This document shows positions 1 to 64,000 of a DNA stretch of 64,000 nucleotides, in pieces; the stretch's first letter is position 1; the number at the start of each line of letters is the position of its first letter. The notes beneath the pieces are model-generated. The model had not been told where the DNA came from, ran no database searches, and saw only the letters and a list, made by a program, of their open reading frames with translations. The stretch is from Cyanidioschyzon merolae. Its lineage: Eukaryota. Position numbers and translations under genes: made by a program. The stretch lies in the NCBI GenBank assembly GCA_000091205.1, contig AP006487.2. One strand, written 5' to 3'.

Positions 1-3000
1 CCCCCCATTCCCCCCATTTGCACGAGTCCTCGATGCGCGGTCTTCTCGGAGATTCGTTTAACGGCGCCCAGCCTTGTTTGCGTTGCTTGCCCATGGCTTT
101 CTCTTGTGGAATTGATTTCACTTGGCATTGTCCAATCATTGCTATCCACTTACATTTCAGCTGTGGTCGATAGCCGCAGTCGACACTTCGACTTCCAGTA
201 AACGGTATTTTGGAATGTGACTTAGACATCCGTAGCGATACTGGAGACCAATCTTCTGCTTACTTATACCTATTCCGCTTACTATCCAGCTGGTATAGTT
301 TTGTTCAAATCCGATAGGTTTCAGTTTCTTCACGTTCAGCACTCTCCATTCTGTCAGCTTACGTCTTTCTATCTCTTTGCCATTTTATTCCTCGGGCTCT
401 CTTTGATGACGTTTTGTACTTCAGCCTTCCTTTTTCTGCCACCCAGGGAGTATGAGCTTCTGCTGAATTTCGCCGATGGCCTACGATTCCGTAGCCATGG
501 TGTACTGCCCGACTCTATTTACATCGGTAAAGTGCTGTGAAACAGTTGGTATCGGTCGTTTTCTTGTTTTTGTATTTCTTGGCCTGGTGTGAGCCTTGTC
601 TTTATGTCCAGGACGCATGGCCCGAAACTGCATTTTCCTTCTATGCCTTGGTTTTTCTGTGCGTTTGCAGCCCAGCGCGCCTTGGCGTCCCGGGTTGACC
701 GCCCAGACTCCTTCGAGCACCAGCATGTTTCACGGTTCGGATGACGTTACCTTCTTCTCACATGGCATTTTCTGGTCCTTGCGAGTTCTTTGTATGGTGC
801 TTCAATACTCTTCTTTTGTTGCATCTTTTAGCGCCCAACATTTGGATTTCGCAGCAGTAAGTATATGCATTTTTCTTTGGCGGGTTATTTCATGTAGGTT
901 GGACGTTGTGCGTTGCTTAATCCATGTAGAATGTCATCTCATATTCATCATGGATTCCAACGCATTGCGCTCTCTTTAATGTTTCTGGGCAACAGTGTAC
1001 GATTGCTGTTTTCTACTGAACGATACTGCAGTCGCGGGTACTTCTGTGTTGTCCATTGGCTGCTATTGGAACTTTTACCTATGTCGCACTAGTGCATGCA
1101 TTGTATCGACTGCGATCGACTCACCGATGATCCATATTGCCTGCGTTCCGCTTCCGACATATTCTCCATCGTCGGCCTCTGGAATCTGCGAGGAGGACAA
1201 ACTGTTCCACCATTTACATTTTGCTTCTCGGGCTTCAGGTTGCAATCACTGGAATAGATATCGAATGCTTCGTGGGCTCCTACTCTATTTGAGTCTGTAT
1301 ATACACTATTACATACTCTGTCACCCTTTTTTATGCGCAAGATAACGCACAATACCATACCGCTTAGGATAACTGTGTGGCAGCAAATATGAGAGTCAAA
1401 ATTTAGGAATAAACATTCGGTCCAGGCGTAGACTTTCAGGCACAAGTCATTCAATCCTGATTTACCATCGATGCATCCACTGCCCCGACGGCTCATGCCC
1501 GTGAAACTGGAATCCTTGGCTTCCATTCCGATATCCTCTTCCCGCACTAACCCCATATGTGCTCTCGAAGTGGATCATCACCAGGACCTTATCTTGATTA
1601 CAGTACTGCGAGCTGCTATGCAAGGTTTTGCTTTTGTACTCGGTGCCAGGCTGCTATCGCTGCACAAGATGCCTGATCATGCATTTTCTCGTTGCGTACC
1701 CCTATCGGTCCAAAATCACTATTCCAACCATCATTATGCAGACTGACAAGCTCTTTTGACCACTTTCAGTATGCCAAGTCTATTGACTATGACAAACTAC
1801 TGCATTAGCGATCCATTCACCTCATCTGCAAGCACCTACTTCATGGCCGCCACGAATGAAGCGTAAATTTGATGTTCCGCCCGTCCACAGCTGGTACTAT
1901 CATTCGGCTATCATCATGACACCTCTGGTACCCTTTCTGCCTAGGGTTGCATCTTAGATCCGTCGCACCGGTGCTCGCAAGCGTGCCAGAGCACAACGCA
2001 CGCCGTCTCTTGCGACACATGCGACCCGGGTCAACCAACGAAAACACCGTCAACAACCAAGAGCCCCGATCGCGCCGGCTATTGTTGCCTTCCGTCTACA
2101 CTCAAAGCGATCCTGGTCGGCACTGCAGGGTCTCGCTAGTTCAGGTCAGCATCCAGGTTGGCGTCGCTTATTAAGATCATGTCTGCGAAAAGCACCTCAA
2201 TCCTTTACACTATTAGTCGGTGGCCGCCCCGTTAAGATATTGCTGCGATGGCGTTCATATGATCAAAGAAGCCGCGACTGTGTCAATCGTGAAGCTTGAG
2301 ATCTTTTTTATTCGATACATCTTATTCTGCATCTCGGTGTCTTTCTTAACAGGAGGACAAGTCTCCGTTCATCGGCAGTAGTCTCAATCGTCGGGGATCT
2401 CGCCACGACCGTGCACACATTCGATAGGTACGGTTATAAAGTAAGAGCTCTTAGGTTGCCTTCAATTCTGCTCGCCGTGCTGCGGTAACTCTCACTTTGG
2501 CTAGATTCGCCCCCTGGATCTCGCTGTGCGCTCTATCCTGCCTCTACGCTTTAGCACGCTTGCGGCATTTCCATGGTCTTATAGCTTACTTGCGCCCTCT
2601 GCTTGGACTCATTTTCTCGACAACAAGCCCAAATCGGGACTGGATCCCAACACTGCGCTACAGTCCTTCTTGTACACGTTTTGTCCAACAGAGAGCAAGC
2701 AAGAGTCTGGGAACTTCTGAGACGACCCTTCCGCATTTGGAGCAGGCAATATGCGCTTTCGATGCTAGAGCTGTACATGCGCTCTGATGCTGGTAACTCT
2801 GCGACTTGCTTACTCAGCGACGCTGCTGCAGATGAAATGGATTCATTGATATGTACGCTTACCCTAGGGATACCGTATTCTGGTGAAATGTTTGTTGCAC
2901 GGATCGAATTGCACTTGCTCTGGAACTACTATTCGTGGGCAGAACCCATGCTAGTACATCAATCCTATACTGCATACATCCGTCTGTGTCGTTGCGGCCA

Positions 3001-3352
3001 AACTCGCTAGTCGCAACCTGTGCACCGGGTTTCCGGGGCAACGACAGCAAAGATTTCCAAATCAACGACGTCGCCGTAAAAGCAATATTCATAGGCACGG
3101 TCGTGCTCATAGGAAATCATTCCTTTACGTTCCGAGAGAGATTTCCTGTCCAGTCGTTCCATGTGTATAGCCTCTGAATCACGACCCGTGGGCAGGATTT
3201 CTGAACACTCTCCGCGCACATCTGCAGCCGTATTCATTTATTCATTCATACGTATTCACTCATCTTGTGTATATGTCTGCAACATTGTCCTAACAGAGGA
3301 TCAGCATAGACGTGATATAGACCTTAAACGACGTAATCGTCAACGCGCATAC

Positions 3353-6058
3353 TCAAGCAGACACTGAAGCTGAACCCGAAACCGATGCTGACGCACTCGC
3401 AGACATCGTCGCAGACACCGCCGCAGACACCGTCGCAGAGGGTGTCGCTGTCGCAGCCACGGGACTCGGAGTCGGTGTTGGACTAATCACCACACACTGG
3501 TTGTTGATGCACTCCTCGTCAGCGCGGCAGCAACGCATCTTGTTCACAAGGTTATCCGAAGGGATCAGGTACGTCCCGCACTGCTTCGTAGGGTCCTTGC
3601 ACACACAGAATGACGGCAGCAGCACCTGTTGTTGTTGCTGCTGTTGTTGCAATTGTTGCTGCAGTTGCTGGTTATTGTTGTTGCTGAACGGGTTGTACGT
3701 ACAGTTCTGCGTCTCGGCGTTGCAGCACTCAGGGCCGCAAGCAATATAGCTCGAGTTCGATACGTTGCCGTTCGTGCCGCTCAGCGAGTTCGACACATAC
3801 CCGTAGGTCTGGCACACGTACTCGGTCATCGGCTGGAAGCACTCGTTGCCGAGCCCCAGGCAGCAACCAGCCTCCAGGCACTGCTGCGGCGAGTAGCTCG
3901 TGCGCTGCGTCCCGTGCTGCTCCCCGTACAGAAGCGTGTTCAGCAGACGCACAAACTGGTTATTGTTGATGTTATTGTTCAGCTGCTGGTTCTGATTCAC
4001 CGCGTTCGTGCACGGCTGGCGCTCAAACTCGCCCACCGCGCACGTCTTCTCGGGCTGGAAGCAGTACGGGTTCGACGCAAAGTCGCTCTGCTGCTTGCCG
4101 TTCTGCACCCATTGGTTCTGCGCCTGCGAGTCGTAGCAGCAGCCCTGGGCATAGCACGTAAACTGGTTGATACCCGCGTTGCCGCACGGCTGGCGCTGCG
4201 CTCCCGGTGACGGGCAGACGGGAACCGGTGCCTGCACCTCCTGCAGCGCTACAGAGGCCTGCGGTGCATGGTCGATGTCGTAGTAGCACCAGGGCGCGAG
4301 GATGCCGTTCGCTGTAGGCTGCCAGCAGCATCCCGGTATCGCAGTGCACTCGTCGGGGTAGATGTAGCTCCAGCCGCAGGGGACACGTTGCGTCACTGGA
4401 ACAGCGCTGCACGCCGCTGAGACGCTCTTCAGGGTGCACGCGTTTGTCTGGGAGTTAAAGCAGCATCCGACTTGCTCGCAAGCGTCCTGGTTGGTGTACT
4501 GTCCTGGAGAGCCGCAGATCTCAATGGTGCAGACTGGTGTAGGTGTCGGCGTGGGTGTCGGGGTCGCAGTAGCAGTTGGCGTAATTGTAGGTGTCAGAGT
4601 TGGCGTTGATGTTGGCGTAGATCGAGGGGTAGGTGTAGGGAACGTTTCTCTCAAAGCGAAGGCATCATTGAGAAAGCCATTTCCGCTAGTGTTTGAGTAT
4701 CCAAATCCGCCAAACATGACCGGATCTGTTCCACTGGTGTTCCAGAAAGCTGGTCCTGCTCGACCGCCGGGAGCAACACTCGGGTCGGACTCGTTCAATG
4801 CCCCGTATACTGCAGCAGCGTTCCCCGTTGAGCTTCCATTAATCCACGCCCATTGACCCAGTTCGATATCGAAAACCCATAGATCGTTCAAAAAAACGAA
4901 ATTCACACGGTCGTTTGCGTTCCCGCCACCGCCAAAGAGCTGCAGATTACCCGATGAGTCTACGAAACTTGAACCCGAGTCTCTTCCTCCAGGATAGTTA
5001 GTCGGTGCGAATTCTCCGAGAGTTCCATATGATCCTGGATTCTGAATCGTGGTATTCCCTGCAATGAAAATCCACGTTAACTGACTTATGTTGTAGACCC
5101 ATAGATCATTCAACAGACCAGGGCCAGCTTGTGAACTGTTTCCGTATCCAATACCACCGAACAACCAGAGATTTCCACCAAGATCTGTCCACGTATAAGC
5201 ATTTCGACGTGCTCCTGGTGCATTCGTGGCATTAGCAACACCTGGTTCACTAAAGTTACCAGGCTCGTTGGGAGCCTGCGATCCGTCTCTGTACGCCCAC
5301 TGGAATGTGGTAGTATTGAATGACCAAAGGTCCGAAAATGATCCTTGATGTAAAGCTTCTCCACCGAACAGCCAAAGCAGGCCATCTGCGCCCAGCCAAA
5401 ATGCCGCGCTATCTCGGCCTCCGGGATTGTAAATTTGGCTGTAGATATCCTTCGGTCCATAGACTGGCATGGCGTTGAAAGTATCATTCCCACCGAACCA
5501 CGTCCAGATTCCCGTTTCAGTATCATACTGCCACATATCGTTCAGGTCGCCAACACCGTTTCCAGTCTTATCGAAGCCGAGTCCTCCAAACAACCAGAAA
5601 TGCTGGTCGTCCGTCTGCCAATACGCACTTCCGTAACGGCTGCCGGGTATATTATTTGGGCTGCCTGTGCCGACTGTGCCATACACTCCCGGTTGGTCGG
5701 CTTCTGAGGAACCCCCAATCCATGTCCATTCAAGTGAGGTCAAGTCGAAGGTCCATAGGTCATTTAGGTAGCTCGCAGATGGGTTTCCACTGCTAAAACC
5801 ACCAAATAAGTAAAGTGTATTTGATCTTCCGACCCAAGCTGCTGGATATTCACGACTTCTTGGGGCACTCCCAGCAGAAGTTTGGTTAAGCGTTCCATAA
5901 GTACCAGGATTATTGATACCCGTCTCTCCACCTATCCAGGTCCAGCTAACCGTACTCACAGGCGACAACGCAGCTACAAGCGACACGGAAAACGTCGCCG
6001 CCAACAATAGACAAACAGCAACAACCAGGCCACGCGCCGGAGAAAGAGCTCGAAACAT
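3353..6058 (-). CDS. Secreted multidomain protein: signal peptide, six Kelch-type beta-propeller blades, Thr/Pro-rich linker, 4-5 trefoil (P-type)-like Cys-rich modules, polyQ/polyN tracts
   Basis: Uninterrupted 901-aa ORF with ATG at 6056-6058. N-terminus 'MFRALSPARGLVVAVCLLLAATFSVSLVAALSP' is signal-peptide-like. Six ~50-aa repeats carry Kelch hallmarks (W.W..G...PG.R...W...LFGG.G...NDLW.FD). Linker 'TPTPTPRSTPTSTPTLTPTITPTATATPTPTPTPTP'. Modules such as 'RVPCGWSYIYPDECTAIPGCCWQPTANGILAPWCYY' and 'QPCGNAGINQFTCYAQGCCYDSQ...NPYCFQP' fit the trefoil pattern R..CG...I...C...GCC[FWY]D...P[WY]C[FY]. CAG/CAA-encoded polyQ and polyN runs. Confidence 0.8.
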   Translation of the reverse strand: MFRALSPARGLVVAVCLLLAATFSVSLVAALSPVSTVSWTWIGGETGINNPGTYGTLNQTSAGSAPRSREYPAAWVGRSNTLYLFGGFSSGNPSASYLNDLWTFDLTSLEWTWIGGSSEADQPGVYGTVGTGSPNNIPGSRYGSAYWQTDDQHFWLFGGLGFDKTGNGVGDLNDMWQYDTETGIWTWFGGNDTFNAMPVYGPKDIYSQIYNPGGRDSAAFWLGADGLLWLFGGEALHQGSFSDLWSFNTTTFQWAYRDGSQAPNEPGNFSEPGVANATNAPGARRNAYTWTDLGGNLWLFGGIGYGNSSQAGPGLLNDLWVYNISQLTWIFIAGNTTIQNPGSYGTLGEFAPTNYPGGRDSGSSFVDSSGNLQLFGGGGNANDRVNFVFLNDLWVFDIELGQWAWINGSSTGNAAAVYGALNESDPSVAPGGRAGPAFWNTSGTDPVMFGGFGYSNTSGNGFLNDAFALRETFPTPTPRSTPTSTPTLTPTITPTATATPTPTPTPTPVCTIEICGSPGQYTNQDACEQVGCCFNSQTNACTLKSVSAACSAVPVTQRVPCGWSYIYPDECTAIPGCCWQPTANGILAPWCYYDIDHAPQASVALQEVQAPVPVCPSPGAQRQPCGNAGINQFTCYAQGCCYDSQAQNQWVQNGKQQSDFASNPYCFQPEKTCAVGEFERQPCTNAVNQNQQLNNNINNNQFVRLLNTLLYGEQHGTQRTSYSPQQCLEAGCCLGLGNECFQPMTEYVCQTYGYVSNSLSGTNGNVSNSSYIACGPECCNAETQNCTYNPFSNNNNQQLQQQLQQQQQQQQVLLPSFCVCKDPTKQCGTYLIPSDNLVNKMRCCRADEECINNQCVVISPTPTPSPVAATATPSATVSAAVSATMSASASASVSGSASVSA

Positions 6059-8826
6059 CTCGTTCGACGCTCTCTCAGTCCAATAAATACGGATATTTGT
6101 TCTTTCTCGAGTGAATATATCTTCACTATTGTTTTTTCGTTATGGCCAACACGAACGTAACCGCCGTGTGTTGTGAAAGCCAGAACAACAACGCACAGCT
6201 TGATAGCGCCAAAAGCGCGAAACGCGCGCGCACTACAGAGGAATTTGAATTGGGGTCATCATGATGCGATGAAGAATTCACGTTGATGTCGAGACTGGAG
6301 CGTAACGGACGTAGGGAATTCGGGGTACATAGTCCGAAATATCCAAGTTGAGAGAGGTACTGAGAGCTATATATAGGCTAGTGGGATTTCATTCGAATGA
6401 GTAACTCCCGAGTACTGCTCCTTCCGAGTGCCAGTCAGCAGGGTTCAACAGACTATGGCTTTGGGTAAGAAGGATAGCGGATAATGAACTATCGGTTACT
6501 GAGCTTCGTCTGTCAGCCGAAAGGCAGATGTATTCCTAAAGCGATTCATCTATCTTAAGTTTTCGCAAGACGATTGTGGTGGAAGTATTCCGTTTTACTG
6601 TTTGTGTTTAGCAGTCCTTTTCTGGTGGAGACAGCCAGGCAGAGTACATGGGAGGTTTGTCTTCCTCTGTACCATTGGTGTTTATTTTATACAGAAAACA
6701 TCGAATAATGAGCTCCTATATCTCTGTTGCGAGGAAACCTAAAAAATATCGCTCGAAAGGAAAATGGTCTCTGCTTAGGGAGTGGATGTCGTCGTTCGAA
6801 GTGACAGGCATATACGCGTACGCATGTTTGGACATTCAACGTACAAAGCGAGAACTCCTATGTCTTTTGTTCATCGAACCTCATTCGGCCTATGCTAGGA
6901 GCCATGTGTATCAACCGTGGCTCGCAAGCCTTACATCACCAAGCATTTCCAGGGATGGTGCAGACCAGTGATCCGTGGAGGATGCTCTCCCGATCGGAGA
7001 CTTCTTGACGTTTCTTCCAATTCTCCGACACCGACTCCATGGTGTCTACCTTTACATCTGCGACCTGCAAAACAATCTTCCGTTGCTGCAAATGACTCTA
7101 CCTACATGAGTGTCAGCCTCTCGGTATTGGGCCTACCCCATTTTATCTCGGTACCAATCAATACCTGGTCTCGCTTCTCAGATTGGATACTTGTATGGAC
7201 TTTGGAAACGCATTAGTCTGCGTTGGTCTTTCGACAGCAGCCAAGAAAACCCTCCGAAGTCTGCGGGTCCGTTAATCGACATCGGATCATTCGTAACTGC
7301 TTGATCAGGATCGCTTAATATGTATCGGCTTTTTTAAGACGGAGCTTAGTCTCTTGAAAGATCATATTCCCAGCGGCATCTTTCCGTAACTATTTTGGTG
7401 AGTAGCAAGCAATTTAGAGGACCAGTACAAATCTTTGGCTACCCGACAGTTTCCCCGGCAAGCTCCAGGAACGTCTCCGCTTAGTTATCGATCCAACAAC
7501 TAAACATGTCCACCAAGTCTACAGACCATTTTTATCTCGAATTTCCACCTTGCTCAGGCATTTATGCCAGCAATTGTCTCGCGATGTGCTTTTCATATAG
7601 CACATTCCCCAGCGCGCATCCTATTTCCCAGAACTCTCTACCCAGATACTTTGCCAAATATACCTTGTTCTGTTTTCTCGAATTACTAGCACGAGGCACG
7701 ATCACCGTTTCTGTCAGTCAGCGGAGCCATGATTCAATGCCTGGGCCTCTTGCATTGATCTCTGTTCGATGCCTCGCTGCTACCGCCTCATCGGAGGCTA
7801 TTTGGAGTTTCTCGCATGTGAAGGCGCTTTCAAGAGTGGAGAGCTTCTTCATGCTACTATTCAGCCTCTGCAATATTGTGCACAATCTAGCTTTCGGACT
7901 GCTTGCGTGGTTCAGCTGGTTACCCTGCTGTATTCTGTATGGAGAGAAAACAGAAGCTCAATCCGTTCTTGCAACTCAATGTATTTGCCAGTAATCTCCG
8001 GCAGTAGATGATAGAAGCCGGAAACTTCCCTCTATTTGACAATTTACCTTCTTGGCTGAATCTGCCTCGAACCGAAAATTTCTGTAGAGATGGTGGTTCC
8101 TGTTTCCTTGTCGTGATGGCAGTGATGAAACACGACCCATGTTGCTCTTCTTCAGCACTGCTTTCCCAGTATGCTGGGGGGCGCCGTTTGTCAGCATTGC
8201 ACCCTGGTAGTCGAGCACCTTCTAGCTCAACGCTCTGTGAAATCCGGTCGGCTTGCGCGGACTAAGGACATATCCTAGTGCAGCTTCCGGATATTACGGC
8301 CGTCTACGTCAAAAAGAGAGACTGCTCTGCAACTCGTCGAACCGATTCATCTTTGGAAGGGGCCATACGTCGCTTTCCTTGTACCCGGGCAGCTCTTACG
8401 GGCCAGGAAAACCTGATTCGATGCATCTGTCTCACGCCCGTAAAAGCAGCATCGGATGCATGTCATGGTCAGTTCCAGATCCCCTATGGGCTCCAACAAT
8501 AAATGTCCCCAATTCGGAACGCTTTACCGTACACTCCAGGAGGTATGCGCTATCTGCAGTGGCCACACATCTGCTCTACTCTCATGGACGACCACTTTCA
8601 GCATATTCTGGCCCATTCAATGGCAAGCAGTTCATAGTTACTGCACTAATTATCACATTTTGGAATATGCTTTTTGGCTCGCGAGACGCTTTTGGTACAT
8701 CCCTTCAGGAGGAATGCCTTCTCACCCGTTCACCATACGATAGTGAATACAGCAGGCCGTCTCATCGCTACACCGTTGCCCCTACATCCGTCCCTGATGC
8801 AGCGGTCTGCGCTTCGAAGGCGCCTC

Positions 8827-9908
8827 TCATCTTCGAAGCCAACACACTTTATTCAGGAAAAACGTATCCGACTTGAGACCTCGCCGCCGCAACGTCTGGT
8901 CGATCAGATCAAGGCTCAGTTCGTAAAGCTGATCTGCCTTGTCGATTTCATACGTTGGTTCAATGACCTGCGGTTTCGTCTTGTCTCGACCTTCCGTATA
9001 TTTGCCACGCCACTGATAATACGAGCCCGAGTCAGAGAACCGTCCCTGGGTCGCCATTTCGGCTACGCGGCGGCTGGCCCCATCATTCGGAACGTATTGC
9101 CGAGTGATGTACTTTTGAAGAATCGGGAAGAAGACGTAGCGGAACCAGCCACGCTTTTCACGGAAGAGGTTGCTATCGGCGACACATCCCGGGAAAATCG
9201 CTACAGAGGTCACCCCGTCGCGGCCGTATCAACCACTAAGCGCCTTCATTGTCAACACGTTCGCCGCTTTGGCGTCTTTGTAGGCTTATGTGGGCTCAAA
9301 CGGACCACTGTCCACCATGCCCGTCGTCTGCGGATCAAGCCCCGCGGCTAGACCCAACAAATCACCGAGACGAGCCTGCGGGGAATCTTTCCCGGCAACG
9401 AATTCGGCGAATGGGTCTGAGTCGTCAGAAACACAATGCGCCCGCGCGATATTTTCAGCTTCGGCAACAGCTCCCGACAGAGAAGCAAATGGCTCAGATG
9501 GCAAACCTGTATGGCCTTCTCGATGCCGTCCACCATGAAACGCGGTTTCTTGTACCGCGGATGCTATATTGCGGCATTGCAGATCAGCGCATCCAGGTGA
9601 TCAACGCGCGCTACTCTCGATAGCCCTCTCACAAACTCCAACACAGAGGCGAAATCAGCCAGATCACAATACAGCACTGTATAGGCGTCCTTTGGAAGGT
9701 TCACGCTGTTTGCTGCGCGTTCCGCCGGATCAATGTCACGACATGCCATGACGATATGCCAGTTGCCCTTGTTGATCAGAGCGGAAGCTGCATACAGATC
9801 GACTCCAGAGGACGCGCCGGTGATCACGGTGATCTGCGACTGTTTCGGACCTATACGAAGATGTAGCGCGTGGTGTCGGCGCGCTACAGGCGAACGCTGC
9901 ATTACCAA
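8827..9908 (-). pseudogene. Light-dependent protochlorophyllide oxidoreductase (POR)-like short-chain dehydrogenase, disrupted by two in-frame stops and one frameshift
   Basis: Four minus-strand ORF pieces (9564-9908, 9348-9536, 9286-9504, 8827-9213) align colinearly to POR: 'VITGASSGVDLYAASALINKGNWHIVMACRDIDPAERAANS' (POR GKWHVIMACRD signature), 'CHLSHLLLCRELLPKL', 'PQARLGDLLGLAAGL', 'IFPGCVADSNLFREKRGWFRYVFFPILQKYITRQYVPNDGASRRVAEMATQG'. Pieces 1/2 and 3/4 are each in the same frame, separated by a stop (TAG at a conserved Tyr position near 9565). Pieces 2/3 differ by a 1-nt shift in a 'gggaaag' run near 9385-9395. Confidence 0.6.
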
Positions 9909-10443
9909 AGGAAGCGGATGCTGACAGTGGTGACGATGTCCAGCTGCGAAGCACCCGTCACGTGGGGTACGCAGCGGGAACCGTGCACGAGTTGCAGCGC
10001 GCGCGCGAAAAATGTGTCTTTCCTAGTACAGCGGAACAGAAACAAAACGAGCTTATACTTTCTTGGATTAAGTCAGCTCCGGTGCGAAAGCCTCCGATTA
10101 CGTCACCAACTGGAGAGGTTGCGTATGCGTGCTCAACCAGTCAAAAACTTTTTTGCGTAGCTACACGACTGATCGCCCGTCAGTTGCACAGAATCCGAAT
10201 TCGACCTCCCGTAAACTGCATCGCGTTGAGCGCAACTCGCGTAAGCCCTCTGTGTCCATTGTAGAAGCTAGGCAAAACTCTAAGTTTTCTGAGCAACAAT
10301 CTCGCCAATACTAGTCGCTAGGCGCTTCGCAACGTTGAGCTCGGAGATCACGGCGGTCGTAGATGAACTTCATCGTAGCTCGCCTACGAATAACGTAAGG
10401 GAGGTGAAAGGGGGTTTTCTCCGGTGGTATGTTATTTTACAAG

Positions 10444-10530
10444 CTTCGTCAGTTGGAGACGATTCGCCTAGGGCGGGTTTCTCTCCACCATTGTACACCG
10501 CTGGCGTCGTTTGACTCTAGAACGGCGTTT
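10444..10530 (+). repeat. Solo copy of the ~85-nt 3'-terminal block of the Fanzor-like element (candidate transposon right end / omega-RNA-like region)
   Basis: About 80% identical, same orientation, to 13835-13920. It includes the shared core 'ggcgtcgtttgact(c)tagaacggcgtttg'. No upstream nuclease ORF is recognisable here. Confidence 0.5.
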
Positions 10531-12656
10531 GTTGTTGGCGGTGTGGGCTCGATGTACGGGTTAGGCTCTTGAAAATAATCTTATAGAGTAGACTAGAGTA
10601 CGTTAGGCGCTTTTGTCGGGTTCCTCGATCGCGCCAGGCGAGATGCGTCGGTCAAACGCCGTGCTACGTATGGACGCTCTATATGTGATATGCCTCTACC
10701 AAGATCGCCGTATCCGGAGGACGAGGCAGGCACCATAAGCTAGACAACGACGGCAGCATGCAAATGGCTTGAACGCTCATCAGTACGAGGCCGTGACGCC
10801 CGGCAGAAGCAAAATTCGGCTCAGTCCCCTATTCCAGCGTCCGTTCAGTATGCATAACAAGCACCCGGATAAAACGTATATCCGTGTTCAGGAATCCTAC
10901 CGCGCCTTTTTTTCCGATCAATAAAACTAACAGAAATCCTATCGAGTAGAGTGCTGGATACCTCATCCGCACGAGCGCAGGATACTACGGTGGCTACGCG
11001 TATGCTGGAATCATCGCGGAGTTTCGTGCCGGGCTCCTGCATCTCTATGTATGCCACTGCGGTGCTGCGATGGGCAGTAGCTTCGGCACCAGCGACAGAG
11101 TCTATAGCAAGAAATTATTCTACGTGAGTTTTCGATCTAGGACACTTGATTTCCGCTGCAGCGCGATGCGAACACGCATGTCCCAAGGCGGGGCGTCGGA
11201 CACGTGTCCTTCATCGATCGGTGGGGCGTCTCGCGCGGTGCGTGCATCGCGCCGGTGAGCGCAACTGGGAGATCGGGCAGGCATGAAACACGATGTGCAT
11301 GCCGTTGTGGAAGGGAAACGTGATCTCGATCAGAAGCGTGTTGTTCTGCTGTAAATATTTTTATTGCGTTGAGTTCATAGCAGAGTACGGCTTTTCAGTT
11401 TATTTCTGTTTCAGCCCTAAAACGAGTCTAGTCAAGCGTCTTGTCGCAGTAAATAACTGAAGGGTTCAAAGAGTGTTTTTTCTCAAAAAAACAAAAAAAG
11501 GAAAGCTATGAAAAAGCAAGTCGACGATCCAGGGGGGCCCGGAGTCGCCAGCTGCCAAAAAAACAAAAAAGAATACCGAACCCAGAAGGAAAGGTAGAGA
11601 AAAAGGAAGCAAAAGGTGGAGGCCCCACGACGAAGGCGCCAAAAAGACAACTGTACAACGAGATGGTGGTGAAAGCCTGTCTTCTTAAACACTCCATGGA
11701 TCCGTACAGGGAAAAGTTGCGAGACGCTATCAAAAAAGTGCTGCGTCATACTCCAAAAGTATTGCCAAGGCGTCGTCAGGACTGATGCATTTGGCGGGGA
11801 AGATGTATCGAGATGTGACGCACATGGAAATAGTCAAGATTTTGGACGAGTTTTTCGACAAGACTTTTATTCGACACCTGATGCTTGGTAAAGAGGAAGC
11901 GCGGAGTGAAAATGGGCGGATGCACGTCCTCCACGAAAACTTCGCCAAAATCCGCTTCGAGGGTACTCGATACAAGGGCGACGCGGATATTTACATATAC
12001 GGGGCGATGAAGTACCTCACGAATCTGCAGAACCATTTGACAACAAACCTCGAACGTTTCATGATACGCGCCGTGGTTGCACTCTACCCGGGCATCTCTT
12101 GCAATAGGAAAGGGGCGATGATCAACGGCATCACGAATGATCGCAAGCATGAACATGAGATCGAGTTCGTCGACGTGAAGGCGTCAAACAAGAGCACGAA
12201 TGAAGGTTCTGTAATCCGTGCGGTTCTATATGAGCACCGTGCGGTACTGGGTCTGGCGAATCCAAAAGACGTGGTATCAGACTTGAAAAGGATGAAGTAA
12301 GATACAATCGCCTCGTCCTGCGGTATTTCATGTTTCTGGACCGAGAGCTCGAACGCGAAGCGGAGATGAAGCAGAGTGAAAAGACATATGAAGAGTGGGA
12401 GAGACGGAAGGCTTCCCTAATGGGTAAGCGCTTCAACGTAGTTCGAATGCGCAACATCAAGTCACATTTCGTGACTATCGACTCCAGAGTCCTTTACGGC
12501 ATCATGAAGGAGATCCGTCCGGAGTTCAATGTTAGCAGGGAGGAATTTTCCGGTGAAAACCGAGAGACGTGCTGAAAGAGTATCTTCGATTTCAAACGTC
12601 TCAAAGTGAGCGAACAAAAGGTATTCACTGGGTTGATCTAAACCGATGGAGTAGCC

Positions 12657-13529
12657 TTGTGTATACACTATCGGCGATTGAAGAAAGATCGGCCAGTCCC
12701 TCCCGCGGCTGCGCCCGTGACGAGGGATGAAGAAAAGGAGGCGGCTCGTCCTGCGACACAGGAGGTGGAGGAGAATGACCTCGTCGTTGGCGTGACGAAG
12801 GATGAAGATGAGAAGGAGGCGGATCTTGCGACGCAGGAGGTGGAGGAGACTGACCTCGTCGTTGGCGTGACGAAGGATGAAGATGAGAAGGAGGCGGATC
12901 TTGCGACACAGAAAGTGCAGGATAACGGCTTTGTCGTTGGCGCGGACCCTGGGAATACGAATATCATAACCATCGCTGCTCCCAAGCGCGCGAGAGATGG
13001 TGCTGATGGTAACTTACTCCAGAAAGACATGCGTTTTTTGAGGTTCTCACGAGCGAGATACTATCGAGAACCGGGAATGATGAATGCGAGGAAGAAAATT
13101 GGTACGTGGAATGTAAGAATGAAGGATCACCTGGAAGCTTTAAGCGAGGTGACTAGCCGAGGAGCGGACTTTGGAGCTTTTCGGAAATTCATGGAAATTC
13201 GTGTTGCCCAATGGGATGCACTGTGGGAGGAGTATACGAAGCCCCGGTGCGCTCGTCTGCGATTGAGTCTGTATTGTAGGAAGCAACGGGCGTTCGCGAA
13301 TTTTTTTAATCAGTTGAGCGCCTTGAAGGAGGATGATGGTCAGAGGCTCGTAATAGCGTATGCAGCAGGGCGCTGGGCGTCGAAGAGAGGGACTACACCA
13401 GCACCAACGACGAGGGTGTACAAGGAGTGTGCACGGCGTTTTGATACAATACGGATAGACGAGTTCCGAACATCGTATACACATCATGAACTGGATTGTG
13501 CACTCCAGAGAGTGGAGATGGAAAAGTAA
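12657..13529 (+). CDS. Fanzor/TnpB-like nuclease core fragment (RuvC-I/RuvC-II region); probably non-functional as a stand-alone ORF
   Basis: 290-aa ORF (track start is TTG). Contains 'DPGNTN' RuvC-I and '[18 protein letters not shown]'. Internal 60-bp tandem duplication encodes '[24 protein letters not shown]' twice. Confidence 0.55.
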
Positions 13530-13580
13530 CAGACAAGCCTTGAGGATATAGCAAAGTACGGACCGCTGACCGAAGAGCAA

Positions 13581-13859
13581 ATGGAAAGGAGGGCAAAAGT
13601 TCGTGGACTCCTTCCATTAGTACGTACAACCAATGATGGCAAGAAACGCATGGAATTCGTGAACCGTGACTTTCATGCCGCTATCAATATAAGGAAATAT
13701 GCGGTGCTGGAGAAGAGACCTCCAGAGCTGCCAAAAGTGAATTTTTTTGTACAACCTTCCAAAATTGAATTATTTGAGAAAATATTGGAAGCGGTAGTGG
13801 GTGGCCGGTCCAAAAACACGGGGTGGCGTCTGCACGTCAGTCGGAGACATCAGGTCTAA
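13581..13859 (+). CDS. Fanzor/TnpB-like C-terminal fragment (RuvC-III motif)
   Basis: 'MEFVNRDFHAAINIRKYAVLEKRPPELPKVNFF...', in frame with 12657-13529 but separated from it by TAA. The homologous C-terminus recurs at 30660-30742 (minus strand) and 57700-57929. Confidence 0.55.
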   Translation: MERRAKVRGLLPLVRTTNDGKKRMEFVNRDFHAAINIRKYAVLEKRPPELPKVNFFVQPSKIELFEKILEAVVGGRSKNTGWRLHVSRRHQV

Positions 13860-13973
13860 GGCGCCGGTTGGCGCGTCTACTGTACACAGTCGGCGTCGTT
13901 TGACTTAGAACGGCGTTTGGCCGCGTTTCACTTTACCGCAAAACTTCGGTACTCTGAAAAGCGATTTCGTGCA

Positions 13974-14273
13974 ATGTCCTCCGAGACCAGTGATAAGAAA
14001 CCGGTAGTGTCTGAGGGTAAAACTTCCGGAGGTGACCAAATCAACCTCAGAGTGCGCGATGCCGACGGCAACGAGGTCCAGTTCCGGATCAAGAAACACA
14101 CGCCCCTGCGAAAGCTCATGGATGCGTACTGCACACGTAAGGGAGTAGACTTGCACAGTTATCGTTTCTTGTTCGACGGGAATAGAATAAATGAGGACGA
14201 TACCCCGGAAAAACTCGGTATGGAAGATATGGACTCGATCGACGCAATGTTGTTCCAGCAGGGAGGCTGGTGA
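13974..14273 (+). CDS. SUMO: SUMO (Smt3-type ubiquitin-like modifier)
   Basis: 99-aa product from ATG 13974: 'MSSETSDKKPVVSEGKTSGGDQINLRVRDADGNEVQFRIKKHTPLRKLMDAYCTRKGVDLHSYRFLFDGNRINEDDTPEKLGMEDMDSIDAMLFQQGGW'. Canonical SUMO core with C-terminal GG and a single residue after it. Confidence 0.85.
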   Translation: MSSETSDKKPVVSEGKTSGGDQINLRVRDADGNEVQFRIKKHTPLRKLMDAYCTRKGVDLHSYRFLFDGNRINEDDTPEKLGMEDMDSIDAMLFQQGGW

Positions 14274-14623
14274 AACGCCTTGCCGTAGGTGCGCACCTGA
14301 ACTCTGTGCGCTCTTCTTATGCTTCTGGTCTATAAAAGGAAACTCCTAGCCGCTGTACTGTGAGGAACGAACGCACTTCGTTTTATGCTTTAAATCGTAG
14401 GACCAAACGCGACTACGGGCGTGCGCGGAGCCACGGCGGACGTGGACAACGGGTGACCTGCGCAACAGTCCCTGTGCCCCTTGGCGAGGCGCCCCCATAG
14501 GGACTAACGTCATGCACGCCATCTGGACAGGTCGAAAGGAAAGAGTCGGGTACAGTCCTGTCGTGTGTACGCACTGCGAGCCTCCTGTTTGTGAACGTAT
14601 GGTCCGTAAAGTTCAACAGCGAT

Positions 14624-17497
14624 TCAGTTCGATAAATCAAGCTCGAGTTCGAGTTTCAGAAGAGCACCGACATGCTCAGCTCGCAAAGAGTCGAAAGCAT
14701 ATGGTCCCGGAAGTAACACCCACCAGTACTGGAGGATGTCCCAGAGTAAAAGTCGATCGTCCGAAGACGCCGGGGCGCTTGCGCTCACCTCCGCATTCCT
14801 TTCTGGGGAGGCTCGCGAGCGCGCCTGTACATTCACAACGAACGGCCATCGCTCGCAAAGCTCCTGCTGCAGCTGGTTAAGTGCGGACCAAACTTCATTG
14901 CTGCGATCCGCGACACCTCCTGAAGACTCTGGGCATATCGCCGCCCAGTCTACGATTTGACAGATCGCACCACTGTCCGTCGTCAGGAAGACACTGCACT
15001 GCGGAAAGCATCGAGCCATCCTTGTCCGCTGACTCGCGTCGCCTTCTGCGAATGGCAGTGGAGCAGACGCGACTTGTACAGAGGCAACTGCACCGCCCAA
15101 TTCGAGTGTGAGTCCATCGTGCCTCCAGCGACATAATTCATCAACGATGGTGGTATCACGTACGCCTGCCGCTCCATCGAGAGCCCTTGAATGCAGTTCG
15201 AGTTCATCAGGAATCTCTGATCCGGGTCGATATCTTCGCTGCTGCTGAGCACAAGGCACCTCTTCGAGGAATGCGACCTGGGCGTCGTTCGCAACGAGCA
15301 ACATCCTATTTGGCAGGAACCTGACTCTGCGGACTTCCTCTATGCCCGTTTGGATAACTCCTAACGAGCGCAACACAAATCGGCATGTCGCCGAGGCCGT
15401 CTCCGCAGCATGGTACTGCACTAGTCCGACCTGGTACAGGGTGTCGCCACCGAGTGTGACTACGACCTGAAGGAGCGATGTCGAGCCAGATTTGTCTCTG
15501 GCTTCCGTTTGCGCATGGTCACATTCAAGCAAACGCACCGTGATATCAGCCCAGCGGTGCGGACCGTCTCGTTCTAAACACACACCGGTCCAGGCTGGAT
15601 CCACCAGGAACGGTAGCTGTCCCTCCGCCGCCGCCGCCGCCGCAGCAGCAGCAGCAGCAGGCGCATACACTGCAAGCGTACTTGACGCGTCTACACCTAG
15701 GTACATCCGCGTATCCCCTCGCATGCATATCTCGCATGATGGAATCGGTGTCATTGCGAGTATGTCCAGTTCTGCTGGTGTAGATGGCGGCTCCTCCATC
15801 TGTTGCTGCTCTTGTAAAGGCCTACTCGCTGAAGGCAGGTCAAAGCTGCCAGCGATGCAGGGCGGATTCCTGGAAGCGTATCGCTGCGCAACGCGGTGCT
15901 CCTGTGCCGCGGGATTTTCCGGCAATTTGCACGGTAATGGACCATACGAACGAAGGTGCAGGAGACGCTGCCGCTGCTGCTGACGCCGCCAACGCCACCA
16001 CCACCACCAGAACGAGAACCATGAAGATGCGTCCTCCGAATTAGCATCATTTTGGCGCAGGGGTGCAGATAGCTCATCAAGACACGCTAGGCGCCACGGT
16101 TCTTCAGTGGTATGGTAAAAATGCCAACGCACGACTTGCAACCGCCCATCACCGCTCACAACAAAAGACTCGCCCATCCATGAGACCAAATGGTCACTGC
16201 ACGTACCATATTCGAGAAGCGATTCCCCAGTGTACTGACGATGGCTCGGTAGAATCGCGCTTGGGACACCCCAGGCAGCTAAAGGATCGAAAATCACGCG
16301 CCGAACTCGCATCGCCCGGCGGCCGAGGGCCGCATGTGCATCCCAGAACACCCTCCATAGCTCGTGTCCTACAACGAGAATATCTTCTGGATGCGCGGGC
16401 TGACCTCCACAAATGCGATAGAGTTTCAGGGGCTGGTGGCTAAGGTGCCATTTGGCATAGAGATGCCCCGTAAAGCGGTCGAGCTGGACAAGCCAGCCGC
16501 TACGAAGCGAAACCAGCAGAGCGCTACCCTCGCGAACGCTGTACACAGACTCCACCGCCGCAGCGTCCAAGTCGCCGGTTGCCACGTGCGGCATAATACG
16601 GAGTCGACGTTTCACAGCCGCCGTCTGCTCGTCGTAGTCGAAAATGTAAAGAGCGCCATCAGAAGACGCCACAGCGACACCCTGCAGGCGCCGATCTGAC
16701 GCAATTGTAGCGAGAGCTGTCACCTCACTACGATCAAAGAGATCACATCGACAACGCTCCGTAAGTGAGGCAGCATCCAACACAATGAGCAGTGGACAAG
16801 TAGCAGTCTCGATCACACAGGTAAGCGCCAGCACGGCCTCTGCCACGCCCGCAGGCGATGCGTCGGCGTGCGTGATCTTTCCTGGTGCCTGCCAACGTGA
16901 CGTCACGAAAGCACGCAGTGCGCTGCATGCGCCATGCGTGCCATGCACTGCGTGCGGCTCTGCGATGCGTGCGACGCAATCGCGCGCTACGATAACGGAT
17001 TCATAGAAGCACGCAATGATATCGATGGATAAGGGCCACGAGTCGCTAACGTCCTGAGCCGTCCGTTGCGCTTCGTCAATACGTAACACGACTGGTGCTC
17101 CTAAATCATCCTCTTTGTTAAAGACACGGTCACAGATAAGTAGGTAGCGGCCGCCTTGTAGCCAGAACACTCTGGAGGACCCCGTCAGCAGATTCGGATC
17201 GCTCTCCAACTGTAGCGTGGCATAGTCTCCGCAATCCAGTGACGACAAGTGCACACCATCAGAGCTCTGATGCAGCATACAAAAGCTCGCGTGGTGGCTG
17301 CATCTCTTTTGGAGGGGCGCTTCGCGCGAGGGCCACGGCTCCCGTCCGCGCAGGCCGCTGTCGATGAGGACGGGCCCCCGCCGCTCGGTGGTGCGCCACC
17401 TGCGCGCAAGCTCCGGTGCGCCGCGTGAACGAGACCGAGAGCCTGCGGACCGGGACAGAATAATCGTGAAGCAGGGGCCAAGACTCCGGAGGTCCAC
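14624..17497 (-). CDS. C-terminal part of the same large protein (possible beta-propeller plus alpha-solenoid architecture; nucleoporin- or tethering-factor-like, unassigned)
   Basis: 957-aa ORF, same strand, contiguous with 17185-19104. Segments such as 'SSDGALYIFDYDEQ' are propeller-like, followed by a long helical region. No family motif recognised with confidence. Confidence 0.55.
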   Translation of the reverse strand: MDLRSLGPCFTIILSRSAGSRSRSRGAPELARRWRTTERRGPVLIDSGLRGREPWPSREAPLQKRCSHHASFCMLHQSSDGVHLSSLDCGDYATLQLESDPNLLTGSSRVFWLQGGRYLLICDRVFNKEDDLGAPVVLRIDEAQRTAQDVSDSWPLSIDIIACFYESVIVARDCVARIAEPHAVHGTHGACSALRAFVTSRWQAPGKITHADASPAGVAEAVLALTCVIETATCPLLIVLDAASLTERCRCDLFDRSEVTALATIASDRRLQGVAVASSDGALYIFDYDEQTAAVKRRLRIMPHVATGDLDAAAVESVYSVREGSALLVSLRSGWLVQLDRFTGHLYAKWHLSHQPLKLYRICGGQPAHPEDILVVGHELWRVFWDAHAALGRRAMRVRRVIFDPLAAWGVPSAILPSHRQYTGESLLEYGTCSDHLVSWMGESFVVSGDGRLQVVRWHFYHTTEEPWRLACLDELSAPLRQNDANSEDASSWFSFWWWWWRWRRQQQRQRLLHLRSYGPLPCKLPENPAAQEHRVAQRYASRNPPCIAGSFDLPSASRPLQEQQQMEEPPSTPAELDILAMTPIPSCEICMRGDTRMYLGVDASSTLAVYAPAAAAAAAAAAAEGQLPFLVDPAWTGVCLERDGPHRWADITVRLLECDHAQTEARDKSGSTSLLQVVVTLGGDTLYQVGLVQYHAAETASATCRFVLRSLGVIQTGIEEVRRVRFLPNRMLLVANDAQVAFLEEVPCAQQQRRYRPGSEIPDELELHSRALDGAAGVRDTTIVDELCRWRHDGLTLELGGAVASVQVASAPLPFAEGDASQRTRMARCFPQCSVFLTTDSGAICQIVDWAAICPESSGGVADRSNEVWSALNQLQQELCERWPFVVNVQARSRASPERNAEVSASAPASSDDRLLLWDILQYWWVLLPGPYAFDSLRAEHVGALLKLELELDLSN

Positions 17498-19104
17498 GCA
17501 TCTGGAAGATGCAACCAGTCCATCTGACCGAAAAAGTCCCAGCAGAGGATGTTCACATGCGGTCCTTCGCCGAAAGCCACCAGTCCGGCTGCGTCTCGCG
17601 CGTCACGCGGCAATGAAACAGGGTCCCCCGATTGTAGACGGACGCTGCGAACGACTCCAAGATCACACTGGACGAGCGTGCCATCTTGACGGACGAGCAA
17701 TAACTTGAAATCCCCCGTTTCCGGCTGGGATACAGCGCAGTATGCGAGGAACGAGTGCATAGCCGTCGTCTGCTCGTTGTTCGACATTGTGCGGGGTCCC
17801 TGCAATGGACCAAACTGCGGACGTAAAGAGCGTTTCTGGAAACGCAGCGGCAATACATATCGATCTGTGACGACGTAAACCAAACGGTCTCGCGAATCGA
17901 AATCCGAGGCATTCGAATTAGAGAAATCGATAGCTGTAGGGTCCGGATGAAAGGGATGCGATTCAATGCCGAGTACGTACGCAGACGGCAGCGCCGCCCG
18001 GAAGCACATGGTGCGGGCATCGTATCGAAGCTGGAGCCCGCCGTGGCTATCGTGCATCGATGCCGGCTCTTCGTCATCCTGTATCAATGCTTCTTTGTCA
18101 CCACTCTTCGGCAGTATTTCCTCGTCTTTCAGAATCGCTCCGTGATCACTCGCTTCTAGACGGGTAAGCAGAGCATCTTGATCGGCCCCTTGGGCACATC
18201 GCACGTCGTCGACAAAGATAGAAAGCAGGATAGATGGTGCATGGTCTTCTGGGGCCCGCCACGCTGCACTGCGCAGCTCACGTTCGATCGAAGAAATGCC
18301 TATTGTGATCGTCACTGTACCGCATTCAGTGCATTCGTCTGGGCGATAAGGCACGGCGAGACTGCAGACGTCGTGCACGAAGCCCGGCGCAGGATAGGCC
18401 ATCCACGCGAGCGGTACAAGCGGAGCATCGCAGCTCTCAGTTTTTGAAAGAGGCACCGGTGGCGCCACAAGTTCCCAGTTAGGCCCAGCCAAGGCCAGCG
18501 GTTCGTTTTCTGCTAACCAGCATCTGATGCCTTCAAAGCCAAAGAACATGTGATGTCCTATATTGAGCAACAAACGATCGAGACTCTCCGCATAGCGGAG
18601 TTGGAAAGTCGTTGGCAGCTCCCTTTCGATCGCTTCAGCCAGCTCATTGCACTCAGTGTAGAGCGAGCGGGAGGCGAAGCGCTGAAAGAACCCCACTTCA
18701 AAAGCGGACCCTGTCGTGTCCGTCGGGTTTCGAGCGCAAAACCACAGTGCATGCAAGACGAGCCGCCTATCCAAGCACAGCAGGACGTCGCCCTTTTTCA
18801 AGGGAGGATCACTACACCGCGCTTCGGCCGACTGCGAGTGAGGCGCTCCTGATGAACGTCGCCTAAGCGGCACCGTACACGCAGCCAGGAGCTGCATATT
18901 GATGTTTTGTCTATGCACCAGTCGAGGACCGCGTGAAGAAAAAGCCCATAGTGCCAACCAAGATCCGCTTACGATGACGACGTGATCTGCACCTGTTGAA
19001 GTCGAAGCAGTAACCCTGAAAGGAAGCACCGTTCTGAGCTTCTCACTAGGGCGACTCGTACGCAGCACAAAACGCGGCCGCTTCCGGTAGGCGCTCGGCG
19101 CCAT
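17185..19104 (-). CDS. N-terminal part of a very large conserved-looking protein of unknown function (continues in 14624-17497)
   Basis: 639-aa ORF with ATG at 19102-19104 and coding-like composition. Overlaps the next ORF in another frame across a low-complexity Gly/Ser/Arg segment (17185-17497). Confidence 0.55.
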   Translation of the reverse strand: MAPSAYRKRPRFVLRTSRPSEKLRTVLPFRVTASTSTGADHVVIVSGSWLALWAFSSRGPRLVHRQNINMQLLAACTVPLRRRSSGAPHSQSAEARCSDPPLKKGDVLLCLDRRLVLHALWFCARNPTDTTGSAFEVGFFQRFASRSLYTECNELAEAIERELPTTFQLRYAESLDRLLLNIGHHMFFGFEGIRCWLAENEPLALAGPNWELVAPPVPLSKTESCDAPLVPLAWMAYPAPGFVHDVCSLAVPYRPDECTECGTVTITIGISSIERELRSAAWRAPEDHAPSILLSIFVDDVRCAQGADQDALLTRLEASDHGAILKDEEILPKSGDKEALIQDDEEPASMHDSHGGLQLRYDARTMCFRAALPSAYVLGIESHPFHPDPTAIDFSNSNASDFDSRDRLVYVVTDRYVLPLRFQKRSLRPQFGPLQGPRTMSNNEQTTAMHSFLAYCAVSQPETGDFKLLLVRQDGTLVQCDLGVVRSVRLQSGDPVSLPRDARDAAGLVAFGEGPHVNILCWDFFGQMDWLHLPDAWTSGVLAPASRLFCPGPQALGLVHAAHRSLRAGGAPPSGGGPSSSTAACADGSRGPRAKRPSKRDAATTRAFVCCIRALMVCTCRHWIAETMPRYSWRAIRIC

Positions 19105-21074
19105 GCTGCGCTTACTCTGGAGGTACAGACCAGAGGATCAGAGGCGCCGATAAAAGAGCCACTCTAAACCGTCCAGTTTACACGATGAAGCGTTCGCCAC
19201 TAGGCGCCCCAGAGGAAACAGCGGTCTGCTTGGAGCCCTCGCACACCTGAGATGCTTCGGCCGCAAATCGCAGTCGCTCATCGCGTGTGAGACGCAGCCG
19301 GGCGCAGAACGGTGTTGCGGCTGCAACCCGGATCAGTTGGAAACTACTTTTCTATTTCTGGATAGCAGCCTCCCCAGAGTCACCAGACACAGGCAATCTA
19401 AAGGATCACTATGTTGTTCGTGTAGGACATGGAGCGATCATTCCCGCTGCTTGCATAGAGTTTTGGCTGTGTAAGCTCCGGCTCCGCCCGAACAAAGCAC
19501 GAGCGCGGACGTACTCTCAAGCCGAAATTGCGGGGCAATCACTCGCTACGGCACGTGTTTTGTCAGGCAGCACGGATCGTGAGCTGTGCAATAGCTTGAT
19601 CTTGCCAAGAAAAGCAACCTCAAAAGGGCAGCTTCTTCGAGACGCTCAAGCGGGAGGTTGCTTGCACTGCGAGGGTGGCGTTACCGTGAAACGGCTTGAA
19701 GGGTGACCTGTTCAACGCCTCGAAGTCGAGGGCACTCTCAAGCTACATGCTCCCATTACGGAGGCATGCGGTTAAGAGCCTCTGAGTTGGCGCTACTACG
19801 AATGGCAGCGCCTGTACACACAGCATACCAGAATAAGCTGATACGGTTGTATCTACACAAAAACTTACGGGCATCGCGGCCCATGGAAGCGCGCTCCCTG
19901 GTGCACCAGTGCGTGACATATGCCCACCTGAATGGATACGGCGCTCTCACACGTATGCCCAGTATCGATCGAAACACAGGAAGCCGCCAGGGTCAGTGGC
20001 GGACGGGAGCGAGCGGAACCTTCCGTGACAATAAGAGTTATTCGCGCCCCAAAAGCACGTATCACGAGTAGGGATACATACCACATCACGCCGTACATCC
20101 TTATTGTCGGGTCGCTTGGGCTCGCTGGTGAATCCGACGTCCCGAAATAGCGTACCAGCACCGTGGCACTAGACATTATGAAACAGGAATGCACCCATTT
20201 GAGATGCATTACACGGATTAGCCGGTTTCGAGTAACCGGCTCATCCACAGTGGGCAAGCCTCCACATCACGTCTCGAAAACGCTCGTTCTCGGGGCTTTT
20301 CTGGAATCTCCTACACTGCGGACGGGAATCGGTCGCTGATGCGAACTCCGGAGCGAATGCTCCCCCGTGCACTTCCTTGTTTCCCGTAGCATCAGTTCCA
20401 AGCGCCTCATCCAGGTGGGATCTGTGATGAACCGACTGCCGCTCTGTATAATAATCCTCAGCAGCTCGCATGCGTCGCTCCAGATACGTTGAGCAGCGGA
20501 ATCAGCATCGCATCCAGGTAGAGGCTTAAGCGCTGTTCACTGCGTTATCTCCCCAGCATACTCGCGACACGCTGCACACGAATGCCTCGCGGAATAGTGA
20601 AACGGCTTCGTAGCAGGCTTTGACAACGACGCGGATCTATCGTTGAGATTCGTGCGTATCTAGAGTATCTTTCTGTCCGCCAGCTTCAGAGCGGCTACGC
20701 ATACGAGCCGCCTACCCTTCTTCAAGGCCATTCGCGGAACTTCTCGAGCCAGGGTCCGCACTGTGCGAGCTATATAAAGTCGCCGCAAATAATGCGCAAG
20801 ACACGGAGACGGTACACTTGCCAAGTCGGCCAGTTGCTGCTTTGCGAAGCCAGCTGGCCGTTTATGGATGACGGTGATCAGCATAGGTCTGCGCTTTGCA
20901 TCCGCGCTGATTCGTTTTCGTTTCCAACGAGTCGAGTTAGGTGGCTCACGCCACGCGACCAGAACGCGACTATCATACTCGACGCGTCTTGGTCTCAATG
21001 ACCGCGCACGGTCACATTGCTTGTCGTCTTTTTACAGTACCTCCTACGCTGTCTCTTCGTTGAGTGTCAGGAAA

Positions 21075-21698
21075 TCACGGTCGATAGATGCCAACAAACG
21101 GAAGTTGGCGAAACCGCTCATCGCAATCTAGACCATAACCGACTACAAATCGATCGGGGCAGACGAATCCCACGTATCGCACTTCTGGTACCCCTTCGTC
21201 TTTGCGTTCTGTTTGTTTCGAGATAAAGGCGCAAAAGTGCACACTTAAGGCGCCGCGACGCCCGAGTTCTTCGTGAATTGCCTTGAGTGTCTTGCCTGTG
21301 TCGACAATATCCTCAACGACGAGCACATGCTTATCGCGGACGTCCAACAAATCAAAGTCATGCAGCCATACGGACCCAGTGGAATGTGTTCCAGCATATG
21401 ATTTAGCGCGTGCAAAGTAAATTCGCACTGGGTGGGTAATCTTCCGTACGAGATCAGCAAGAAAAATAAAGCTGCCGGTGAGAATGCCTATAATGACAAA
21501 CTCTGGGGCGATGCGACTGTAGTCAGCACTGATCTGGCGACCAAGCTCCGAGACGCGGGCGTTTATCATGGCCTCAGAGAGCAGAATAGACCCAACGTGG
21601 CTCCGCCAATGAGGCGCATCTTCGTCCAACCTGTCGTTCGCAAGTTCCAACGGGCTGCCTGTGGTGCGGTCCATTCCAAGCGTCCTGGTTTGTTCCAC
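21075..21698 (-). CDS. Hypoxanthine-guanine phosphoribosyltransferase
   Basis: 'FVIIGILTGSFIFLADL...VLVVEDIVDTGKTLKAIHEELGRRGALSVHFCAF...FVVGYGLDCDERFRQLPFVGIY' is a PRTase type I motif plus HGPRT C-terminus. Track start is GTG; the likely ATG is at ~21673 (MDRTTGSP...). Confidence 0.85.
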   Translation of the reverse strand: MEQTRTLGMDRTTGSPLELANDRLDEDAPHWRSHVGSILLSEAMINARVSELGRQISADYSRIAPEFVIIGILTGSFIFLADLVRKITHPVRIYFARAKSYAGTHSTGSVWLHDFDLLDVRDKHVLVVEDIVDTGKTLKAIHEELGRRGALSVHFCAFISKQTERKDEGVPEVRYVGFVCPDRFVVGYGLDCDERFRQLPFVGIYRP

Positions 21699-22516
21699 GT
21701 ACAGGTGGAAGAGTGCTGCTGCCGCTGCTGTTGTTGTTGCTAACTGCGAGACGAGCCTCTTCTAGCACCGAATGACCACCAGCCTCCAAAAGTATATCGC
21801 CAGCCGCAAAAACAACTGCAGAGCGCACGCGTGTCGTCAAAGCGTCGCAAGTGGCCCGCTTCTGAACGCCGAATAGGCGACAAGGCTAAACGAGCTCTCG
21901 GCGACAAATCAAGCCTCCTGAACTTCGCCGCGTATGCACTATAGAGAGCTTTCCAAACGTGACACAGGCTCTTTACGCTGAGACCTGGATTTGATAAGGG
22001 GCAACAACCCAACCGAGGCGTGCTGCGTGACTGGTCTCAGGCACACCGCTCAAGCACTCTCCAAGTGTCTCCGAGTCGACGCTGACGCAGCGTACGCCGT
22101 CCTGCGCAAGAGGCACTTTGGTTCTCGGCCGATTGTGCAGTTCAATTTTTCCCAGCCGCGCTAAACTCTTCTCTTGAGCAAGACACAGTAGCTAAGATCC
22201 GCCCGTACCCCAAACCGACCGTGCTCATGGGGCGTTCGCGCCCGCCCGCATGATGCCACAAGAATACAATCCGGAGAATGCTGACACAAGTCCAGGAAAT
22301 AGAATTCTATCCATAAATGTAATTTGTTGTATATATGTACCACCACTGGCTGCACAGAAGGATGGACGCATGAAAAGCAATGTCCATCAAATACATTTGT
22401 GTACATAAATATATACTATTATGTAGCTGAGATCGTTTCGCGCCAACAAGGCATACCGGACGGCACGTTGCCGCAGCCCAGCTTGTGGCATCAATGTCGA
22501 ACATTCTTGCTGGACC

Positions 22517-23083
22517 ATGTTTTCCGTTTTGCGCGGAAAAGTTCACTGGGAAAGGAAGCAACCAATGCTCGCTACGGCACTTCCGAGTGCTGCGAGCCGA
22601 GCTCTGGACAGGCTCAGTGGAACAGCGCTTGAATGGATCTGGCAGTGCTGGAGCGCAGCGCAGCCGTGGCCGCCGTTCTTCGACACAAAGCAGTTTACCG
22701 CGCCGCAGGGTGCACTAGAGCTCAAAGAGCGACTTGCGATCAACATTCCGTACTACAGAGGGAACTATATAATACTGGGATGCGGGCTTCTTATTCTGGC
22801 AGCCTTGCTACGACCAGTCATCGTCGTTGCCGCAATCTTGTTGTTTCTTTTGTATTCCTACCTGTTCTACGGTCAACTGGAGAACTTTTATCCATGGTGG
22901 ACGACGCGAAGAAAGCACGTTGCCTTCGGTGTCGCGGCTGCCCTGGTTGCGTACGGCGTCGACGCTATCGGCACGATATCCTCAACACTGGTAGTGGCCG
23001 CACTGCTTGCGCTGGTGCACAGCGCGTGCCACAAGTGCAACGACGAAGTCGATTTTGAGGCGAACCTACCGAACGGACGGTGA
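22517..23083 (+). CDS. PRA1 family protein (prenylated Rab acceptor / Yip3-like)
   Basis: 'FFDTKQFTAPQGALELKERLAINIPYYRGNYIIL' followed by two long hydrophobic hairpin segments gives PRA1 topology. ATG at 22517; alternative ATG at 22565. Confidence 0.55.
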   Translation: MFSVLRGKVHWERKQPMLATALPSAASRALDRLSGTALEWIWQCWSAAQPWPPFFDTKQFTAPQGALELKERLAINIPYYRGNYIILGCGLLILAALLRPVIVVAAILLFLLYSYLFYGQLENFYPWWTTRRKHVAFGVAAALVAYGVDAIGTISSTLVVAALLALVHSACHKCNDEVDFEANLPNGR

Positions 23084-24055
23084 TGATTTTGGAGCGGCAG
23101 CAGAGAAGCCGTGGCGCATTCTCCAACGGGCGCTGTCTTCACTAGAATAGCCCCGAGCGAGCAAAGGTAGAGGATTGCTGGGGGACTTGAAGAAAAAGCA
23201 CAAGTGCCCCCAACTAGCCGCTCATTGCTCTTGCTTTACTTCGAGAGGGCCCGCAAGCCATGATTATGCGAATAATAGTTCCTGGAATACCTGTTCGCAA
23301 GAAGGCTTTGTTTGGAATGGGTAAGGAAGGTAGCCGTGGACCGGCAAGGAGAATATAGTTCGGCCACAGGTTGTACCCAAGGACAGTGCCGGAGAGCGCG
23401 GCCTCTCCAGTGACATCACGGATGCTCAGCGACACTCATGATAGAGCTCTGGAGCTGCATTGCTCAGCCTGACCCGAGCAGATTCGATGATGCACAATGC
23501 TCTTGGTTTTCGCGCAACCTCCCGCTCGCTCGCCTTTCAAGAGCATGTTCGTCGCTCGTTTCCTCACCGAGGGGAGAGGTACGAAATGTGTTCTAATTCG
23601 GAGAGCGCATTCCGCAGGCAATTGTGTATGCCTCAGACCCATATCCAACAAGACGGGTGACCGCATTTTCCAATCTACCACTCTGATACGATGCCAGCTC
23701 TGCGGCGATTTGGCCGCGTGCTACGGCAAAGGCGCTCCCTCGTTACCACACCGGTGTCAGTCTAGAAAGGAAAACTGATCTGCTCGCTTCGGTCCTTGGC
23801 TCTCGATTTTTTCCAAACTTGTTTAGATGTGCAACATGCTTACTCAGGGTACTGCAATAAGAGCTTGCGGATTCATCCATAGTTTTTGCATTCGTGGTCA
23901 TGTTTTCGGGAGCGCTCATTCGATGCTTTGCTGCTGGAAATCCTAAAGTAACAGGAACCAACATAATTCGCGACGCCTCGAATCAGGGTTTGTAAAATAA
24001 CCGATATCATTATGCAACTCATATGAACAAGCCTCCACTCTTCTCCATTCTTTAG

Positions 24056-24650
24056 GTGTATCCTGGCGAGATAACTCATTCTTTGAGGTTTCGATCTTTC
24101 TTTTCCAACGCAACTCATGGACGTAGCAATAGGCACCGTTCGATCGACAAAAAAAGTACATTAGACGATGACGCTTGCGACCTCTTCACAAGCTCGTGCC
24201 GAAAGTTCTCTGAAATTGTTACGTCAAATAATCAATTCCATTCGAAAATAGAAGCGTGCTCCCTTCGTGGCCATCGACGAGAATCTGTTCCACAACAGCA
24301 TGATACCTGTCAGGGGATATGCGCCCAAAAGCTACGGCAACCTCTGTTTCCTCGGAATGGGCCCTGGACTCGCACTTGATTCATCGCAGCGATAGCATCC
24401 AGTGGAGCTTGCGAGGCCGCTTTGCATGAACGCGCGCACAAAGATTGAAGCCTCTCGACATAGACTCCAACAAGAATTTCTTCCGATACTTGTATCATCA
24501 TGGACAACACCGTCCAACACAAATCTGGATCTTTTTTTGACAACAGCAACGAACACGGGATGGATCATCTTATTCACTCCAACTTATATGCCATGGTTCA
24601 ACCCGACTGAGAACGTGTTCGGGTTCAAGAAAGGAAGCAGGTGGTGAGCT
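24056..24650 (+). mobile_element. Relic of a Tc1/mariner- or IS630-like DDE transposase
   Basis: ORF 24402-24647 ends '...GWIILFTPTYMPWFNPTENVFGFKKG', matching the C-terminal catalytic-E block (LPPYSPDLNPIENVW-type). The upstream piece 24056-24379 contains 'LDDDACDLFTS'. Frames are broken, and the block sits in an AT-richer island. Confidence 0.35.
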
Positions 24651-25587
24651 ATCGAATGGAAATGCGTGCGCTTGCGTGTGCATCGGACAACGCACTAGCC
24701 GAGACTTTCACCCGAAAGAATCCTGTGATTTCAGGTTACGGCACCGGGTACAGAAACGGAAAAGGGCATCGAGCGGAACCTAATATTCAAGTTGCTCCAA
24801 CGCGTCGTGCAGCGGAGGCAAGTCTGCATACGCAAACTGTCCGAGCACAAATCGACAACGAGACTCGATCATGTGTCGGGTGAAGCAGGCTCTGAACCGA
24901 CGCCCTCTGTGGTATGGCAAAGCTGTTCTGCCTTCGTGCTGCATCAGCACCAGTGGTGTACGTGCCATGGCGGACGCTCGCGATATGCACTCGGAGCAAT
25001 ATAGAGCGTAAACAATATGCGGTATCCCCGAAGTAAAGGATGGTTAGTGGTACTTGGAAGTAGATGGAACGATGGATGCTTCATCGTGCGCTGAGAACAA
25101 GCGCACTGTTGGGGATCGCTGGTCTGCGTGAACATTCCGTCAAACAAAAAGAAGCAAAATCGAGCGCGCTCGCACGAGTTTTGTGAATGCGCAAGTCAAC
25201 GCTATCCGGACCCCAGCGATACGTACCGGAAGTTACATGGGGTGACGTCTTTGCGAGCTCAGTGCTGTGGAGCTGGAACCGCAGCTTTAAGTATCTACAG
25301 GGTTGTGCCCAAAGGCACCAATGTCGGAATACTTTCAGCGTGTCATGAACCACCGTTTCCAGGTTTGGATTCAGAGCTACCGCTGCGATGCCGAATCTTC
25401 ATCTCGATGCATCGCAGCAGAGTTTTCCCGTTCGGTAAACTACGACATATGAGGTGTTTTCGCATGACCTGCCCAGTGACATTGCGATCGGTTTGTACGA
25501 AGGTTTGCGGCGGCGGCGCCCTGTCGAACACCAAGAGGCATTATTTGCAAAGGCTAATATCGGGCAGGTACCGGTGGACCCTATCTA

Positions 25588-26706
25588 CTATCCGGATACA
25601 AGCTGCTCAACCTGCATGCTCAGTGGTGCGTGCAGCAGCGCGTAAGAAACGTTTGCTTTGAACAATCCCATGTGCTGTTGCTCTGCGCTCACAGAGAACC
25701 ACTGATGAAAACGACTCTGGCGGATGATCTCAGCGGTGTTCCGATCCACGCGCACAGGTTTCTCTTTGGGGAACGTGAAGAAGCGATCGAGCTTGAATTC
25801 TTCGCCAATCCCGCCCAGGTATGTAGCTAACTGTCCGTAGTCCTCCCGGGTTCCTTCCAGTGTTGCGATCTTGAAACATCGATAAGTGCATGAATAGAAC
25901 TGCACGTTCGACACGAGCTTTCGTAGTTGCGGATCAATGACATCGACAGGACTGCCTGCAACCAATCGCACGTCGCGGAACCCTGCCTCTTCCATGAGGC
26001 GACGGAAATCCTCCAAGTAGAGCGCACCGCCGAGGCCCTCTCCGTACATGACCGGATCCTGTTTGGCCGCTGCGCTCAGCCTGCCACCCGCATACATATC
26101 GGAAAAGTACAACTCGCCTCCGTTGCGAAGAACACGGTGAATCTCCTTGAATAACGCCAGCTTGTTCGTCGATAGATTGCAAACACAGTTGCTTATCACG
26201 ACATCGACCGAGGAGTCCGGAACACCTTCCGGTTCCGCAGTGGCTAGGTTCTCGATGAAACCCTTAAGAAAACGCACATTCGACCGACTCGGACTCCCGA
26301 AAAACTTTTCTGCATGATATTCTGTATATTTCCGGGCGACTTCAAGTTGACTGTCGAGCATGTCCACCCCAATGACTTTACCATGCTCGCCAACCAGCTT
26401 TGAAGCGAGGTACACGTCGCGACCTGTGCCGCAGCCCAGATCTAGTACCGTCGCGCCCTCGAGAGAGCTATCATCCGGGAGCGTAGACCCGCAACCGTAG
26501 AACTTTTCCAGGATCTCATCAGCGATCTCTGCCAGGATTTGGCGATGGCTCTCCGGGACAGCCGCGGCAAGCTTGCAAGCGCTCGTCTTTAGGTCAGTGC
26601 TTGACTGAAGCGTTTTGCCGTAGTAGTCCGCCACGTGGTCCCGAATGGACGGAGATGAGCCACTATTCTCTGACTTTTGGCAACCAGAGGCACAGCTGCA
26701 CGGCAT
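25588..26706 (-). CDS. AS3MT: Arsenite S-adenosylmethionine methyltransferase (AS3MT/ArsM type)
   Basis: '[51 protein letters not shown]...[37 protein letters not shown]' is colinear with AS3MT, including the Cys-rich N-terminus (MPCSCASGC). Track start 26718 is TTG; ATG at 26704-26706. Confidence 0.85.
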
Positions 26707-27644
26707 GGTTCGCAGCAAAATAGCCGTTCAGTTCCACTCTGAACAAATACACGTTCTTGCTTTGTCAGCGCCAGCAGCGATGTGCACAGTGAAGATGTTT
26801 TAGCGTAATAGACATCTGGCTGCTTCGCAAGGCCTACCTTCCCGCACACATGATCGTCGATGCATGCGCATCGCGCGACTGTCATCGACACCAGAAGAGA
26901 GAATGACGACTAATAGACAATTCTGTACAAGATTGCTTTCCCGCTCTAGGGTGAGCGGTGGTACGTCGAAAAGTTTCCCATGTTTTCTATCGGATCCTTA
27001 TAGTGACAAGGTTTCGCGAGCAGGACAAAGCTGCCGGTCTTTCGCTCCGTGCCCCCCCGCTGGCGGGTGCTAGAGTGAGACCTCAGCTGCTTGTCCGTAA
27101 CAAAGCACATTCTGGGACTAGGAGCAGGCTGCTGCGTCTGGGCGTCGGTCTGGTTGTGGTGGACTCCCAGTGTAACGCTTCGCGCTGCCGCAGGTGGCAC
27201 GTCTGTCCGCAAAGCCTACAGACTACCAGAATAGTGACGAATCCCGATCCCGTTTGGGATCAGCCTCAGCTCGAGCCGACGCTTTCAGTTGTATGGCAAA
27301 GCCGTTCTGTCTCCGTTCTGCATCCGCCCGGCCGTATGGGCGCTATGGCGGGTGCAGTAAGGCAGGCGCTCGGCGCACGATAGAACGTTCGGAACGACCA
27401 TCTCATCCGAGAGGATGTAATGGAGCTTACAGGTAGAGAGCGGCATAATGGACGCTTTCCCGAAAGCGATTACCTATCGCGCAAGCTGATAGCCGTGGCC
27501 AAAGTAAACGTATTTTCAAAACAAATGAGTGGGACCGTCTATACGCCTCCAGCGCTTGTCCGTAGCGACAGAAGCGTGCCACCACGCTACCCAGGGCAGC
27601 GCCCGGAAAGCATGTGGTGGAAATATGGGAACACGTGACCACTG

Positions 27645-27960
27645 TCAAGTCACAGCTGAGACGGGCGCACCGGTGCAGTAGAGAACGAAGATGAAAATTG
27701 CCAACGAAGCGTAAATCCTGACGACAGTCTGCGCATTCAATGCGTCGACTATAGCTAGAAGGAGCGGAATCGGGACGTTTACGCTTCTAGCAAATCCATT
27801 GAATGATGTCAACAGAGCTCGAGGACCACTAAAGACCGGCATGATTAAAAGCGGGAACCAGACAGTGGAAAAAGAGAGCAGCCGCAGATAACGCTCACAG
27901 AGTCTGGTATTGATGACAGTGGGAACGACCCAAAACTCAGTGAACACGCCCGAGTGAGAA
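27645..27960 (-). repeat. Paralogous segment encoding a small hydrophobic peptide (…LLLAIVDALNAQTVVRIYASLAIFIFVLY…); paralog at 33300-33700
   Basis: About 250 nt are ~70% identical to 33300-33700. Minus-strand translations are conserved ('DALN.Q...ASLAIFIF') despite a frameshift in the second copy. Confidence 0.4.
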
Positions 27961-28209
27961 CACCCGTACCATTTTATTCTGATATAGAAGTAGAGCGATT
28001 GTCGTCAACTCCCGCGGCACGACGGGGCGAAATCGTCTTCCGTGTGCATCTGGGTCACGACTCGTCTCATCTTCTATGAACCTACCGTGCATCTTTTGCA
28101 TCACAAGTCGATGCATTAGCGAGGAAAATGTTTCGGCTGATACTAGCGTCGTCAATCCCGAGGCGACAGCGTAATGGGTGCCTGCCGTCCGCCGTTTCGG
28201 CCAATAGCC

Positions 28210-30228
28210 TCATCGAAACTGAATATAAAAGGCTAGTATTTCTGCCACAAGAACCACGGATAACACGTCGAGTGCCGCCGATGTTAAGCGCGATGGCGCA
28301 GCGCTCGAAAACGTCTCTTGTGCAGCTGAGAACTCGCCTTGCGGGCTAAAGAGCGGCTCTTGACTAGCCGCCTCTCCAGCGAGGAGGGTATCTCTCGAGG
28401 CTACCCGCTTCATAGACGGCGCCGTATGCTCGGGGTCCACCGAAAAAGCCTCGTCTGAGTTTTCCGTCCCTGAAAATGACTCGATCTCAAGCTCGACTGT
28501 CTGCTGCCTAGCAGCCGGATCGGAGCTGCTCGGCTCGTCAGCCACGTAGCGTGACGCTCCTACAACCTGTTTCGAAGACGCTTCACCGATTTGGTTCCCT
28601 GCTGTGGTTCGTACGTGCGAGCCTGACGCACCTGCCTCTTGGAAGAGCAGCCCTAGCTGCTGCTCCGATGGCGGTTCGGTGAACAGACTCACTGTGACTA
28701 GAAGCAAACTGCTGAAAACCCAGGAGAAAATTGCGAAATACAGAAAGTTACTCTGAAAGAAGATTTTGCCAAGAGCGCCGAGGGGTGCCTCTCGGTGCGC
28801 CAAACGCAGCGCGACCTCGACAACGAAGCGCACCAGCCCGAGTGCGCCACCAACAAGCAGCGTGCAGAGCGCACCAGTCGCAGTTGCCCGTCGCCAGGCA
28901 ATACCAGCCACGAATACAACAGCGATCGGTGGAGCGATGTAGCTGATCACGGACTGGATGTAGAAGTAGAGCTCCTCGCCCATGCCTTCCACGATCGGAA
29001 TCCAGGCGAGACTGAAGGCACACAATACGATATTCGCGATTCTACCCAGCAATACAAGCGTCTTGTCCGAGAGCCGACTTAAGCCGCAGCATTCGATGAC
29101 AAAGTCATACACAACTACGGTTGAAGTGCTGTTAAAGGTTGACGCAAGCGACGACATGAGTGCTGCCAGCATAGCACTGACCATCAAACCAAGCAGGCCG
29201 TGGGGTAAAAGTCGTGCCACTGCCGTCGGATAGGCTTGATTTGGGTTCGCAGCTACTTCCGGAAATAACAGGAATGCACACAAACCAGGAATCACCATCA
29301 TAAAGGGTACCAACGTCTTCAAGAATCCGCACAAGAGACTTCCGCCACGTGCGTGCGCTTCCGATTTCGCGGAGAGGACGCGTTGCACCACAACTTGGTC
29401 CGTGCACCAGTAGAAAACTTCCAAGGCAGGCAGGCCAAAGATGATTCCTGGCCAGGGGTATTCGACCCAGGGAGTCGTCGACGAGGGCCATTGCAAGAGA
29501 TCCAACATTTGTCGCCGATTCTGCGCTGCGAGCAGCTCAGAAAGGCCGGCCAGGCTCCCAACAGCCTGGAGACTTCTGACTGCCAGCGCAAGCCCGCCGG
29601 CGAGTAAAACGAACGCTTGCAGAACTTCAGTCCATATCACTGCCCGCAGACCGCCCAAGCTCGTGTAGAGTGTCGTCAATACTAGGATCATGATCAGAGA
29701 AAACCATACAGGCCAACCGAGCAGCACCCGCAGAATGATCGCCCCAGAGTACAACGTTGCACTGACTTTGGTCAAAATAGCCATCATGATCGTTGCTAGG
29801 GCATGGTACCGCCGAGCGCCCGCTGCGTATCGCAGTTCAAGAAACTTGGGAACCGTGTGCAGGCTGTTGCGGAGGTAGAATGGCGCAAAGACCCTTCCGA
29901 GCACAACGCCCACGAAGATAGACGCCATCCACTCAAAAGATGCCACCGCAAGACCGGATGTCGCCCCTGCAGCTGCTAAAGCAATAAAGTGCTCGCTTCC
30001 TATGTTAGACATAAATAGGGAAGCACCTACTGCGAAAAAAGTCGTTGAACGGCCTGCAAGGAAGAACATTTCAGAGGCTGGCTTACTCTGAGTACCTGAC
30101 CCAGCGCGAGAACTTTTCCGAGTCGAAAGCCAGATTGCCAGAACCAGTGCACTAAAATAGACAATAACCAGCACCCAGTCGAGCGTGTTCAACGCAACCG
30201 CGGTGTTCGCGGGTGCTGTGGACGCCAT
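28210..30228 (-). CDS. Sodium:solute symporter family (SSS/SLC5-like) transporter
   Basis: 672-aa ORF with ATG at 30226-30228 and ~13 hydrophobic segments. 'FFLAGRSTTFFAVGASLFMSNIGSEHFIALAAAGATSGLAVASFEW' is an SSF signature region. Long hydrophilic C-terminal tail. Confidence 0.85.
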   Translation of the reverse strand: MASTAPANTAVALNTLDWVLVIVYFSALVLAIWLSTRKSSRAGSGTQSKPASEMFFLAGRSTTFFAVGASLFMSNIGSEHFIALAAAGATSGLAVASFEWMASIFVGVVLGRVFAPFYLRNSLHTVPKFLELRYAAGARRYHALATIMMAILTKVSATLYSGAIILRVLLGWPVWFSLIMILVLTTLYTSLGGLRAVIWTEVLQAFVLLAGGLALAVRSLQAVGSLAGLSELLAAQNRRQMLDLLQWPSSTTPWVEYPWPGIIFGLPALEVFYWCTDQVVVQRVLSAKSEAHARGGSLLCGFLKTLVPFMMVIPGLCAFLLFPEVAANPNQAYPTAVARLLPHGLLGLMVSAMLAALMSSLASTFNSTSTVVVYDFVIECCGLSRLSDKTLVLLGRIANIVLCAFSLAWIPIVEGMGEELYFYIQSVISYIAPPIAVVFVAGIAWRRATATGALCTLLVGGALGLVRFVVEVALRLAHREAPLGALGKIFFQSNFLYFAIFSWVFSSLLLVTVSLFTEPPSEQQLGLLFQEAGASGSHVRTTAGNQIGEASSKQVVGASRYVADEPSSSDPAARQQTVELEIESFSGTENSDEAFSVDPEHTAPSMKRVASRDTLLAGEAASQEPLFSPQGEFSAAQETFSSAAPSRLTSAALDVLSVVLVAEILAFYIQFR

Positions 30229-30549
30229 GCGTGCGAGTCGTCGACAGCTGCTGGCTGTCTCTTGCTGTGAATCTTACAAATTTAGTCTTTCCAGAAACAC
30301 GCTTTTGACCTCCCAATACGTAAAAACGGGACCAGGGCGAGCATGCACGGTTCGTATTCTGACAAGTCCGTAGAGCGCGCCCAACTCTAGCGAGTAACCC
30401 TGCAGTAGAGCTGTCAGAGAGAATGGCGGGCCCGCAACACCCTCCGGGGCACTCACTGCACTGCTGCGCAGTGTCGCGATCATGGTCAAGAATGGATTGC
30501 GATCCATGATGGTTAATGAATACCCGATCGTAGACGCTTTCCAGCCTTT

Positions 30550-33000
30550 TTGACCGACTGACTGCTATCAGCTTCAGTTTATCCAGGTATGCTTCGATCA
30601 TAAGAGGATGTTTCTCAAACATGGCTCGCGTCAGGTCCTCGGGTCTCTTCCTCAGCGCCACACATGGTTTGATGTTGACGGAGGCGTTGAAGTCTCGGTT
30701 AACGAACTCCTTGTGTGCATTGCTGCTGCTTGAACTGATCATTGCAAGGAGCGCTATACATCATGCTCTCTTCGCAACTACACTCTCGTCATCGTCCCGT
30801 CGCCCAAACACTTTTTCTCGTCCATATCCTCTCTCCTTCGTCGTCTTTTGCTCGTCTTCGCTCGATGATCTATGAGAAGAAGATTTTTCCATTTGTGTGT
30901 CGAACATGGTGATGGAGGCCCTCCAGGATCCCCGACTTCTATGTCCATACCTTTTCCTTCGATTTTTTATCTTTGAAAATGAACGCTCTTGTTTATGCGC
31001 ATAGTTGAGGACCTTCCCGAAGAAAGAGAGACTTGCGCAAGCTCGACGACGTGTGCCCCGGTGTGTCACCGTGTGCTGAACGCTTCAGCGATTCGCCCAG
31101 TAGAGCGATCATCACACGTTCCACATTAGAAAGGAGTGCTTTGATAAGGCCGCGCCACGGTGCGTACGGAGGAATGAAAAGCTGCTCTCACCCCCGCAGA
31201 ATTGGCACAGCTCGAACGCAACAGGAATGGTGAAATGCTACGTTTCCAATCGAAGGACATTGCCAGTCGTCACGGAAAAAGTCTTGAATGATTCGATAAA
31301 AAGAGTGCTGTTGTGTGAGCCTTCTCTATTTGTGAAACTGAGGAACCGAATGGAATCCAATGCAGCTGGAACAGATGATATCCTCGTTCTTTTCGAGCTC
31401 TATCGTACATACAACGCGCTCCTTCTCCTCGAATAACCGTGTACGTTCTGGTCGTTTTTCTCCGAGGAAAGTCTCATCTACTTGCAAAACAAATCAAAGT
31501 CGCTGTGCTTCATGCCATTCGCGAGGCTCCAGGAGTGCTGCAGTTTCGTTTTCGGTGGAAGATGGCCATAGTTGAACTGAGACTCTTTTTGGCGAGTGTA
31601 TCCCGGTGTTTTCAGGACCACACGAACAAGCTGTTGAGAAACAGAGAAGCCCATAGCGGCTACGATCTTCGCTTTTTGCTTTCCGTGAAAGTTGACCAAC
31701 GGGTTGTTCTCTACCATTGGCTGCAAGCTGTCTCTACGAGTACCGGTTTGTGGCGCGAAGTGCATCTACTTTCTTTCGATGCTGCTGAACCATCTGAGTA
31801 CTGTGGTATGACTGAGCTGAAGGAGCAATGCAGTCCTCTTTGCACTGTTCAGTAAAAAATATGTATACTTCAGGCAGTTCGTCTACCATCTTTCCAGCGC
31901 ATTGTATCGTGATTGCGACCGCCTAATATACACCGCAGCCGGGTGGATAAAGATTGGGTTAAAAGACTCTGGCTAAGGAGGGCCGACGTACCCGGTACCA
32001 ACCGGCGTAGGTCGTATGCCGGATGGTTGAACAAGTCACAGATGCTGAGCGATACAAGAGTACGCGGAAAATAAGATTCCAAGGGTTTTGTGAAATGTGG
32101 AAGCATCTCTATGACGAGAACTGACGCCATTTGCAACATTACTAGCATTCTTCGCGCGTTCGAATACGCTGGTTCTAGTCACGGGTACTGCACCAACACG
32201 AAAACCCGGTACGGTCCCGGGACGGAGCACTCCCAAATGGCACCGCTGTCGCTCGAGCGCGCCTCTGGCCATCGAGAGGCGAGGTCTCCATGACAAGCAC
32301 CTAAGGCCAGACCAGATTAAAATGGGATGCTGAACAGCTCGAGTTGCCTGTGCCTTTCGATTTCTTTTACAGACCCTTTTAGTAGTAGAGCCTCGAAAAT
32401 TCGAGGTATAGGAGTGAGGGTTTACGGACTCACAGCTAGTTTTCGGATTCTTGTTCGTCTAGTCTGAGCGGGTACTTTGGCGATTTAGAGTCGGAAATTG
32501 CTACAGAGTCAAGATGACTCACAATAGACTTGGACTAGTGCCAGAAAAGTAACCAATGACATCATCCAATTCACAAGTACAGACCACCACTGTTCTCTTC
32601 ATAATAGATGTAGTGTGCTCATATTATATATTCTTTGTGTTCTCGATCTTTCTCTTACAGAGCAACTGGCTAGCGTACGAATGAGGTCGGCTGGATTGAT
32701 GACGAAAAAACCTCGACGTCGTTTCTTGCTGAATTCTTCAAATGCTCGCGCCAAAAGTTTATGGGATGCGTCACTCCAAATCCTCGACTCTGTTCGGGAG
32801 AGAAATCCTCCTCGTTTCGTCGCCATTGACGAAGCTGAATTCGACGGCAACATGAGAAAACTCACGGGAGGTGCTCACAGAGACTTCGTTCTCTTCTATC
32901 TGCATGTAAAAGGGTCTTGGACTCGGATTTTAGTCATAGCAGTGATCGCTCCTGGAAGGGAATACCTCATCGCCCGGCAAGAAGGGACCGTAGCCGAATA
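30550..33000 (-). mobile_element. Fanzor/TnpB-like element copy 2 (degenerate, minus strand)
   Basis: 30660-30742 (minus) encodes 'HKEFVNRDFNASVNIKPCVALRKRPEDL...', homologous to copy 1 'MEFVNRDFHAAINIRKYAVLEKRPPEL...'. The upstream piece 30761-31069 has '...FDTQMEKSSSHRSSSEDEQKTTKER', comparable to copy 1 'QRVEMEK..LTEEQMERRAKVR'. The 3'-terminal nucleotides 30540-30600 are homologous to 13790-13850. Upper boundary (~33000) is approximate, and frames are broken throughout. Confidence 0.45.
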
Positions 33001-33299
33001 GAAAAACAAGTTGTCGACTTGTTCTCCAGGCTAGATCCTGCTTCCAGTACTAGCTTGGTCAAGAACAACCTGGCATTCTACAAATACTTTATGGACTGGG
33101 GGAGCGTGCGCTTGTGCACGCAAAGCACGGAGTACTTGCCAACGGCACCGCCCAGACGGAGGCCATCGTCTTTGGGTATGGGGTGCGACGCAGAAACGGA
33201 GGACACCATCAAATGCAGACATCTGCATCCGGCAGGGGTATCTGTCGAGCGATAAAGCAAGTGCCGGCGGGCAACGCTCGGAGGAGGAGATATTGAGGA

Positions 33300-33700
33300 C
33301 AAACTGTAACACCTGACCACAGGTAAGTGTCACCACGACAAAGGACACACCAGGGCTGTATGTGTAGAAGATGAAAATGGCAAGCGAAGCGAATATCGTA
33401 TCTTCCGCCTGTTCATTCAGAGCGTCAGTAACAGCGAAAAGCAATGACCTTGAGAATGACACTGGTGTCAACATGCCTCGAGTTTTGACAACCAAACGGG
33501 AGCGAAAATGCAAACTGGTGTATTTGAAGCCTCAGATGATAGAGAGGAACGCGCAGCAGTCCCCGATAATGCCAGCAAAGGCTGGGCTCGATGAATGTGG
33601 TCAGATATCCAAACTTTCGCATATGCGCCCCTGTCAGGGGACGTTCCATTTTATGCTGAACTGAGTGTGAGTACCAGCGCGTGGCAGCGTACCACGCAGC
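33300..33700 (-). repeat. Second copy of the hydrophobic-peptide paralogous segment (see 27645-27960)
   Basis: Minus ORF 33031-33513 contains 'LLFAVTDALNEQAEDTIFASLAIFIFYTY'. Nucleotide similarity to copy 1 continues into 33450-33700 in a different frame. Confidence 0.4.
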
Positions 33701-33882
33701 ACAACCAGTTTGGGCGTTTTCGGAGCACCACTGGTGCAAGCTTGAGCTTTCAAGCTTGTTGCACGCAATAGCGTCTTGCTGTATGCGCTGAGTTGCGGAG
33801 GATCGTTCAAAGCGCTGGGAGCACGACGTGCAAGCGAAACTGAAAGCTCGCCGGGTGGAGAACGTTTCTGGAGCTGTTCGCT

Positions 33883-34746
33883 ATGTTTGCACAGCTGGTG
33901 ATGGGACCGGCCGGTTCGGGCAAGTCCACGTACTGCCATGCTCTGCAGCAACACGGTGAGATCGTCGGCCAACTGGTGCACGTAGTGAACCTTGACCCTG
34001 CTGCCGAGCGTTTCGAGTACAAGCCTGTTGCGGATATTCGGGATCTTATCACTGTCACAGACGTTGCGGAAGAACTTAGTCTAGGCCCGAACGGATCCCT
34101 AGTCTACTGCATGGAGTACTTGCTTGAAGATCAAGACTGGTTAGAGCAAGTTCTCTCTGAGACAGCAGAGGACGACTACCTGGTTTTTGATATGCCGGGT
34201 CAGATAGAACTGTATACGCATTTCGAGTGCGTTCGGCAGTTCGTTTACGTCCTCCAGAGCCAGTTCAGCATGCGTGTATGCAGCATATTCCTTCTTGATG
34301 CACAGTTTCTCGCCGATGCATCAAAATTTTTCGCGGGCTCGCTTACCGCCATGGCAGCAATGCTGCATCTCGGGTTGCCACACCTTAACGTCCTCAGCAA
34401 AGCGGACCTGCTGCGACACAGGATCGAGCATCGCGATAACACGCTGGAGCCTTTGTCCTCGGACGCTGAGGCACCCAACTCTGACGAGGCACTTGATGAG
34501 TTCCTGGAGCGCTTCCTCAATCCTGATATACAGTCGCTTGTTTCGGAGCTCAGTGAACAGATGGATACACGGTACCGAGCTCTCAATGAACGGATAGGTG
34601 CCTTGCTAGAAGACTACGCAATCGTACAATTCGTTCCTTACTCTGCCACTGATGAAGACAGCATCGGTGAATTGCTGCTGCGTGCGAATCTGCTGCTCCA
34701 ATACGATGATGATCGTGACGTTCGAATTCATCCCGAACTCGACTAG
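33883..34746 (+). CDS. GPN3: GPN-loop GTPase 3
   Basis: 'MFAQLVMGPAGSGKSTYCHALQQHGEIVGQLVHVVNLDPAAERFEYKPVADIRDLITVTDVAEELSLGPNGSLVYCMEYLLEDQDWLEQ...DMPGQIELYTHF' contains P-loop, GPN motif and DxPGQ. It is colinear over 287 aa with GPN3. Confidence 0.85.
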   Translation: MFAQLVMGPAGSGKSTYCHALQQHGEIVGQLVHVVNLDPAAERFEYKPVADIRDLITVTDVAEELSLGPNGSLVYCMEYLLEDQDWLEQVLSETAEDDYLVFDMPGQIELYTHFECVRQFVYVLQSQFSMRVCSIFLLDAQFLADASKFFAGSLTAMAAMLHLGLPHLNVLSKADLLRHRIEHRDNTLEPLSSDAEAPNSDEALDEFLERFLNPDIQSLVSELSEQMDTRYRALNERIGALLEDYAIVQFVPYSATDEDSIGELLLRANLLLQYDDDRDVRIHPELD

Positions 34747-35937
34747 GATTGGCGGACTGCAATCCGGTTGAGGATTTGCTCACTGTGCACCATTGCCGAC
34801 TGCATATAGATGACGAGCCCCAGTCTTATGAAGACAAATGGTGCAAGCAGGCTTTCGGTCATAAAAATGGTTTCTTGGGCACTGGCAGCGAGCCTACGAT
34901 TCTCGCTTAACGAACGAACGGCATGCATCCGATTTCAGTCGAAGCGCTATACATTGGTGGATGTGTTGTGCACCGGTGCGGGTAAAGCGCCATCCTGCAT
35001 CGACAGATGAGCTGTACGTCTCGCAAAAAGCGTGCAGTATGGCATCGCCGGTTGAGATGTATGCCTCGCAGCTGACGCGCTGTATATTCTCAGGGATGCT
35101 GTATCCTGCTCTAAGGGAATTGCCACTTCGTCGTCCGTCCCTTTACAAGTTGCCAGCCGCGCTCACAACAGGAGCGAATGGGACATATTCCCTCGACAAC
35201 TGCTGACTGCGAAACGCGAGCCTGAGGTTGGTGTCGAACCTGAGAAACACCGCTCCGCTTTAGTTCTACTTGTGTAACCAGATTTCCGCGTGTATCCTTT
35301 CAATTAGCCACATGTCTGGCTTCTGCAGTACGTCTGGCCAGCCGCAGGAAGCCCCACGTCGCTACCTCAACCGATCAGCGTTCTCGCTTCCTACACGCCA
35401 CCGCGCAAGCGACCTTTCACGAGGATCGTTCACAGGGACGGTTCGTACCTACCCGCGCAAAATTGTGCGCAGAGAGAAAAAAAGCATACCTAGCGATAAC
35501 GAGGTCAACAAAGCCGCAGTCGCCCCGTGTCCAGAAAACCAGGTACCGCTATTCAAGGGCTGCGCGCTCGGCAGAGAGCTGTACTCGAGCGTAATCCTTT
35601 TCTTTCGCCGCTCCTTTACCCAAATTCCGCGAAAAGTTTTCCAGTTGAAAACTTTGGGACGGTGATTCCGCCCAAAGTATGCACGAGCAACCAAAGAAGA
35701 CTGCTTCGTGCTCATGAACGACTTTGGAGACAAAGCGCCAGCTCCTAGCGAAGCACCCACACAGCGCTAACGAATAGTTGAGCACTGCGCGTTCCTGTTG
35801 TTGCTAACGTCACCTGCACAGGATGCAGGCTCGTTTATGCCTCGAGCTGACACTCGCAGATGCATCACATGCCATACACTGCCTTCGTGCGAGGCCTGCG
35901 ACGTGTCCAGCATCTACAAGGTTGCACGACGGATGAA

Positions 35938-36125
35938 GTCTCCATTCCATACGGGAATACTCCACAGGGCATCCGCGAATGCTGCCCAGCATCCCTAGCT
36001 ATGCGGGATGCAGTTTGTCTCCATTCCATACGGGAATTCTCCACAGGGCATCCGCGAATGCTGCCCAGCATCCCTAGTTGTGCGGGATGCAGTTTGTCTC
36101 CATTCCATACGGGAATTCTAGACAC
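35938..36125. repeat. Tandem repeat, ~78-bp unit x ~2.4 with internal inverted repeats
   Basis: Unit 'tctccattccatacgggaat(a/t)ctccacagggcatccgcgaatgctgcccagcatccctag(c/t)t(a/g)tgcgggatgcagtttg' repeats head-to-tail. 'gcatccgc…gcgggatgc' forms a dyad. Confidence 0.6.
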
Positions 36126-36655
36126 GAAGTCATAGAACACAGGAATGTCAGTCTACGACCTGTGACCTCTATTCTGGTATCGGGTATTATCCGCACGAAC
36201 CGGGCACTCGCACTGGATGCATCCAACGCCCGCCTCGAACTTGGAGCTTAAACCCAAAAGAGTCCAGCAAAGCGATTCTGTTTGTGTACAGCGGCATAGC
36301 AGGCACTGACGGCAAGCTCAGCGTCCAGAGGATCGTACAAACTGGTTCAAACTCCAGTTGGAAGCATGGGTGATAGTCGTTGTTGGACCTGGGTGGTTTG
36401 GTGCGCCATCATCGACGCCCTCCTGGATACCGACTCCATCTCAACCATCCGATACCCCAAGCAAACACGAAAGGCACTCGATCCGTCGACCTGTGTACAA
36501 GAGCAGCGCACTGTGACGTGAACGCCACCACCGCGCTCGTGTACAAAAGTTGCTACTAGTCTCGAGCAGCTTCGCGTCTCCGGGTGCGCTGCGGCTGACC
36601 CCGTTTCTATTTCAACCAAGACGATCTAGACAAACTTAATATAGACTGGAGGAAA

Positions 36656-38458
36656 ATGCGACGGAAGGCGACCAGCTGGAGTCCGATTTTGGCGTACGGC
36701 GTGTCCCTGACGGGCACAGAGCGTTGGTCTGCAGCACCGCGCACCTCAGTACAACTGCTTGGCGCTTTCCTCAGCTGGAGAGGTGCTCCAGACGGGTGCC
36801 GCTGTCGGCAATCTGGATCCAAAAACGTGCGCTGGTTAAAGGCAAGTGTGAGGCAGCGGCATCAGCCGTCGGGGGCCGAAGCGCGTCCGGCTCAGCCACT
36901 CGTTATCACGACGCCCTTGTTTTACGTCAACGCGGCTCCTCACATGGGAAGTGCTTACCCTACTATGGCCTGCGATGCGTTGGCTCGATACCACCGAATG
37001 CAGGGGCGTGCAGTGCGTTTTATAACGGGTACTGATGAGCACGGTGAGAAAATTGCACAGGCAGCTGCGGCTGCGGGTCGCACACCGCAAGAACACTGCG
37101 ACCTTGTTTCCGGGGAGTTCAGGGCGCTTTGGGCGAAGCTCAACATCTCATATGATCGATTTATTAGGACAACATCGGCGAACCATGCAGCCATGGTCAT
37201 GACATTCATGGAACGAGTGTTGCAGCGGGGAGACATCTACAAGGCAAGCTACGAGGGACTCTACTGTACCGGCTGTGAGGAGTACAAAGACCCCAAGGAG
37301 CTCGTGGAGGACACCCAGTGTCCACTGCATCTCAAGCGCTGCGAACAGCGAGCGGAGGAAAACTACTTCTTCCGTCTATCGCGATATCAGGCCCAGGTTG
37401 AGGCACTGCTGGCAAACGACGACTTTATGCGACCGGCCGAGCGCCGCAACGAGGTGCTCTCCTGGGTCCGCGAAGGTCTCCGCGATTTCAGCGTCTCGAG
37501 AGCCAAGAACCCCTGGGGTATCCCAATGCCGAACGATGCGAGCCAAACTATCTATGTATGGTTTGATGCGCTGCTCGGCTACCTGACTGCGCTCTTCGAT
37601 GAAGATGAACCGCCGCAGCTCGAAAAAGTCGAAGAACGCGGCTGGCCGGCGCACGTTCACGTCCTCGGAAAGGACATTACGCGTTTTCACGCGTGTTACT
37701 GGCCTGCCATGCTACATTCAGTAGGACTGAACGCACCCCAGCAACTATTTAGTCATGGATTTCTCACCAAGGATGGCATGAAAATGGGCAAATCCCTCGG
37801 AAACACCCTCGATCCTCATGCCCTGGTGGATGAATTCAACGCTGATGCAGTGCGATACTACTTCCTGCGTGGTATCGAGTTTGGTCGCGACGGTGATTTC
37901 TCGCGCGATCGCTTCATCCAGATAGTGAATGCTGAACTAGCGAATAGTGTTGGCAACCTTCTCAATCGAACGCTGAACCTTCTGAAACGACACAACAATC
38001 TATCATTGCCGGTTGTAGCACCAAGTGCGCATCCCTTGGCAGACCTTACCCGAACGTGCACCGCTGAAGCAGCAGCTGCATACGAGAAACTGGACTTCTC
38101 AGGAGCAGCCGAAGCGCTCATGCGTATCGCCTCGGAAGCGAACAGCTTCATCGATCACGAAGCACCATGGACCAAACTACGCAATCCAGAGACCAAGTCC
38201 GAAGCTTTTGCTGTTCTCGCCGTTATTCTCGAAGCCGTGCGAGTCCTTGGTGTTGCGTTGTGGCCACTGATCCCCGAGACCAGTGAGCGCATGCTGCGCG
38301 CGCTCTGCTACCCTGTAGCGGGGCCAGGCGAGGTAGCGAGCACAGCAGCGGCATTCGTGCCTTCGTGGCATGACACCGAGTGGAACGCCCGCAGAGACCT
38401 GTTGCAGCCTGGTGTGCGTTTTCGCACCCCAGAGCCAGTGTTTCCCCGTCTAGAATAG
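36656..38458 (+). CDS. Methionyl-tRNA synthetase, bacterial/organellar type with N-terminal targeting presequence
   Basis: 600-aa ORF from ATG 36656. 'PLFYVNAAPHMGSAYPTMACDALARYHRMQGRAVRFITGTDEHGEKI' is a HIGH-class motif. 'KMGKSLGN' is KMSKS. 'GLYCTGCEEYKDPKEL...CPLHLKRCEQRAEENYFFRLSRYQ' is a MetRS zinc knuckle/CP domain. About 80 aa of Arg/Ser-rich presequence. Confidence 0.9.
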   Translation: MRRKATSWSPILAYGVSLTGTERWSAAPRTSVQLLGAFLSWRGAPDGCRCRQSGSKNVRWLKASVRQRHQPSGAEARPAQPLVITTPLFYVNAAPHMGSAYPTMACDALARYHRMQGRAVRFITGTDEHGEKIAQAAAAAGRTPQEHCDLVSGEFRALWAKLNISYDRFIRTTSANHAAMVMTFMERVLQRGDIYKASYEGLYCTGCEEYKDPKELVEDTQCPLHLKRCEQRAEENYFFRLSRYQAQVEALLANDDFMRPAERRNEVLSWVREGLRDFSVSRAKNPWGIPMPNDASQTIYVWFDALLGYLTALFDEDEPPQLEKVEERGWPAHVHVLGKDITRFHACYWPAMLHSVGLNAPQQLFSHGFLTKDGMKMGKSLGNTLDPHALVDEFNADAVRYYFLRGIEFGRDGDFSRDRFIQIVNAELANSVGNLLNRTLNLLKRHNNLSLPVVAPSAHPLADLTRTCTAEAAAAYEKLDFSGAAEALMRIASEANSFIDHEAPWTKLRNPETKSEAFAVLAVILEAVRVLGVALWPLIPETSERMLRALCYPVAGPGEVASTAAAFVPSWHDTEWNARRDLLQPGVRFRTPEPVFPRLE

Positions 38459-39422
38459 GATTCGTAAAGCGTGTCGGCGGATTAGGCACTGACACTGCTG
38501 CATCTTGTCTGGTGTTTGAATGCGTTTGAAATGCGACACACGTTGAAGACCCGCTGCGCGCGCATGGAACAGACTCGGACGCTAAACAAGTAGCAGACAA
38601 TAAGACACGTTTTCGCAGAGGCATTGGAACTCTGCTGTGCATCCATAGCATCTGTTGAGAAACATGACGAGGAGCAGGCATTGAACACCCTGTTTGCAGA
38701 CAGAAGCTGGTACGCGTGCGACGCAGCATTGACCTAGTGTGTTCGTTGCGCGGGCGCTCGTAGCAGTGGAACTTTTCGCATTTTTACCGGAGTACTGGTA
38801 AAGTAGCACACACATCCCCTGTTCTTCTGGGAGATATTCGAAGACGCCGGTGAAATCGTTCGACACCAAAGACCCCGAGAAGTACCGTTCTTCGTGATGA
38901 GCTGCACCCTGCTCTAGGAAATGGTACCGTGGAGATTGTTTTTCTCACCAACGTAAAACTAGAATTGTAGGACGAATTCCGATGGAAACCGCGCCTCTGA
39001 CACATTTGACAAGGCATGCGGTCTAGCAAAGAAAATGCTGTGAACACGCACGCCTTCCAAAGCGTGATGATAGGTTTGCTCTTATTCATTTTTCTTTGAT
39101 TCTGGACTGTTGAACTGCAGCGGCAAATGCTTCATATATGTTAATGCATTAACCTGGAAGAAAAGATGCGTTTCGAGCATCTTGAACAGCGCCAGCTTCA
39201 CCAAAGTACTGCTAATTTTTAAACAGCTTGTCTCATTGCCCTCGAAGCAGGGTACTTGCCGGGTTTTCTGCGCAATCAACGGCAAGACGTAAAGTTTAGA
39301 TGCGCAAAGGAGCTCGCGTTTCCTCGTAGAGTCCGAGCAGACCTCTCACATCAGGGCGTCGAGCATGCGTCCTTTTTGATCCTCAAAACCATCCGAGGCT
39401 TGCAAGCGTCGTCTACTCGAGT

Positions 39423-39453
39423 TGCACTGCACTGCACTGCACTGCGCTGCACT
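39423..39453. repeat. (GCACT)n pentanucleotide microsatellite, ~6 units
   Basis: 'gcactgcactgcactgcactgcgctgcact'. Confidence 0.7.
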
Positions 39454-40064
39454 TTATCCACGTCAAAATAGGCGGTTCTCTCTGGTCTCTGATGGAAAAC
39501 TTGAAACAGACGCTTCCAGATTCGCACTTGTTGCCAGGTATGATACTGGGGGAATCGTGCACCTGCCGTCACGCTTTCGGATGCTTCAGCGCTGTCGGTT
39601 GCCAGGGATACGACCACCCCCGCCCCCTGTCGTCTCCGGTTCAGGGGATATCCTCGTCACCGCTTTCGCAGGCACTTGCGCGTCCCGTGAACAACGCCGG
39701 GAGAATGCGCTGCCAGACTCAGGTAGTGCTGGCGTCCTGCAACCGGACACCAGTTCATAATGATGCCACGACTTGCCTCAGATGCGCACCAGAGACCCAG
39801 TGGAGCCATGTGCCACTGATTTGCTTTCCGTTTCATAGAGTCAGCGGACATCGTCTCGGTGTACCCTGGCGCCAAAGAGGTACCTTCTACGTATGGGGTA
39901 CGGCGACAGCGACAAGAAGGAGAATCATGCCCGATCCGTAGATGCTCTTGTCAGCATCAAACGTGTTCTTTGTGTGGATTTCCGTGTCATTGCAGGGGCG
40001 GCACTTGCCCCCGCGGATGATCGTAAAGCGCCATAATATGCGCAAGGTGTAGGGCCCCGTGCAT

Positions 40065-42059
40065 TCAGCGTACAAGCGCTTTGACAAGTTTCGGGATGTT
40101 GACGGGTTCCAGGTCATGGTAGGTCTGGCCAGTGCCCACAAAGACAATCGGTATCGAGGTCGTGTACATCATCGTGACAGCGGCACCGACTTTCTCGTCG
40201 ACGGCATCAAACTTGGTCAGAATAATGCCATCAATGAGGCGAGGTTTGCCACCGCTGCCCTGCTGATACCTGAGCAACGCCTGATTGAACTTGACCAGCT
40301 GGTCGATGGCCTCGTTCCCGACCAGAGCCTCGCCTACGAAGAACAAGCGCTCAGGAGCTGCTCGCTGCACCAATGCAGCTAATGCTTTCATGAGCGGCTC
40401 ATTGTCTTGCATGCGACCGGCGGTGTCAATGAGGACGACATCCCGCTGCTCCTGCTCGGCTTGGGAGATGGCAGCCGCAGCTACAGACGATGGATCCTTA
40501 CCGTAGCCTCGTTCATAAAGTGGAATATTCAGGCAGCGCGCATGAATCCGAAGCTGCTCAATGGCGCCAGCGCGAAAGGTGTCGCCTGCTGCCAGGAGCA
40601 AGCGCAGATTGTGTTGTAAGAGAAGAAAGGCGATCTTCGCGAGCGTCGTTGATTTTCCGACACCGTTGACTCCAGTAAAGACGATCACAAAAGGACGACG
40701 AATACTAGCTCGTTGTCGATGCTGTTCAATAGCTAGAACAAGATCCTGCGTTCCGTGCAGAGGCTGCAGCACTCGTTGGAGCGCATCCTCGACCGCAGCG
40801 CGAACCATGCGATGCACGGTAAGCGCATCCAAAGTTCGATTCTCAAGCGAAGCCTCAACCGACTGGGTGAGCTTCTCTGCCACAGTTGGAGCAACATTCC
40901 GTGCAATGAGACGGTCCCGGAAATACTGAAGAGGCTTTTCAAGATCGGCACGGGTTAATGGCCTCGAACCAGCGAGCCGACCGAGGGTTCTCCAGAGATT
41001 CCCGCTGCCTCTTGCGCCATCTGCTCCCACGTCGCGCTCCATGTCATTGTTTGTAGCTTCCTCATCTGTGGTTAAGTTTTCGAAAATAGACGCGCGAGGC
41101 TGTGTCTCGAGGTAGGCGGCGCGAGCGCGCCCCACATCATCGGCGCTACCCAGCGGACAGCTCGCCTCCCCGGAGAGGTCCAGAGCAGCGAGTTCCTCGG
41201 CAGTCGGGATGCTATCATCCCAACGGCGTCCAGCCGCTAGTTTGGTATGTTTCTTCGGCGGACGTCGCTGTTCAGGACGTGCTGAGTGCCGCTGAATGCT
41301 CCCTCGTGACAGCTTCTTCGCTTGGTTGCTCGGGTGTGTACTCGTTTCGAGCGCTGCTGCTTCCACGGGTATGGATGCATTCATCAAGGGCTCGGCATTC
41401 GACCGTATCGGCACGTCATCATCTGCAAGCGTATCCTTGATGCTGCCAGCATGTCCCGGTGCATGCACGTCGGGTGCGTCAGTAGTCGGTGCAGACAAGC
41501 TCGAAGGTACGGCGCTCTGTGAATCTTCGAGAGTTTGCACAGAGGACCTTGTATTAGCGGCTGGTGTAGGGCTCGAAACGCGCCCCCGCTGGAGGGCCGC
41601 CCCAACGTGAGCGTGCTCGTCTGCCGCGAACACTGCCCTTGTGTTACCGAGCTGGAGCGTTGCACGAGCACGATCAACAGTTTCAGCAAAGCTATCAAAG
41701 TCACTCTCGGTCGACCAGCGTCGACGCTGAAGCAAGCTTCCGTACGTTTGGCAGAAACTCGAACGGCAGCACTCAAGAAACTGCTCCAGTAGGTGCAGCT
41801 CGAGCGTACTGGGGGCCTCTGCTGCAAACACCAGTTGAAACTGGTTCGCTGCCCGCCAGGCTACGAGATGCTGCTTGCGTAGCTGTGCGATTCGGGCTCC
41901 AGCTTTCTCGGCAAGCAGCACAGTGCGGACAAGGTCGCGGAGGACGCTCTCGGGCTGTGCGCTTGTGTGCTGGTCGTCGGTTCCCGCATCGCTCGCTTCG
42001 CTAAGGTCACGAAAGAAAAGAACAAGTCCTCCCAGATGAAAAATACAGAACCAGTTCAT
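40065..42059 (-). CDS. SRPRA: Signal recognition particle receptor alpha subunit (SRalpha/FtsY homolog)
   Basis: 664-aa ORF from ATG 42057-42059. SRX-like N-terminus 'MNWFCIFHLGGLVLF', acidic/basic linker and SRP54-type NG domain 'VFTGVNGVGKSTTLAKIAFLL...VVLIDTAGRMQDNEPLMKAL...ILTKFDAVDEKVGAAVTMMYTTSIPIVFVGTGQTYHDL'. Confidence 0.9.
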   Translation of the reverse strand: MNWFCIFHLGGLVLFFRDLSEASDAGTDDQHTSAQPESVLRDLVRTVLLAEKAGARIAQLRKQHLVAWRAANQFQLVFAAEAPSTLELHLLEQFLECCRSSFCQTYGSLLQRRRWSTESDFDSFAETVDRARATLQLGNTRAVFAADEHAHVGAALQRGRVSSPTPAANTRSSVQTLEDSQSAVPSSLSAPTTDAPDVHAPGHAGSIKDTLADDDVPIRSNAEPLMNASIPVEAAALETSTHPSNQAKKLSRGSIQRHSARPEQRRPPKKHTKLAAGRRWDDSIPTAEELAALDLSGEASCPLGSADDVGRARAAYLETQPRASIFENLTTDEEATNNDMERDVGADGARGSGNLWRTLGRLAGSRPLTRADLEKPLQYFRDRLIARNVAPTVAEKLTQSVEASLENRTLDALTVHRMVRAAVEDALQRVLQPLHGTQDLVLAIEQHRQRASIRRPFVIVFTGVNGVGKSTTLAKIAFLLLQHNLRLLLAAGDTFRAGAIEQLRIHARCLNIPLYERGYGKDPSSVAAAAISQAEQEQRDVVLIDTAGRMQDNEPLMKALAALVQRAAPERLFFVGEALVGNEAIDQLVKFNQALLRYQQGSGGKPRLIDGIILTKFDAVDEKVGAAVTMMYTTSIPIVFVGTGQTYHDLEPVNIPKLVKALVR

Positions 42060-42269
42060 TGCGGAGAAGCTTGTCTACTGGGTCTTGCTATAGCGGAACG
42101 CACTCATTCAGCGCTTTCCGTCCCTTGGTATCCGAAGCCGACCCAAGTGTCATCGTGTACGCGATGTTTCGTAAACCTCGCCGCGGTAGCCCGCGGATCA
42201 TGTACCGTTGCCTGGCCTCAGGATGGAGCGAGTTCGAAACGAAAACAGTTGCCTGCAAAAATATTAAAG

Positions 42270-42872
42270 AAAAAATGTGCCTGGTGGTGTCAGAATCCAA
42301 CAATTTTGGAACTAGAAAATAGTTTTCTGAAAAGATGTTGACAGAAAAAGTGCCTGGTGGTGTCAGAATCCAACAATTTTGAAACTAGAAAACAGTTGTC
42401 TGAAAAGATGTTGACAGAAAAAGTGCCTGGTGGTGTCAGAATCCAACAATTTTGGAACTAGAAAATAGTTTTCTGAAAAGATGTTGACAGAAAAAGTGCC
42501 TGGTGGTGTCAGAATCCAACAATTTTGAAACTAGAAAACAGTTGTCTGAAAAGATGTTGACAGCAAAAGTGCCTGGTGGTGTCAGAATCCAACAATTTTG
42601 AAACTAGAAAATAGTTTTCTGAAAAGATGTTGACAGAAAAAGTGCCTGGTGGTGTCAGAATCCAACAATTTTGAAACTAGAAAACAGTTGTCTGAAAAGA
42701 TGTTGACAGAAAAAGTGCCTGGTGGTGTCAGAATCCAACAATTTTGAAACTAGAAAACAGTTGTCTGAAAAGATGTTGACAGAAAAAGTGCCAGTAAGTG
42801 TCAGAATCCAACAATTTTGGAACTAGAAAATAGTTTTCTGAAAAGATGTTGACAGCAAAAGTGCCTGGTGGT
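42270..42872. repeat. Minisatellite: ~61-bp unit x ~10 in the SRalpha / DHRS12 intergenic region
   Basis: Unit '(g)aaaagatgttgacag(a/c)aaaagtgcctggtggtgtcagaatccaacaattttg(g/a)aactagaaaa(t/c)agtt(t/g)tct' repeats head-to-tail. Each unit holds small hairpins ('agaaaa-tag-ttttct'; near-palindrome 'ccaacaattttgg'). Confidence 0.75.
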
Positions 42873-43943
42873 TTGTTCACATCGATGGTGCCTTCACGAT
42901 TACAGGCTCACTCCGATGGACGTGGGCCTCTCGCACGCCAAAGCGAGTATAGTTGGCTCCGAGGCGTACCACGCGTTGAAAGGTTGGTATCGTGCTCAAA
43001 TGAGCGCCCTATTGAACCAGTCCGTCTCTCGTCTATGTCAGAAACGACCGTCCAATGAAGCATTCTAAGACCCCCAGGAGTTTTCTCTGTAAAATCAGCA
43101 CTCGGGAGCGGAATCCTTCGGTGCTGTATGCAGTCCTGACGTGCAGCGCCGCCGCCTGCGACAGATACTGCTGCTGCTGCTGCGCCAGTTTGCATATAAG
43201 CGCGAGGTATTCCACGGAAGGACTGCTTTTCGCTGTTCTTTACCTGTTGATTGTATCGCTGGTATGTGAAAGCGATGGTGCGGCTTCAAAAGCATCGGTG
43301 TGTCTACGGTTTTACGGGGGCAGGGGGTTCCACGCAGTCCAAGCGGCGCTCACAAACGGATCGGCGAGCGCTCTGGGTTCAGCAAGCTCGCGTTTGCTGT
43401 ACAAAAAGAACGCCACTACAAAGCGGTGATCGTATTTCGAGAGAAAGAGGAAGCACCTGGATTCGATGCCGCGACTCGTAACAGTGCACAAGCGTATTTT
43501 GACAATGAAATGAGCATCGTAGATGACAGCATCGACGATATTTCAACGCACCATGGGATTCAGTGTGCAATCGGCGTGCCAAGAGGAGCGCCTAACAAAA
43601 GCATGCATCCACGGAACGTTCGTCAATGGTTGCGAGCACGCGCATAGGCTGCTCATGTGCCCCGAAAGAAGGCACAGGGCTAGAACGTGCAACAGGTGCA
43701 GCGCGAATTTGCCGCTACCCCTCATTCGCAGGAAACGACAAGCGGTGTGTCGGTACCCTGTATCGCACAACGAATACACATTTCGGAAGCAGAACAGGCC
43801 AACATAGCGCCTCTGCTGATGCATCAACAGGATTTGGAGAAAGCAGCACGCTGGCCTTTGTCTCTGAGCCGGGGGCTCACATCCGTATACCCCACCTGTC
43901 GTGCATTCCGCATTAGACACGATCTTGATGCATAGGTGGTGCA

Positions 43944-45008
43944 TCAGGTCTCTGCACCAGCTACTCTCGCAGCGGATGACTCCGCTTTTGCGGAAATTTC
44001 GTCAATGCGCTGGCGAACTTTGCGGAGCAATTCCTCTGCATCTCGAACGTGATACGATGTATCCGAGAGCGGCAGGTGTTTGGGAACAATGTTGCGATCA
44101 AAATAGAGCATACCATCTTCTATGCGACTCCGCGGAACGCACGAGAGCCAGACGATGGTGTCTGCACCCTGATCCGCCGTTCGAAGACTACCTCTGAGGC
44201 GAGCATAGAATCCTGGCATAGCCTCCTGGACAAGGGGCGTTTCTGCCCATCCTGGGTGGCAGGCAACAAAAAGTACTTTGTCCGGTGATACGGTGCGGGC
44301 GTACTGTTCCACAATCGCAACCTGCTGTCGTTTGTTCTTAGCGTACTGGCGAGTGGCATCGAAACGCGCCCGATCACGCCACTCCAGATCTTTCGTCTCC
44401 AATCGTTCGGTCAACATACCGGCGCTCGTTACGAAAATAACTCTATGGTCTCCGCCGTCGCTTTGGAGCATCGACGGAAGCAAGAGGTCTGTGAGAAGCA
44501 CAGGTCCCATGACGTTCGTCGCAAAGTTCACTTCGACGCCCTCGCTGGTCGCCTTCCACGGACTGGTCATCGCGCCTGCATTGTGCACGAGCACGTTCGG
44601 CGCTGGGAAACCGCGTTCCAAATAGTCTTGAACAAACCGTCTGATGCTGTGCGCCTCACTCACGTCCACGACGTGCAGATGAACGCGTTCCGCCGCTGAC
44701 GTCGACACCGAAACCCCTGTAGCGGCACCAGTGCGCTCCGAGAGCTTCTGCACCAGCCGCATCTTGGCGGCTTCACCGCGCTCGCTGTTCCGGCAGAGCA
44801 GGTGCACTGTGGCTCCGCGTAGACCTAACGCCTCCGCAGCACAGTACCCGATACCGGAGTTCGCTCCAGTGATCAGCACGTGCTTGTCGTGCAGATCAAC
44901 CGCCACATCCTCCGCTCGGAAGTATGCTCGCTGGTGCTTTTCGAAGCCACCGCGTGTATACGACCACGAGCCGTGTACCAGGAACTGAACCGCCTTTAGT
45001 GCGTACAT
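43944..45008 (-). CDS. Short-chain dehydrogenase/reductase, DHRS12-like
   Basis: 'MYALKAVQFLVHGSWSYTRGGFEKHQRAYFRAEDVAVDLHDKHVLITGANSGIGYCAAEALGLRGATVHLLCRNSERGE' then '...YAKNKRQQVAIVEQYAR...ACHPGWAETPLVQEAMPGFYARLRGSLRTADQGADTIVWLS...YFDRNIVPKHLPLS' is colinear with DHRS12. The track ORF extends to 45419 from a GTG; ATG at 45006-45008 aligns with the DHRS12 N-terminus. Confidence 0.75.
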   Translation of the reverse strand: MYALKAVQFLVHGSWSYTRGGFEKHQRAYFRAEDVAVDLHDKHVLITGANSGIGYCAAEALGLRGATVHLLCRNSERGEAAKMRLVQKLSERTGAATGVSVSTSAAERVHLHVVDVSEAHSIRRFVQDYLERGFPAPNVLVHNAGAMTSPWKATSEGVEVNFATNVMGPVLLTDLLLPSMLQSDGGDHRVIFVTSAGMLTERLETKDLEWRDRARFDATRQYAKNKRQQVAIVEQYARTVSPDKVLFVACHPGWAETPLVQEAMPGFYARLRGSLRTADQGADTIVWLSCVPRSRIEDGMLYFDRNIVPKHLPLSDTSYHVRDAEELLRKVRQRIDEISAKAESSAARVAGAET

Positions 45009-45906
45009 GGCGTTGCGACGAAGGTTTGTGTTCAAAGCGACTCCAGCGAGGGTTGCTAGCGCTACCAGACGAGCACCCCGGGCAAGCACCATAAGCAGAG
45101 CGGGCAATACACACACTCCGTTCAGGGCTGCTGCGGAGGCGCCTGCGGTACTAGACACCGGCTGCCGCAGGGGCGCGCCCGGGCGAACAAGCCGGACACT
45201 GAACCTTGAAAAGGAGCGTGCAGCAGCGGTTAGCTGAGGACGCTCTTCTACAGACGCTTGCTGGATTGATTTGGGAACCGCTTGGTCACTTGCTTGCGCA
45301 GGAGGCGTTGTCGGTTCGTACTGTGGCAGCGTAGCGCGGTGTGGCACAGGACAACGACAACGACTTCGACGACGGAGTCGCGGCGAACACTTGCAGGACG
45401 CAGTGTGTGTCGTTGCCACGAGCGATTAGAGGCTTGCACGAGGCCAGCTGTTTTGCTGGACATAGATTGAACTAGACTGGGTCTGGTTTGTGCGTTGCCA
45501 AAGTTGCGTACACGTTGGCGACGTGCAGCGGCAGTGGTGCCGCAGACCTGGGCTGCCTGTGAGCTTTTGAGAGCACCACCACGCGCTACGCGTTTGACTC
45601 AGGGCAACGCTCTTGTCCGACATTGTCGAGCTAGACTGGAGGCTCGGAGAGAGACTAGAGGACGCCAGCGCGCGGTCGGCGCTCGACGCTGAGCTCTACT
45701 AGAGTACGATAGTGCAGAGCGCAATCGCAAGCACAGCCACCTGCTTTCTCTAGAACCGAGACATAGCAAGGAGAGGTGCAGCGAAACGAATACAAACGTC
45801 GAACACAGGGATCGGCGGACGCAACCTGGGAATTTTTCTGCGACAACTACCAGTCCAGAGCTTGAAATACTGGAGAGAAACTGCTGAGAGTTTTGAATAC
45901 ATCATC

Positions 45907-47040
45907 ATGGCTGGAAAGAAAGCTGCAGCGCCTAAAGGCAAAGCTGCCGAAGAGAAGAAGAAGAAGATCGTAGAGGACAAGACTTTCGGAATGAAAAACA
46001 AGAACAAATCGAAAAAAGTGCAACGCTACGTCGAACAGGTCCAGAAGCAAGCGGAACAAATGGTTGGCGGCTCGCGAAAGGGCTCGCATCAGACCGAGCC
46101 TGCGCAGCGGCAGTCCCGGAAGGCAGCAGAGGCAGCCCGAGCGGCAGAACTGGCTCAGTACTTTCGGCCAGTTCCCGCGGGTCCAAAGGCGCAGCGTCAG
46201 AACGACAAGGTAGATCTCTACACGGATCTCCGGGAGCAGAAAGCAGCAACCTCGAACAGTCAACCAGCTCCGTCAGGAACAGAGATGGCCAGTTGGGATA
46301 TGAAACAGCTGGAGGAGGTCATTCAACAGCGGCACGGATCACAGAATCAACGGAACGCTACGCAAATCGTCTGTCGATATTTTCTAGATGCGCTTGAGGC
46401 TGGTCGATACGGTTGGTTCTGGACGTGTCCAAATGGTGGCGACAAGTGCCCATATCGCCATGCACTGCCTCCTGGTTTCGTTCTGAAGCTGAAAAAGGCG
46501 AATGACGAGGGTGTGAATGATCAGACCGCGGCTTCTGAGGCTGCTGCCCTCGAGGACGAGATTGAGCGAGAGCGCGCACTCATCTCAACCTATACGCCGG
46601 TCACTTTGGAACGATTTCTCGAGTGGAAAGAGCGGAAGCGAAAGGAAAGAGAGGAGCGCGAGCAACGCAAACGGGATCAGGCGCTGAAACGCATGGGCAC
46701 ACAGGGCAATTCGAGTTACGTCAGGCACAAAGTGGCACTGGCGTATGGCCTTTCAGGCCGCGATCTTTTCGAATACCGGCCAGAGCTCTTCGTCGATGAT
46801 GCAAATGCGGATGAGACCAAATACGAAGAACGCAACTATGAATCTAGCTCGGATTCTCTCTCCAATGCGAGCGACGACGAGGCGCTTCAGGAGACAACCG
46901 AGCGGCAAAGAGCAGAGCATACGGATCCCGCTTCCGAGCATCCCCATGATGCGCTCGCTCAACGCATGCAACAGACGCTGACGGTGTCGGAATCGCCACC
47001 GCGGGACGTTGTGGGAGACGCTTCGCTGTTTGGCGGATAG
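45907..47040 (+). CDS. ZC3H15: Zinc finger CCCH domain protein 15 / DRG-family regulatory protein 1 (Tma46-like)
   Basis: 'MAGKKAAAPKGKAAEEKKKKIVEDKTFGMKNKNKSKKVQRYVEQV...' plus 'QIVCRYFLDALEAGRYGWFWTCPNGGDKCPYRHALPPGFVLK' (CCCH fingers) and an acidic C-terminus. Colinear with ZC3H15. Track start 45862 is TTG. Confidence 0.85.
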   Translation: MAGKKAAAPKGKAAEEKKKKIVEDKTFGMKNKNKSKKVQRYVEQVQKQAEQMVGGSRKGSHQTEPAQRQSRKAAEAARAAELAQYFRPVPAGPKAQRQNDKVDLYTDLREQKAATSNSQPAPSGTEMASWDMKQLEEVIQQRHGSQNQRNATQIVCRYFLDALEAGRYGWFWTCPNGGDKCPYRHALPPGFVLKLKKANDEGVNDQTAASEAAALEDEIERERALISTYTPVTLERFLEWKERKRKEREEREQRKRDQALKRMGTQGNSSYVRHKVALAYGLSGRDLFEYRPELFVDDANADETKYEERNYESSSDSLSNASDDEALQETTERQRAEHTDPASEHPHDALAQRMQQTLTVSESPPRDVVGDASLFGG

Positions 47041-48635
47041 AGATTCCGTGCTTCAATATGCGGAAGCAGGTATCTCATCGTATGCGCTTTAGAATGCAGG
47101 GCATCGGTGGACGTTCACCTCAGAACGATGTATGCTGGATATTTGTGCCAGGGGCCCGTTTTTGTGACTTTTTCTTGTTCTCACAGGTATTCAAGAAAAG
47201 TAATGTGTCCTGTGAATTGGGGAAAGGTCGCGTAAAGACTGTATGGCGACACTGGTGGATTGCGAACAGGTACCTGACCCCTACCGGTCAGTTGCTCCAC
47301 GATCAGCCGGTGCATGAATCACTCCTCGCGTTGTCCTTCTCATGAACGTGGTGCACCCAAAACGGAACTTGTAAGACTCCATCTTCACGACTCTGTTCTC
47401 ATCAATCCATTTCACACATAGGATCCCTACGAAATACTACCGAGAAAGCAGCAGGGTGCGAGGTTCATTTGAAGTTGATTTGAACGGTGATGAAGATACT
47501 CGGATGGACGCAGAAAAAAAGCACGCCTCGACACGGGTGCGTCGCGCGCGGAACTCGTCATCCTCGAGTCGAATGGAGTCGCGATGGATGATCAGAGGCG
47601 GGGCAGATGTTCATTTCATTCAATGGAACGTCATTGGCGACCAACGAGGGACCTGACTACGGGAACTCAAAGACGCGCAACTCGCTGTTTGTCAGTCAGA
47701 GACAAGCGAGCATGCCGACACTTTTAGCCTTAGCTGCGATGCATCCGGACGCTCGTCTATAAATCACGAAATGGGCATGATCGTTTAACAATCAATACCT
47801 CAGTCGAAGCAGTGTGTGGTTTCGCTTCCCAGATTTCTCTGTCCTGTTCTTGAGCAATGACGATTCGCAACGCTCAGAGGTGGTCGCGGAGGACCCAGCG
47901 GAGACTGGTAGCGAGCGGCTGTTCGGGCCAGCGAATGCTGTCTAGCTCAGTCCAGTCAAAGGCGTAGGCGCTGTCGTCAAAGCGCCTAGTGTTCAGCAGA
48001 GGCACGATTCGCATTCTGGGCATTGTTCAGTTCCTGGATAGCCTGGCGGTCGGAAGGCTCGGTCAGCGATTGCTCGTCCAGACGATAGTATAGACGGGGC
48101 GCTGGTTTGCTGGTAAGCGAGCTCGCCTCCGACCGTAGCATGTGACTCCTGAACGTGATGCCTTTCGGAGCTCGCCCTGCGGCAACGAAGGTCACCTGGT
48201 CGCCAAGCGCTGCTCATGGACATGCCTCTTAGGCTAGACAGCAACAAAAACCCAAGTCTGGGAATTTGCAGCGTGAGCGGACGCCACCAACGCAGTTGAG
48301 GAAGCGGGTACAGCTCTGCTACTGGGGTGCAGGGGAGAAAACATCTCGGACCCTGGTCATGGACAAGGACTCTTCCGCATGTTTCAGCAACATGGCCTTC
48401 AACGGTTGCCTACCAGTTCATCTTGGCCGGCTATGGGAGCATATCTATTTTTAGCATTCGACGGGTCCCGACACCGCACCGTCAGGCCGCAGGAAACGGC
48501 GTATTTCGGATCCACTGCTCCGAACACTGCAGAGTACGTTGCATCGTTGTCTGAAAAAATCGGAACGAGTGCACGGGCATAGCACTGGCATCCACACAAA
48601 AGTTTGGGTCTCTTCCCAGTGCTATCAACATCAGG

Positions 48636-49520
48636 TGTTGAGGGCGTTCTCGGCAACCGCACGCTTTCCCTCTCTCTCCGTCTCTCTCGCGCTCTCTCTC
48701 GCTCGCTCTGATCTCCGGCTTCAATGGCGCAGATGGCTCTATTCCATATCGAGTCGTTGTCAGCGGTCGAAGGACGTTGAGGGCAGCTCGTAACTGCCGA
48801 TCTCGCCGCACCCAGCTGTTGTCGACGCATTCAAACTGCAGGCGGACGCTGCGGACCAGGAAGCTCATTCGTAAACAGCCTCGACACGCCTTTTGCACCA
48901 TAGACGCTTGGCTACGGTCACGTGTTCCCATGCGTTCACCGCACACCCGCATCCAACTCCTCGTCTGGCTCCTGCATTGCCTCCGCCTCCTCCGCCTTCC
49001 AGCGTCATCCAGTGGTGCCTGAACGCATGCTTCATCGCTCGATACATGACGCTGACCAGTTACCGACGTCTACCACGAATGTCATGCCTCATTATCGCGC
49101 TCGATGGCATACCCGACGAATCACGAGCATCTTCGGGGTGATCCGCTCCGCTCGTTTCTTGTGAGATGCAAGCGCAAGCACGCGCTGTTGTATTCGATAG
49201 AGGATTTGCAAAGCGCGATCTTGTCAATGGTAAAACAAGTACAACAAGCGAAATCCAGGCTGGAAAAGGCGTCGAAAAACTTCCAATCAATCTATGCTCC
49301 ATTCGTGCAAAGCGGTACCGCGCTCCCCAATGAAGTTGATCCCTGCATCGCCTCCGGTCCGGGTATAAGACCATTTTCCATGCTAACAGAGGAGATGGGA
49401 GCCTCTGGCACCATATCCGCTCAAAAGCGTGCTGCTGCTGCTGCTGCTGCTGTAGAATGTTGTCTCGTCCATGCTCATAGAGAAAGACGATTTTCTGTAT
49501 CGAAAGGAATCGATTATTTG
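48636..49520 (+). repeat. Mosaic dispersed repeat family, copy 1 (modules A + A')
   Basis: 48636-49275 is ~99% identical to 54693-55330 (module A, with a CT-rich tract). 49276-49520 (A') is related to 58540-58800. An ORF (49104-49538) spans A/A' and is partly conserved at the amino-acid level in copy 3 ('PFSMLTEEMGASGT…AVEC' vs 'PFSMLNEAMGAAGT…AVEW'). Confidence 0.7.
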
Positions 49521-50704
49521 ACGCGCAAACTATACTGATTTTTCTGCATGAGCTCGTGAAAAAAGCCGTCAATGGATGAGGTCGAGCCCTTTTTCTCCGA
49601 AATCATAATACACAAAATGCTGCGCACACACGAGTTGCAACAGAAACATCCAATGTTAAGCAATATGTAGTTCGAGCATGCTACACGTAAGAAAAGGAGA
49701 AACGCGGATACTCGTACGTATCCATTGCATGATGATATCCACTACTGAACGAACCCTCGTTCTAGAGCGTCGCCAGCCATCCTGACTCAGATGACGTTAC
49801 AAAAAATCCTGCAGCAAAGCGTCCGCGGCGCGACTCCGAACAGGCTCCTGAGAATCCTAAAACTGCACATGAACACGTAAGCCCTTTTTCCTGCAGTTCG
49901 AATGTCGGCGTTGTACATCTTATAATGGTTCGAAAAATCGAAAGGCAGGCAGAAGCCAGCAGTTCTGTGCTCTATTTTTATTTGGCGCGGATGTCGAGCG
50001 CATGGCAACCAGCGACGCATGACGTCTGCCGCGGGATCGAGGACCCTATCCGAAGAACCCCAGTTGCGCAGATCTAGTGGGCAGTTAGGAGCAAACGACC
50101 GCCGTTCCCTTCTAGATTCCTCCATTCTTTCAAAGCTGTCCAGACGAGCCTAGCCGATGCCAAGAGAGGCTTGAGCGATCCACAACAACCATGCGGATAC
50201 CGCGGACGCCTTGCGAGGCCGTGACGGTGCCGCTACGCCTCAGCGGACTTCGACTAGAGACGAGGTTCGTTCAACAGGGAGATTCGGAGCTCGTCGTCGG
50301 CTTCGGACGCCAACTGGCATTACTGACAGCTTCGCTGCATGCAGCAGCGCGGACGGCCACACGAGAGGAACGCAGTGACCACAGCAAAACGGAGGCGCTG
50401 AGCACAGTCCGCCCCCGTTCACAGTCGCAGGAACATGTGTACAACGCTGTGGAGCGGCGCGAGCGACGCAGCGGCACGCACCACTGCGCAAGTACGCTGA
50501 CCACTGTACAGACTGATGGGTACACTTCACAAAAACTCTCTGCATCGAATGTAGCGTCGTCCAAGTCTCGAAAATACTACCAAATACCGCCTCTATCCGA
50601 TGGAAAACCAGGAGTGGTGTTGTTGGTACCCAGAGGACGCTGGAGCGGAGCATGCCACGCTTCCTCGGGTAGCGGGAGCCCCGTGTCACGCCCCTAGCAT
50701 ATGC

Positions 50705-50870
50705 AATATCCATGCATGAATGCTTGGATGCACGGATGCATGAATGCTTGGATGCACGGATGCTTGGATGCTTGGATGCACGGATGCTTGCATGCACGGA
50801 TGCACGGATGCTTGGATGCACGGATGCTTGGATGCACGGATGCTTGCATGCACGGATGCATCACCGATCA
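50705..50870. repeat. 8-bp microsatellite (WYGGATGC)n, ~20 units, ~310 bp upstream of the dynamin start
   Basis: 'ttggatgcacggatgcttggatgcttggatgcacggatgcttgcatgcacggatgc...' The period of 8 is not a multiple of 3, so the ORFs reading MHECLDARM... across it are artefacts. Confidence 0.75.
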
Positions 50871-51180
50871 TCAAAAAAAACCACCACAGCACCAGAAGCT
50901 AAGGCATCGATGAAATCGGACACGCTGGCACTGGACCTGCGCGCCATCGGAGCGCGCTGCTGTCCGTGGGCGCCACCGGCGCCATGCGCGCGTGCACGGA
51001 TCGCAGTGTGCCTTCGAAAGCGTTCGATGCAGGGCAGCGATCGCGCTGGTGTCCGCTTTAATGCTGTGTCCAGAATGTCCGAAACGGACGGTACGCCACC
51101 GTTCCCGGTGCTGCACGAAACGTTGACAACGAGGCTTGGCGCTCTGGGTACGCGTTGCTCGGGCGAACGCGACAGGCTTC

Positions 51181-53487
51181 ATGGAGCGCCTAATACCTAT
51201 CGTAAACAAACTTCAAGACCTCTTCGCCGAGACTGGGTTAGACAGCCCAATCGACCTGCCACAGATTATGGTGGTGGGCGCCCAGTCCTCGGGAAAGTCG
51301 AGCGTATTGGAGAACGTTGTAGGAGAGTCCATTTTTCCGCGTGGTACGGGTATTGTAACGCGCCGCCCCATCGTTGTTCAGCTTTACTGCACAGCGAGGG
51401 AGCGGTTGAATCAGTCGGGAGCCCCGGATAACATGTTTAACGAGGACGGAAGCTATGTGCTGTCGGATGGAGCGCCAACGGACCCCCGGTCGATTCCGCC
51501 GGGCGCGGAGAACCAGGCATATGCAGAGTTTCTGCACAAGCCCGGTGTGCGCTTCTACAACTTTGACGACGTGCGCGCAGAAATAGAACGAGAGACAGAT
51601 CGCGTTACTGGAAAAAACAAGGGAATAAGCCCGAAAGCGATCAACCTGCGGGTGTACTCACCGCACGTGGTGAACCTCACCGTCGTCGACCTGCCCGGAC
51701 TCACCAAGGTCCCGGTCGGAGACCAGCCGTCGGATATCGAGCGTCTCATTCGCGCTATGGTTTTGTCGTACATAGAGCGTCCCAACGCGATTATATTGGC
51801 TGTGCACCCGGCTACAATGGATCTCGCTACGAGCGATGCGTTGCAGATAGCGCGCCAGGCGGACCCAGAGGGGCGACGCACGCTGGGTGTCATCACCAAG
51901 CTCGACCTGATGGACAAAGGAACGGATGCCATGGAGATGCTGACCGGGAAGGTTATCCCTCTGAAACTGGGTTACATTGGGGTAATCTGTCGTGGGCCCG
52001 CAGACCTGCGAGCTGGTAAATCTATTCAACAGGCGCGAGAGGATGAAATCCGTTTCTTCCGCTCCCATCCGGTGTACAGACGTCTGCTGCCACAGCTGGG
52101 AACGAATACGTTAGCACGAACACTGTCAACGCTTCTTATGAAGCACATTCGTGACACGCTGCCGAGCATACGCCAGAAAATGTCGCAGCAGCTAGCAGAG
52201 TGGCGCAAGGAATTGCAGACGCTGGGACCTGCGTTTGAGGGCGCTGACGATCTCGGTGGCGCCCTCCTCAATGTTATCAATAGATACTCGTCGGAGTTTG
52301 CAAAATCGCTGGAGGGCAACTCACAGCAGACGGTGAATACCCAGGAGCTTTATGGCGGTGCGCGCATCAATTACATCTTCAACGACATTTACGCGAAGGA
52401 GCTGCAGTCGATGAATGCGTTCGAAGGCCTCACTCGCGAGGATATCCGCACAGCAATCCGCAACGCGACAGGTCATCGCAGCCCGCTTTTCGTACCAGAG
52501 CTCGCTTTTGAGCTGCTCGTCAAGAAACAAATTACCCACTTTGTCCCGCCGGCCTACTCCTGCGTTGACTTGGTCTACGACGAACTCGTGCGTCTCGCGC
52601 TGAACTGTGAAACAGAGTTGCTGCAACGCTATGAGAATCTGCGCTCCGAAATCTTGGCTTGCGCGCAAAACCTGTTACGCGAGTTGAAACAACCGTGTCT
52701 GGAGATGGTTCAAAACCTCATCGCCATGGAGACATCCTACATTTCCGTGAATCACAAGGATTTCATCGGCGGCAACAAAGCAATGAGTCAGCTTGTGCGC
52801 GCTCGCATGGAAGAGGAAGAGCGCCGAACTAGATCCGCGAAAGCTGCGAACAGTACGGACAACGCCGCGAATAGTGCACCGAAAGAGAGCAACGCAAACG
52901 ACAATCGCATTCTTCAACCTCGCCGGCGAAACCAGGACGAAAATGCGAAGAAGAACGACGATGCCCGTCGCAAGGATGACAAGTCGCCGAACAAGACCGA
53001 TGCGTCGAACGCCGAGAAGGACGCGCGCTCTGACCGGAACCCGCGCGGTGACCCAACGATGGACAACTTTTTCAATGAGGCGGACGAGGACGAGGAAGAC
53101 GGCAACGAACGCCGGAACCGAGGCTTACACACGCTCCCGTCGGTGCCGGAACACCTCAAAGCAGGCGAAGTATCGAGCGACCGCGATCGGGATGATATCG
53201 AGCTCATCCAGACGCTTCTTGCGAGTTACTTCGATGTTGTGCGGGTCAATATGATGGATATGGTACCAAAGGCAATCATGAGCTTCCTGGTGCTCCGCGC
53301 CCGCGACCGGATGCAGTCGCGTCTGGTCGCTGATCTCTACAAACCCGAACGTATGAGCGAACTGCTCAACGAGTCAAGCGACGTAGCGGAGCGACGTGCA
53401 ACCGCAAAACGAATGGTGGACCTTCTCCAGCGCGGTATGGCGGTGATTAACGAGGTTCGAGACGTTCACGTCAAAGAGGAGATTTAG
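51181..53487 (+). CDS. Dynamin-related protein (Drp1/Dnm1-like large GTPase)
   Basis: 'MERLIPIVNKLQDLFAETGLDSPIDLPQIMVVGAQSSGKSSVLENVVGESIFPRGTGIVTRRPIVVQL' is a dynamin G domain, followed by a middle domain, a Lys/Asp-rich variable insert and a GED ('...DIELIQTLLASYFDVVRVNMMDMVPKAIMSFLV'). Track start 51136 is TTG; ATG at 51181. Stop is TAG at 53485-53487. Confidence 0.9.
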   Translation: MERLIPIVNKLQDLFAETGLDSPIDLPQIMVVGAQSSGKSSVLENVVGESIFPRGTGIVTRRPIVVQLYCTARERLNQSGAPDNMFNEDGSYVLSDGAPTDPRSIPPGAENQAYAEFLHKPGVRFYNFDDVRAEIERETDRVTGKNKGISPKAINLRVYSPHVVNLTVVDLPGLTKVPVGDQPSDIERLIRAMVLSYIERPNAIILAVHPATMDLATSDALQIARQADPEGRRTLGVITKLDLMDKGTDAMEMLTGKVIPLKLGYIGVICRGPADLRAGKSIQQAREDEIRFFRSHPVYRRLLPQLGTNTLARTLSTLLMKHIRDTLPSIRQKMSQQLAEWRKELQTLGPAFEGADDLGGALLNVINRYSSEFAKSLEGNSQQTVNTQELYGGARINYIFNDIYAKELQSMNAFEGLTREDIRTAIRNATGHRSPLFVPELAFELLVKKQITHFVPPAYSCVDLVYDELVRLALNCETELLQRYENLRSEILACAQNLLRELKQPCLEMVQNLIAMETSYISVNHKDFIGGNKAMSQLVRARMEEEERRTRSAKAANSTDNAANSAPKESNANDNRILQPRRRNQDENAKKNDDARRKDDKSPNKTDASNAEKDARSDRNPRGDPTMDNFFNEADEDEEDGNERRNRGLHTLPSVPEHLKAGEVSSDRDRDDIELIQTLLASYFDVVRVNMMDMVPKAIMSFLVLRARDRMQSRLVADLYKPERMSELLNESSDVAERRATAKRMVDLLQRGMAVINEVRDVHVKEEI

Positions 53488-54692
53488 TGCGCGTTCGTCA
53501 CATATTCGAACGATTGTAAACCAGTTTTGCCTCAGGCATCCGGGAGCAGGATCTCAGCACAGCGTTCTGGACGATGCTGGTCGCGTTTTGCGAAAAGCGT
53601 ATCCGCTGCAGCGAACGACTGCGAACGGCTCATGGATGCGTACGGTCATGCACGGGGGGCGCCCACAACGACACCCGCTCAGTGGTTTCGGGAAGGTGTT
53701 CTTGTTTTTTTCGTCTCCGAGTTTTGCGTTCGCACCGGGGCTGTCGACGCCACTGGGAGCATCCACGGCAGACTCGGCGCACGATGGAACATGAGAAACG
53801 CCCAGTATCTCCGAAGGGACCAGGGTTGATGGAATTCGGCAGTATGCCATGGAATGATGGACGCTTTCTCGGTCGCTTATAGCAAGCGTGCTACCCTCTT
53901 TCGTATATAGATTCGGTGGATCGAAAAGGCAGCTGCTCCTTGCACGCGTTCTACGATGACCGCGACGCTGGCAGGGCAGGTAACGCTCCCCGTATGCGTT
54001 CTAGCGGGTTGGCGTCGAGTGCACAGCGGCCCAGCGCTCGCCATCGTTATCCGAACGATATAGACGGGGTTCCAGACCGTACCCAGCGCTGAAGCAGATA
54101 CATGTGCGCCCCAGATATCGCCGCATCTCTGCAGCAACACCGACAAGCACCGCGTTGGCATGAGCGCTGGCCACCATCGGTAGTTGAGCACGCCCGGCAA
54201 TGCCGTGCACGCTGCTCCGGGCCGGAGCAAACCACGTGTTGTGTTTCGGACGCAAGACTCCTGGTCGATTGCTGCAAGTACGCTGATTCGATGCGTGTTT
54301 GCATGAGTTCAGTCGAGCGATATGGACAGGGGCGAGCTGCTGTGCCTTGTGCTGAATGCGGAGCATGCCCATCGCCTGGAACGGTGAATGTCGTTGCCGG
54401 TATGGATACCAGCGAGCTACCGTAACTGAGGATACCGGGAGCTCAGATCCATATAAGCCAAATCAGGTACATAGTGGTGTTGGTGGATGATATCAGCGGT
54501 AGCAGCGTCTTCTTAGAAAACAGGTATCTGCTGAAACAACAAGCGTTCTCTTGAACACGGCCGCACCGCCTGACGAGCGCTTGTCTCATTGCCTCAATAC
54601 ACGTGTTCGCGTAAAATGCAGCATGATGACTGACAATGGCGTATATGCTCAAAATTCGGCAGCTTTTCGAACGATTATGAGTACCATCATTG

Positions 54693-55830
54693 GTGGGCGT
54701 TATCGGCAACCGCACGCTTTCCCTCTCTCTCCGTCTCTCTCGCGCGCTCTCTCTCTCGCTCGCTCTGATCTCCGGCTTCAATGGCGCAGATGGCTCTATT
54801 CCATATCGAGTCGTTGTCAGCGGTCGAAGGACGTTGAGGGCAGCTCGTAACTGCCGATTTCGCCGCACCCAGCTGTTGTCGACGCATTCAAACTGCAGGC
54901 GGACGCTGCGGACCAGGAAGCTCATTCGTAAACAGCCTCGACACGCCTTTTGCACCGTAGACGCTTGGCTACGGTCACGTGTTCCCATGCGTTCACCGCA
55001 CACCCGCATCCAACTCCTCGTCTGGCTCCTGCGTTGCCTCCGCCTCCTCCGCCTTCCAGCGTCATCCAGTGGTGCCTGAACGCATGCTTCATCGCTCGAT
55101 ACATGACGCTGACCAGTTACCGACGTCTACCACGAATGTCATGCTTCATTATCGCGCTCGATGGCATACCCGACGAATCACGAGCATCTTCGGGGTGATC
55201 CGCTCCGCTCGTTTCTTGTGAGATGCAAGCGCAAGCACGCGCTGTTGTATTCGATAGAGGATTTGCAAAGCGCGATCTTGTCAATGGTAAAACAAGTACA
55301 ACAAGCGAAATCCAGGCTGGAAAAGGCGTAGAAAAACGTTGACTGCAATCGATGATTCGCATTGCCGAGTTCAGCGCTATCTCAGCATTGCTATGTGATC
55401 AAGTCATCCAGGGAAGATCTCGGGTGTTTGCTCTCGTCCATCCAGCGGCGCGAATCGCTGTGCCCACAAATCCCCTTGAACCTGATTGGTAGAAAACCTG
55501 ATGCATGCAAAGTCTGCGCATACTCTATCTGTTTGACACGGAAAAGCATGCAGATTGCTACCCAGGACCTGGACCATGAAACCGGTTGGTTTACGAATCC
55601 TCGTTCGAGGGCGTCGCCATGCATCGGTCTTGCGGTGCCGCAACGATTTCCAGTGGCACAGCGCCCAGAGCGCCACGCCCAGGAGACAAGCGAGAATCCC
55701 AAGAATTCGGACGAATCTGTAAGACCCCATTGCTACACTTCGGTTATCGAAGCTGTACACCTGAACAGCATTCCGATAAAAATCTCAAGCCAGGACTAGA
55801 GCCAGCAGTCCAGTGTCCCATGTTCATCGG
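54693..55830 (+). repeat. Mosaic dispersed repeat family, copy 2 (modules A + B)
   Basis: 54693-55330 matches copy 1 module A with ~6 differences. 55335-55830 is ~97% identical to 58803-59300 (module B). A' is absent. A c>a change creates a TAG in the frame that is open in copy 1. Confidence 0.7.
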
Positions 55831-56085
55831 ACATAGGTATCGAAACAGACAATGTTCACTTCAAGGGTATCCTGATGTCTGCCCCTGCAATGCCTGAAAA
55901 ATCTCACTTGACGACACATCGACACGTCATGCACCATTCGAATGGTGGCGAATGACCAAAACGCGGCTGCAGAGCATCGCGCTCCATCCGGTCGCATCGC
56001 CGATACGCGCTGCGAATCCAGTACCGAAGCGTCCGAAACATGCCGAGGTAGACTCGTCATCGCTTGCGTCGACAACAAGGAACGC

Positions 56086-56952
56086 TCAGATCCGAAGGTC
56101 TCGGAGTCGGTCTAATCGTTGCATGAGATCGAGCTCCTCGGCCATGGCGCTCTGTGGCCCCGGATACGATCGCTCTTGCAGGCGATCCGCGAAAACATCC
56201 GTCCGAGCCGCAATCTCTGCACCATTCTCGCTATCAAAGAGATCCATGGAAGGTTCCCATTGTAACTCATAGTGCTCGGCTATGCGCTTCATTTCCCGTA
56301 CAATAACCTCTCTGGGGGGAATCCTCCATTCCAATAACCCAATCAGATTCAAATTTACACCGCTCGCATGCGGACGCTCAAAAATGAACAACGCGAAATC
56401 GGGGCCCCCAAACAGCCTCACGAATATGTGACCGACTTCATCGAGCTCCGTCACTGTGCCGGTTAGCGGCCCAGTGGCGGCGTCAGGAGGGGCAATGCGC
56501 GTTCCCGCGAACGAGTAACAGGCATAGATGATACTGTTGACGGCTTCTCGAATCTCGAGCGGAATTGGCACGACACTTTTCCGGGGATCTCGCTCATAAA
56601 TCCGAAAACATTGCTCAATCAAGTTGAAGCGGGCCTGCAAAAGCTCCGTGAAGAGCAAGAGCAAGTGCAGCGCCTCCTCGAGCTCCAGCTGGTGGTAGAG
56701 GTGCTCCACACGAACGCGCGCCAGTTCGGCACGCCCTGCTTGCCGCGCACCGGCCGATGCGAACGCAGCACCGTTGAGCTCGCTCTCGGGTGCCAGGAGT
56801 GCAGCAACTTCCCTTTCGGCAGTGATTATGCTTTGACGCAACCGGTTTTTGCGCAGAGCTAGGCGCGCGCGTGCCCCTTGCAAGAGTAAACGCGCCCGTG
56901 CAGGTGAAAACTGGCGAGACCGGTTCTCAAAAAGCCGCGTTATTCGCTTCAT
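56086..56952 (-). CDS. IST1: IST1 homolog (ESCRT-III-like regulator of Vps4)
   Basis: 'RAELARVRVEHLYHQLELEEALHLLLLFTELLQARFNLIEQ...EAVNSIIYACYSF' is colinear with the IST1 N-domain ('ARIRVEHIIREDYLVEAMEILELYCDLLLARFGLIQ'). The C-terminal 'EELDLMQRLDRLRDLRI' is MIM-like. ATG at 56950-56952. The track ORF extends to 57417 through antisense CAG repeats (CCRCCR…), which I take as non-coding. Confidence 0.7.
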   Translation of the reverse strand: MKRITRLFENRSRQFSPARARLLLQGARARLALRKNRLRQSIITAEREVAALLAPESELNGAAFASAGARQAGRAELARVRVEHLYHQLELEEALHLLLLFTELLQARFNLIEQCFRIYERDPRKSVVPIPLEIREAVNSIIYACYSFAGTRIAPPDAATGPLTGTVTELDEVGHIFVRLFGGPDFALFIFERPHASGVNLNLIGLLEWRIPPREVIVREMKRIAEHYELQWEPSMDLFDSENGAEIAARTDVFADRLQERSYPGPQSAMAEELDLMQRLDRLRDLRI

Positions 56953-57599
56953 GTCGTACAAGTCCGGGCACAGCGCGCGTTCGGTCGAGGGCGTCGTCAA
57001 GGCCGGCTTTCGCGGAAAGTAACCTGCGAGGTGTCCCGCCCGTCCCAGACGTTTAACGCACAAGGCGTCTGGAACGCTCAACGGAATACCAGTAAAGTCG
57101 AGTGCGACTCGGCGGAGACCCACGAGACTCGGTTCCAACCCTGGTAGCCGCGGAAGCGTAGTGCAGCGTGCGTTCCGGCGCGCGAAGGCCAGGTTATCGG
57201 CGCACCGTGTCCACTGAGTGTACAGGACAGCACCGCACCGTTTCATGAACGATCGATCGATTGATCGGCAGCAGCGGCAGCAGCAGCAGCGGCAGCAGCG
57301 GCAGCAGCGGCACGTCCCTGGAAGTCGTCGATTGCTGCGGCGGATTGCGCGGGCGCGATGCATTCGCGGTGGCGTTTTTCTCCAGTTGATGGTGTTCCAG
57401 CTGCAGATGCGTGCCACTGCATGTGCTTTTTTGCGATCTATAGCAGACGCGGTCGAATTGGATTCACTTGAAGGATTTAAAACATCTAGGAGAATGGTAT
57501 GGGCGTAAAAGTGGAGGATTTTGGAGCGTCGCCATCGCTCGGTTCTGCAAAGAAACGGGAACGATCCTCCTCTGACTGACGATCGTGCGACGAAGACGA

Positions 57600-57930
57600 A
57601 GAAGAACAGGGCAGAGTAGGCGAGAAAGTGTGTTTGCCTAACGAGATCATCACGGAACTGTAGTGGCAGAGAGGACGCAAGATCGAGGAATCATCGCAGT
57701 GGTGCGTTCAGCTTGCTGCGGAGCACATAGAGAACTCGTGAAGCGAGACTTCAACGCCGCCGTCGATACCAGAAAAGGTGCGGTACCGCAGACGAGAGAC
57801 GCGAGCGATGTGACGCGGGCGAAGGTTGCGGGCCAGCCTCACAGCATCGGCGTGTACGGGGTTAAGCTGAAGCCGATAGCAGGCGGCTGGTCAAAACAAG
57901 CAGGGAGGCGTCTGAGCGTAGGAATGTAAA
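57600..57930 (+). mobile_element. Fanzor/TnpB-like relic 3 (C-terminal fragment only)
   Basis: ORF 57663-57929 has 'SACCGAHRELVKRDFNAAVDTRK' (Zn-finger remnant plus RuvC-III motif). The 3'-terminal nucleotides 'ggctggtcaaaacaagcagggaggcgtctgagcgt' are homologous to copy 1 'ggccggtccaaaaacacggggtggcgtctgcacgt'. Confidence 0.4.
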
Positions 57931-58059
57931 TATCATTCACGGTCGAGGGACATTTTTTGTTTTCCTGACCCTCTCCAGGATACAATGAAGCATGTTGCCT
58001 GACCAGGGCGTAAACGCTCAAGTTCGGGCTCTTTTTTAACGATCTTGAATACTTGCGTT

Positions 58060-59300
58060 CGCGGGCCTGTCTGTAACCGCTTCCTTTGCCTGTCTCTCGG
58101 ATTTCCGGCTTTCAATATGCGAGTCCTTTGTTTTCCTGTGGATCCGTTGTAATCAAAAGAAGGACGTTTATGGCAGTTTGAAGGCCCCGATTCTGAAGTT
58201 CCAGGCTGTTCTCGACACCGCTAATGCACAACTGGAGGTTGCGATCAACGCTTTCGTTGTGTTCTTGCGATCTTCTTTGGATAGAACTGCGGTGTGCTCG
58301 TCGCAGCGGTGAGAGTTGCCTGTCATCAGATGTTCGCATGCGCCCAACAAATTCCCTCGTCCGAGCGATTCCCCTCTGTCGTGGAAACGCTTGCTTCAGC
58401 GCTCGATGCATTGCCTCAACGGATACGGAAAGCGCGACTCGATGCTTTGCTGCGGTGAAGCCTCTGGGCGATGCCCGCGGCGAGTACCCTCGTTGCGGCA
58501 CGGCGCACGCGCACGCTGTTCCATAAGGCAGAGAATTTCGTGGAATGCACAATGTCGTCCATGATGAACCAAGTATCCGACGGGAAGTGAAGGCCTGGGT
58601 AGACTTGGAAAAATTTCGGTTCCTGTACGCTACCTCCATGCGAAGCAGTCGATATGATGAATCAGGTCAGAGTCCGATGCCCTTTTCCATGCTAAATGAA
58701 GCGATGGGAGCCGCTGGTACCGCATCAAAAGAGAGCTATGATGGTGATGGTGATGCTGTAGAATGGCGTCTTGTCGATGAACACATATAGGGGGAAAAAG
58801 GCTGGCCTTTCGGACGCAATCGATGATTCGCATTGCCGAGTTCAGCGCTATCTCAGCATTGCTATGTGATCAAGTCATCCAGGGAAGATCTCGGGTGTAT
58901 GCTCTCGTCCATCCAGCGGCGCGAATCGCTGTACCCACAAATCCTCTTCAACCTGATTGGTAGAAAACCTGATGCATGCAAAGTCTGCGCATACCCTGTC
59001 TGTTTGACACGGAAAAGCATGCAGATTGCTACCCAGGACCTGGACCATGAAACCGGTTGGTTTACGAAACCTCGTTCGAGGGCGTCGCCATGCATCGGTC
59101 TTGCGGTGCCGCAACGATTTCCAGTGGCACAGCGCCCAGAGCGCCACGCCCAGGAGACAAGCGAGAATCCCAAGAATTCGGACGAATCCGTAAGACCCCA
59201 TTGCTACACTTCGGTTATCGAAGCTGTACACCTGAACAGCATTCCGATAAAAATGTCAAGCCAGGACTAGAGCCAGCAGTCCAGTGTCCCGTGTTCATTC
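58060..59300 (+). repeat. Mosaic dispersed repeat family, copy 3 (diverged A + A' + near-identical B)
   Basis: 58060-58800 is ~75% similar to module A/A' of copy 1. 58803-59300 is ~97% identical to 55335-55830. It starts ~130 bp downstream of Fanzor relic 3. Confidence 0.6.
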
Positions 59301-60582
59301 TGACCCAGCGGTAGTACCTGATGCGTCGATTATTCGCGTCATGCGGTCGAGAATTCTCGAGCGACCACTCAGCCATGCAGCTGCGAGCGCGCTGACATAG
59401 CGTAGGCGCTCAGAAGCGGCGTCCTTGAATAACCTATCGGATGGTGCGCCCGCTGAACACCGTGCTCTATCAACGCGGTGCTGGGAGCGTTCAGACTACC
59501 CCAGGAACATCCAGTGTCGATATCGGAGCTCAATGCGGAGCTCGAATACGCGACTGGCGCTGGCCGTGTACTAGGAATATAACCCACTCACAATGAGCAT
59601 AAACGTATCATCTCAACCTACAAGAGAAAGAGACTATCTGTCAAGCAGCTTTTCGAAACTCCCCTCGAGTTTCTCAGACACGACGAGCAGCACGGCGGCA
59701 CGATGCAGCAGCATTAGATAGCAGACGTGCAGCTGGAGCACGGCGTCGTACCGAACCCGGCGCCGCACTGCGCACTTTCCAGCACCTCCGAGCCAACACC
59801 GTATGCTGACCCAAGGATACGAGAACGCTGCTCCATCTCCTTGCAGCGTCCGGAGCGGCGCTACATACGTCATGCTGGGCGATCGTCGCAGGCAAGCGGT
59901 ACGCCATAGGATCGTACGAACCAAGCATGATCTCTTCCAAAAGAAAGTATCGTTCGATCTGATCAATAGTGCTAGCTGGTAGAGCTTGGATGGATGGTGC
60001 GGTATCATACGCACGACTCTAGATACCGATATGCATCGCGTTATCGATCATTCTCTGTGGGCAAAGGCAACGATCCGTCGATGAAAAGATATCATCGGTC
60101 GCATCCTCGAGCCGACGCCCGCTGTGTGTGGCACGACAACGCCGCTCTGTCTCTGTGAAGCGACCGCATCGGCGCTATAGGTGCCATTGCTGTCGCTTTC
60201 GGGAGGCACTAGGCACACACGATAGGACGCACGAAACGACCAGTATATTCGAGAAGAAGTATAGGTCATGTAACTTGGAAGTAGGGCGTCTGATAGATAC
60301 CTCACCGCGCACTGAAAAAAAAAGAAAGAAGAGCAAAATGCGCATAATCGGAGAACGCTGGCCGAACTTCAAGTTCTGTGAATGAAGAAATAAAAATCGA
60401 ACGCTGTCGAGGCGCCAGAGCGGCAATCCCCACAGGCGCGACGCAGACTCGCGTCTGCACGAGTACGACGGCCCAACAGCGCTAGTCTGCCGCTGTGTGC
60501 GTGATTGGGCACTACGAGCCCTGGCACCACATGTCACAGGCCCTGATAGAGAGACGGTACAGTCGTCTCACTAGAGCGATAG

Positions 60583-63500
60583 AATCGGCTCGTGTGCTTG
60601 GCACACGCTCTGAAGACCTACTCGGCGCTGAGCTACTGCCTCTGGAGCCGAGCCTTGGCTCGCCGTTGGCTCGGGGTAGGCCGCGTGATCGGCAGCTTGC
60701 CGAGCAGCTTCGGAATGGCACCGCTATTCTGACCATAGGTGAGGGAGCTGTTGCCCGGCGGATACCTCTTGAGATCGGTCGACTGGCAGTTGCGGTTTCG
60801 GATAGGATCGGGATCGGCGAGGCGGAGGCCGCGGAGCTCGTACTCAGTTGGGCGGACGAACTCGTCACCGTTTCCGTCGGTGGTGTTCGGGAAGCGGTAA
60901 CCGGAACCGACCCCGCACTGGTCTCTTATATTGAGGAACAGTATCTGCGGGAGCGTTGGGCGCTTCTGCAGGCGCTCTGGCTTATTCTGGCGACGCCTTT
61001 TCTGGACCCGCAGACTGGTACCGCTGTCGCTGCTCGGCCGCAGCGAAACGGGACCCGCACAGCCGAGCGACAGCCAGCGTCACAGCTTCCGTGGACGCAG
61101 ATCGAATGTCTTCTGCAGACGAGGCGGCGACTCGTTTCGGACTACAAACTGGTATCGAAACTGCTGGAGCGCCTGGAGACGCCGGAAAGTCTCTTCCCTG
61201 GGGAGCGGCGCGCACTCGCCCAGTGCCTCTTCACGCTCGCCTACAGCATCCAGTTCACTGCCGCGGATGCAATGTCGCTGACAAACCTATTCAAACGTTT
61301 TGTGCTTTCGATCGGCAGCGGAATCAGTGGTAATGACTCCAAAGCACAGATCACTCGTGGACCTCTACAGGGCTGCGGCCTCTTCGAAGCGATCGATGTG
61401 CTGATGCTCATGTCGTTGAGCTTGCGAGGCGTGCTGGATCCGACGCGCTACCATCCCTTGGAAGACTTGAATCATGAGCGTGCTGCATCTGGGCTCTTCT
61501 CCGCGAATAAGCTCCTAGAAGACGAGGCTTTCGTCACGGATTTGGTCCATTGCTTGGAGAACTGGTACGTGGACCTAGCGGACGCGTCAGCGGATTCGAC
61601 GTGGATGCATCGAACGGCACTGGCTGCGGAAGCGTCAGGCACGAAACAGGCGCCGAGCGGAGCAGTAGCGCACAGCGAGTCGGTGACGACGTGGCAGCGG
61701 CACGCTGCGAATCTGGTGCACCTGCTGGAGCCAGTTCCACTCGTTGGAGCGCTGTTCCTGATCGGGACTCCAGAGGCAGGTAAGAACGCCGTGCTGGTTC
61801 AAAAATACCTTGAGATGGCTTATCAGAGCCTCCAGCGCGGTGCGCTAACAGCCATCCTTGAACACTGGGTACCATGGCTCGACCAGCAGCCTGGCTTGAA
61901 CGGGGATGCACTTCGTCGACCCGGTGTCGGTGCGCTTGCGCCCCTTACCGTGGATCTGTTTGCAGACCTGGTGATGGACTTGGGCGCTGCAGGGCTCGTC
62001 ACGCGCGTCTTCGAAACCGCTGCACGAGCGATGGCCGACGTGGACCTGTGGGACAAGTCCGTTATTCCCAGGCACGGCAGCAGGCACGAACTGGACCCGC
62101 GACTCCAAGCGCCCGCGGATACCGCAGCTGCCACACACCGCGGACTTGAAACCGCCCTATGTGCTCAGATCGTACAAGTACTGGCAGCAGGGGCACGACT
62201 AGCGCCCGCAAATGCGTATCGGTTCGTCACGGAACCCATGGGTGAGTTTCAGGTGGACCTCATCCGCATCGTAGGCGATGCCTGTTTGGAACTCGTCGAG
62301 CTGCTCTACGCGCGAATCACCGGTGAGGACCTGCTGGTGGCTGCGGGTGACCAGGGCTCCCTCACCATACTCGATGAGCGCATAGCATCGGTCTCGTTTC
62401 CGATGATCACAGCGTTTCTGGAGTTGTTGCGTTATACAGCCGTATGCGCTGAGCCAGTCTGGGATTTCCTCGAGAACGGCGGTCATCCAGTGGCGAGTTA
62501 TGCGTACCTGATGCACGGTCTAGATGCCATGGCGAATCGGTGGGCGGTACCCGCGGGCACCTTCTCGCTGCCGCAACTTCGCCATGCAGCGGTCCTCGCT
62601 GGACTCATTCGCATCTTGACGGTGCTTACGGAAGTATCCCCGGAGATTGCTACATTACTGCGGTCAGAGGGTGCGCTCGTTGAGCACTGCATTCGCCTCA
62701 TAAGCGACCGACTGCCGACCGTAGTGCAACGTGCTGCAGCGGAGTGGCTCGTTCAACTAGGCGAGCGGGGCCCTGCTGCCGCCACACTGCAGCTCCAGCG
62801 GGCACTACAACAGCAGGGCATCTTCCAGACGTCGTTCGCCGTGCTTCAGGAGGCGTTTTGGAGAGCACGCGAGACCGGAGATTGCGGGTTTCTGACTAGT
62901 CTGCTGCGACTAGCAGCACTTGGTGTGGCCTCTGATGCTTCCGCTTGTGCGCGATACGCCATTACCCAGATCCTGGGTATCTGGGATCGCTTCGTTGCGT
63001 TTGATTTTACCGACGGATGGGCGCTCACTGCAGCGCTCATGGAGCTGGTGCACACCGTACTGGACGTTGAACGTCACTCGGAGCAAAACGTACCCGCTGC
63101 TGCTGGTGCTGGTGCTGGTGCTGGTGCTGCTCCTGAATCGATTTGGGCATTGCTGCAGAGGCCCAGTGAAGTGACCGGTGCGGCATCATCGGCTTCGCGG
63201 ACAATGTTCGCGATTGCAGCACGTGCCTGTCTTGTACTCCGCGACGACTGGTGGTGCCCATCAACAGCCCAGGAGGCGGCTGTCTGCGCACTGCGCGTCC
63301 TCTGCAGACTCGTTGCTGAAGAGCCGGTACCGAGCTCCGCGGTGACGGCTTCACGGCGAGCGATCGATGCTGGCCAGCAAGTCGCTGCTCTGTTGGCCCA
63401 ATGCACCGAACAGACGCTGGTCCTCTGTAGCGTCATCCATGCCTCGCTTTCGGGCAATGATCTGGTGATTGCCGCAGCGACACTGCTAACGATGCTCTGT

Positions 63501-64000
63501 AGACACGCGCCAGCAGTGGCAACGACACTTGCCGATCACAGTCTGTTTTCGCGTCAGTGTGCGCAGATACTGCTCTCGAGTACAGATGATCGCCTCTTGC
63601 GCGCTGTCGGTGAACTCCTGAGCAGTTGTGTGTACGCGGGCGCGCAGTCGTCAACTTGGCCGAGGCCGAGTTTCCTGCCATTCGGCCCGCGTGTCCATCC
63701 CGCTGGACGACGACTAGTCGGCATTGGGCCGTATCACGTGCGAGTCGGAGCACCGTTTATGGCGGTGTTACAACGCCTCTGGCAACTGGTGGAATGGCCG
63801 GTAGCCGCAGTTGCAACGCCTTTATTCCAGCTGCTGCAGAGCTTGCTCTCCGCTCCCGAACTGGTGATGCAGTTGGCGCCAGAGCTACTCCCTCGTAGTG
63901 AAATAAGCCGGCGGTCGATCCTGACCCTGTGGTTGCGCGTGCTGTGCGAGACGCAAGTTCCGCAGATGGATCGCGTGCAGCAACAAGAACACGAGATGCA
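60583..64000 (+). CDS. Large alpha-solenoid (HEAT/ARM-like) protein, partial; continues beyond the window end, 5' exon/start not identified
   Basis: One frame is open from ~60583 to 64000 (>1100 codons) with coding-like composition and helical-repeat character ('...LVSKLLERLETPESLFPGERRALAQCLFTLAYSIQFTAADAMSLTNLFKRFVLSIGSG...'). The first ~230 codons contain no ATG. The track omits it because it lacks a stop inside the window, and lists only short antisense ORFs here. Confidence 0.6.

Follow-up and report, generated by a model that had tools for sequence, protein, structure and literature searches.

Near-identical direct repeats around the Dnm1 dynamin gene of Cyanidioschyzon merolae lie in putative decayed IS630/Tc1/mariner-type relics and probably reflect ectopic gene conversion

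The DNA analysed here, referred to as the window, is a 64-kb stretch forming the telomere-proximal end of a Cyanidioschyzon merolae chromosome. It contains Dnm1 (51181-53487, + strand), an intact ORF of 768 codons with the Pfam domains Dynamin_N, Dynamin_M and GED, whose product is 100% identical to the C. merolae dynamin and is the mitochondrial-division dynamin. Downstream and on the opposite strand lies an IST1-like gene (56086-57417, - strand; Pfam Ist1, E 2.5e-18) that is syntenic with the IST1 gene of a related cyanidiophyte. The gene order SRP-alpha, Dnm1, IST1 is conserved in that relative without the repeats. Since its Dnm1 and IST1 are only 37 bp apart and the gap is repeat-free, the repeat copies described below represent lineage-specific insertions into conserved synteny. 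Dnm1 and IST1 are each single-copy in the window according to self-BLAST.

Dnm1 is bracketed by two near-identical tracts in the same orientation, A1 (48642-49280, + strand) and A2 (54695-55337, + strand), separated by a spacer of 5414 bp (49281-54694). A1 lies within 2 kb upstream of the Dnm1 coding sequence and A2 within 1.2 kb downstream. Self-BLAST aligns the tracts at 98.4% identity over 643 columns (E = 0), and a base-by-base alignment resolves the differences into six substitutions (48649 C/A, 48802 C/T, 48900 A/G, 48976 A/G, 49088 C/T and 49273 C/A) and one 4-bp indel (CGCT, 54745-54748) within a CT-rich microsatellite. Both tracts start with GGGCGTT, and a few bases beyond their edges identity is already at background level (42% and 25% in the flanking 40 bp on each side). 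Immediately beyond A2, after 3 bp, begins a second near-identical tract, B1 (55341-55827, + strand), whose partner B2 (58813-59298, + strand) lies beyond IST1; the two are 97.7% identical, with 10 substitutions and one gap. An earlier note on this DNA had described the A repeats flanking an intact dynamin gene, and this description stands, with coordinates that were essentially right but 2-7 bp off; the B pair had been overlooked. The same note had pointed to a difference that creates a TAG in an open frame. The change is there (49273 C>A turns TCG into TAG within the reading frame of ORF 49104-49538 on the + strand), but it carries no meaning, as that ORF is spurious, unannotated, without homologues and antisense to the decayed transposase frame considered below.

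Both A and B belong to a repeat family with units of ~1.3-1.4 kb, of which a family profile (nhmmer) finds six copies in the window: three in direct orientation (R1, R2 and R3) and three diverged and inverted (Rb, Rb2 and Rc). Together these relics account for ~7 kb, or 11% of the window, and the limits of the A tracts are not the limits of the unit. A1 lies within R1 (48553-49985, - strand), a full-length decayed relic of 1433 bp delimited by nhmmer and by family and end alignments, whose transposase sense is on the - strand and in which a remnant of the first catalytic-aspartate (D1) region, SMSMDETTFY, is visible at 49452-49481. B2 lies within R3 (57976-59303, - strand), a full-length relic of 1328 bp with D1 and D2 remnants on the - strand (YVFIDKTPFY, 58758-58787; FIMDDIVHS, 58542-58568). 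R1 and R3 are collinear, with an overall identity of only ~55% (713/1290) and better-matching patches of 74-88%. R2 (54607-55831, - strand), which sits between Dnm1 and IST1, is a mosaic relic composed of its own left end (54607-54694), the R1-like A2, 7 nt, the R3-like B1 and its own last few bases. It is without a middle segment of ~220 bp that contains the D1 region. In R1 this segment is X1 (49281-49497, + strand), and a three-way alignment places its R3 homologue at ~58589-58812, with a 74% patch between 49371-49473 and 58680-58779.

Of the inverted copies, Rc (32308-33663, + strand; 1356 bp; nhmmer E 3.8e-72) is full-length, with the terminal inverted repeats (TIRs) CAGACCAGATTAAAATGG / CCATTTTATGCTGAACTG. 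Rb (23756-24770, + strand; nhmmer E 8.8e-72) keeps recognisable transposase motifs, namely D1 (FVAIDENLF, 24264-24290), D2 (IIMDNTVQH, 24494-24520) and E (PWFNPTENVF, 24591-24620). Rb2 (27584-27984, + strand; nhmmer E 5.7e-22 and 9e-92), 2.8 kb from Rb and in the same orientation, is the complementary family end piece (model positions 4-417). A frameshift-corrected translation of Rb matches PF13358 DDE_3 (E 9.6e-10; 38.9 bits against a cut-off of 28.6; profile positions 2-130/146) and NF033545, the IS630 transposase (E 1.1e-14; 54.7 bits, which for a fragment falls under the whole-protein cut-off of 100). Above-threshold transposase homology is confined to this one copy and requires manual frameshift correction; uncorrected six-frame translations searched against Pfam yield a single sub-threshold DDE_3 match. 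R1, R2 and R3 are tied to Rb by nhmmer, with E values of 1e-53 to 1e-72. At the termini, the best inverted pair of Rc (18 nt, 78% complementary, 1320 nt apart) falls exactly at the family-defined ends, and in every copy the left end and the reverse complement of the right end align to (T)CAGAATAAAATGGGACAC, forming degenerate TIRs. At most copy ends TA adjoins AAATGG in heavily decayed flanks, and could be either a target-site duplication or part of the TIR. Given the DDE_3/IS630-type match in Rb and the degenerate TIRs at the copy ends, the A/B family is, as judged from its sequence, a set of decayed IS630/Tc1/mariner transposon relics. All six copies are dead through stops, frameshifts and deletions: none of them contains an intact transposase, and only one keeps the E motif. 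Protein searches with the B ORF and the corrected Rb peptide as queries return only the same loci in other strains.

Other candidate genes in the tracts were set aside. None of the ORFs on the + strand of A, X and B has a Pfam match or is an annotated protein; in the 145-codon ORF of B, the 10 B1/B2 substitutions ignore the frame, and the copies share no conserved frame; and no Rfam or tRNA match that would indicate an RNA gene is found in the window. We also observed that an arsenite-methyltransferase gene splits one copy of the IS630-type family.

Independent contigs establish that the A-repeat structure is real and present in natural populations. Contig L010 (6105 nt, 99.39%, gap-free) covers Dnm1-A2-B1-IST1, both A copies occur in their own flanks on a single 48-kb metagenome contig, and contig L018 extends from A1 to A2; A2 is confirmed by L010, L018 and a further contig, L017. 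Another contig, L001, breaks off after exactly 127 nt of A2, which is where a k-mer assembly graph would be expected to branch at a repeat. Contigs L011 and L012 cross R3 and confirm it together with its right flank. The metagenome-wide scan yields only two A-type contexts, and only three B contexts are found in public metagenomes and protein clusters; one further match in the scan, L015, is a chance 22-mer in a bacterial gene. One B-type fragment, R4, is near-identical and lies at another locus outside the window.

Against the ~55% whole-unit background between R1 and R3, the A (98.4%) and B (97.7%) tracts are anomalous patches, and the position of their edges within the units is informative. 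The copy-specific left end of R2 (54611-54684, + strand) is ~75% identical to R3 57980-58052 and cannot be aligned to R1. In a local alignment with R3, this end scores 35, whereas shuffled sequences reach 9.7 +/- 1.3 with a maximum of 16, which places the observed score 19 SD above the shuffles. As the left end of R2 is thus homologous to the family and not R1-like, the A tract begins inside the element, ~88 bp into R2. BLAST of the tract flanks detects no homology, and the short copy-specific ends are seen only by local alignment together with the family profile. At the right end, the last bases differ among R2, R3 and R4. For the B tract, the direction of transfer follows from R4: R3 and R4 are near-identical over 58748-59290, that is, for 65 bp beyond the left edge of B, so contiguous X2 and B is the donor state and R2 is the recipient. 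In the A transfer, R2 would likewise have been the recipient.

We consider it likely that the near-identity arose by ectopic gene conversion, that is, templated repair among neighbouring old relics, and not by recent transposition. In this model, three IS630/Tc1/mariner-type copies, now dead, would have inserted in the same orientation upstream of Dnm1, in the Dnm1-IST1 spacer and downstream of IST1, and R1, R2 and R3 would then have decayed to ~55% mutual identity. Far later, R2 would have been partly overwritten by non-reciprocal repair guided by homology or microhomology: R1, lying 6 kb upstream, would have been the template for the left 643 bp of R2, and an R3-type copy, 3.5 kb downstream, the template for the right 487 bp. 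Two events or one two-template gap repair sealed mid-way may have been involved, and the ~220-bp D1-encoding segment would have been lost. The break was probably a random one inside a dead relic and not an excision gap made by transposase, given that the termini of R2 are older than its interior. The 99% direct repeats around the dynamin gene would accordingly be the footprint of this copying. Homologous recombination and gene conversion are both documented in the C. merolae nucleus (PMC3764038). In other strains, the variants that separate A1 from A2 and B1 from B2 in the reference appear shuffled among copies, which would also fit conversion, although metagenome assemblers can mix reads inside repeats of 490-640 bp and could produce the same pattern; in contig L016, for instance, A1 matches reference A2 at 99.5%. 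Counting against conversion, classical homologous recombination would be inefficient if native R2 was as far from R1 as R3 is (~55%), so that the model must resort to a template switch primed by microhomology; and both tracts stop within 7 nt of one internal deletion, which requires either a single two-template repair or termination at a discontinuity in homology. What is shown is the identity of the copies, their membership of one family, the mosaic make-up of R2 and the tract edges inside the units; the repair pathway is inferred. An origin of R2 by unequal crossover between R1 and R3 was rejected, as the product would be a 5'R3-3'R1 chimera with Dnm1 and IST1 duplicated, while the polarity of R2 is the reverse and each of the two genes occurs once.

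A different origin of the mosaic, which we regard as unlikely, is that R2 is young: a chimeric, non-autonomous element with an internal deletion, assembled from R1-type and R3-type sequence by abortive gap repair and then transposed between Dnm1 and IST1. Cut-and-paste transposons of this type are known for such products, and P, Ac/Ds and mariner elements all give rise to internally deleted and chimeric derivatives. The catalytic D1 region missing from R2, the near-identical B-type fragment R4 at another locus and the absence of R2 from the Dnm1-IST1 spacer of the related species would all fit. Against it, the identical tracts fall short of the termini: the left 88 bp of R2 diverge from R1 and match R3 at only 75%, and at the right end the outermost bases differ too. 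Moreover, none of the six copies has an intact transposase, and the public metagenomes and protein clusters contain just 2 A and 3 B contexts. The earlier note had left transposition and gene conversion side by side as explanations. Conversion is favoured by the start of near-identity ~88 bp inside an older copy and by the make-up of R2 as a mosaic of both its neighbours, while recent transposition fares poorly against the copy-specific termini outside the identical tract, the heavy decay of the family and the finding of only two A-type copies in the metagenome-wide scan.

About as improbable is a broader reading in which the relics are not inert but recombine actively as a network in natural populations of C. 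merolae, with exchange among R1, R2, R3 and R4, crossovers and structural variants. Contig L007 links IST1-R3 to the R4 locus, and in contig L013 an R3-type middle segment stands ahead of the R2 flank. Such a network, if it existed, could give rise to variants in which Dnm1 or IST1 segments are lost, excised as circles or amplified. As part of the same reading, the copy split by the arsenite-methyltransferase gene raises the possibility that the bacterial-type IS630 family served this extremophile as a vehicle for the acquisition of bacterial genes.

It is very improbable that strong purifying selection on a functional sequence duplicated around Dnm1 and IST1, be it a regulatory module, a small protein or a non-coding RNA, keeps A and B near-identical. 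Several ORFs of 80-190 codons overlap the tracts and the 145-codon ORF is intact in both B copies, but there is no Pfam, Rfam or tRNA match, none of these ORFs occurs in the protein collection as an annotated protein, no frame stays open across family members, and the B ORF matches only its own near-identical copies. Selection also cannot account for the sharp steps from ~99% to background or for the ~55% identity of R1 and R3. Although repeats of the size of A and B are a classic source of false assembly duplication, a falsely duplicated reference segment, the artefact that the earlier note had considered, is excluded by L010, by the 48-kb contig with both A copies and by L011 and L012, which leaves this explanation a negligible one. 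Equally negligible is the idea of a larger mobile unit (LTR-type or composite transposon) with the A copies as its terminal repeats and Dnm1 as cargo: 5.4 kb bracketed by two direct ~640-bp repeats of 99% identity look superficially LTR-like, but the interior is a conserved host gene with synteny shared with a repeat-free relative, there is no gag/pol, the tracts start with GGGCGTT where LTRs have TG..CA ends, the tract ends are not element ends, A2 runs straight into B1, which pairs with a third site, and published work detected no LTR elements in the genome of C. merolae (PMC1955436).

Ectopic gene conversion among old relics, the reading we prefer, makes the near-identical repeats an ordinary kind of genome evolution that alters no general principle. 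We found no description of the R2 mosaic or of the Dnm1 repeat locus in the literature searched. The mosaic indicates that ectopic transfer works between short, old repeats in this genome, in keeping with the known proficiency of the alga at homologous recombination. C. merolae is presented as having the simplest genome of any free-living eukaryote and as nearly transposon-free, and Dnm1 is a flagship gene of organelle-division research. Repeats of 640 bp and 490 bp near Dnm1 could misdirect homology arms or PCR in gene targeting. They are also a potential substrate for Dnm1 deletion, as had been suggested, and no deletion or duplication is seen.

Several known systems offer points of comparison. 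Eight 'class II' transposase-related elements, closest to bacterial transposases, and a 253-copy, 3.2-kb interspersed element have been reported in C. merolae (PMC1955436). The bacterial affinity of the former agrees with Rb matching the bacterial IS630 model more strongly. The 253-copy element is WSV486-like, its truncated ORF being weakly similar to WSSV WSV486, and probably differs from the R unit, whose length of 1.3-1.4 kb and IS630-like ORF remnant argue against identity. Six relics in a single subtelomeric window of 64 kb, compared with eight elements reported in 16.5 Mb, suggest that decayed IS630/Tc1-type elements have been under-counted and that most relics are probably uncounted. 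Like members of the IS630/Tc1/mariner group (ITm; DDE_3 and IS630 models), the family has a unit of ~1.3-1.45 kb, a single transposase frame, short TIRs and intergenic positions, and it shares the D...D...E order and its context ('FVAIDE..F..RGYAPKS', 'IIMDN..H', 'P.FNP.EN.F'); it differs in that R1-R3 are recognisable only through DNA homology to a better-preserved copy. Abortive or template-switching gap repair, as in P element, Ac/Ds and mariner, resembles R2 in the internal deletion within the catalytic domain and in the chimeric interior drawn from two copies, whereas the termini of R2 are older than its interior. Another parallel to the proposed history is ectopic gene conversion as described for Ty elements of yeast, subtelomeric families and segmental duplications in humans, where sharp near-identical patches likewise occur in diverged paralogues and flanks are unchanged; non-reciprocal transfer, and paralogue-distinguishing variants that appear shared across copies, would be further points in common. 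R2 departs from these cases in being a mosaic of two donors, with the tracts meeting at an internal deletion, and its ~55% background lies far under the usual range of homologous recombination, pointing to a variant of the process that is primed by microhomology or works through gap repair.

The near-identical direct repeats that an earlier note had described around the dynamin gene are real. Self-BLAST aligned A1 (48642-49280) with A2 (54695-55337) at 98.4% identity over 643 columns, with six substitutions and one CGCT indel within a CT-rich microsatellite. The two copies are in direct orientation with 5414 bp between them, and identity drops to background only a few bases beyond the tract. 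The 768-codon ORF that they bracket (51181-53487) contains Dynamin_N, Dynamin_M and GED domains (Pfam) and is 100% identical to a dynamin chain from a solved C. merolae protein structure; it is Dnm1, the mitochondrial-division dynamin. The TAG reported in one copy was also recovered, as a C/A difference at 49273/55330 that turns TCG into TAG in the frame of a plus-strand ORF (49104-49538). Since this ORF runs antisense to the transposase frame of the repeats, has no homologues and is absent as an annotated protein from the protein collection, the TAG is functionally meaningless. The earlier inventory was correct for the A pair and overlooked a second pair: B1 (55341-55827) starts three bases past the end of A2 and is 97.7% identical to B2 (58813-59298), which sits downstream of an IST1-like gene (56086-57417). 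Divergence is 0.94% in A and 2.05% in B, a difference that is not significant (Fisher p = 0.13), and both values are of the same order as between-strain divergence (0.4-1.8%).

An assembly artefact, the caveat originally attached to the repeats, is excluded by independent metagenome contigs. A 6105-nt contig (L010) corresponds to 51042-57146 at 99.39% without gaps, both A copies lie with their own flanks on one 48-kb contig (L016, L017), and L018 extends from A1 to A2. L001 ends exactly 127 nt inside A2, as is characteristic where a k-mer assembly graph branches at a repeat. Three independent metagenome contigs start at 50884-50889, at the edge of an 8-bp imperfect tandem array (GGATGCAC / GGATGCTT, ~17 units, 50687-50884) located 300 bp upstream of the Dnm1 start.

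Sensitive comparison revealed that the tracts belong to longer units. R1 (~48553-49985), which holds A1, and R3 (~57976-59303), which holds B2, are collinear homologues with ~55% identity overall and patches at 74-88%. R2 (54607-55831) consists of the R1-like tract A joined via 7 nt to the R3-like tract B, and a ~220-bp segment with counterparts in R1 (49281-49497) and R3 (~58589-58812) is gone from it. Since R1 and R3 are collinear yet only ~55% identical, and the A and B tracts meet in the middle copy, R2 is a mosaic.

Among the origins listed in the earlier note, gene conversion is the one supported by the evidence, and recent transposition is not supported, given the copy-specific termini outside the identical tracts. 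If R2 were a new copy, transposed or segmentally duplicated, it should match its source through the termini, and the R copies do not, so that we rank this explanation below gene conversion. The A tract starts ~88 bp inside R2, and the stretch to its left (54611-54684) is homologous to the family: it shares ~75% identity with R3 (local score 35, shuffles 9.7 +/- 1.3) but is not alignable to R1; the outermost right-end bases likewise vary among R2, R3 and R4, a B-type copy outside the window. A metagenome-wide scan with one 22-mer from A returned only the R1 and R2 contexts and one chance bacterial match, and a B ORF search only the R2, R3 and R4 contexts; with so few contexts, neither tract stems from a young multi-copy burst. 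R3 and R4 are near-identical for 65 bp further left than B (58748-59290), which indicates that the contiguous arrangement is the donor state and, consequently, that only sequence to the right of the R2 deletion was transferred into R2. In other strains, the reference sites that tell A1 from A2, or B1 from B2, show a different distribution: A1 on L016 is 99.5% identical to reference A2, and R3 on L011 is nearer to reference B1. Such redistribution is expected from ongoing exchange and is suggestive of it, though assembler read mixing inside repeats could mimic it. Had R2 arisen by unequal crossover between R1 and R3, the chimera should have the opposite polarity and the genes should be duplicated; neither is the case.

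Two CCCCCCATT copies open the window (positions 1-20). As CCCCCCATT is complementary to the telomere repeat of C. merolae, AATGGGGGG (PMC1955436), the window represents the telomere-proximal 64 kb of a chromosome and is wholly subtelomeric. A contig from a related cyanidiophyte (L004), whose Dnm1 is 73% identical to that of C. merolae, keeps the order SSF, ATP_bind_1, MetRS, SRP-alpha, Dnm1, IST1 with tiny spacers (37 bp between Dnm1 and IST1), and the family profile search found no family copies on it. Given this conserved gene order in a repeat-free relative, the R copies are insertions specific to this lineage, set in conserved synteny, and do not belong to a unit that relocated Dnm1; an LTR or composite element reading fails on the same grounds. 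Reading the tracts as functional RNA (no RNA gene match in the window) or protein (no Pfam match, no annotation, no frame conserved across copies) also fails. Between SRP-alpha and Dnm1, C. merolae has ~9 kb extra relative to the related species (window 43944-47040), comprising a short-chain dehydrogenase gene, a Tma46/DFRP-type gene, a 73-bp array and R1. The 73-bp tandem repeat (42241-42872; 8.6 copies, 93% matches) lies between the genes for SRP-receptor-alpha and the short-chain dehydrogenase, in a locally AT-rich stretch (GC 0.42).

We propose that a break or gap within the dead R2 was repaired with sequence copied from the nearest related copies on this chromosome arm, with R1 as the template for the left side and R3 for the right. 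There may have been two separate events, each halting where homology ends at the internal deletion of R2, or a single gap repair in which each end was extended on a different template before the two were joined, thereby creating the deletion. The weak point of this mechanism is divergence: native R2 probably differed too much from R1 for classical homologous recombination, and a microhomology-primed template switch may be required; GGGCGTT is common to A1 and A2 at the left boundary. For the nucleus of C. merolae there is good documentation of both homologous recombination and gene conversion (PMC3764038). If A1 and A2 crossed over, Dnm1 would be lost; such a loss is presumably lethal or highly deleterious and would account for non-crossover products being the only ones observed. 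The feature is an ordinary, if neat, ectopic sequence homogenisation among transposon relics. Its local interest is that C. merolae has the reputation of an almost transposon-free genome and that the repeats adjoin a much-studied gene manipulated through homologous recombination.

R4 is carried by contigs L006, L008 and L009, beside TFIIS-type (TFIIS-Zn-ribbon) and VHS/GAT genes; on L008 (703-1245) it is the equivalent of window 58748-59290 at 97.6% identity. L007 (3025-13537) links IST1-R3 directly to the R4 locus, while L011 and L012 back the reference junction, and L007 is either a real R3/R4 recombinant haplotype or a chimeric assembly through the repeat. On L013, positions 1-692 hold an R3-type middle segment and B, followed by the R2 right flank and IST1 (compared with 58608-59298 and 55341-57190); this is either an R2 allele in which the middle segment was kept or restored, or the result of the assembly switching copies within B.

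A family profile made from R1, R2 and R3 found three further window copies, each of them diverged and in inverted orientation relative to R1-R3: Rc (32308-33663, full length, E 4e-72), Rb (23756-24770, E 9e-72) and Rb2 (27584-27984, E 6e-22). Across the family copies no reading frame stays open, and raw ORF pieces of the copies gave no significant Pfam match. Rb has an informative but sub-threshold 25-residue DDE_3 match (Pfam) within a 117-nt segment lost from the other copies, and, read over two frameshifts, gives 'FVAIDENLF...RGYAPKS...FIAAIASSG...IIMDNTVQHKS...PWFNPTENVF', in which the D, D and E motifs of IS630/Tc1/mariner transposases appear in the usual order. This corrected peptide matches PF13358 DDE_3 at E 9.6e-10 (38.9 bits against a cut-off of 28.6; profile positions 2-130/146) and the NCBIfam IS630 transposase model at E 1.1e-14. 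The first two of these catalytic motifs, D1 and D2, survive as remnants in R1 and R3 on the minus strand and in the inverted Rc on the plus strand. A corresponds to the D2/C-terminal part, the segment absent from R2 to D1, and B to the N-terminal part with one terminal repeat. When the left ends of the copies are aligned with their reverse-complemented right ends, a degenerate terminal inverted repeat emerges, (T)CAGAATAAAATGGGACAC; in Rc it is the top-ranked inverted pair, exactly at the unit ends. Together, the transposase motifs and terminal inverted repeats identify the family as dead ITm-type DNA transposons of ~1.3-1.45 kb; most unit ends carry TA beside AAATGG, which may be a target duplication or part of the inverted repeat.

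Rb (model positions 453-1429) and Rb2 (4-417) are complementary halves of one unit, co-oriented and 2.8 kb apart. Between them lies a minus-strand ORF (25588-26706) resembling arsenite methyltransferase (NF008823, E 8.5e-46), with direct repeats of ~110 bp on either side (about 24880-24990 and about 27260-27370). The layout is unchanged in natural strains, and the PRA1-SSF gap of the related species is 37 bp, with neither relic nor arsenite-methyltransferase-like gene. The gene could sit inside an IS630-type element or have been carried by one; if so, the arrangement would bear on the acquisition of bacterial genes by Cyanidiophyceae. Elsewhere in the window, two large overlapping minus-strand ORFs (957 and 639 codons, 14624-19104) have no match in Pfam or NCBIfam. 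A weak inverted repeat outside the R family pairs 57475-57907 with 30537-30972 (tblastx 40-55% over ~130 codons), upstream of IST1 and of the SSF transporter gene. The C. merolae genome has a published 253-copy interspersed element, and its few class II elements resemble bacterial transposases (PMC1955436); the IS630-like family described here fits the latter remark.

Follow-up and report, generated by a model that had tools for sequence, protein, structure and literature searches.

A probable internally deleted Fanzor1 element of the CMe-1 family and its inverted-repeat neighbour in Cyanidioschyzon merolae

The 64,000-nucleotide stretch of Cyanidioschyzon merolae contig AP006487.2 analysed here (the window) holds at about 57374-57968 what is very probably a dead, non-autonomous member of the CMe-1 family of Fanzor1 elements, lying beside a separate inverted-repeat element. 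This Fanzor copy is referred to as copy 3. Aside from its tendency to lie next to a particular neighbour, it is an ordinary decayed copy of an already published Fanzor1 family. We propose that its ancestor was a full-length element from an older sub-lineage that has a distinct type of 3' tail. This ancestor would have lost about 1.77 kb of its open reading frame (ORF), the loss running between two short similar stretches (microhomology) and sparing on one side the left end and the start codon with about 50 codons, on the other the last ~90 codons with the 3' tail. The resulting derivative of about 600 nt would then have spread to many sites in the genome with the help of factors acting in trans, as its common junction suggests, and copy 3 would since have decayed, its frames broken and its RNA structure signal gone. 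The neighbour, here called the A/B unit, would be a different and very abundant non-coding element, one of the two having inserted at or beside the other.

The Fanzor1 protein CMe-1 of C. merolae was described by Bao and Jurka (2013, Mob DNA 4:12, PMC3627910). It is carried by the element CMe-1A, for which a consensus of 3169 bp and about 150 copies at roughly 80% identity to it are given; inverted repeats are absent and a target duplication is not recognisable (PMC3627910). The first 635 bp of CMe-1A are the element TE-N2_CMe, CMe-1A thus being TE-N2_CMe plus a core element (PMC3627910). Comparison with the consensus protein and DNA from the supplement of that paper identified the window family as CMe-1/CMe-1A. 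Copy 1 (11243-13920, plus strand) is a near full-length element of the CMe-1A type with an in-frame stop at 13530; its positions 11271-13895 are 82-85% identical to CMe-1A consensus 671-3145. A search with copy 1 returned 241 relatives, all metagenomic and, among those listed, 70-80% identical. About 700 nt upstream of copy 1, a solo 83-nt fragment (10447-10529, plus strand) corresponds to the CMe-1A-type 3' terminus (consensus 3086-3169). The 3' terminus of copy 1 itself is followed after only 54 nt by the start codon of a SUMO gene (13917-13974; gene at 13974-14273). Just before its RuvC-I motif, copy 1 carries three tandem 75-nt coding repeats (12716-12940). Their number varies in the family, with about six in the relative P0003 and one in the published consensus, and they resemble an acidic linker of variable length within the Fanzor1 protein.

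The assignment of this family to Fanzor1 was assessed with deep profiles. A profile search of 1.84 billion representative proteins recovered 1425 relatives, and a profile of CMe-1 and 78 distant relatives matched the Fanzor1 structures of Parasitella parasitica (9CF0, E=6.8e-21), Spizellomyces punctatus (8GKH, E=1.8e-14) and Guillardia theta (9CER, E=8e-7), the match running across the RuvC domain with DEFRT and NRD.NAA. Single-sequence and shallow-profile searches of Pfam and the PDB gave no match to the family, so that the deep profile was needed; the Pfam model PF07282 scored E=0.51 on the family consensus and E=0.0023 on the relative P0135. An AlphaFold2 prediction from a shallow alignment of 40 sequences was uninformative (pLDDT 41.6). 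Across 79 family sequences, the split RuvC triad has D431 (GADPG) and E603 (DEFRT) invariant and D672 (NRDFNAA) nearly invariant, and G433 is also invariant. The family zinc ribbon keeps HHELGC...C and, unlike that of the solved Fanzor1 nucleases, has no second cysteine pair, the region reading STTSDGKK.

The initial annotation had described positions 57600-57930 as a C-terminal Fanzor remnant homologous to two other copies in the window. The kinship is well founded, and an ORF of 88 amino acids is indeed present at 57663-57929 on the plus strand, whereas the homology extends further, over about 57374-57968. This ORF codes for the final ~85 residues of a Fanzor1 protein. By BLASTP it aligned over 84 residues with residues 646-728 of the 734 of the published CMe-1 consensus (43% identity, E=4e-17), and by tblastn family proteins matched window positions 57672-57923 (E~4e-13, 42-44% identity). 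The C-terminal remnant accordingly occupies 57664-57929 (plus strand), equivalent to CMe-1 residues 646-734 and the stop codon. At the DNA level, a profile of the family 3' end matched 57774-57922 (E=2.8e-21); a Pfam search with the 88-residue ORF gave no match. The RuvC-III motif was rightly recognised in the initial annotation: RDFNAA lies at 57744-57761 (plus strand), and its aspartate is the nearly invariant D672 of the family. The nucleotides GGTCAAAACAAGCAGGGAGGCGTCTG (57891-57913), likewise noted there as homologous to the 3' ends of the other copies, are conserved and common to all copies. They are coding, GGTCAAAA...GGCGTCTG specifying the conserved GGRSKK-GRRL stretch of the family, which reads GGWSKQAGRRL in copy 3. 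The claim that two zinc-finger cysteines are kept did not survive the alignment. The CC of SACCGAH in copy 3 falls on the S-D of the family STTSDGKK, and cysteines occur there in no family member; because these positions are serine and aspartate in the family, the two residues are not retained zinc-finger cysteines. Since the RuvC domain of copy 3 comprises the RuvC-III segment only, with RuvC-I and RuvC-II lying within the deleted 1.77 kb, copy 3 cannot be a nuclease.

Copy 3 as a whole (57374-57968, plus strand) was delimited by aligning its two halves to CMe-1A. Positions 57374-57614 match consensus 790-1019 and positions 57664-57919 match 2833-3088; therefore, about 1.77 kb is missing. Copy 3 is thus a short form, an internally deleted, non-autonomous and decayed CMe-1-type Fanzor1 element. 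What it retains, all on the plus strand, is the left end with the start codon and about 50 N-terminal codons and, beyond the deletion, the C-terminal codons with a 3' tail of about 40 nt. The left end with the 5' untranslated region (57374-57498; CMe-1A 790-905) was aligned with full-length, short and long forms. All three forms have in common a left-end motif at CMe-1A position ~790, which reads GTTTTTCTCCAGTTGATGGTGTTCCA in copy 3 and GTCTTTCA.CTCAATTTTGTTCCAC in the family consensus. The alignment places the start-codon remnant and N-terminal codons at 57499-57614, where copy 3 has MGVKVEDFGASPSLGSAKKRE for the MEKEVEDPGGPVSPAAGKKRK of CMe-1 and a stop after 26 codons. A Lys/Glu/Arg-rich remnant (57615-57663), identified by alignment and direct reading, leads up to the deletion junction, at which CMe-1A ~1066 is joined to ~2832. 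The microhomology at this junction is between GTGGTGAAAG on the N-terminal side and ATGGAAAGG on the C-terminal side. The non-coding tail (57930-57968) is of the old-lineage type by its match to the tail consensus and ends in ...GGGACATTTTTTGTTTTCCTGA(C). The N-terminal remnant is out of frame with the C-terminal one, stops occur in every frame, and no continuous ORF is left. A reading of GMGVKVEDFGAS in copy 3 as a remnant of RuvC-II was rejected after alignment with full-length copies, which assigned it to the start codon and N-terminus.

The same deletion junction was found in at least 20 non-redundant copies at unrelated loci in about 1 Mb of related DNA, copy 2 of the window included; since these loci were drawn from several metagenomes of related strains or species, some of the copies may not be independent insertions but orthologues that have diverged. 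When 18 short copies were aligned with their flanks, the unit recurred and the flanks were unrelated. The 5' part of the short copies, as judged by alignment with full-length copies, consists of the family left end, the 5' untranslated region, the start codon and the first ~50 codons. Copy 2 (30511-31968, minus strand) is, by alignment, a long form of the same deletion lineage, with the junction of copy 3 and an insertion of about 900 nt in the 5' region. The DNA of copies 2 and 3 is 66% identical over 447 nt, the similarity reaching upstream beyond the protein homology, and copies of the lineage are generally 65-72% identical to one another. They have in common the tail consensus ...GGGACATTTTTCGTTTCACTGA(C), which is found also in copies without a downstream A/B unit and in full-length elements (locus L075, 7540-10400; locus L055, 2388-4790). 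The younger, CMe-1A-type lineage has a different and sharply defined tail that ends in ...CGAACGGCGTT. Because a unique junction is common to at least 20 dispersed copies, we infer that these copies stem from a single deletion derivative, whose amplification in trans would date far back. In the short copies, the boundary of the left end is fuzzy, and two of them carry extra upstream sequence typical of full-length elements. No target-site duplication was recognisable in the old Fanzor copies, the exact termini of which, like those of the A/B unit, are not definable, and no empty orthologous site was found among the related-strain contigs (<4 kb), which were looked up via the IST1-like and dynamin proteins.

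A deletion derivative of this kind bears on how transposase-less Fanzor1 elements move. Spread to at least 20 sites with about 275 nt of 5' and about 330 nt of 3' sequence would delimit the sequences required in cis and would indicate mobilisation in trans. As an observation on the young lineage (loci L005-L084), the DNA that follows ...CGAACGGCGTT is often T/G-rich (TGTTGTTGG, GGTGGTG, TGGTG), and the base before the Fanzor left end is usually A (TA or CA). The T/G-rich 3' flank and the preceding A are possible candidates for insertion-site or target-adjacent motifs.

The element downstream of copy 3 was characterised with iterated DNA profiles. The repeats A, A' and B belong to a single unit of about 1.35 kb, in which profile A 1-825 is followed by B 1-472. 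Six such units lie in the window and about 60 in the ~1 Mb of fetched loci, 37 of which are full length at 1.31-1.43 kb. In the window, the unit next to copy 3 (R3; 57966-59314, plus strand) is about 1.35 kb long and non-coding, with nhmmer matches to A' at 57976-58794 and to B at 58822-59292 (overall span 57976-59292) and terminal inverted repeats at ~57966-57991 and ~59289-59314. Profile matches also placed R1 at 48548-49976 (plus strand) and R2, which has an internal deletion, at 54609-55821 (plus strand); the A part of R2 is 98% identical to R1 and its B part 98% identical to R3. A complete unit at 32321-33659 (minus strand), absent from the list in the initial annotation, lies 353 nt upstream of copy 2 in the same orientation, and two partial units were detected by the profiles on the minus strand, at 27983-27526 (A 2-470) and 24833-23767 (from A 408). 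The consensus ends of the unit are CTACACCCATGTCAGAATAAAATGGAAC at the 5' side and, as reverse complement, CTACACCCGTGTCAGATAAAAATGGAAC at the 3' side. They form terminal inverted repeats of about 29 bp, in which about 27 of the 29 consensus positions match, and the two ends of 29 units are described by one and the same profile. No conserved ORF was found in the A/B unit. From the recurring inverted-repeat ends and this lack of a conserved ORF, the unit is, as far as its sequence tells, a non-autonomous inverted-repeat DNA transposon. In the unit consensus, TA stands beside CACCC...GGGTG on both sides, and individual copies are too decayed to confirm a duplication; these flanks suggest, but do not prove, an element of the Tc1/mariner type.

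Copy 3 and R3 lie end to end. The initial annotation had put the start of the repeat at 58060, about 130 bp downstream of the ORF; however, the tail of copy 3 ends in ...TTTTCCTGA(C) at 57968/9 and the 5' inverted repeat of R3, TGACCCTCTCCAGGATACAATGAAGC, runs from ~57966, abutting the Fanzor 3' end with no DNA between. The co-occurrence of Fanzor 3' ends and units was therefore examined over the ~1 Mb of related loci, using non-redundant 3' ends and scoring a same-strand unit fragment that started within 110 nt of the end of the 3' profile. A same-orientation unit was found within 110 nt at 6 of the 31 old-lineage ends and at none of the 56 ends of the young, full-length-type lineage (Fisher P~0.0015); the density of units alone would lead one to expect ~0.2. 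Units lying up to 3.2 kb from old-lineage elements were co-oriented with the Fanzor copy 13:2 (binomial P~0.007), against 11:17 for the young lineage. The adjacency count and the co-orientation thus establish an association for the old lineage, so that the co-occurrence envisaged in the initial annotation holds for this lineage and fails for the young one; a complete lack of association elsewhere was not observed. The Fanzor end meets the unit at seven different positions (A4, A5, A25, A139, A240, A684 and B50). At locus L077, a long-form Fanzor is cleanly nested in a unit, with A at 14099-15034, the Fanzor at 15040-16505 and B from its position 50 at 16552. This is the only clean nested insertion with both unit halves, one case among about 87. 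Four of the units that meet a Fanzor end have lost their 5' part at the junction, and the missing half does not lie upstream. Most Fanzor copies have no unit beside them, and most units have no Fanzor. A layout of unit, gap and long form recurs at copy 2 of the window and at loci L070 and L075, where the gap sequences are unrelated and the loci are not orthologous. Two further resemblances were considered. The 3' end of the old Fanzor lineage and the 3' inverted repeat of the unit both have the pattern CATTTTT...CTGAC, but homology was rejected, as a profile of the unit inverted repeat scored ~0 on 30 Fanzor tails. The Fanzor left end and the unit inverted repeat also have the 8-mer GTGTTCCA in common; by a rough estimate this is compatible with chance, and it is regarded only as a lead.

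Several other explanations of copy 3 were weighed against that of a dispersed deletion derivative. The resemblance to Fanzor might be fortuitous, a short motif (RDFNAA) in an arbitrary ORF, and the 88-residue ORF indeed finds no match in Pfam; with E=4e-17 over 84 residues to CMe-1, a DNA profile match at E=2.8e-21 and additional homology on the 5' side, the probability of this is practically negligible. Old transposon copies commonly erode, and copy 3 is highly diverged, as would be expected if a full-length element at this locus had been reduced to a stump in situ by local deletions, with no mobile derivative involved. Such an origin is very improbable given that the 5' part, the junction and the 3' part recur together in at least 20 copies with unrelated flanks, copy 2 among them, and that the junction has one specific microhomology. 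A retained function is rated lower still. TnpB/Fanzor elements encode their guide-RNA scaffold at the 3' end, and the 3' end of copy 3 might still specify such an omega-RNA scaffold, or a small protein used in trans. In the younger lineage, the 95-nt tails are structured (mean folding z=-1.32, P=5e-8; flanks -0.08) and by eye have a terminal hairpin with covarying variants, as expected if they encode a guide-RNA scaffold or hairpins for end recognition. Against these tails as a positive control, the 69-nt stretch of copy 3 that comprises the ORF end and the tail (57903-57971) folded no better than its shuffles (z=-0.6), and 30 old-lineage tails had a mean z of -0.34 (P=0.056; flanking controls -0.11). 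RNAalifold on these 30 tails gave no consensus structure, and the window yielded no match in Rfam and no tRNA. Nor is the ORF conserved: copy 2 has an in-frame stop, and copy 3 has a GTG start preceded by stops. The copies of the lineage are only 65-72% identical.

The neighbourhood of copy 3 gave rise to another alternative. In the initial annotation, the A and B modules were thought possibly to be cargo, or the outer part, of a larger Fanzor-bearing transposon that would move as one. The enrichment of same-orientation adjacency in the old lineage, the 13:2 co-orientation and the long-form Fanzor lying cleanly inside the unit at L077 are all in keeping with such a composite, and the family is known to form propagating composites at its 5' side, CMe-1A itself being one (TE-N2_CMe plus core element; PMC3627910). 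Nevertheless, we consider a composite improbable. The position of the junction differs in every case, no unit adjoins 25 of the 31 old-lineage ends or any of the 56 young-lineage, full-length-type ends, and most of the ~60 units have no Fanzor neighbour. In addition, the unit has inverted repeats of its own, whose profile does not match the Fanzor ends, and the gaps in the layout of unit, gap and long form are not conserved among its non-orthologous loci. On this evidence, copy 3 and the A/B unit are separate elements; they adjoin because one was inserted at the other or beside it, rather than as parts of a single transposon. This reading does not account for the excess of co-oriented adjacency or for the one-sided truncations: simple neighbouring insertions alone do not explain the 6 of 31, the 13:2 or the four one-sided cases.

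A functional link between the old Fanzor1 lineage and the A/B element, either homing into or next to units or the use of one common transposition machinery, is accordingly put forward as a tentative and rather unlikely addition to the separate-element reading. In its homing form, RNA-guided cleavage of the multi-copy A/B target would be followed by copying from a Fanzor-bearing unit. If true, either form would give an excess of co-oriented, end-to-end pairs together with one-sided truncation of units. Co-oriented adjacency to an abundant inverted-repeat element thus hints at a target preference or a common machinery.

Copy 3 resembles CMe-1A in its protein family, in having neither terminal inverted repeats nor a transposase gene, and in belonging to a set of many old copies. 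It differs in being of an older sub-lineage (43% identical to the consensus in amino acids and ~68% in DNA), in its 3' tail, in the absence of 1.77 kb of the ORF and in the absence of the 789 bp at the 5' end of the consensus, which include TE-N2_CMe. TE-N2_CMe (635 bp) is similarly a short, non-coding element related to part of CMe-1A. However, it corresponds to consensus 1-635 and the short form to 790-1066 joined to 2832-end, and the two therefore do not overlap. In the retention of the ends, the loss of the interior at microhomology and the presumed amplification in trans, the short form recalls Ds, which derives from Ac, deleted P elements and the bacterial PATEs, which derive from IS200/IS605; the parent of copy 3, however, encodes Fanzor1 only, and no target-site duplication is definable. 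Compared with the solved Fanzor1 nucleases, copy 3 keeps RuvC-III only. The A/B unit is similar to long, Stowaway-like non-autonomous elements of the Tc1/mariner type in its ~29-bp inverted repeats, TA flanks and lack of an ORF, but no transposase has been identified for it and a TA duplication is not demonstrable copy by copy. In Pythium, Fanzor1 is carried inside Mariner elements (PUl-1; PMC3627910 supplement), whereas here the Fanzor is not normally inside the A/B unit (1 case of ~87).

The units of the window also bear signs of exchange. Patches of 98% identity connect co-oriented neighbours (48642-49280 with 54695-55337, and 55345-55827 with 58816-59298), against a family background of 65-75% identity between typical A/B copies. 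Such patches point to recent exchange, by gene conversion or unequal recombination, among co-oriented neighbours lying within about 10 kb, and this exchange would account for the mosaic look of the A/B unit. Fragments resembling TE-N2_CMe were observed on the minus strand at 27518-26932, 25081-24873, 53871-53764 and 60285-60104. Two of them abut truncated A/B units (27983-27526 and 24833), with a one-sided truncation like that at the Fanzor junctions. About half of the intergenic regions in 23767-33659 and 48548-59314 contain an A/B unit or a fragment of one. The C. merolae genome is usually described as repeat-poor, and this density is striking against that description. A published survey reported no MITEs in C. 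merolae (PMC3964958).

Other features of the window were noted in passing. The window is intron-poor and has about 54% G+C, and its genome is found in hot-spring metagenomes at 98-99% identity. An ORF for the arsenite methyltransferase ArsM at 25588-26718 (minus strand) is by eye about 90% identical to the crystallised CmArsM of Cyanidioschyzon sp. 5508. The sequence thus indicates a red alga of the Cyanidioschyzon type as host. Positions 50687-50884 hold a run of 8-bp units (GGATGCAY) that overlaps long ORFs on both strands, and these ORFs are probably spurious. An intergenic array at 42127-43002 consists of about 12 tandem copies of a 73-bp unit with up to 99% identity, and at 35938-36095 a 79-bp unit is present in two tandem copies that are 96% identical.
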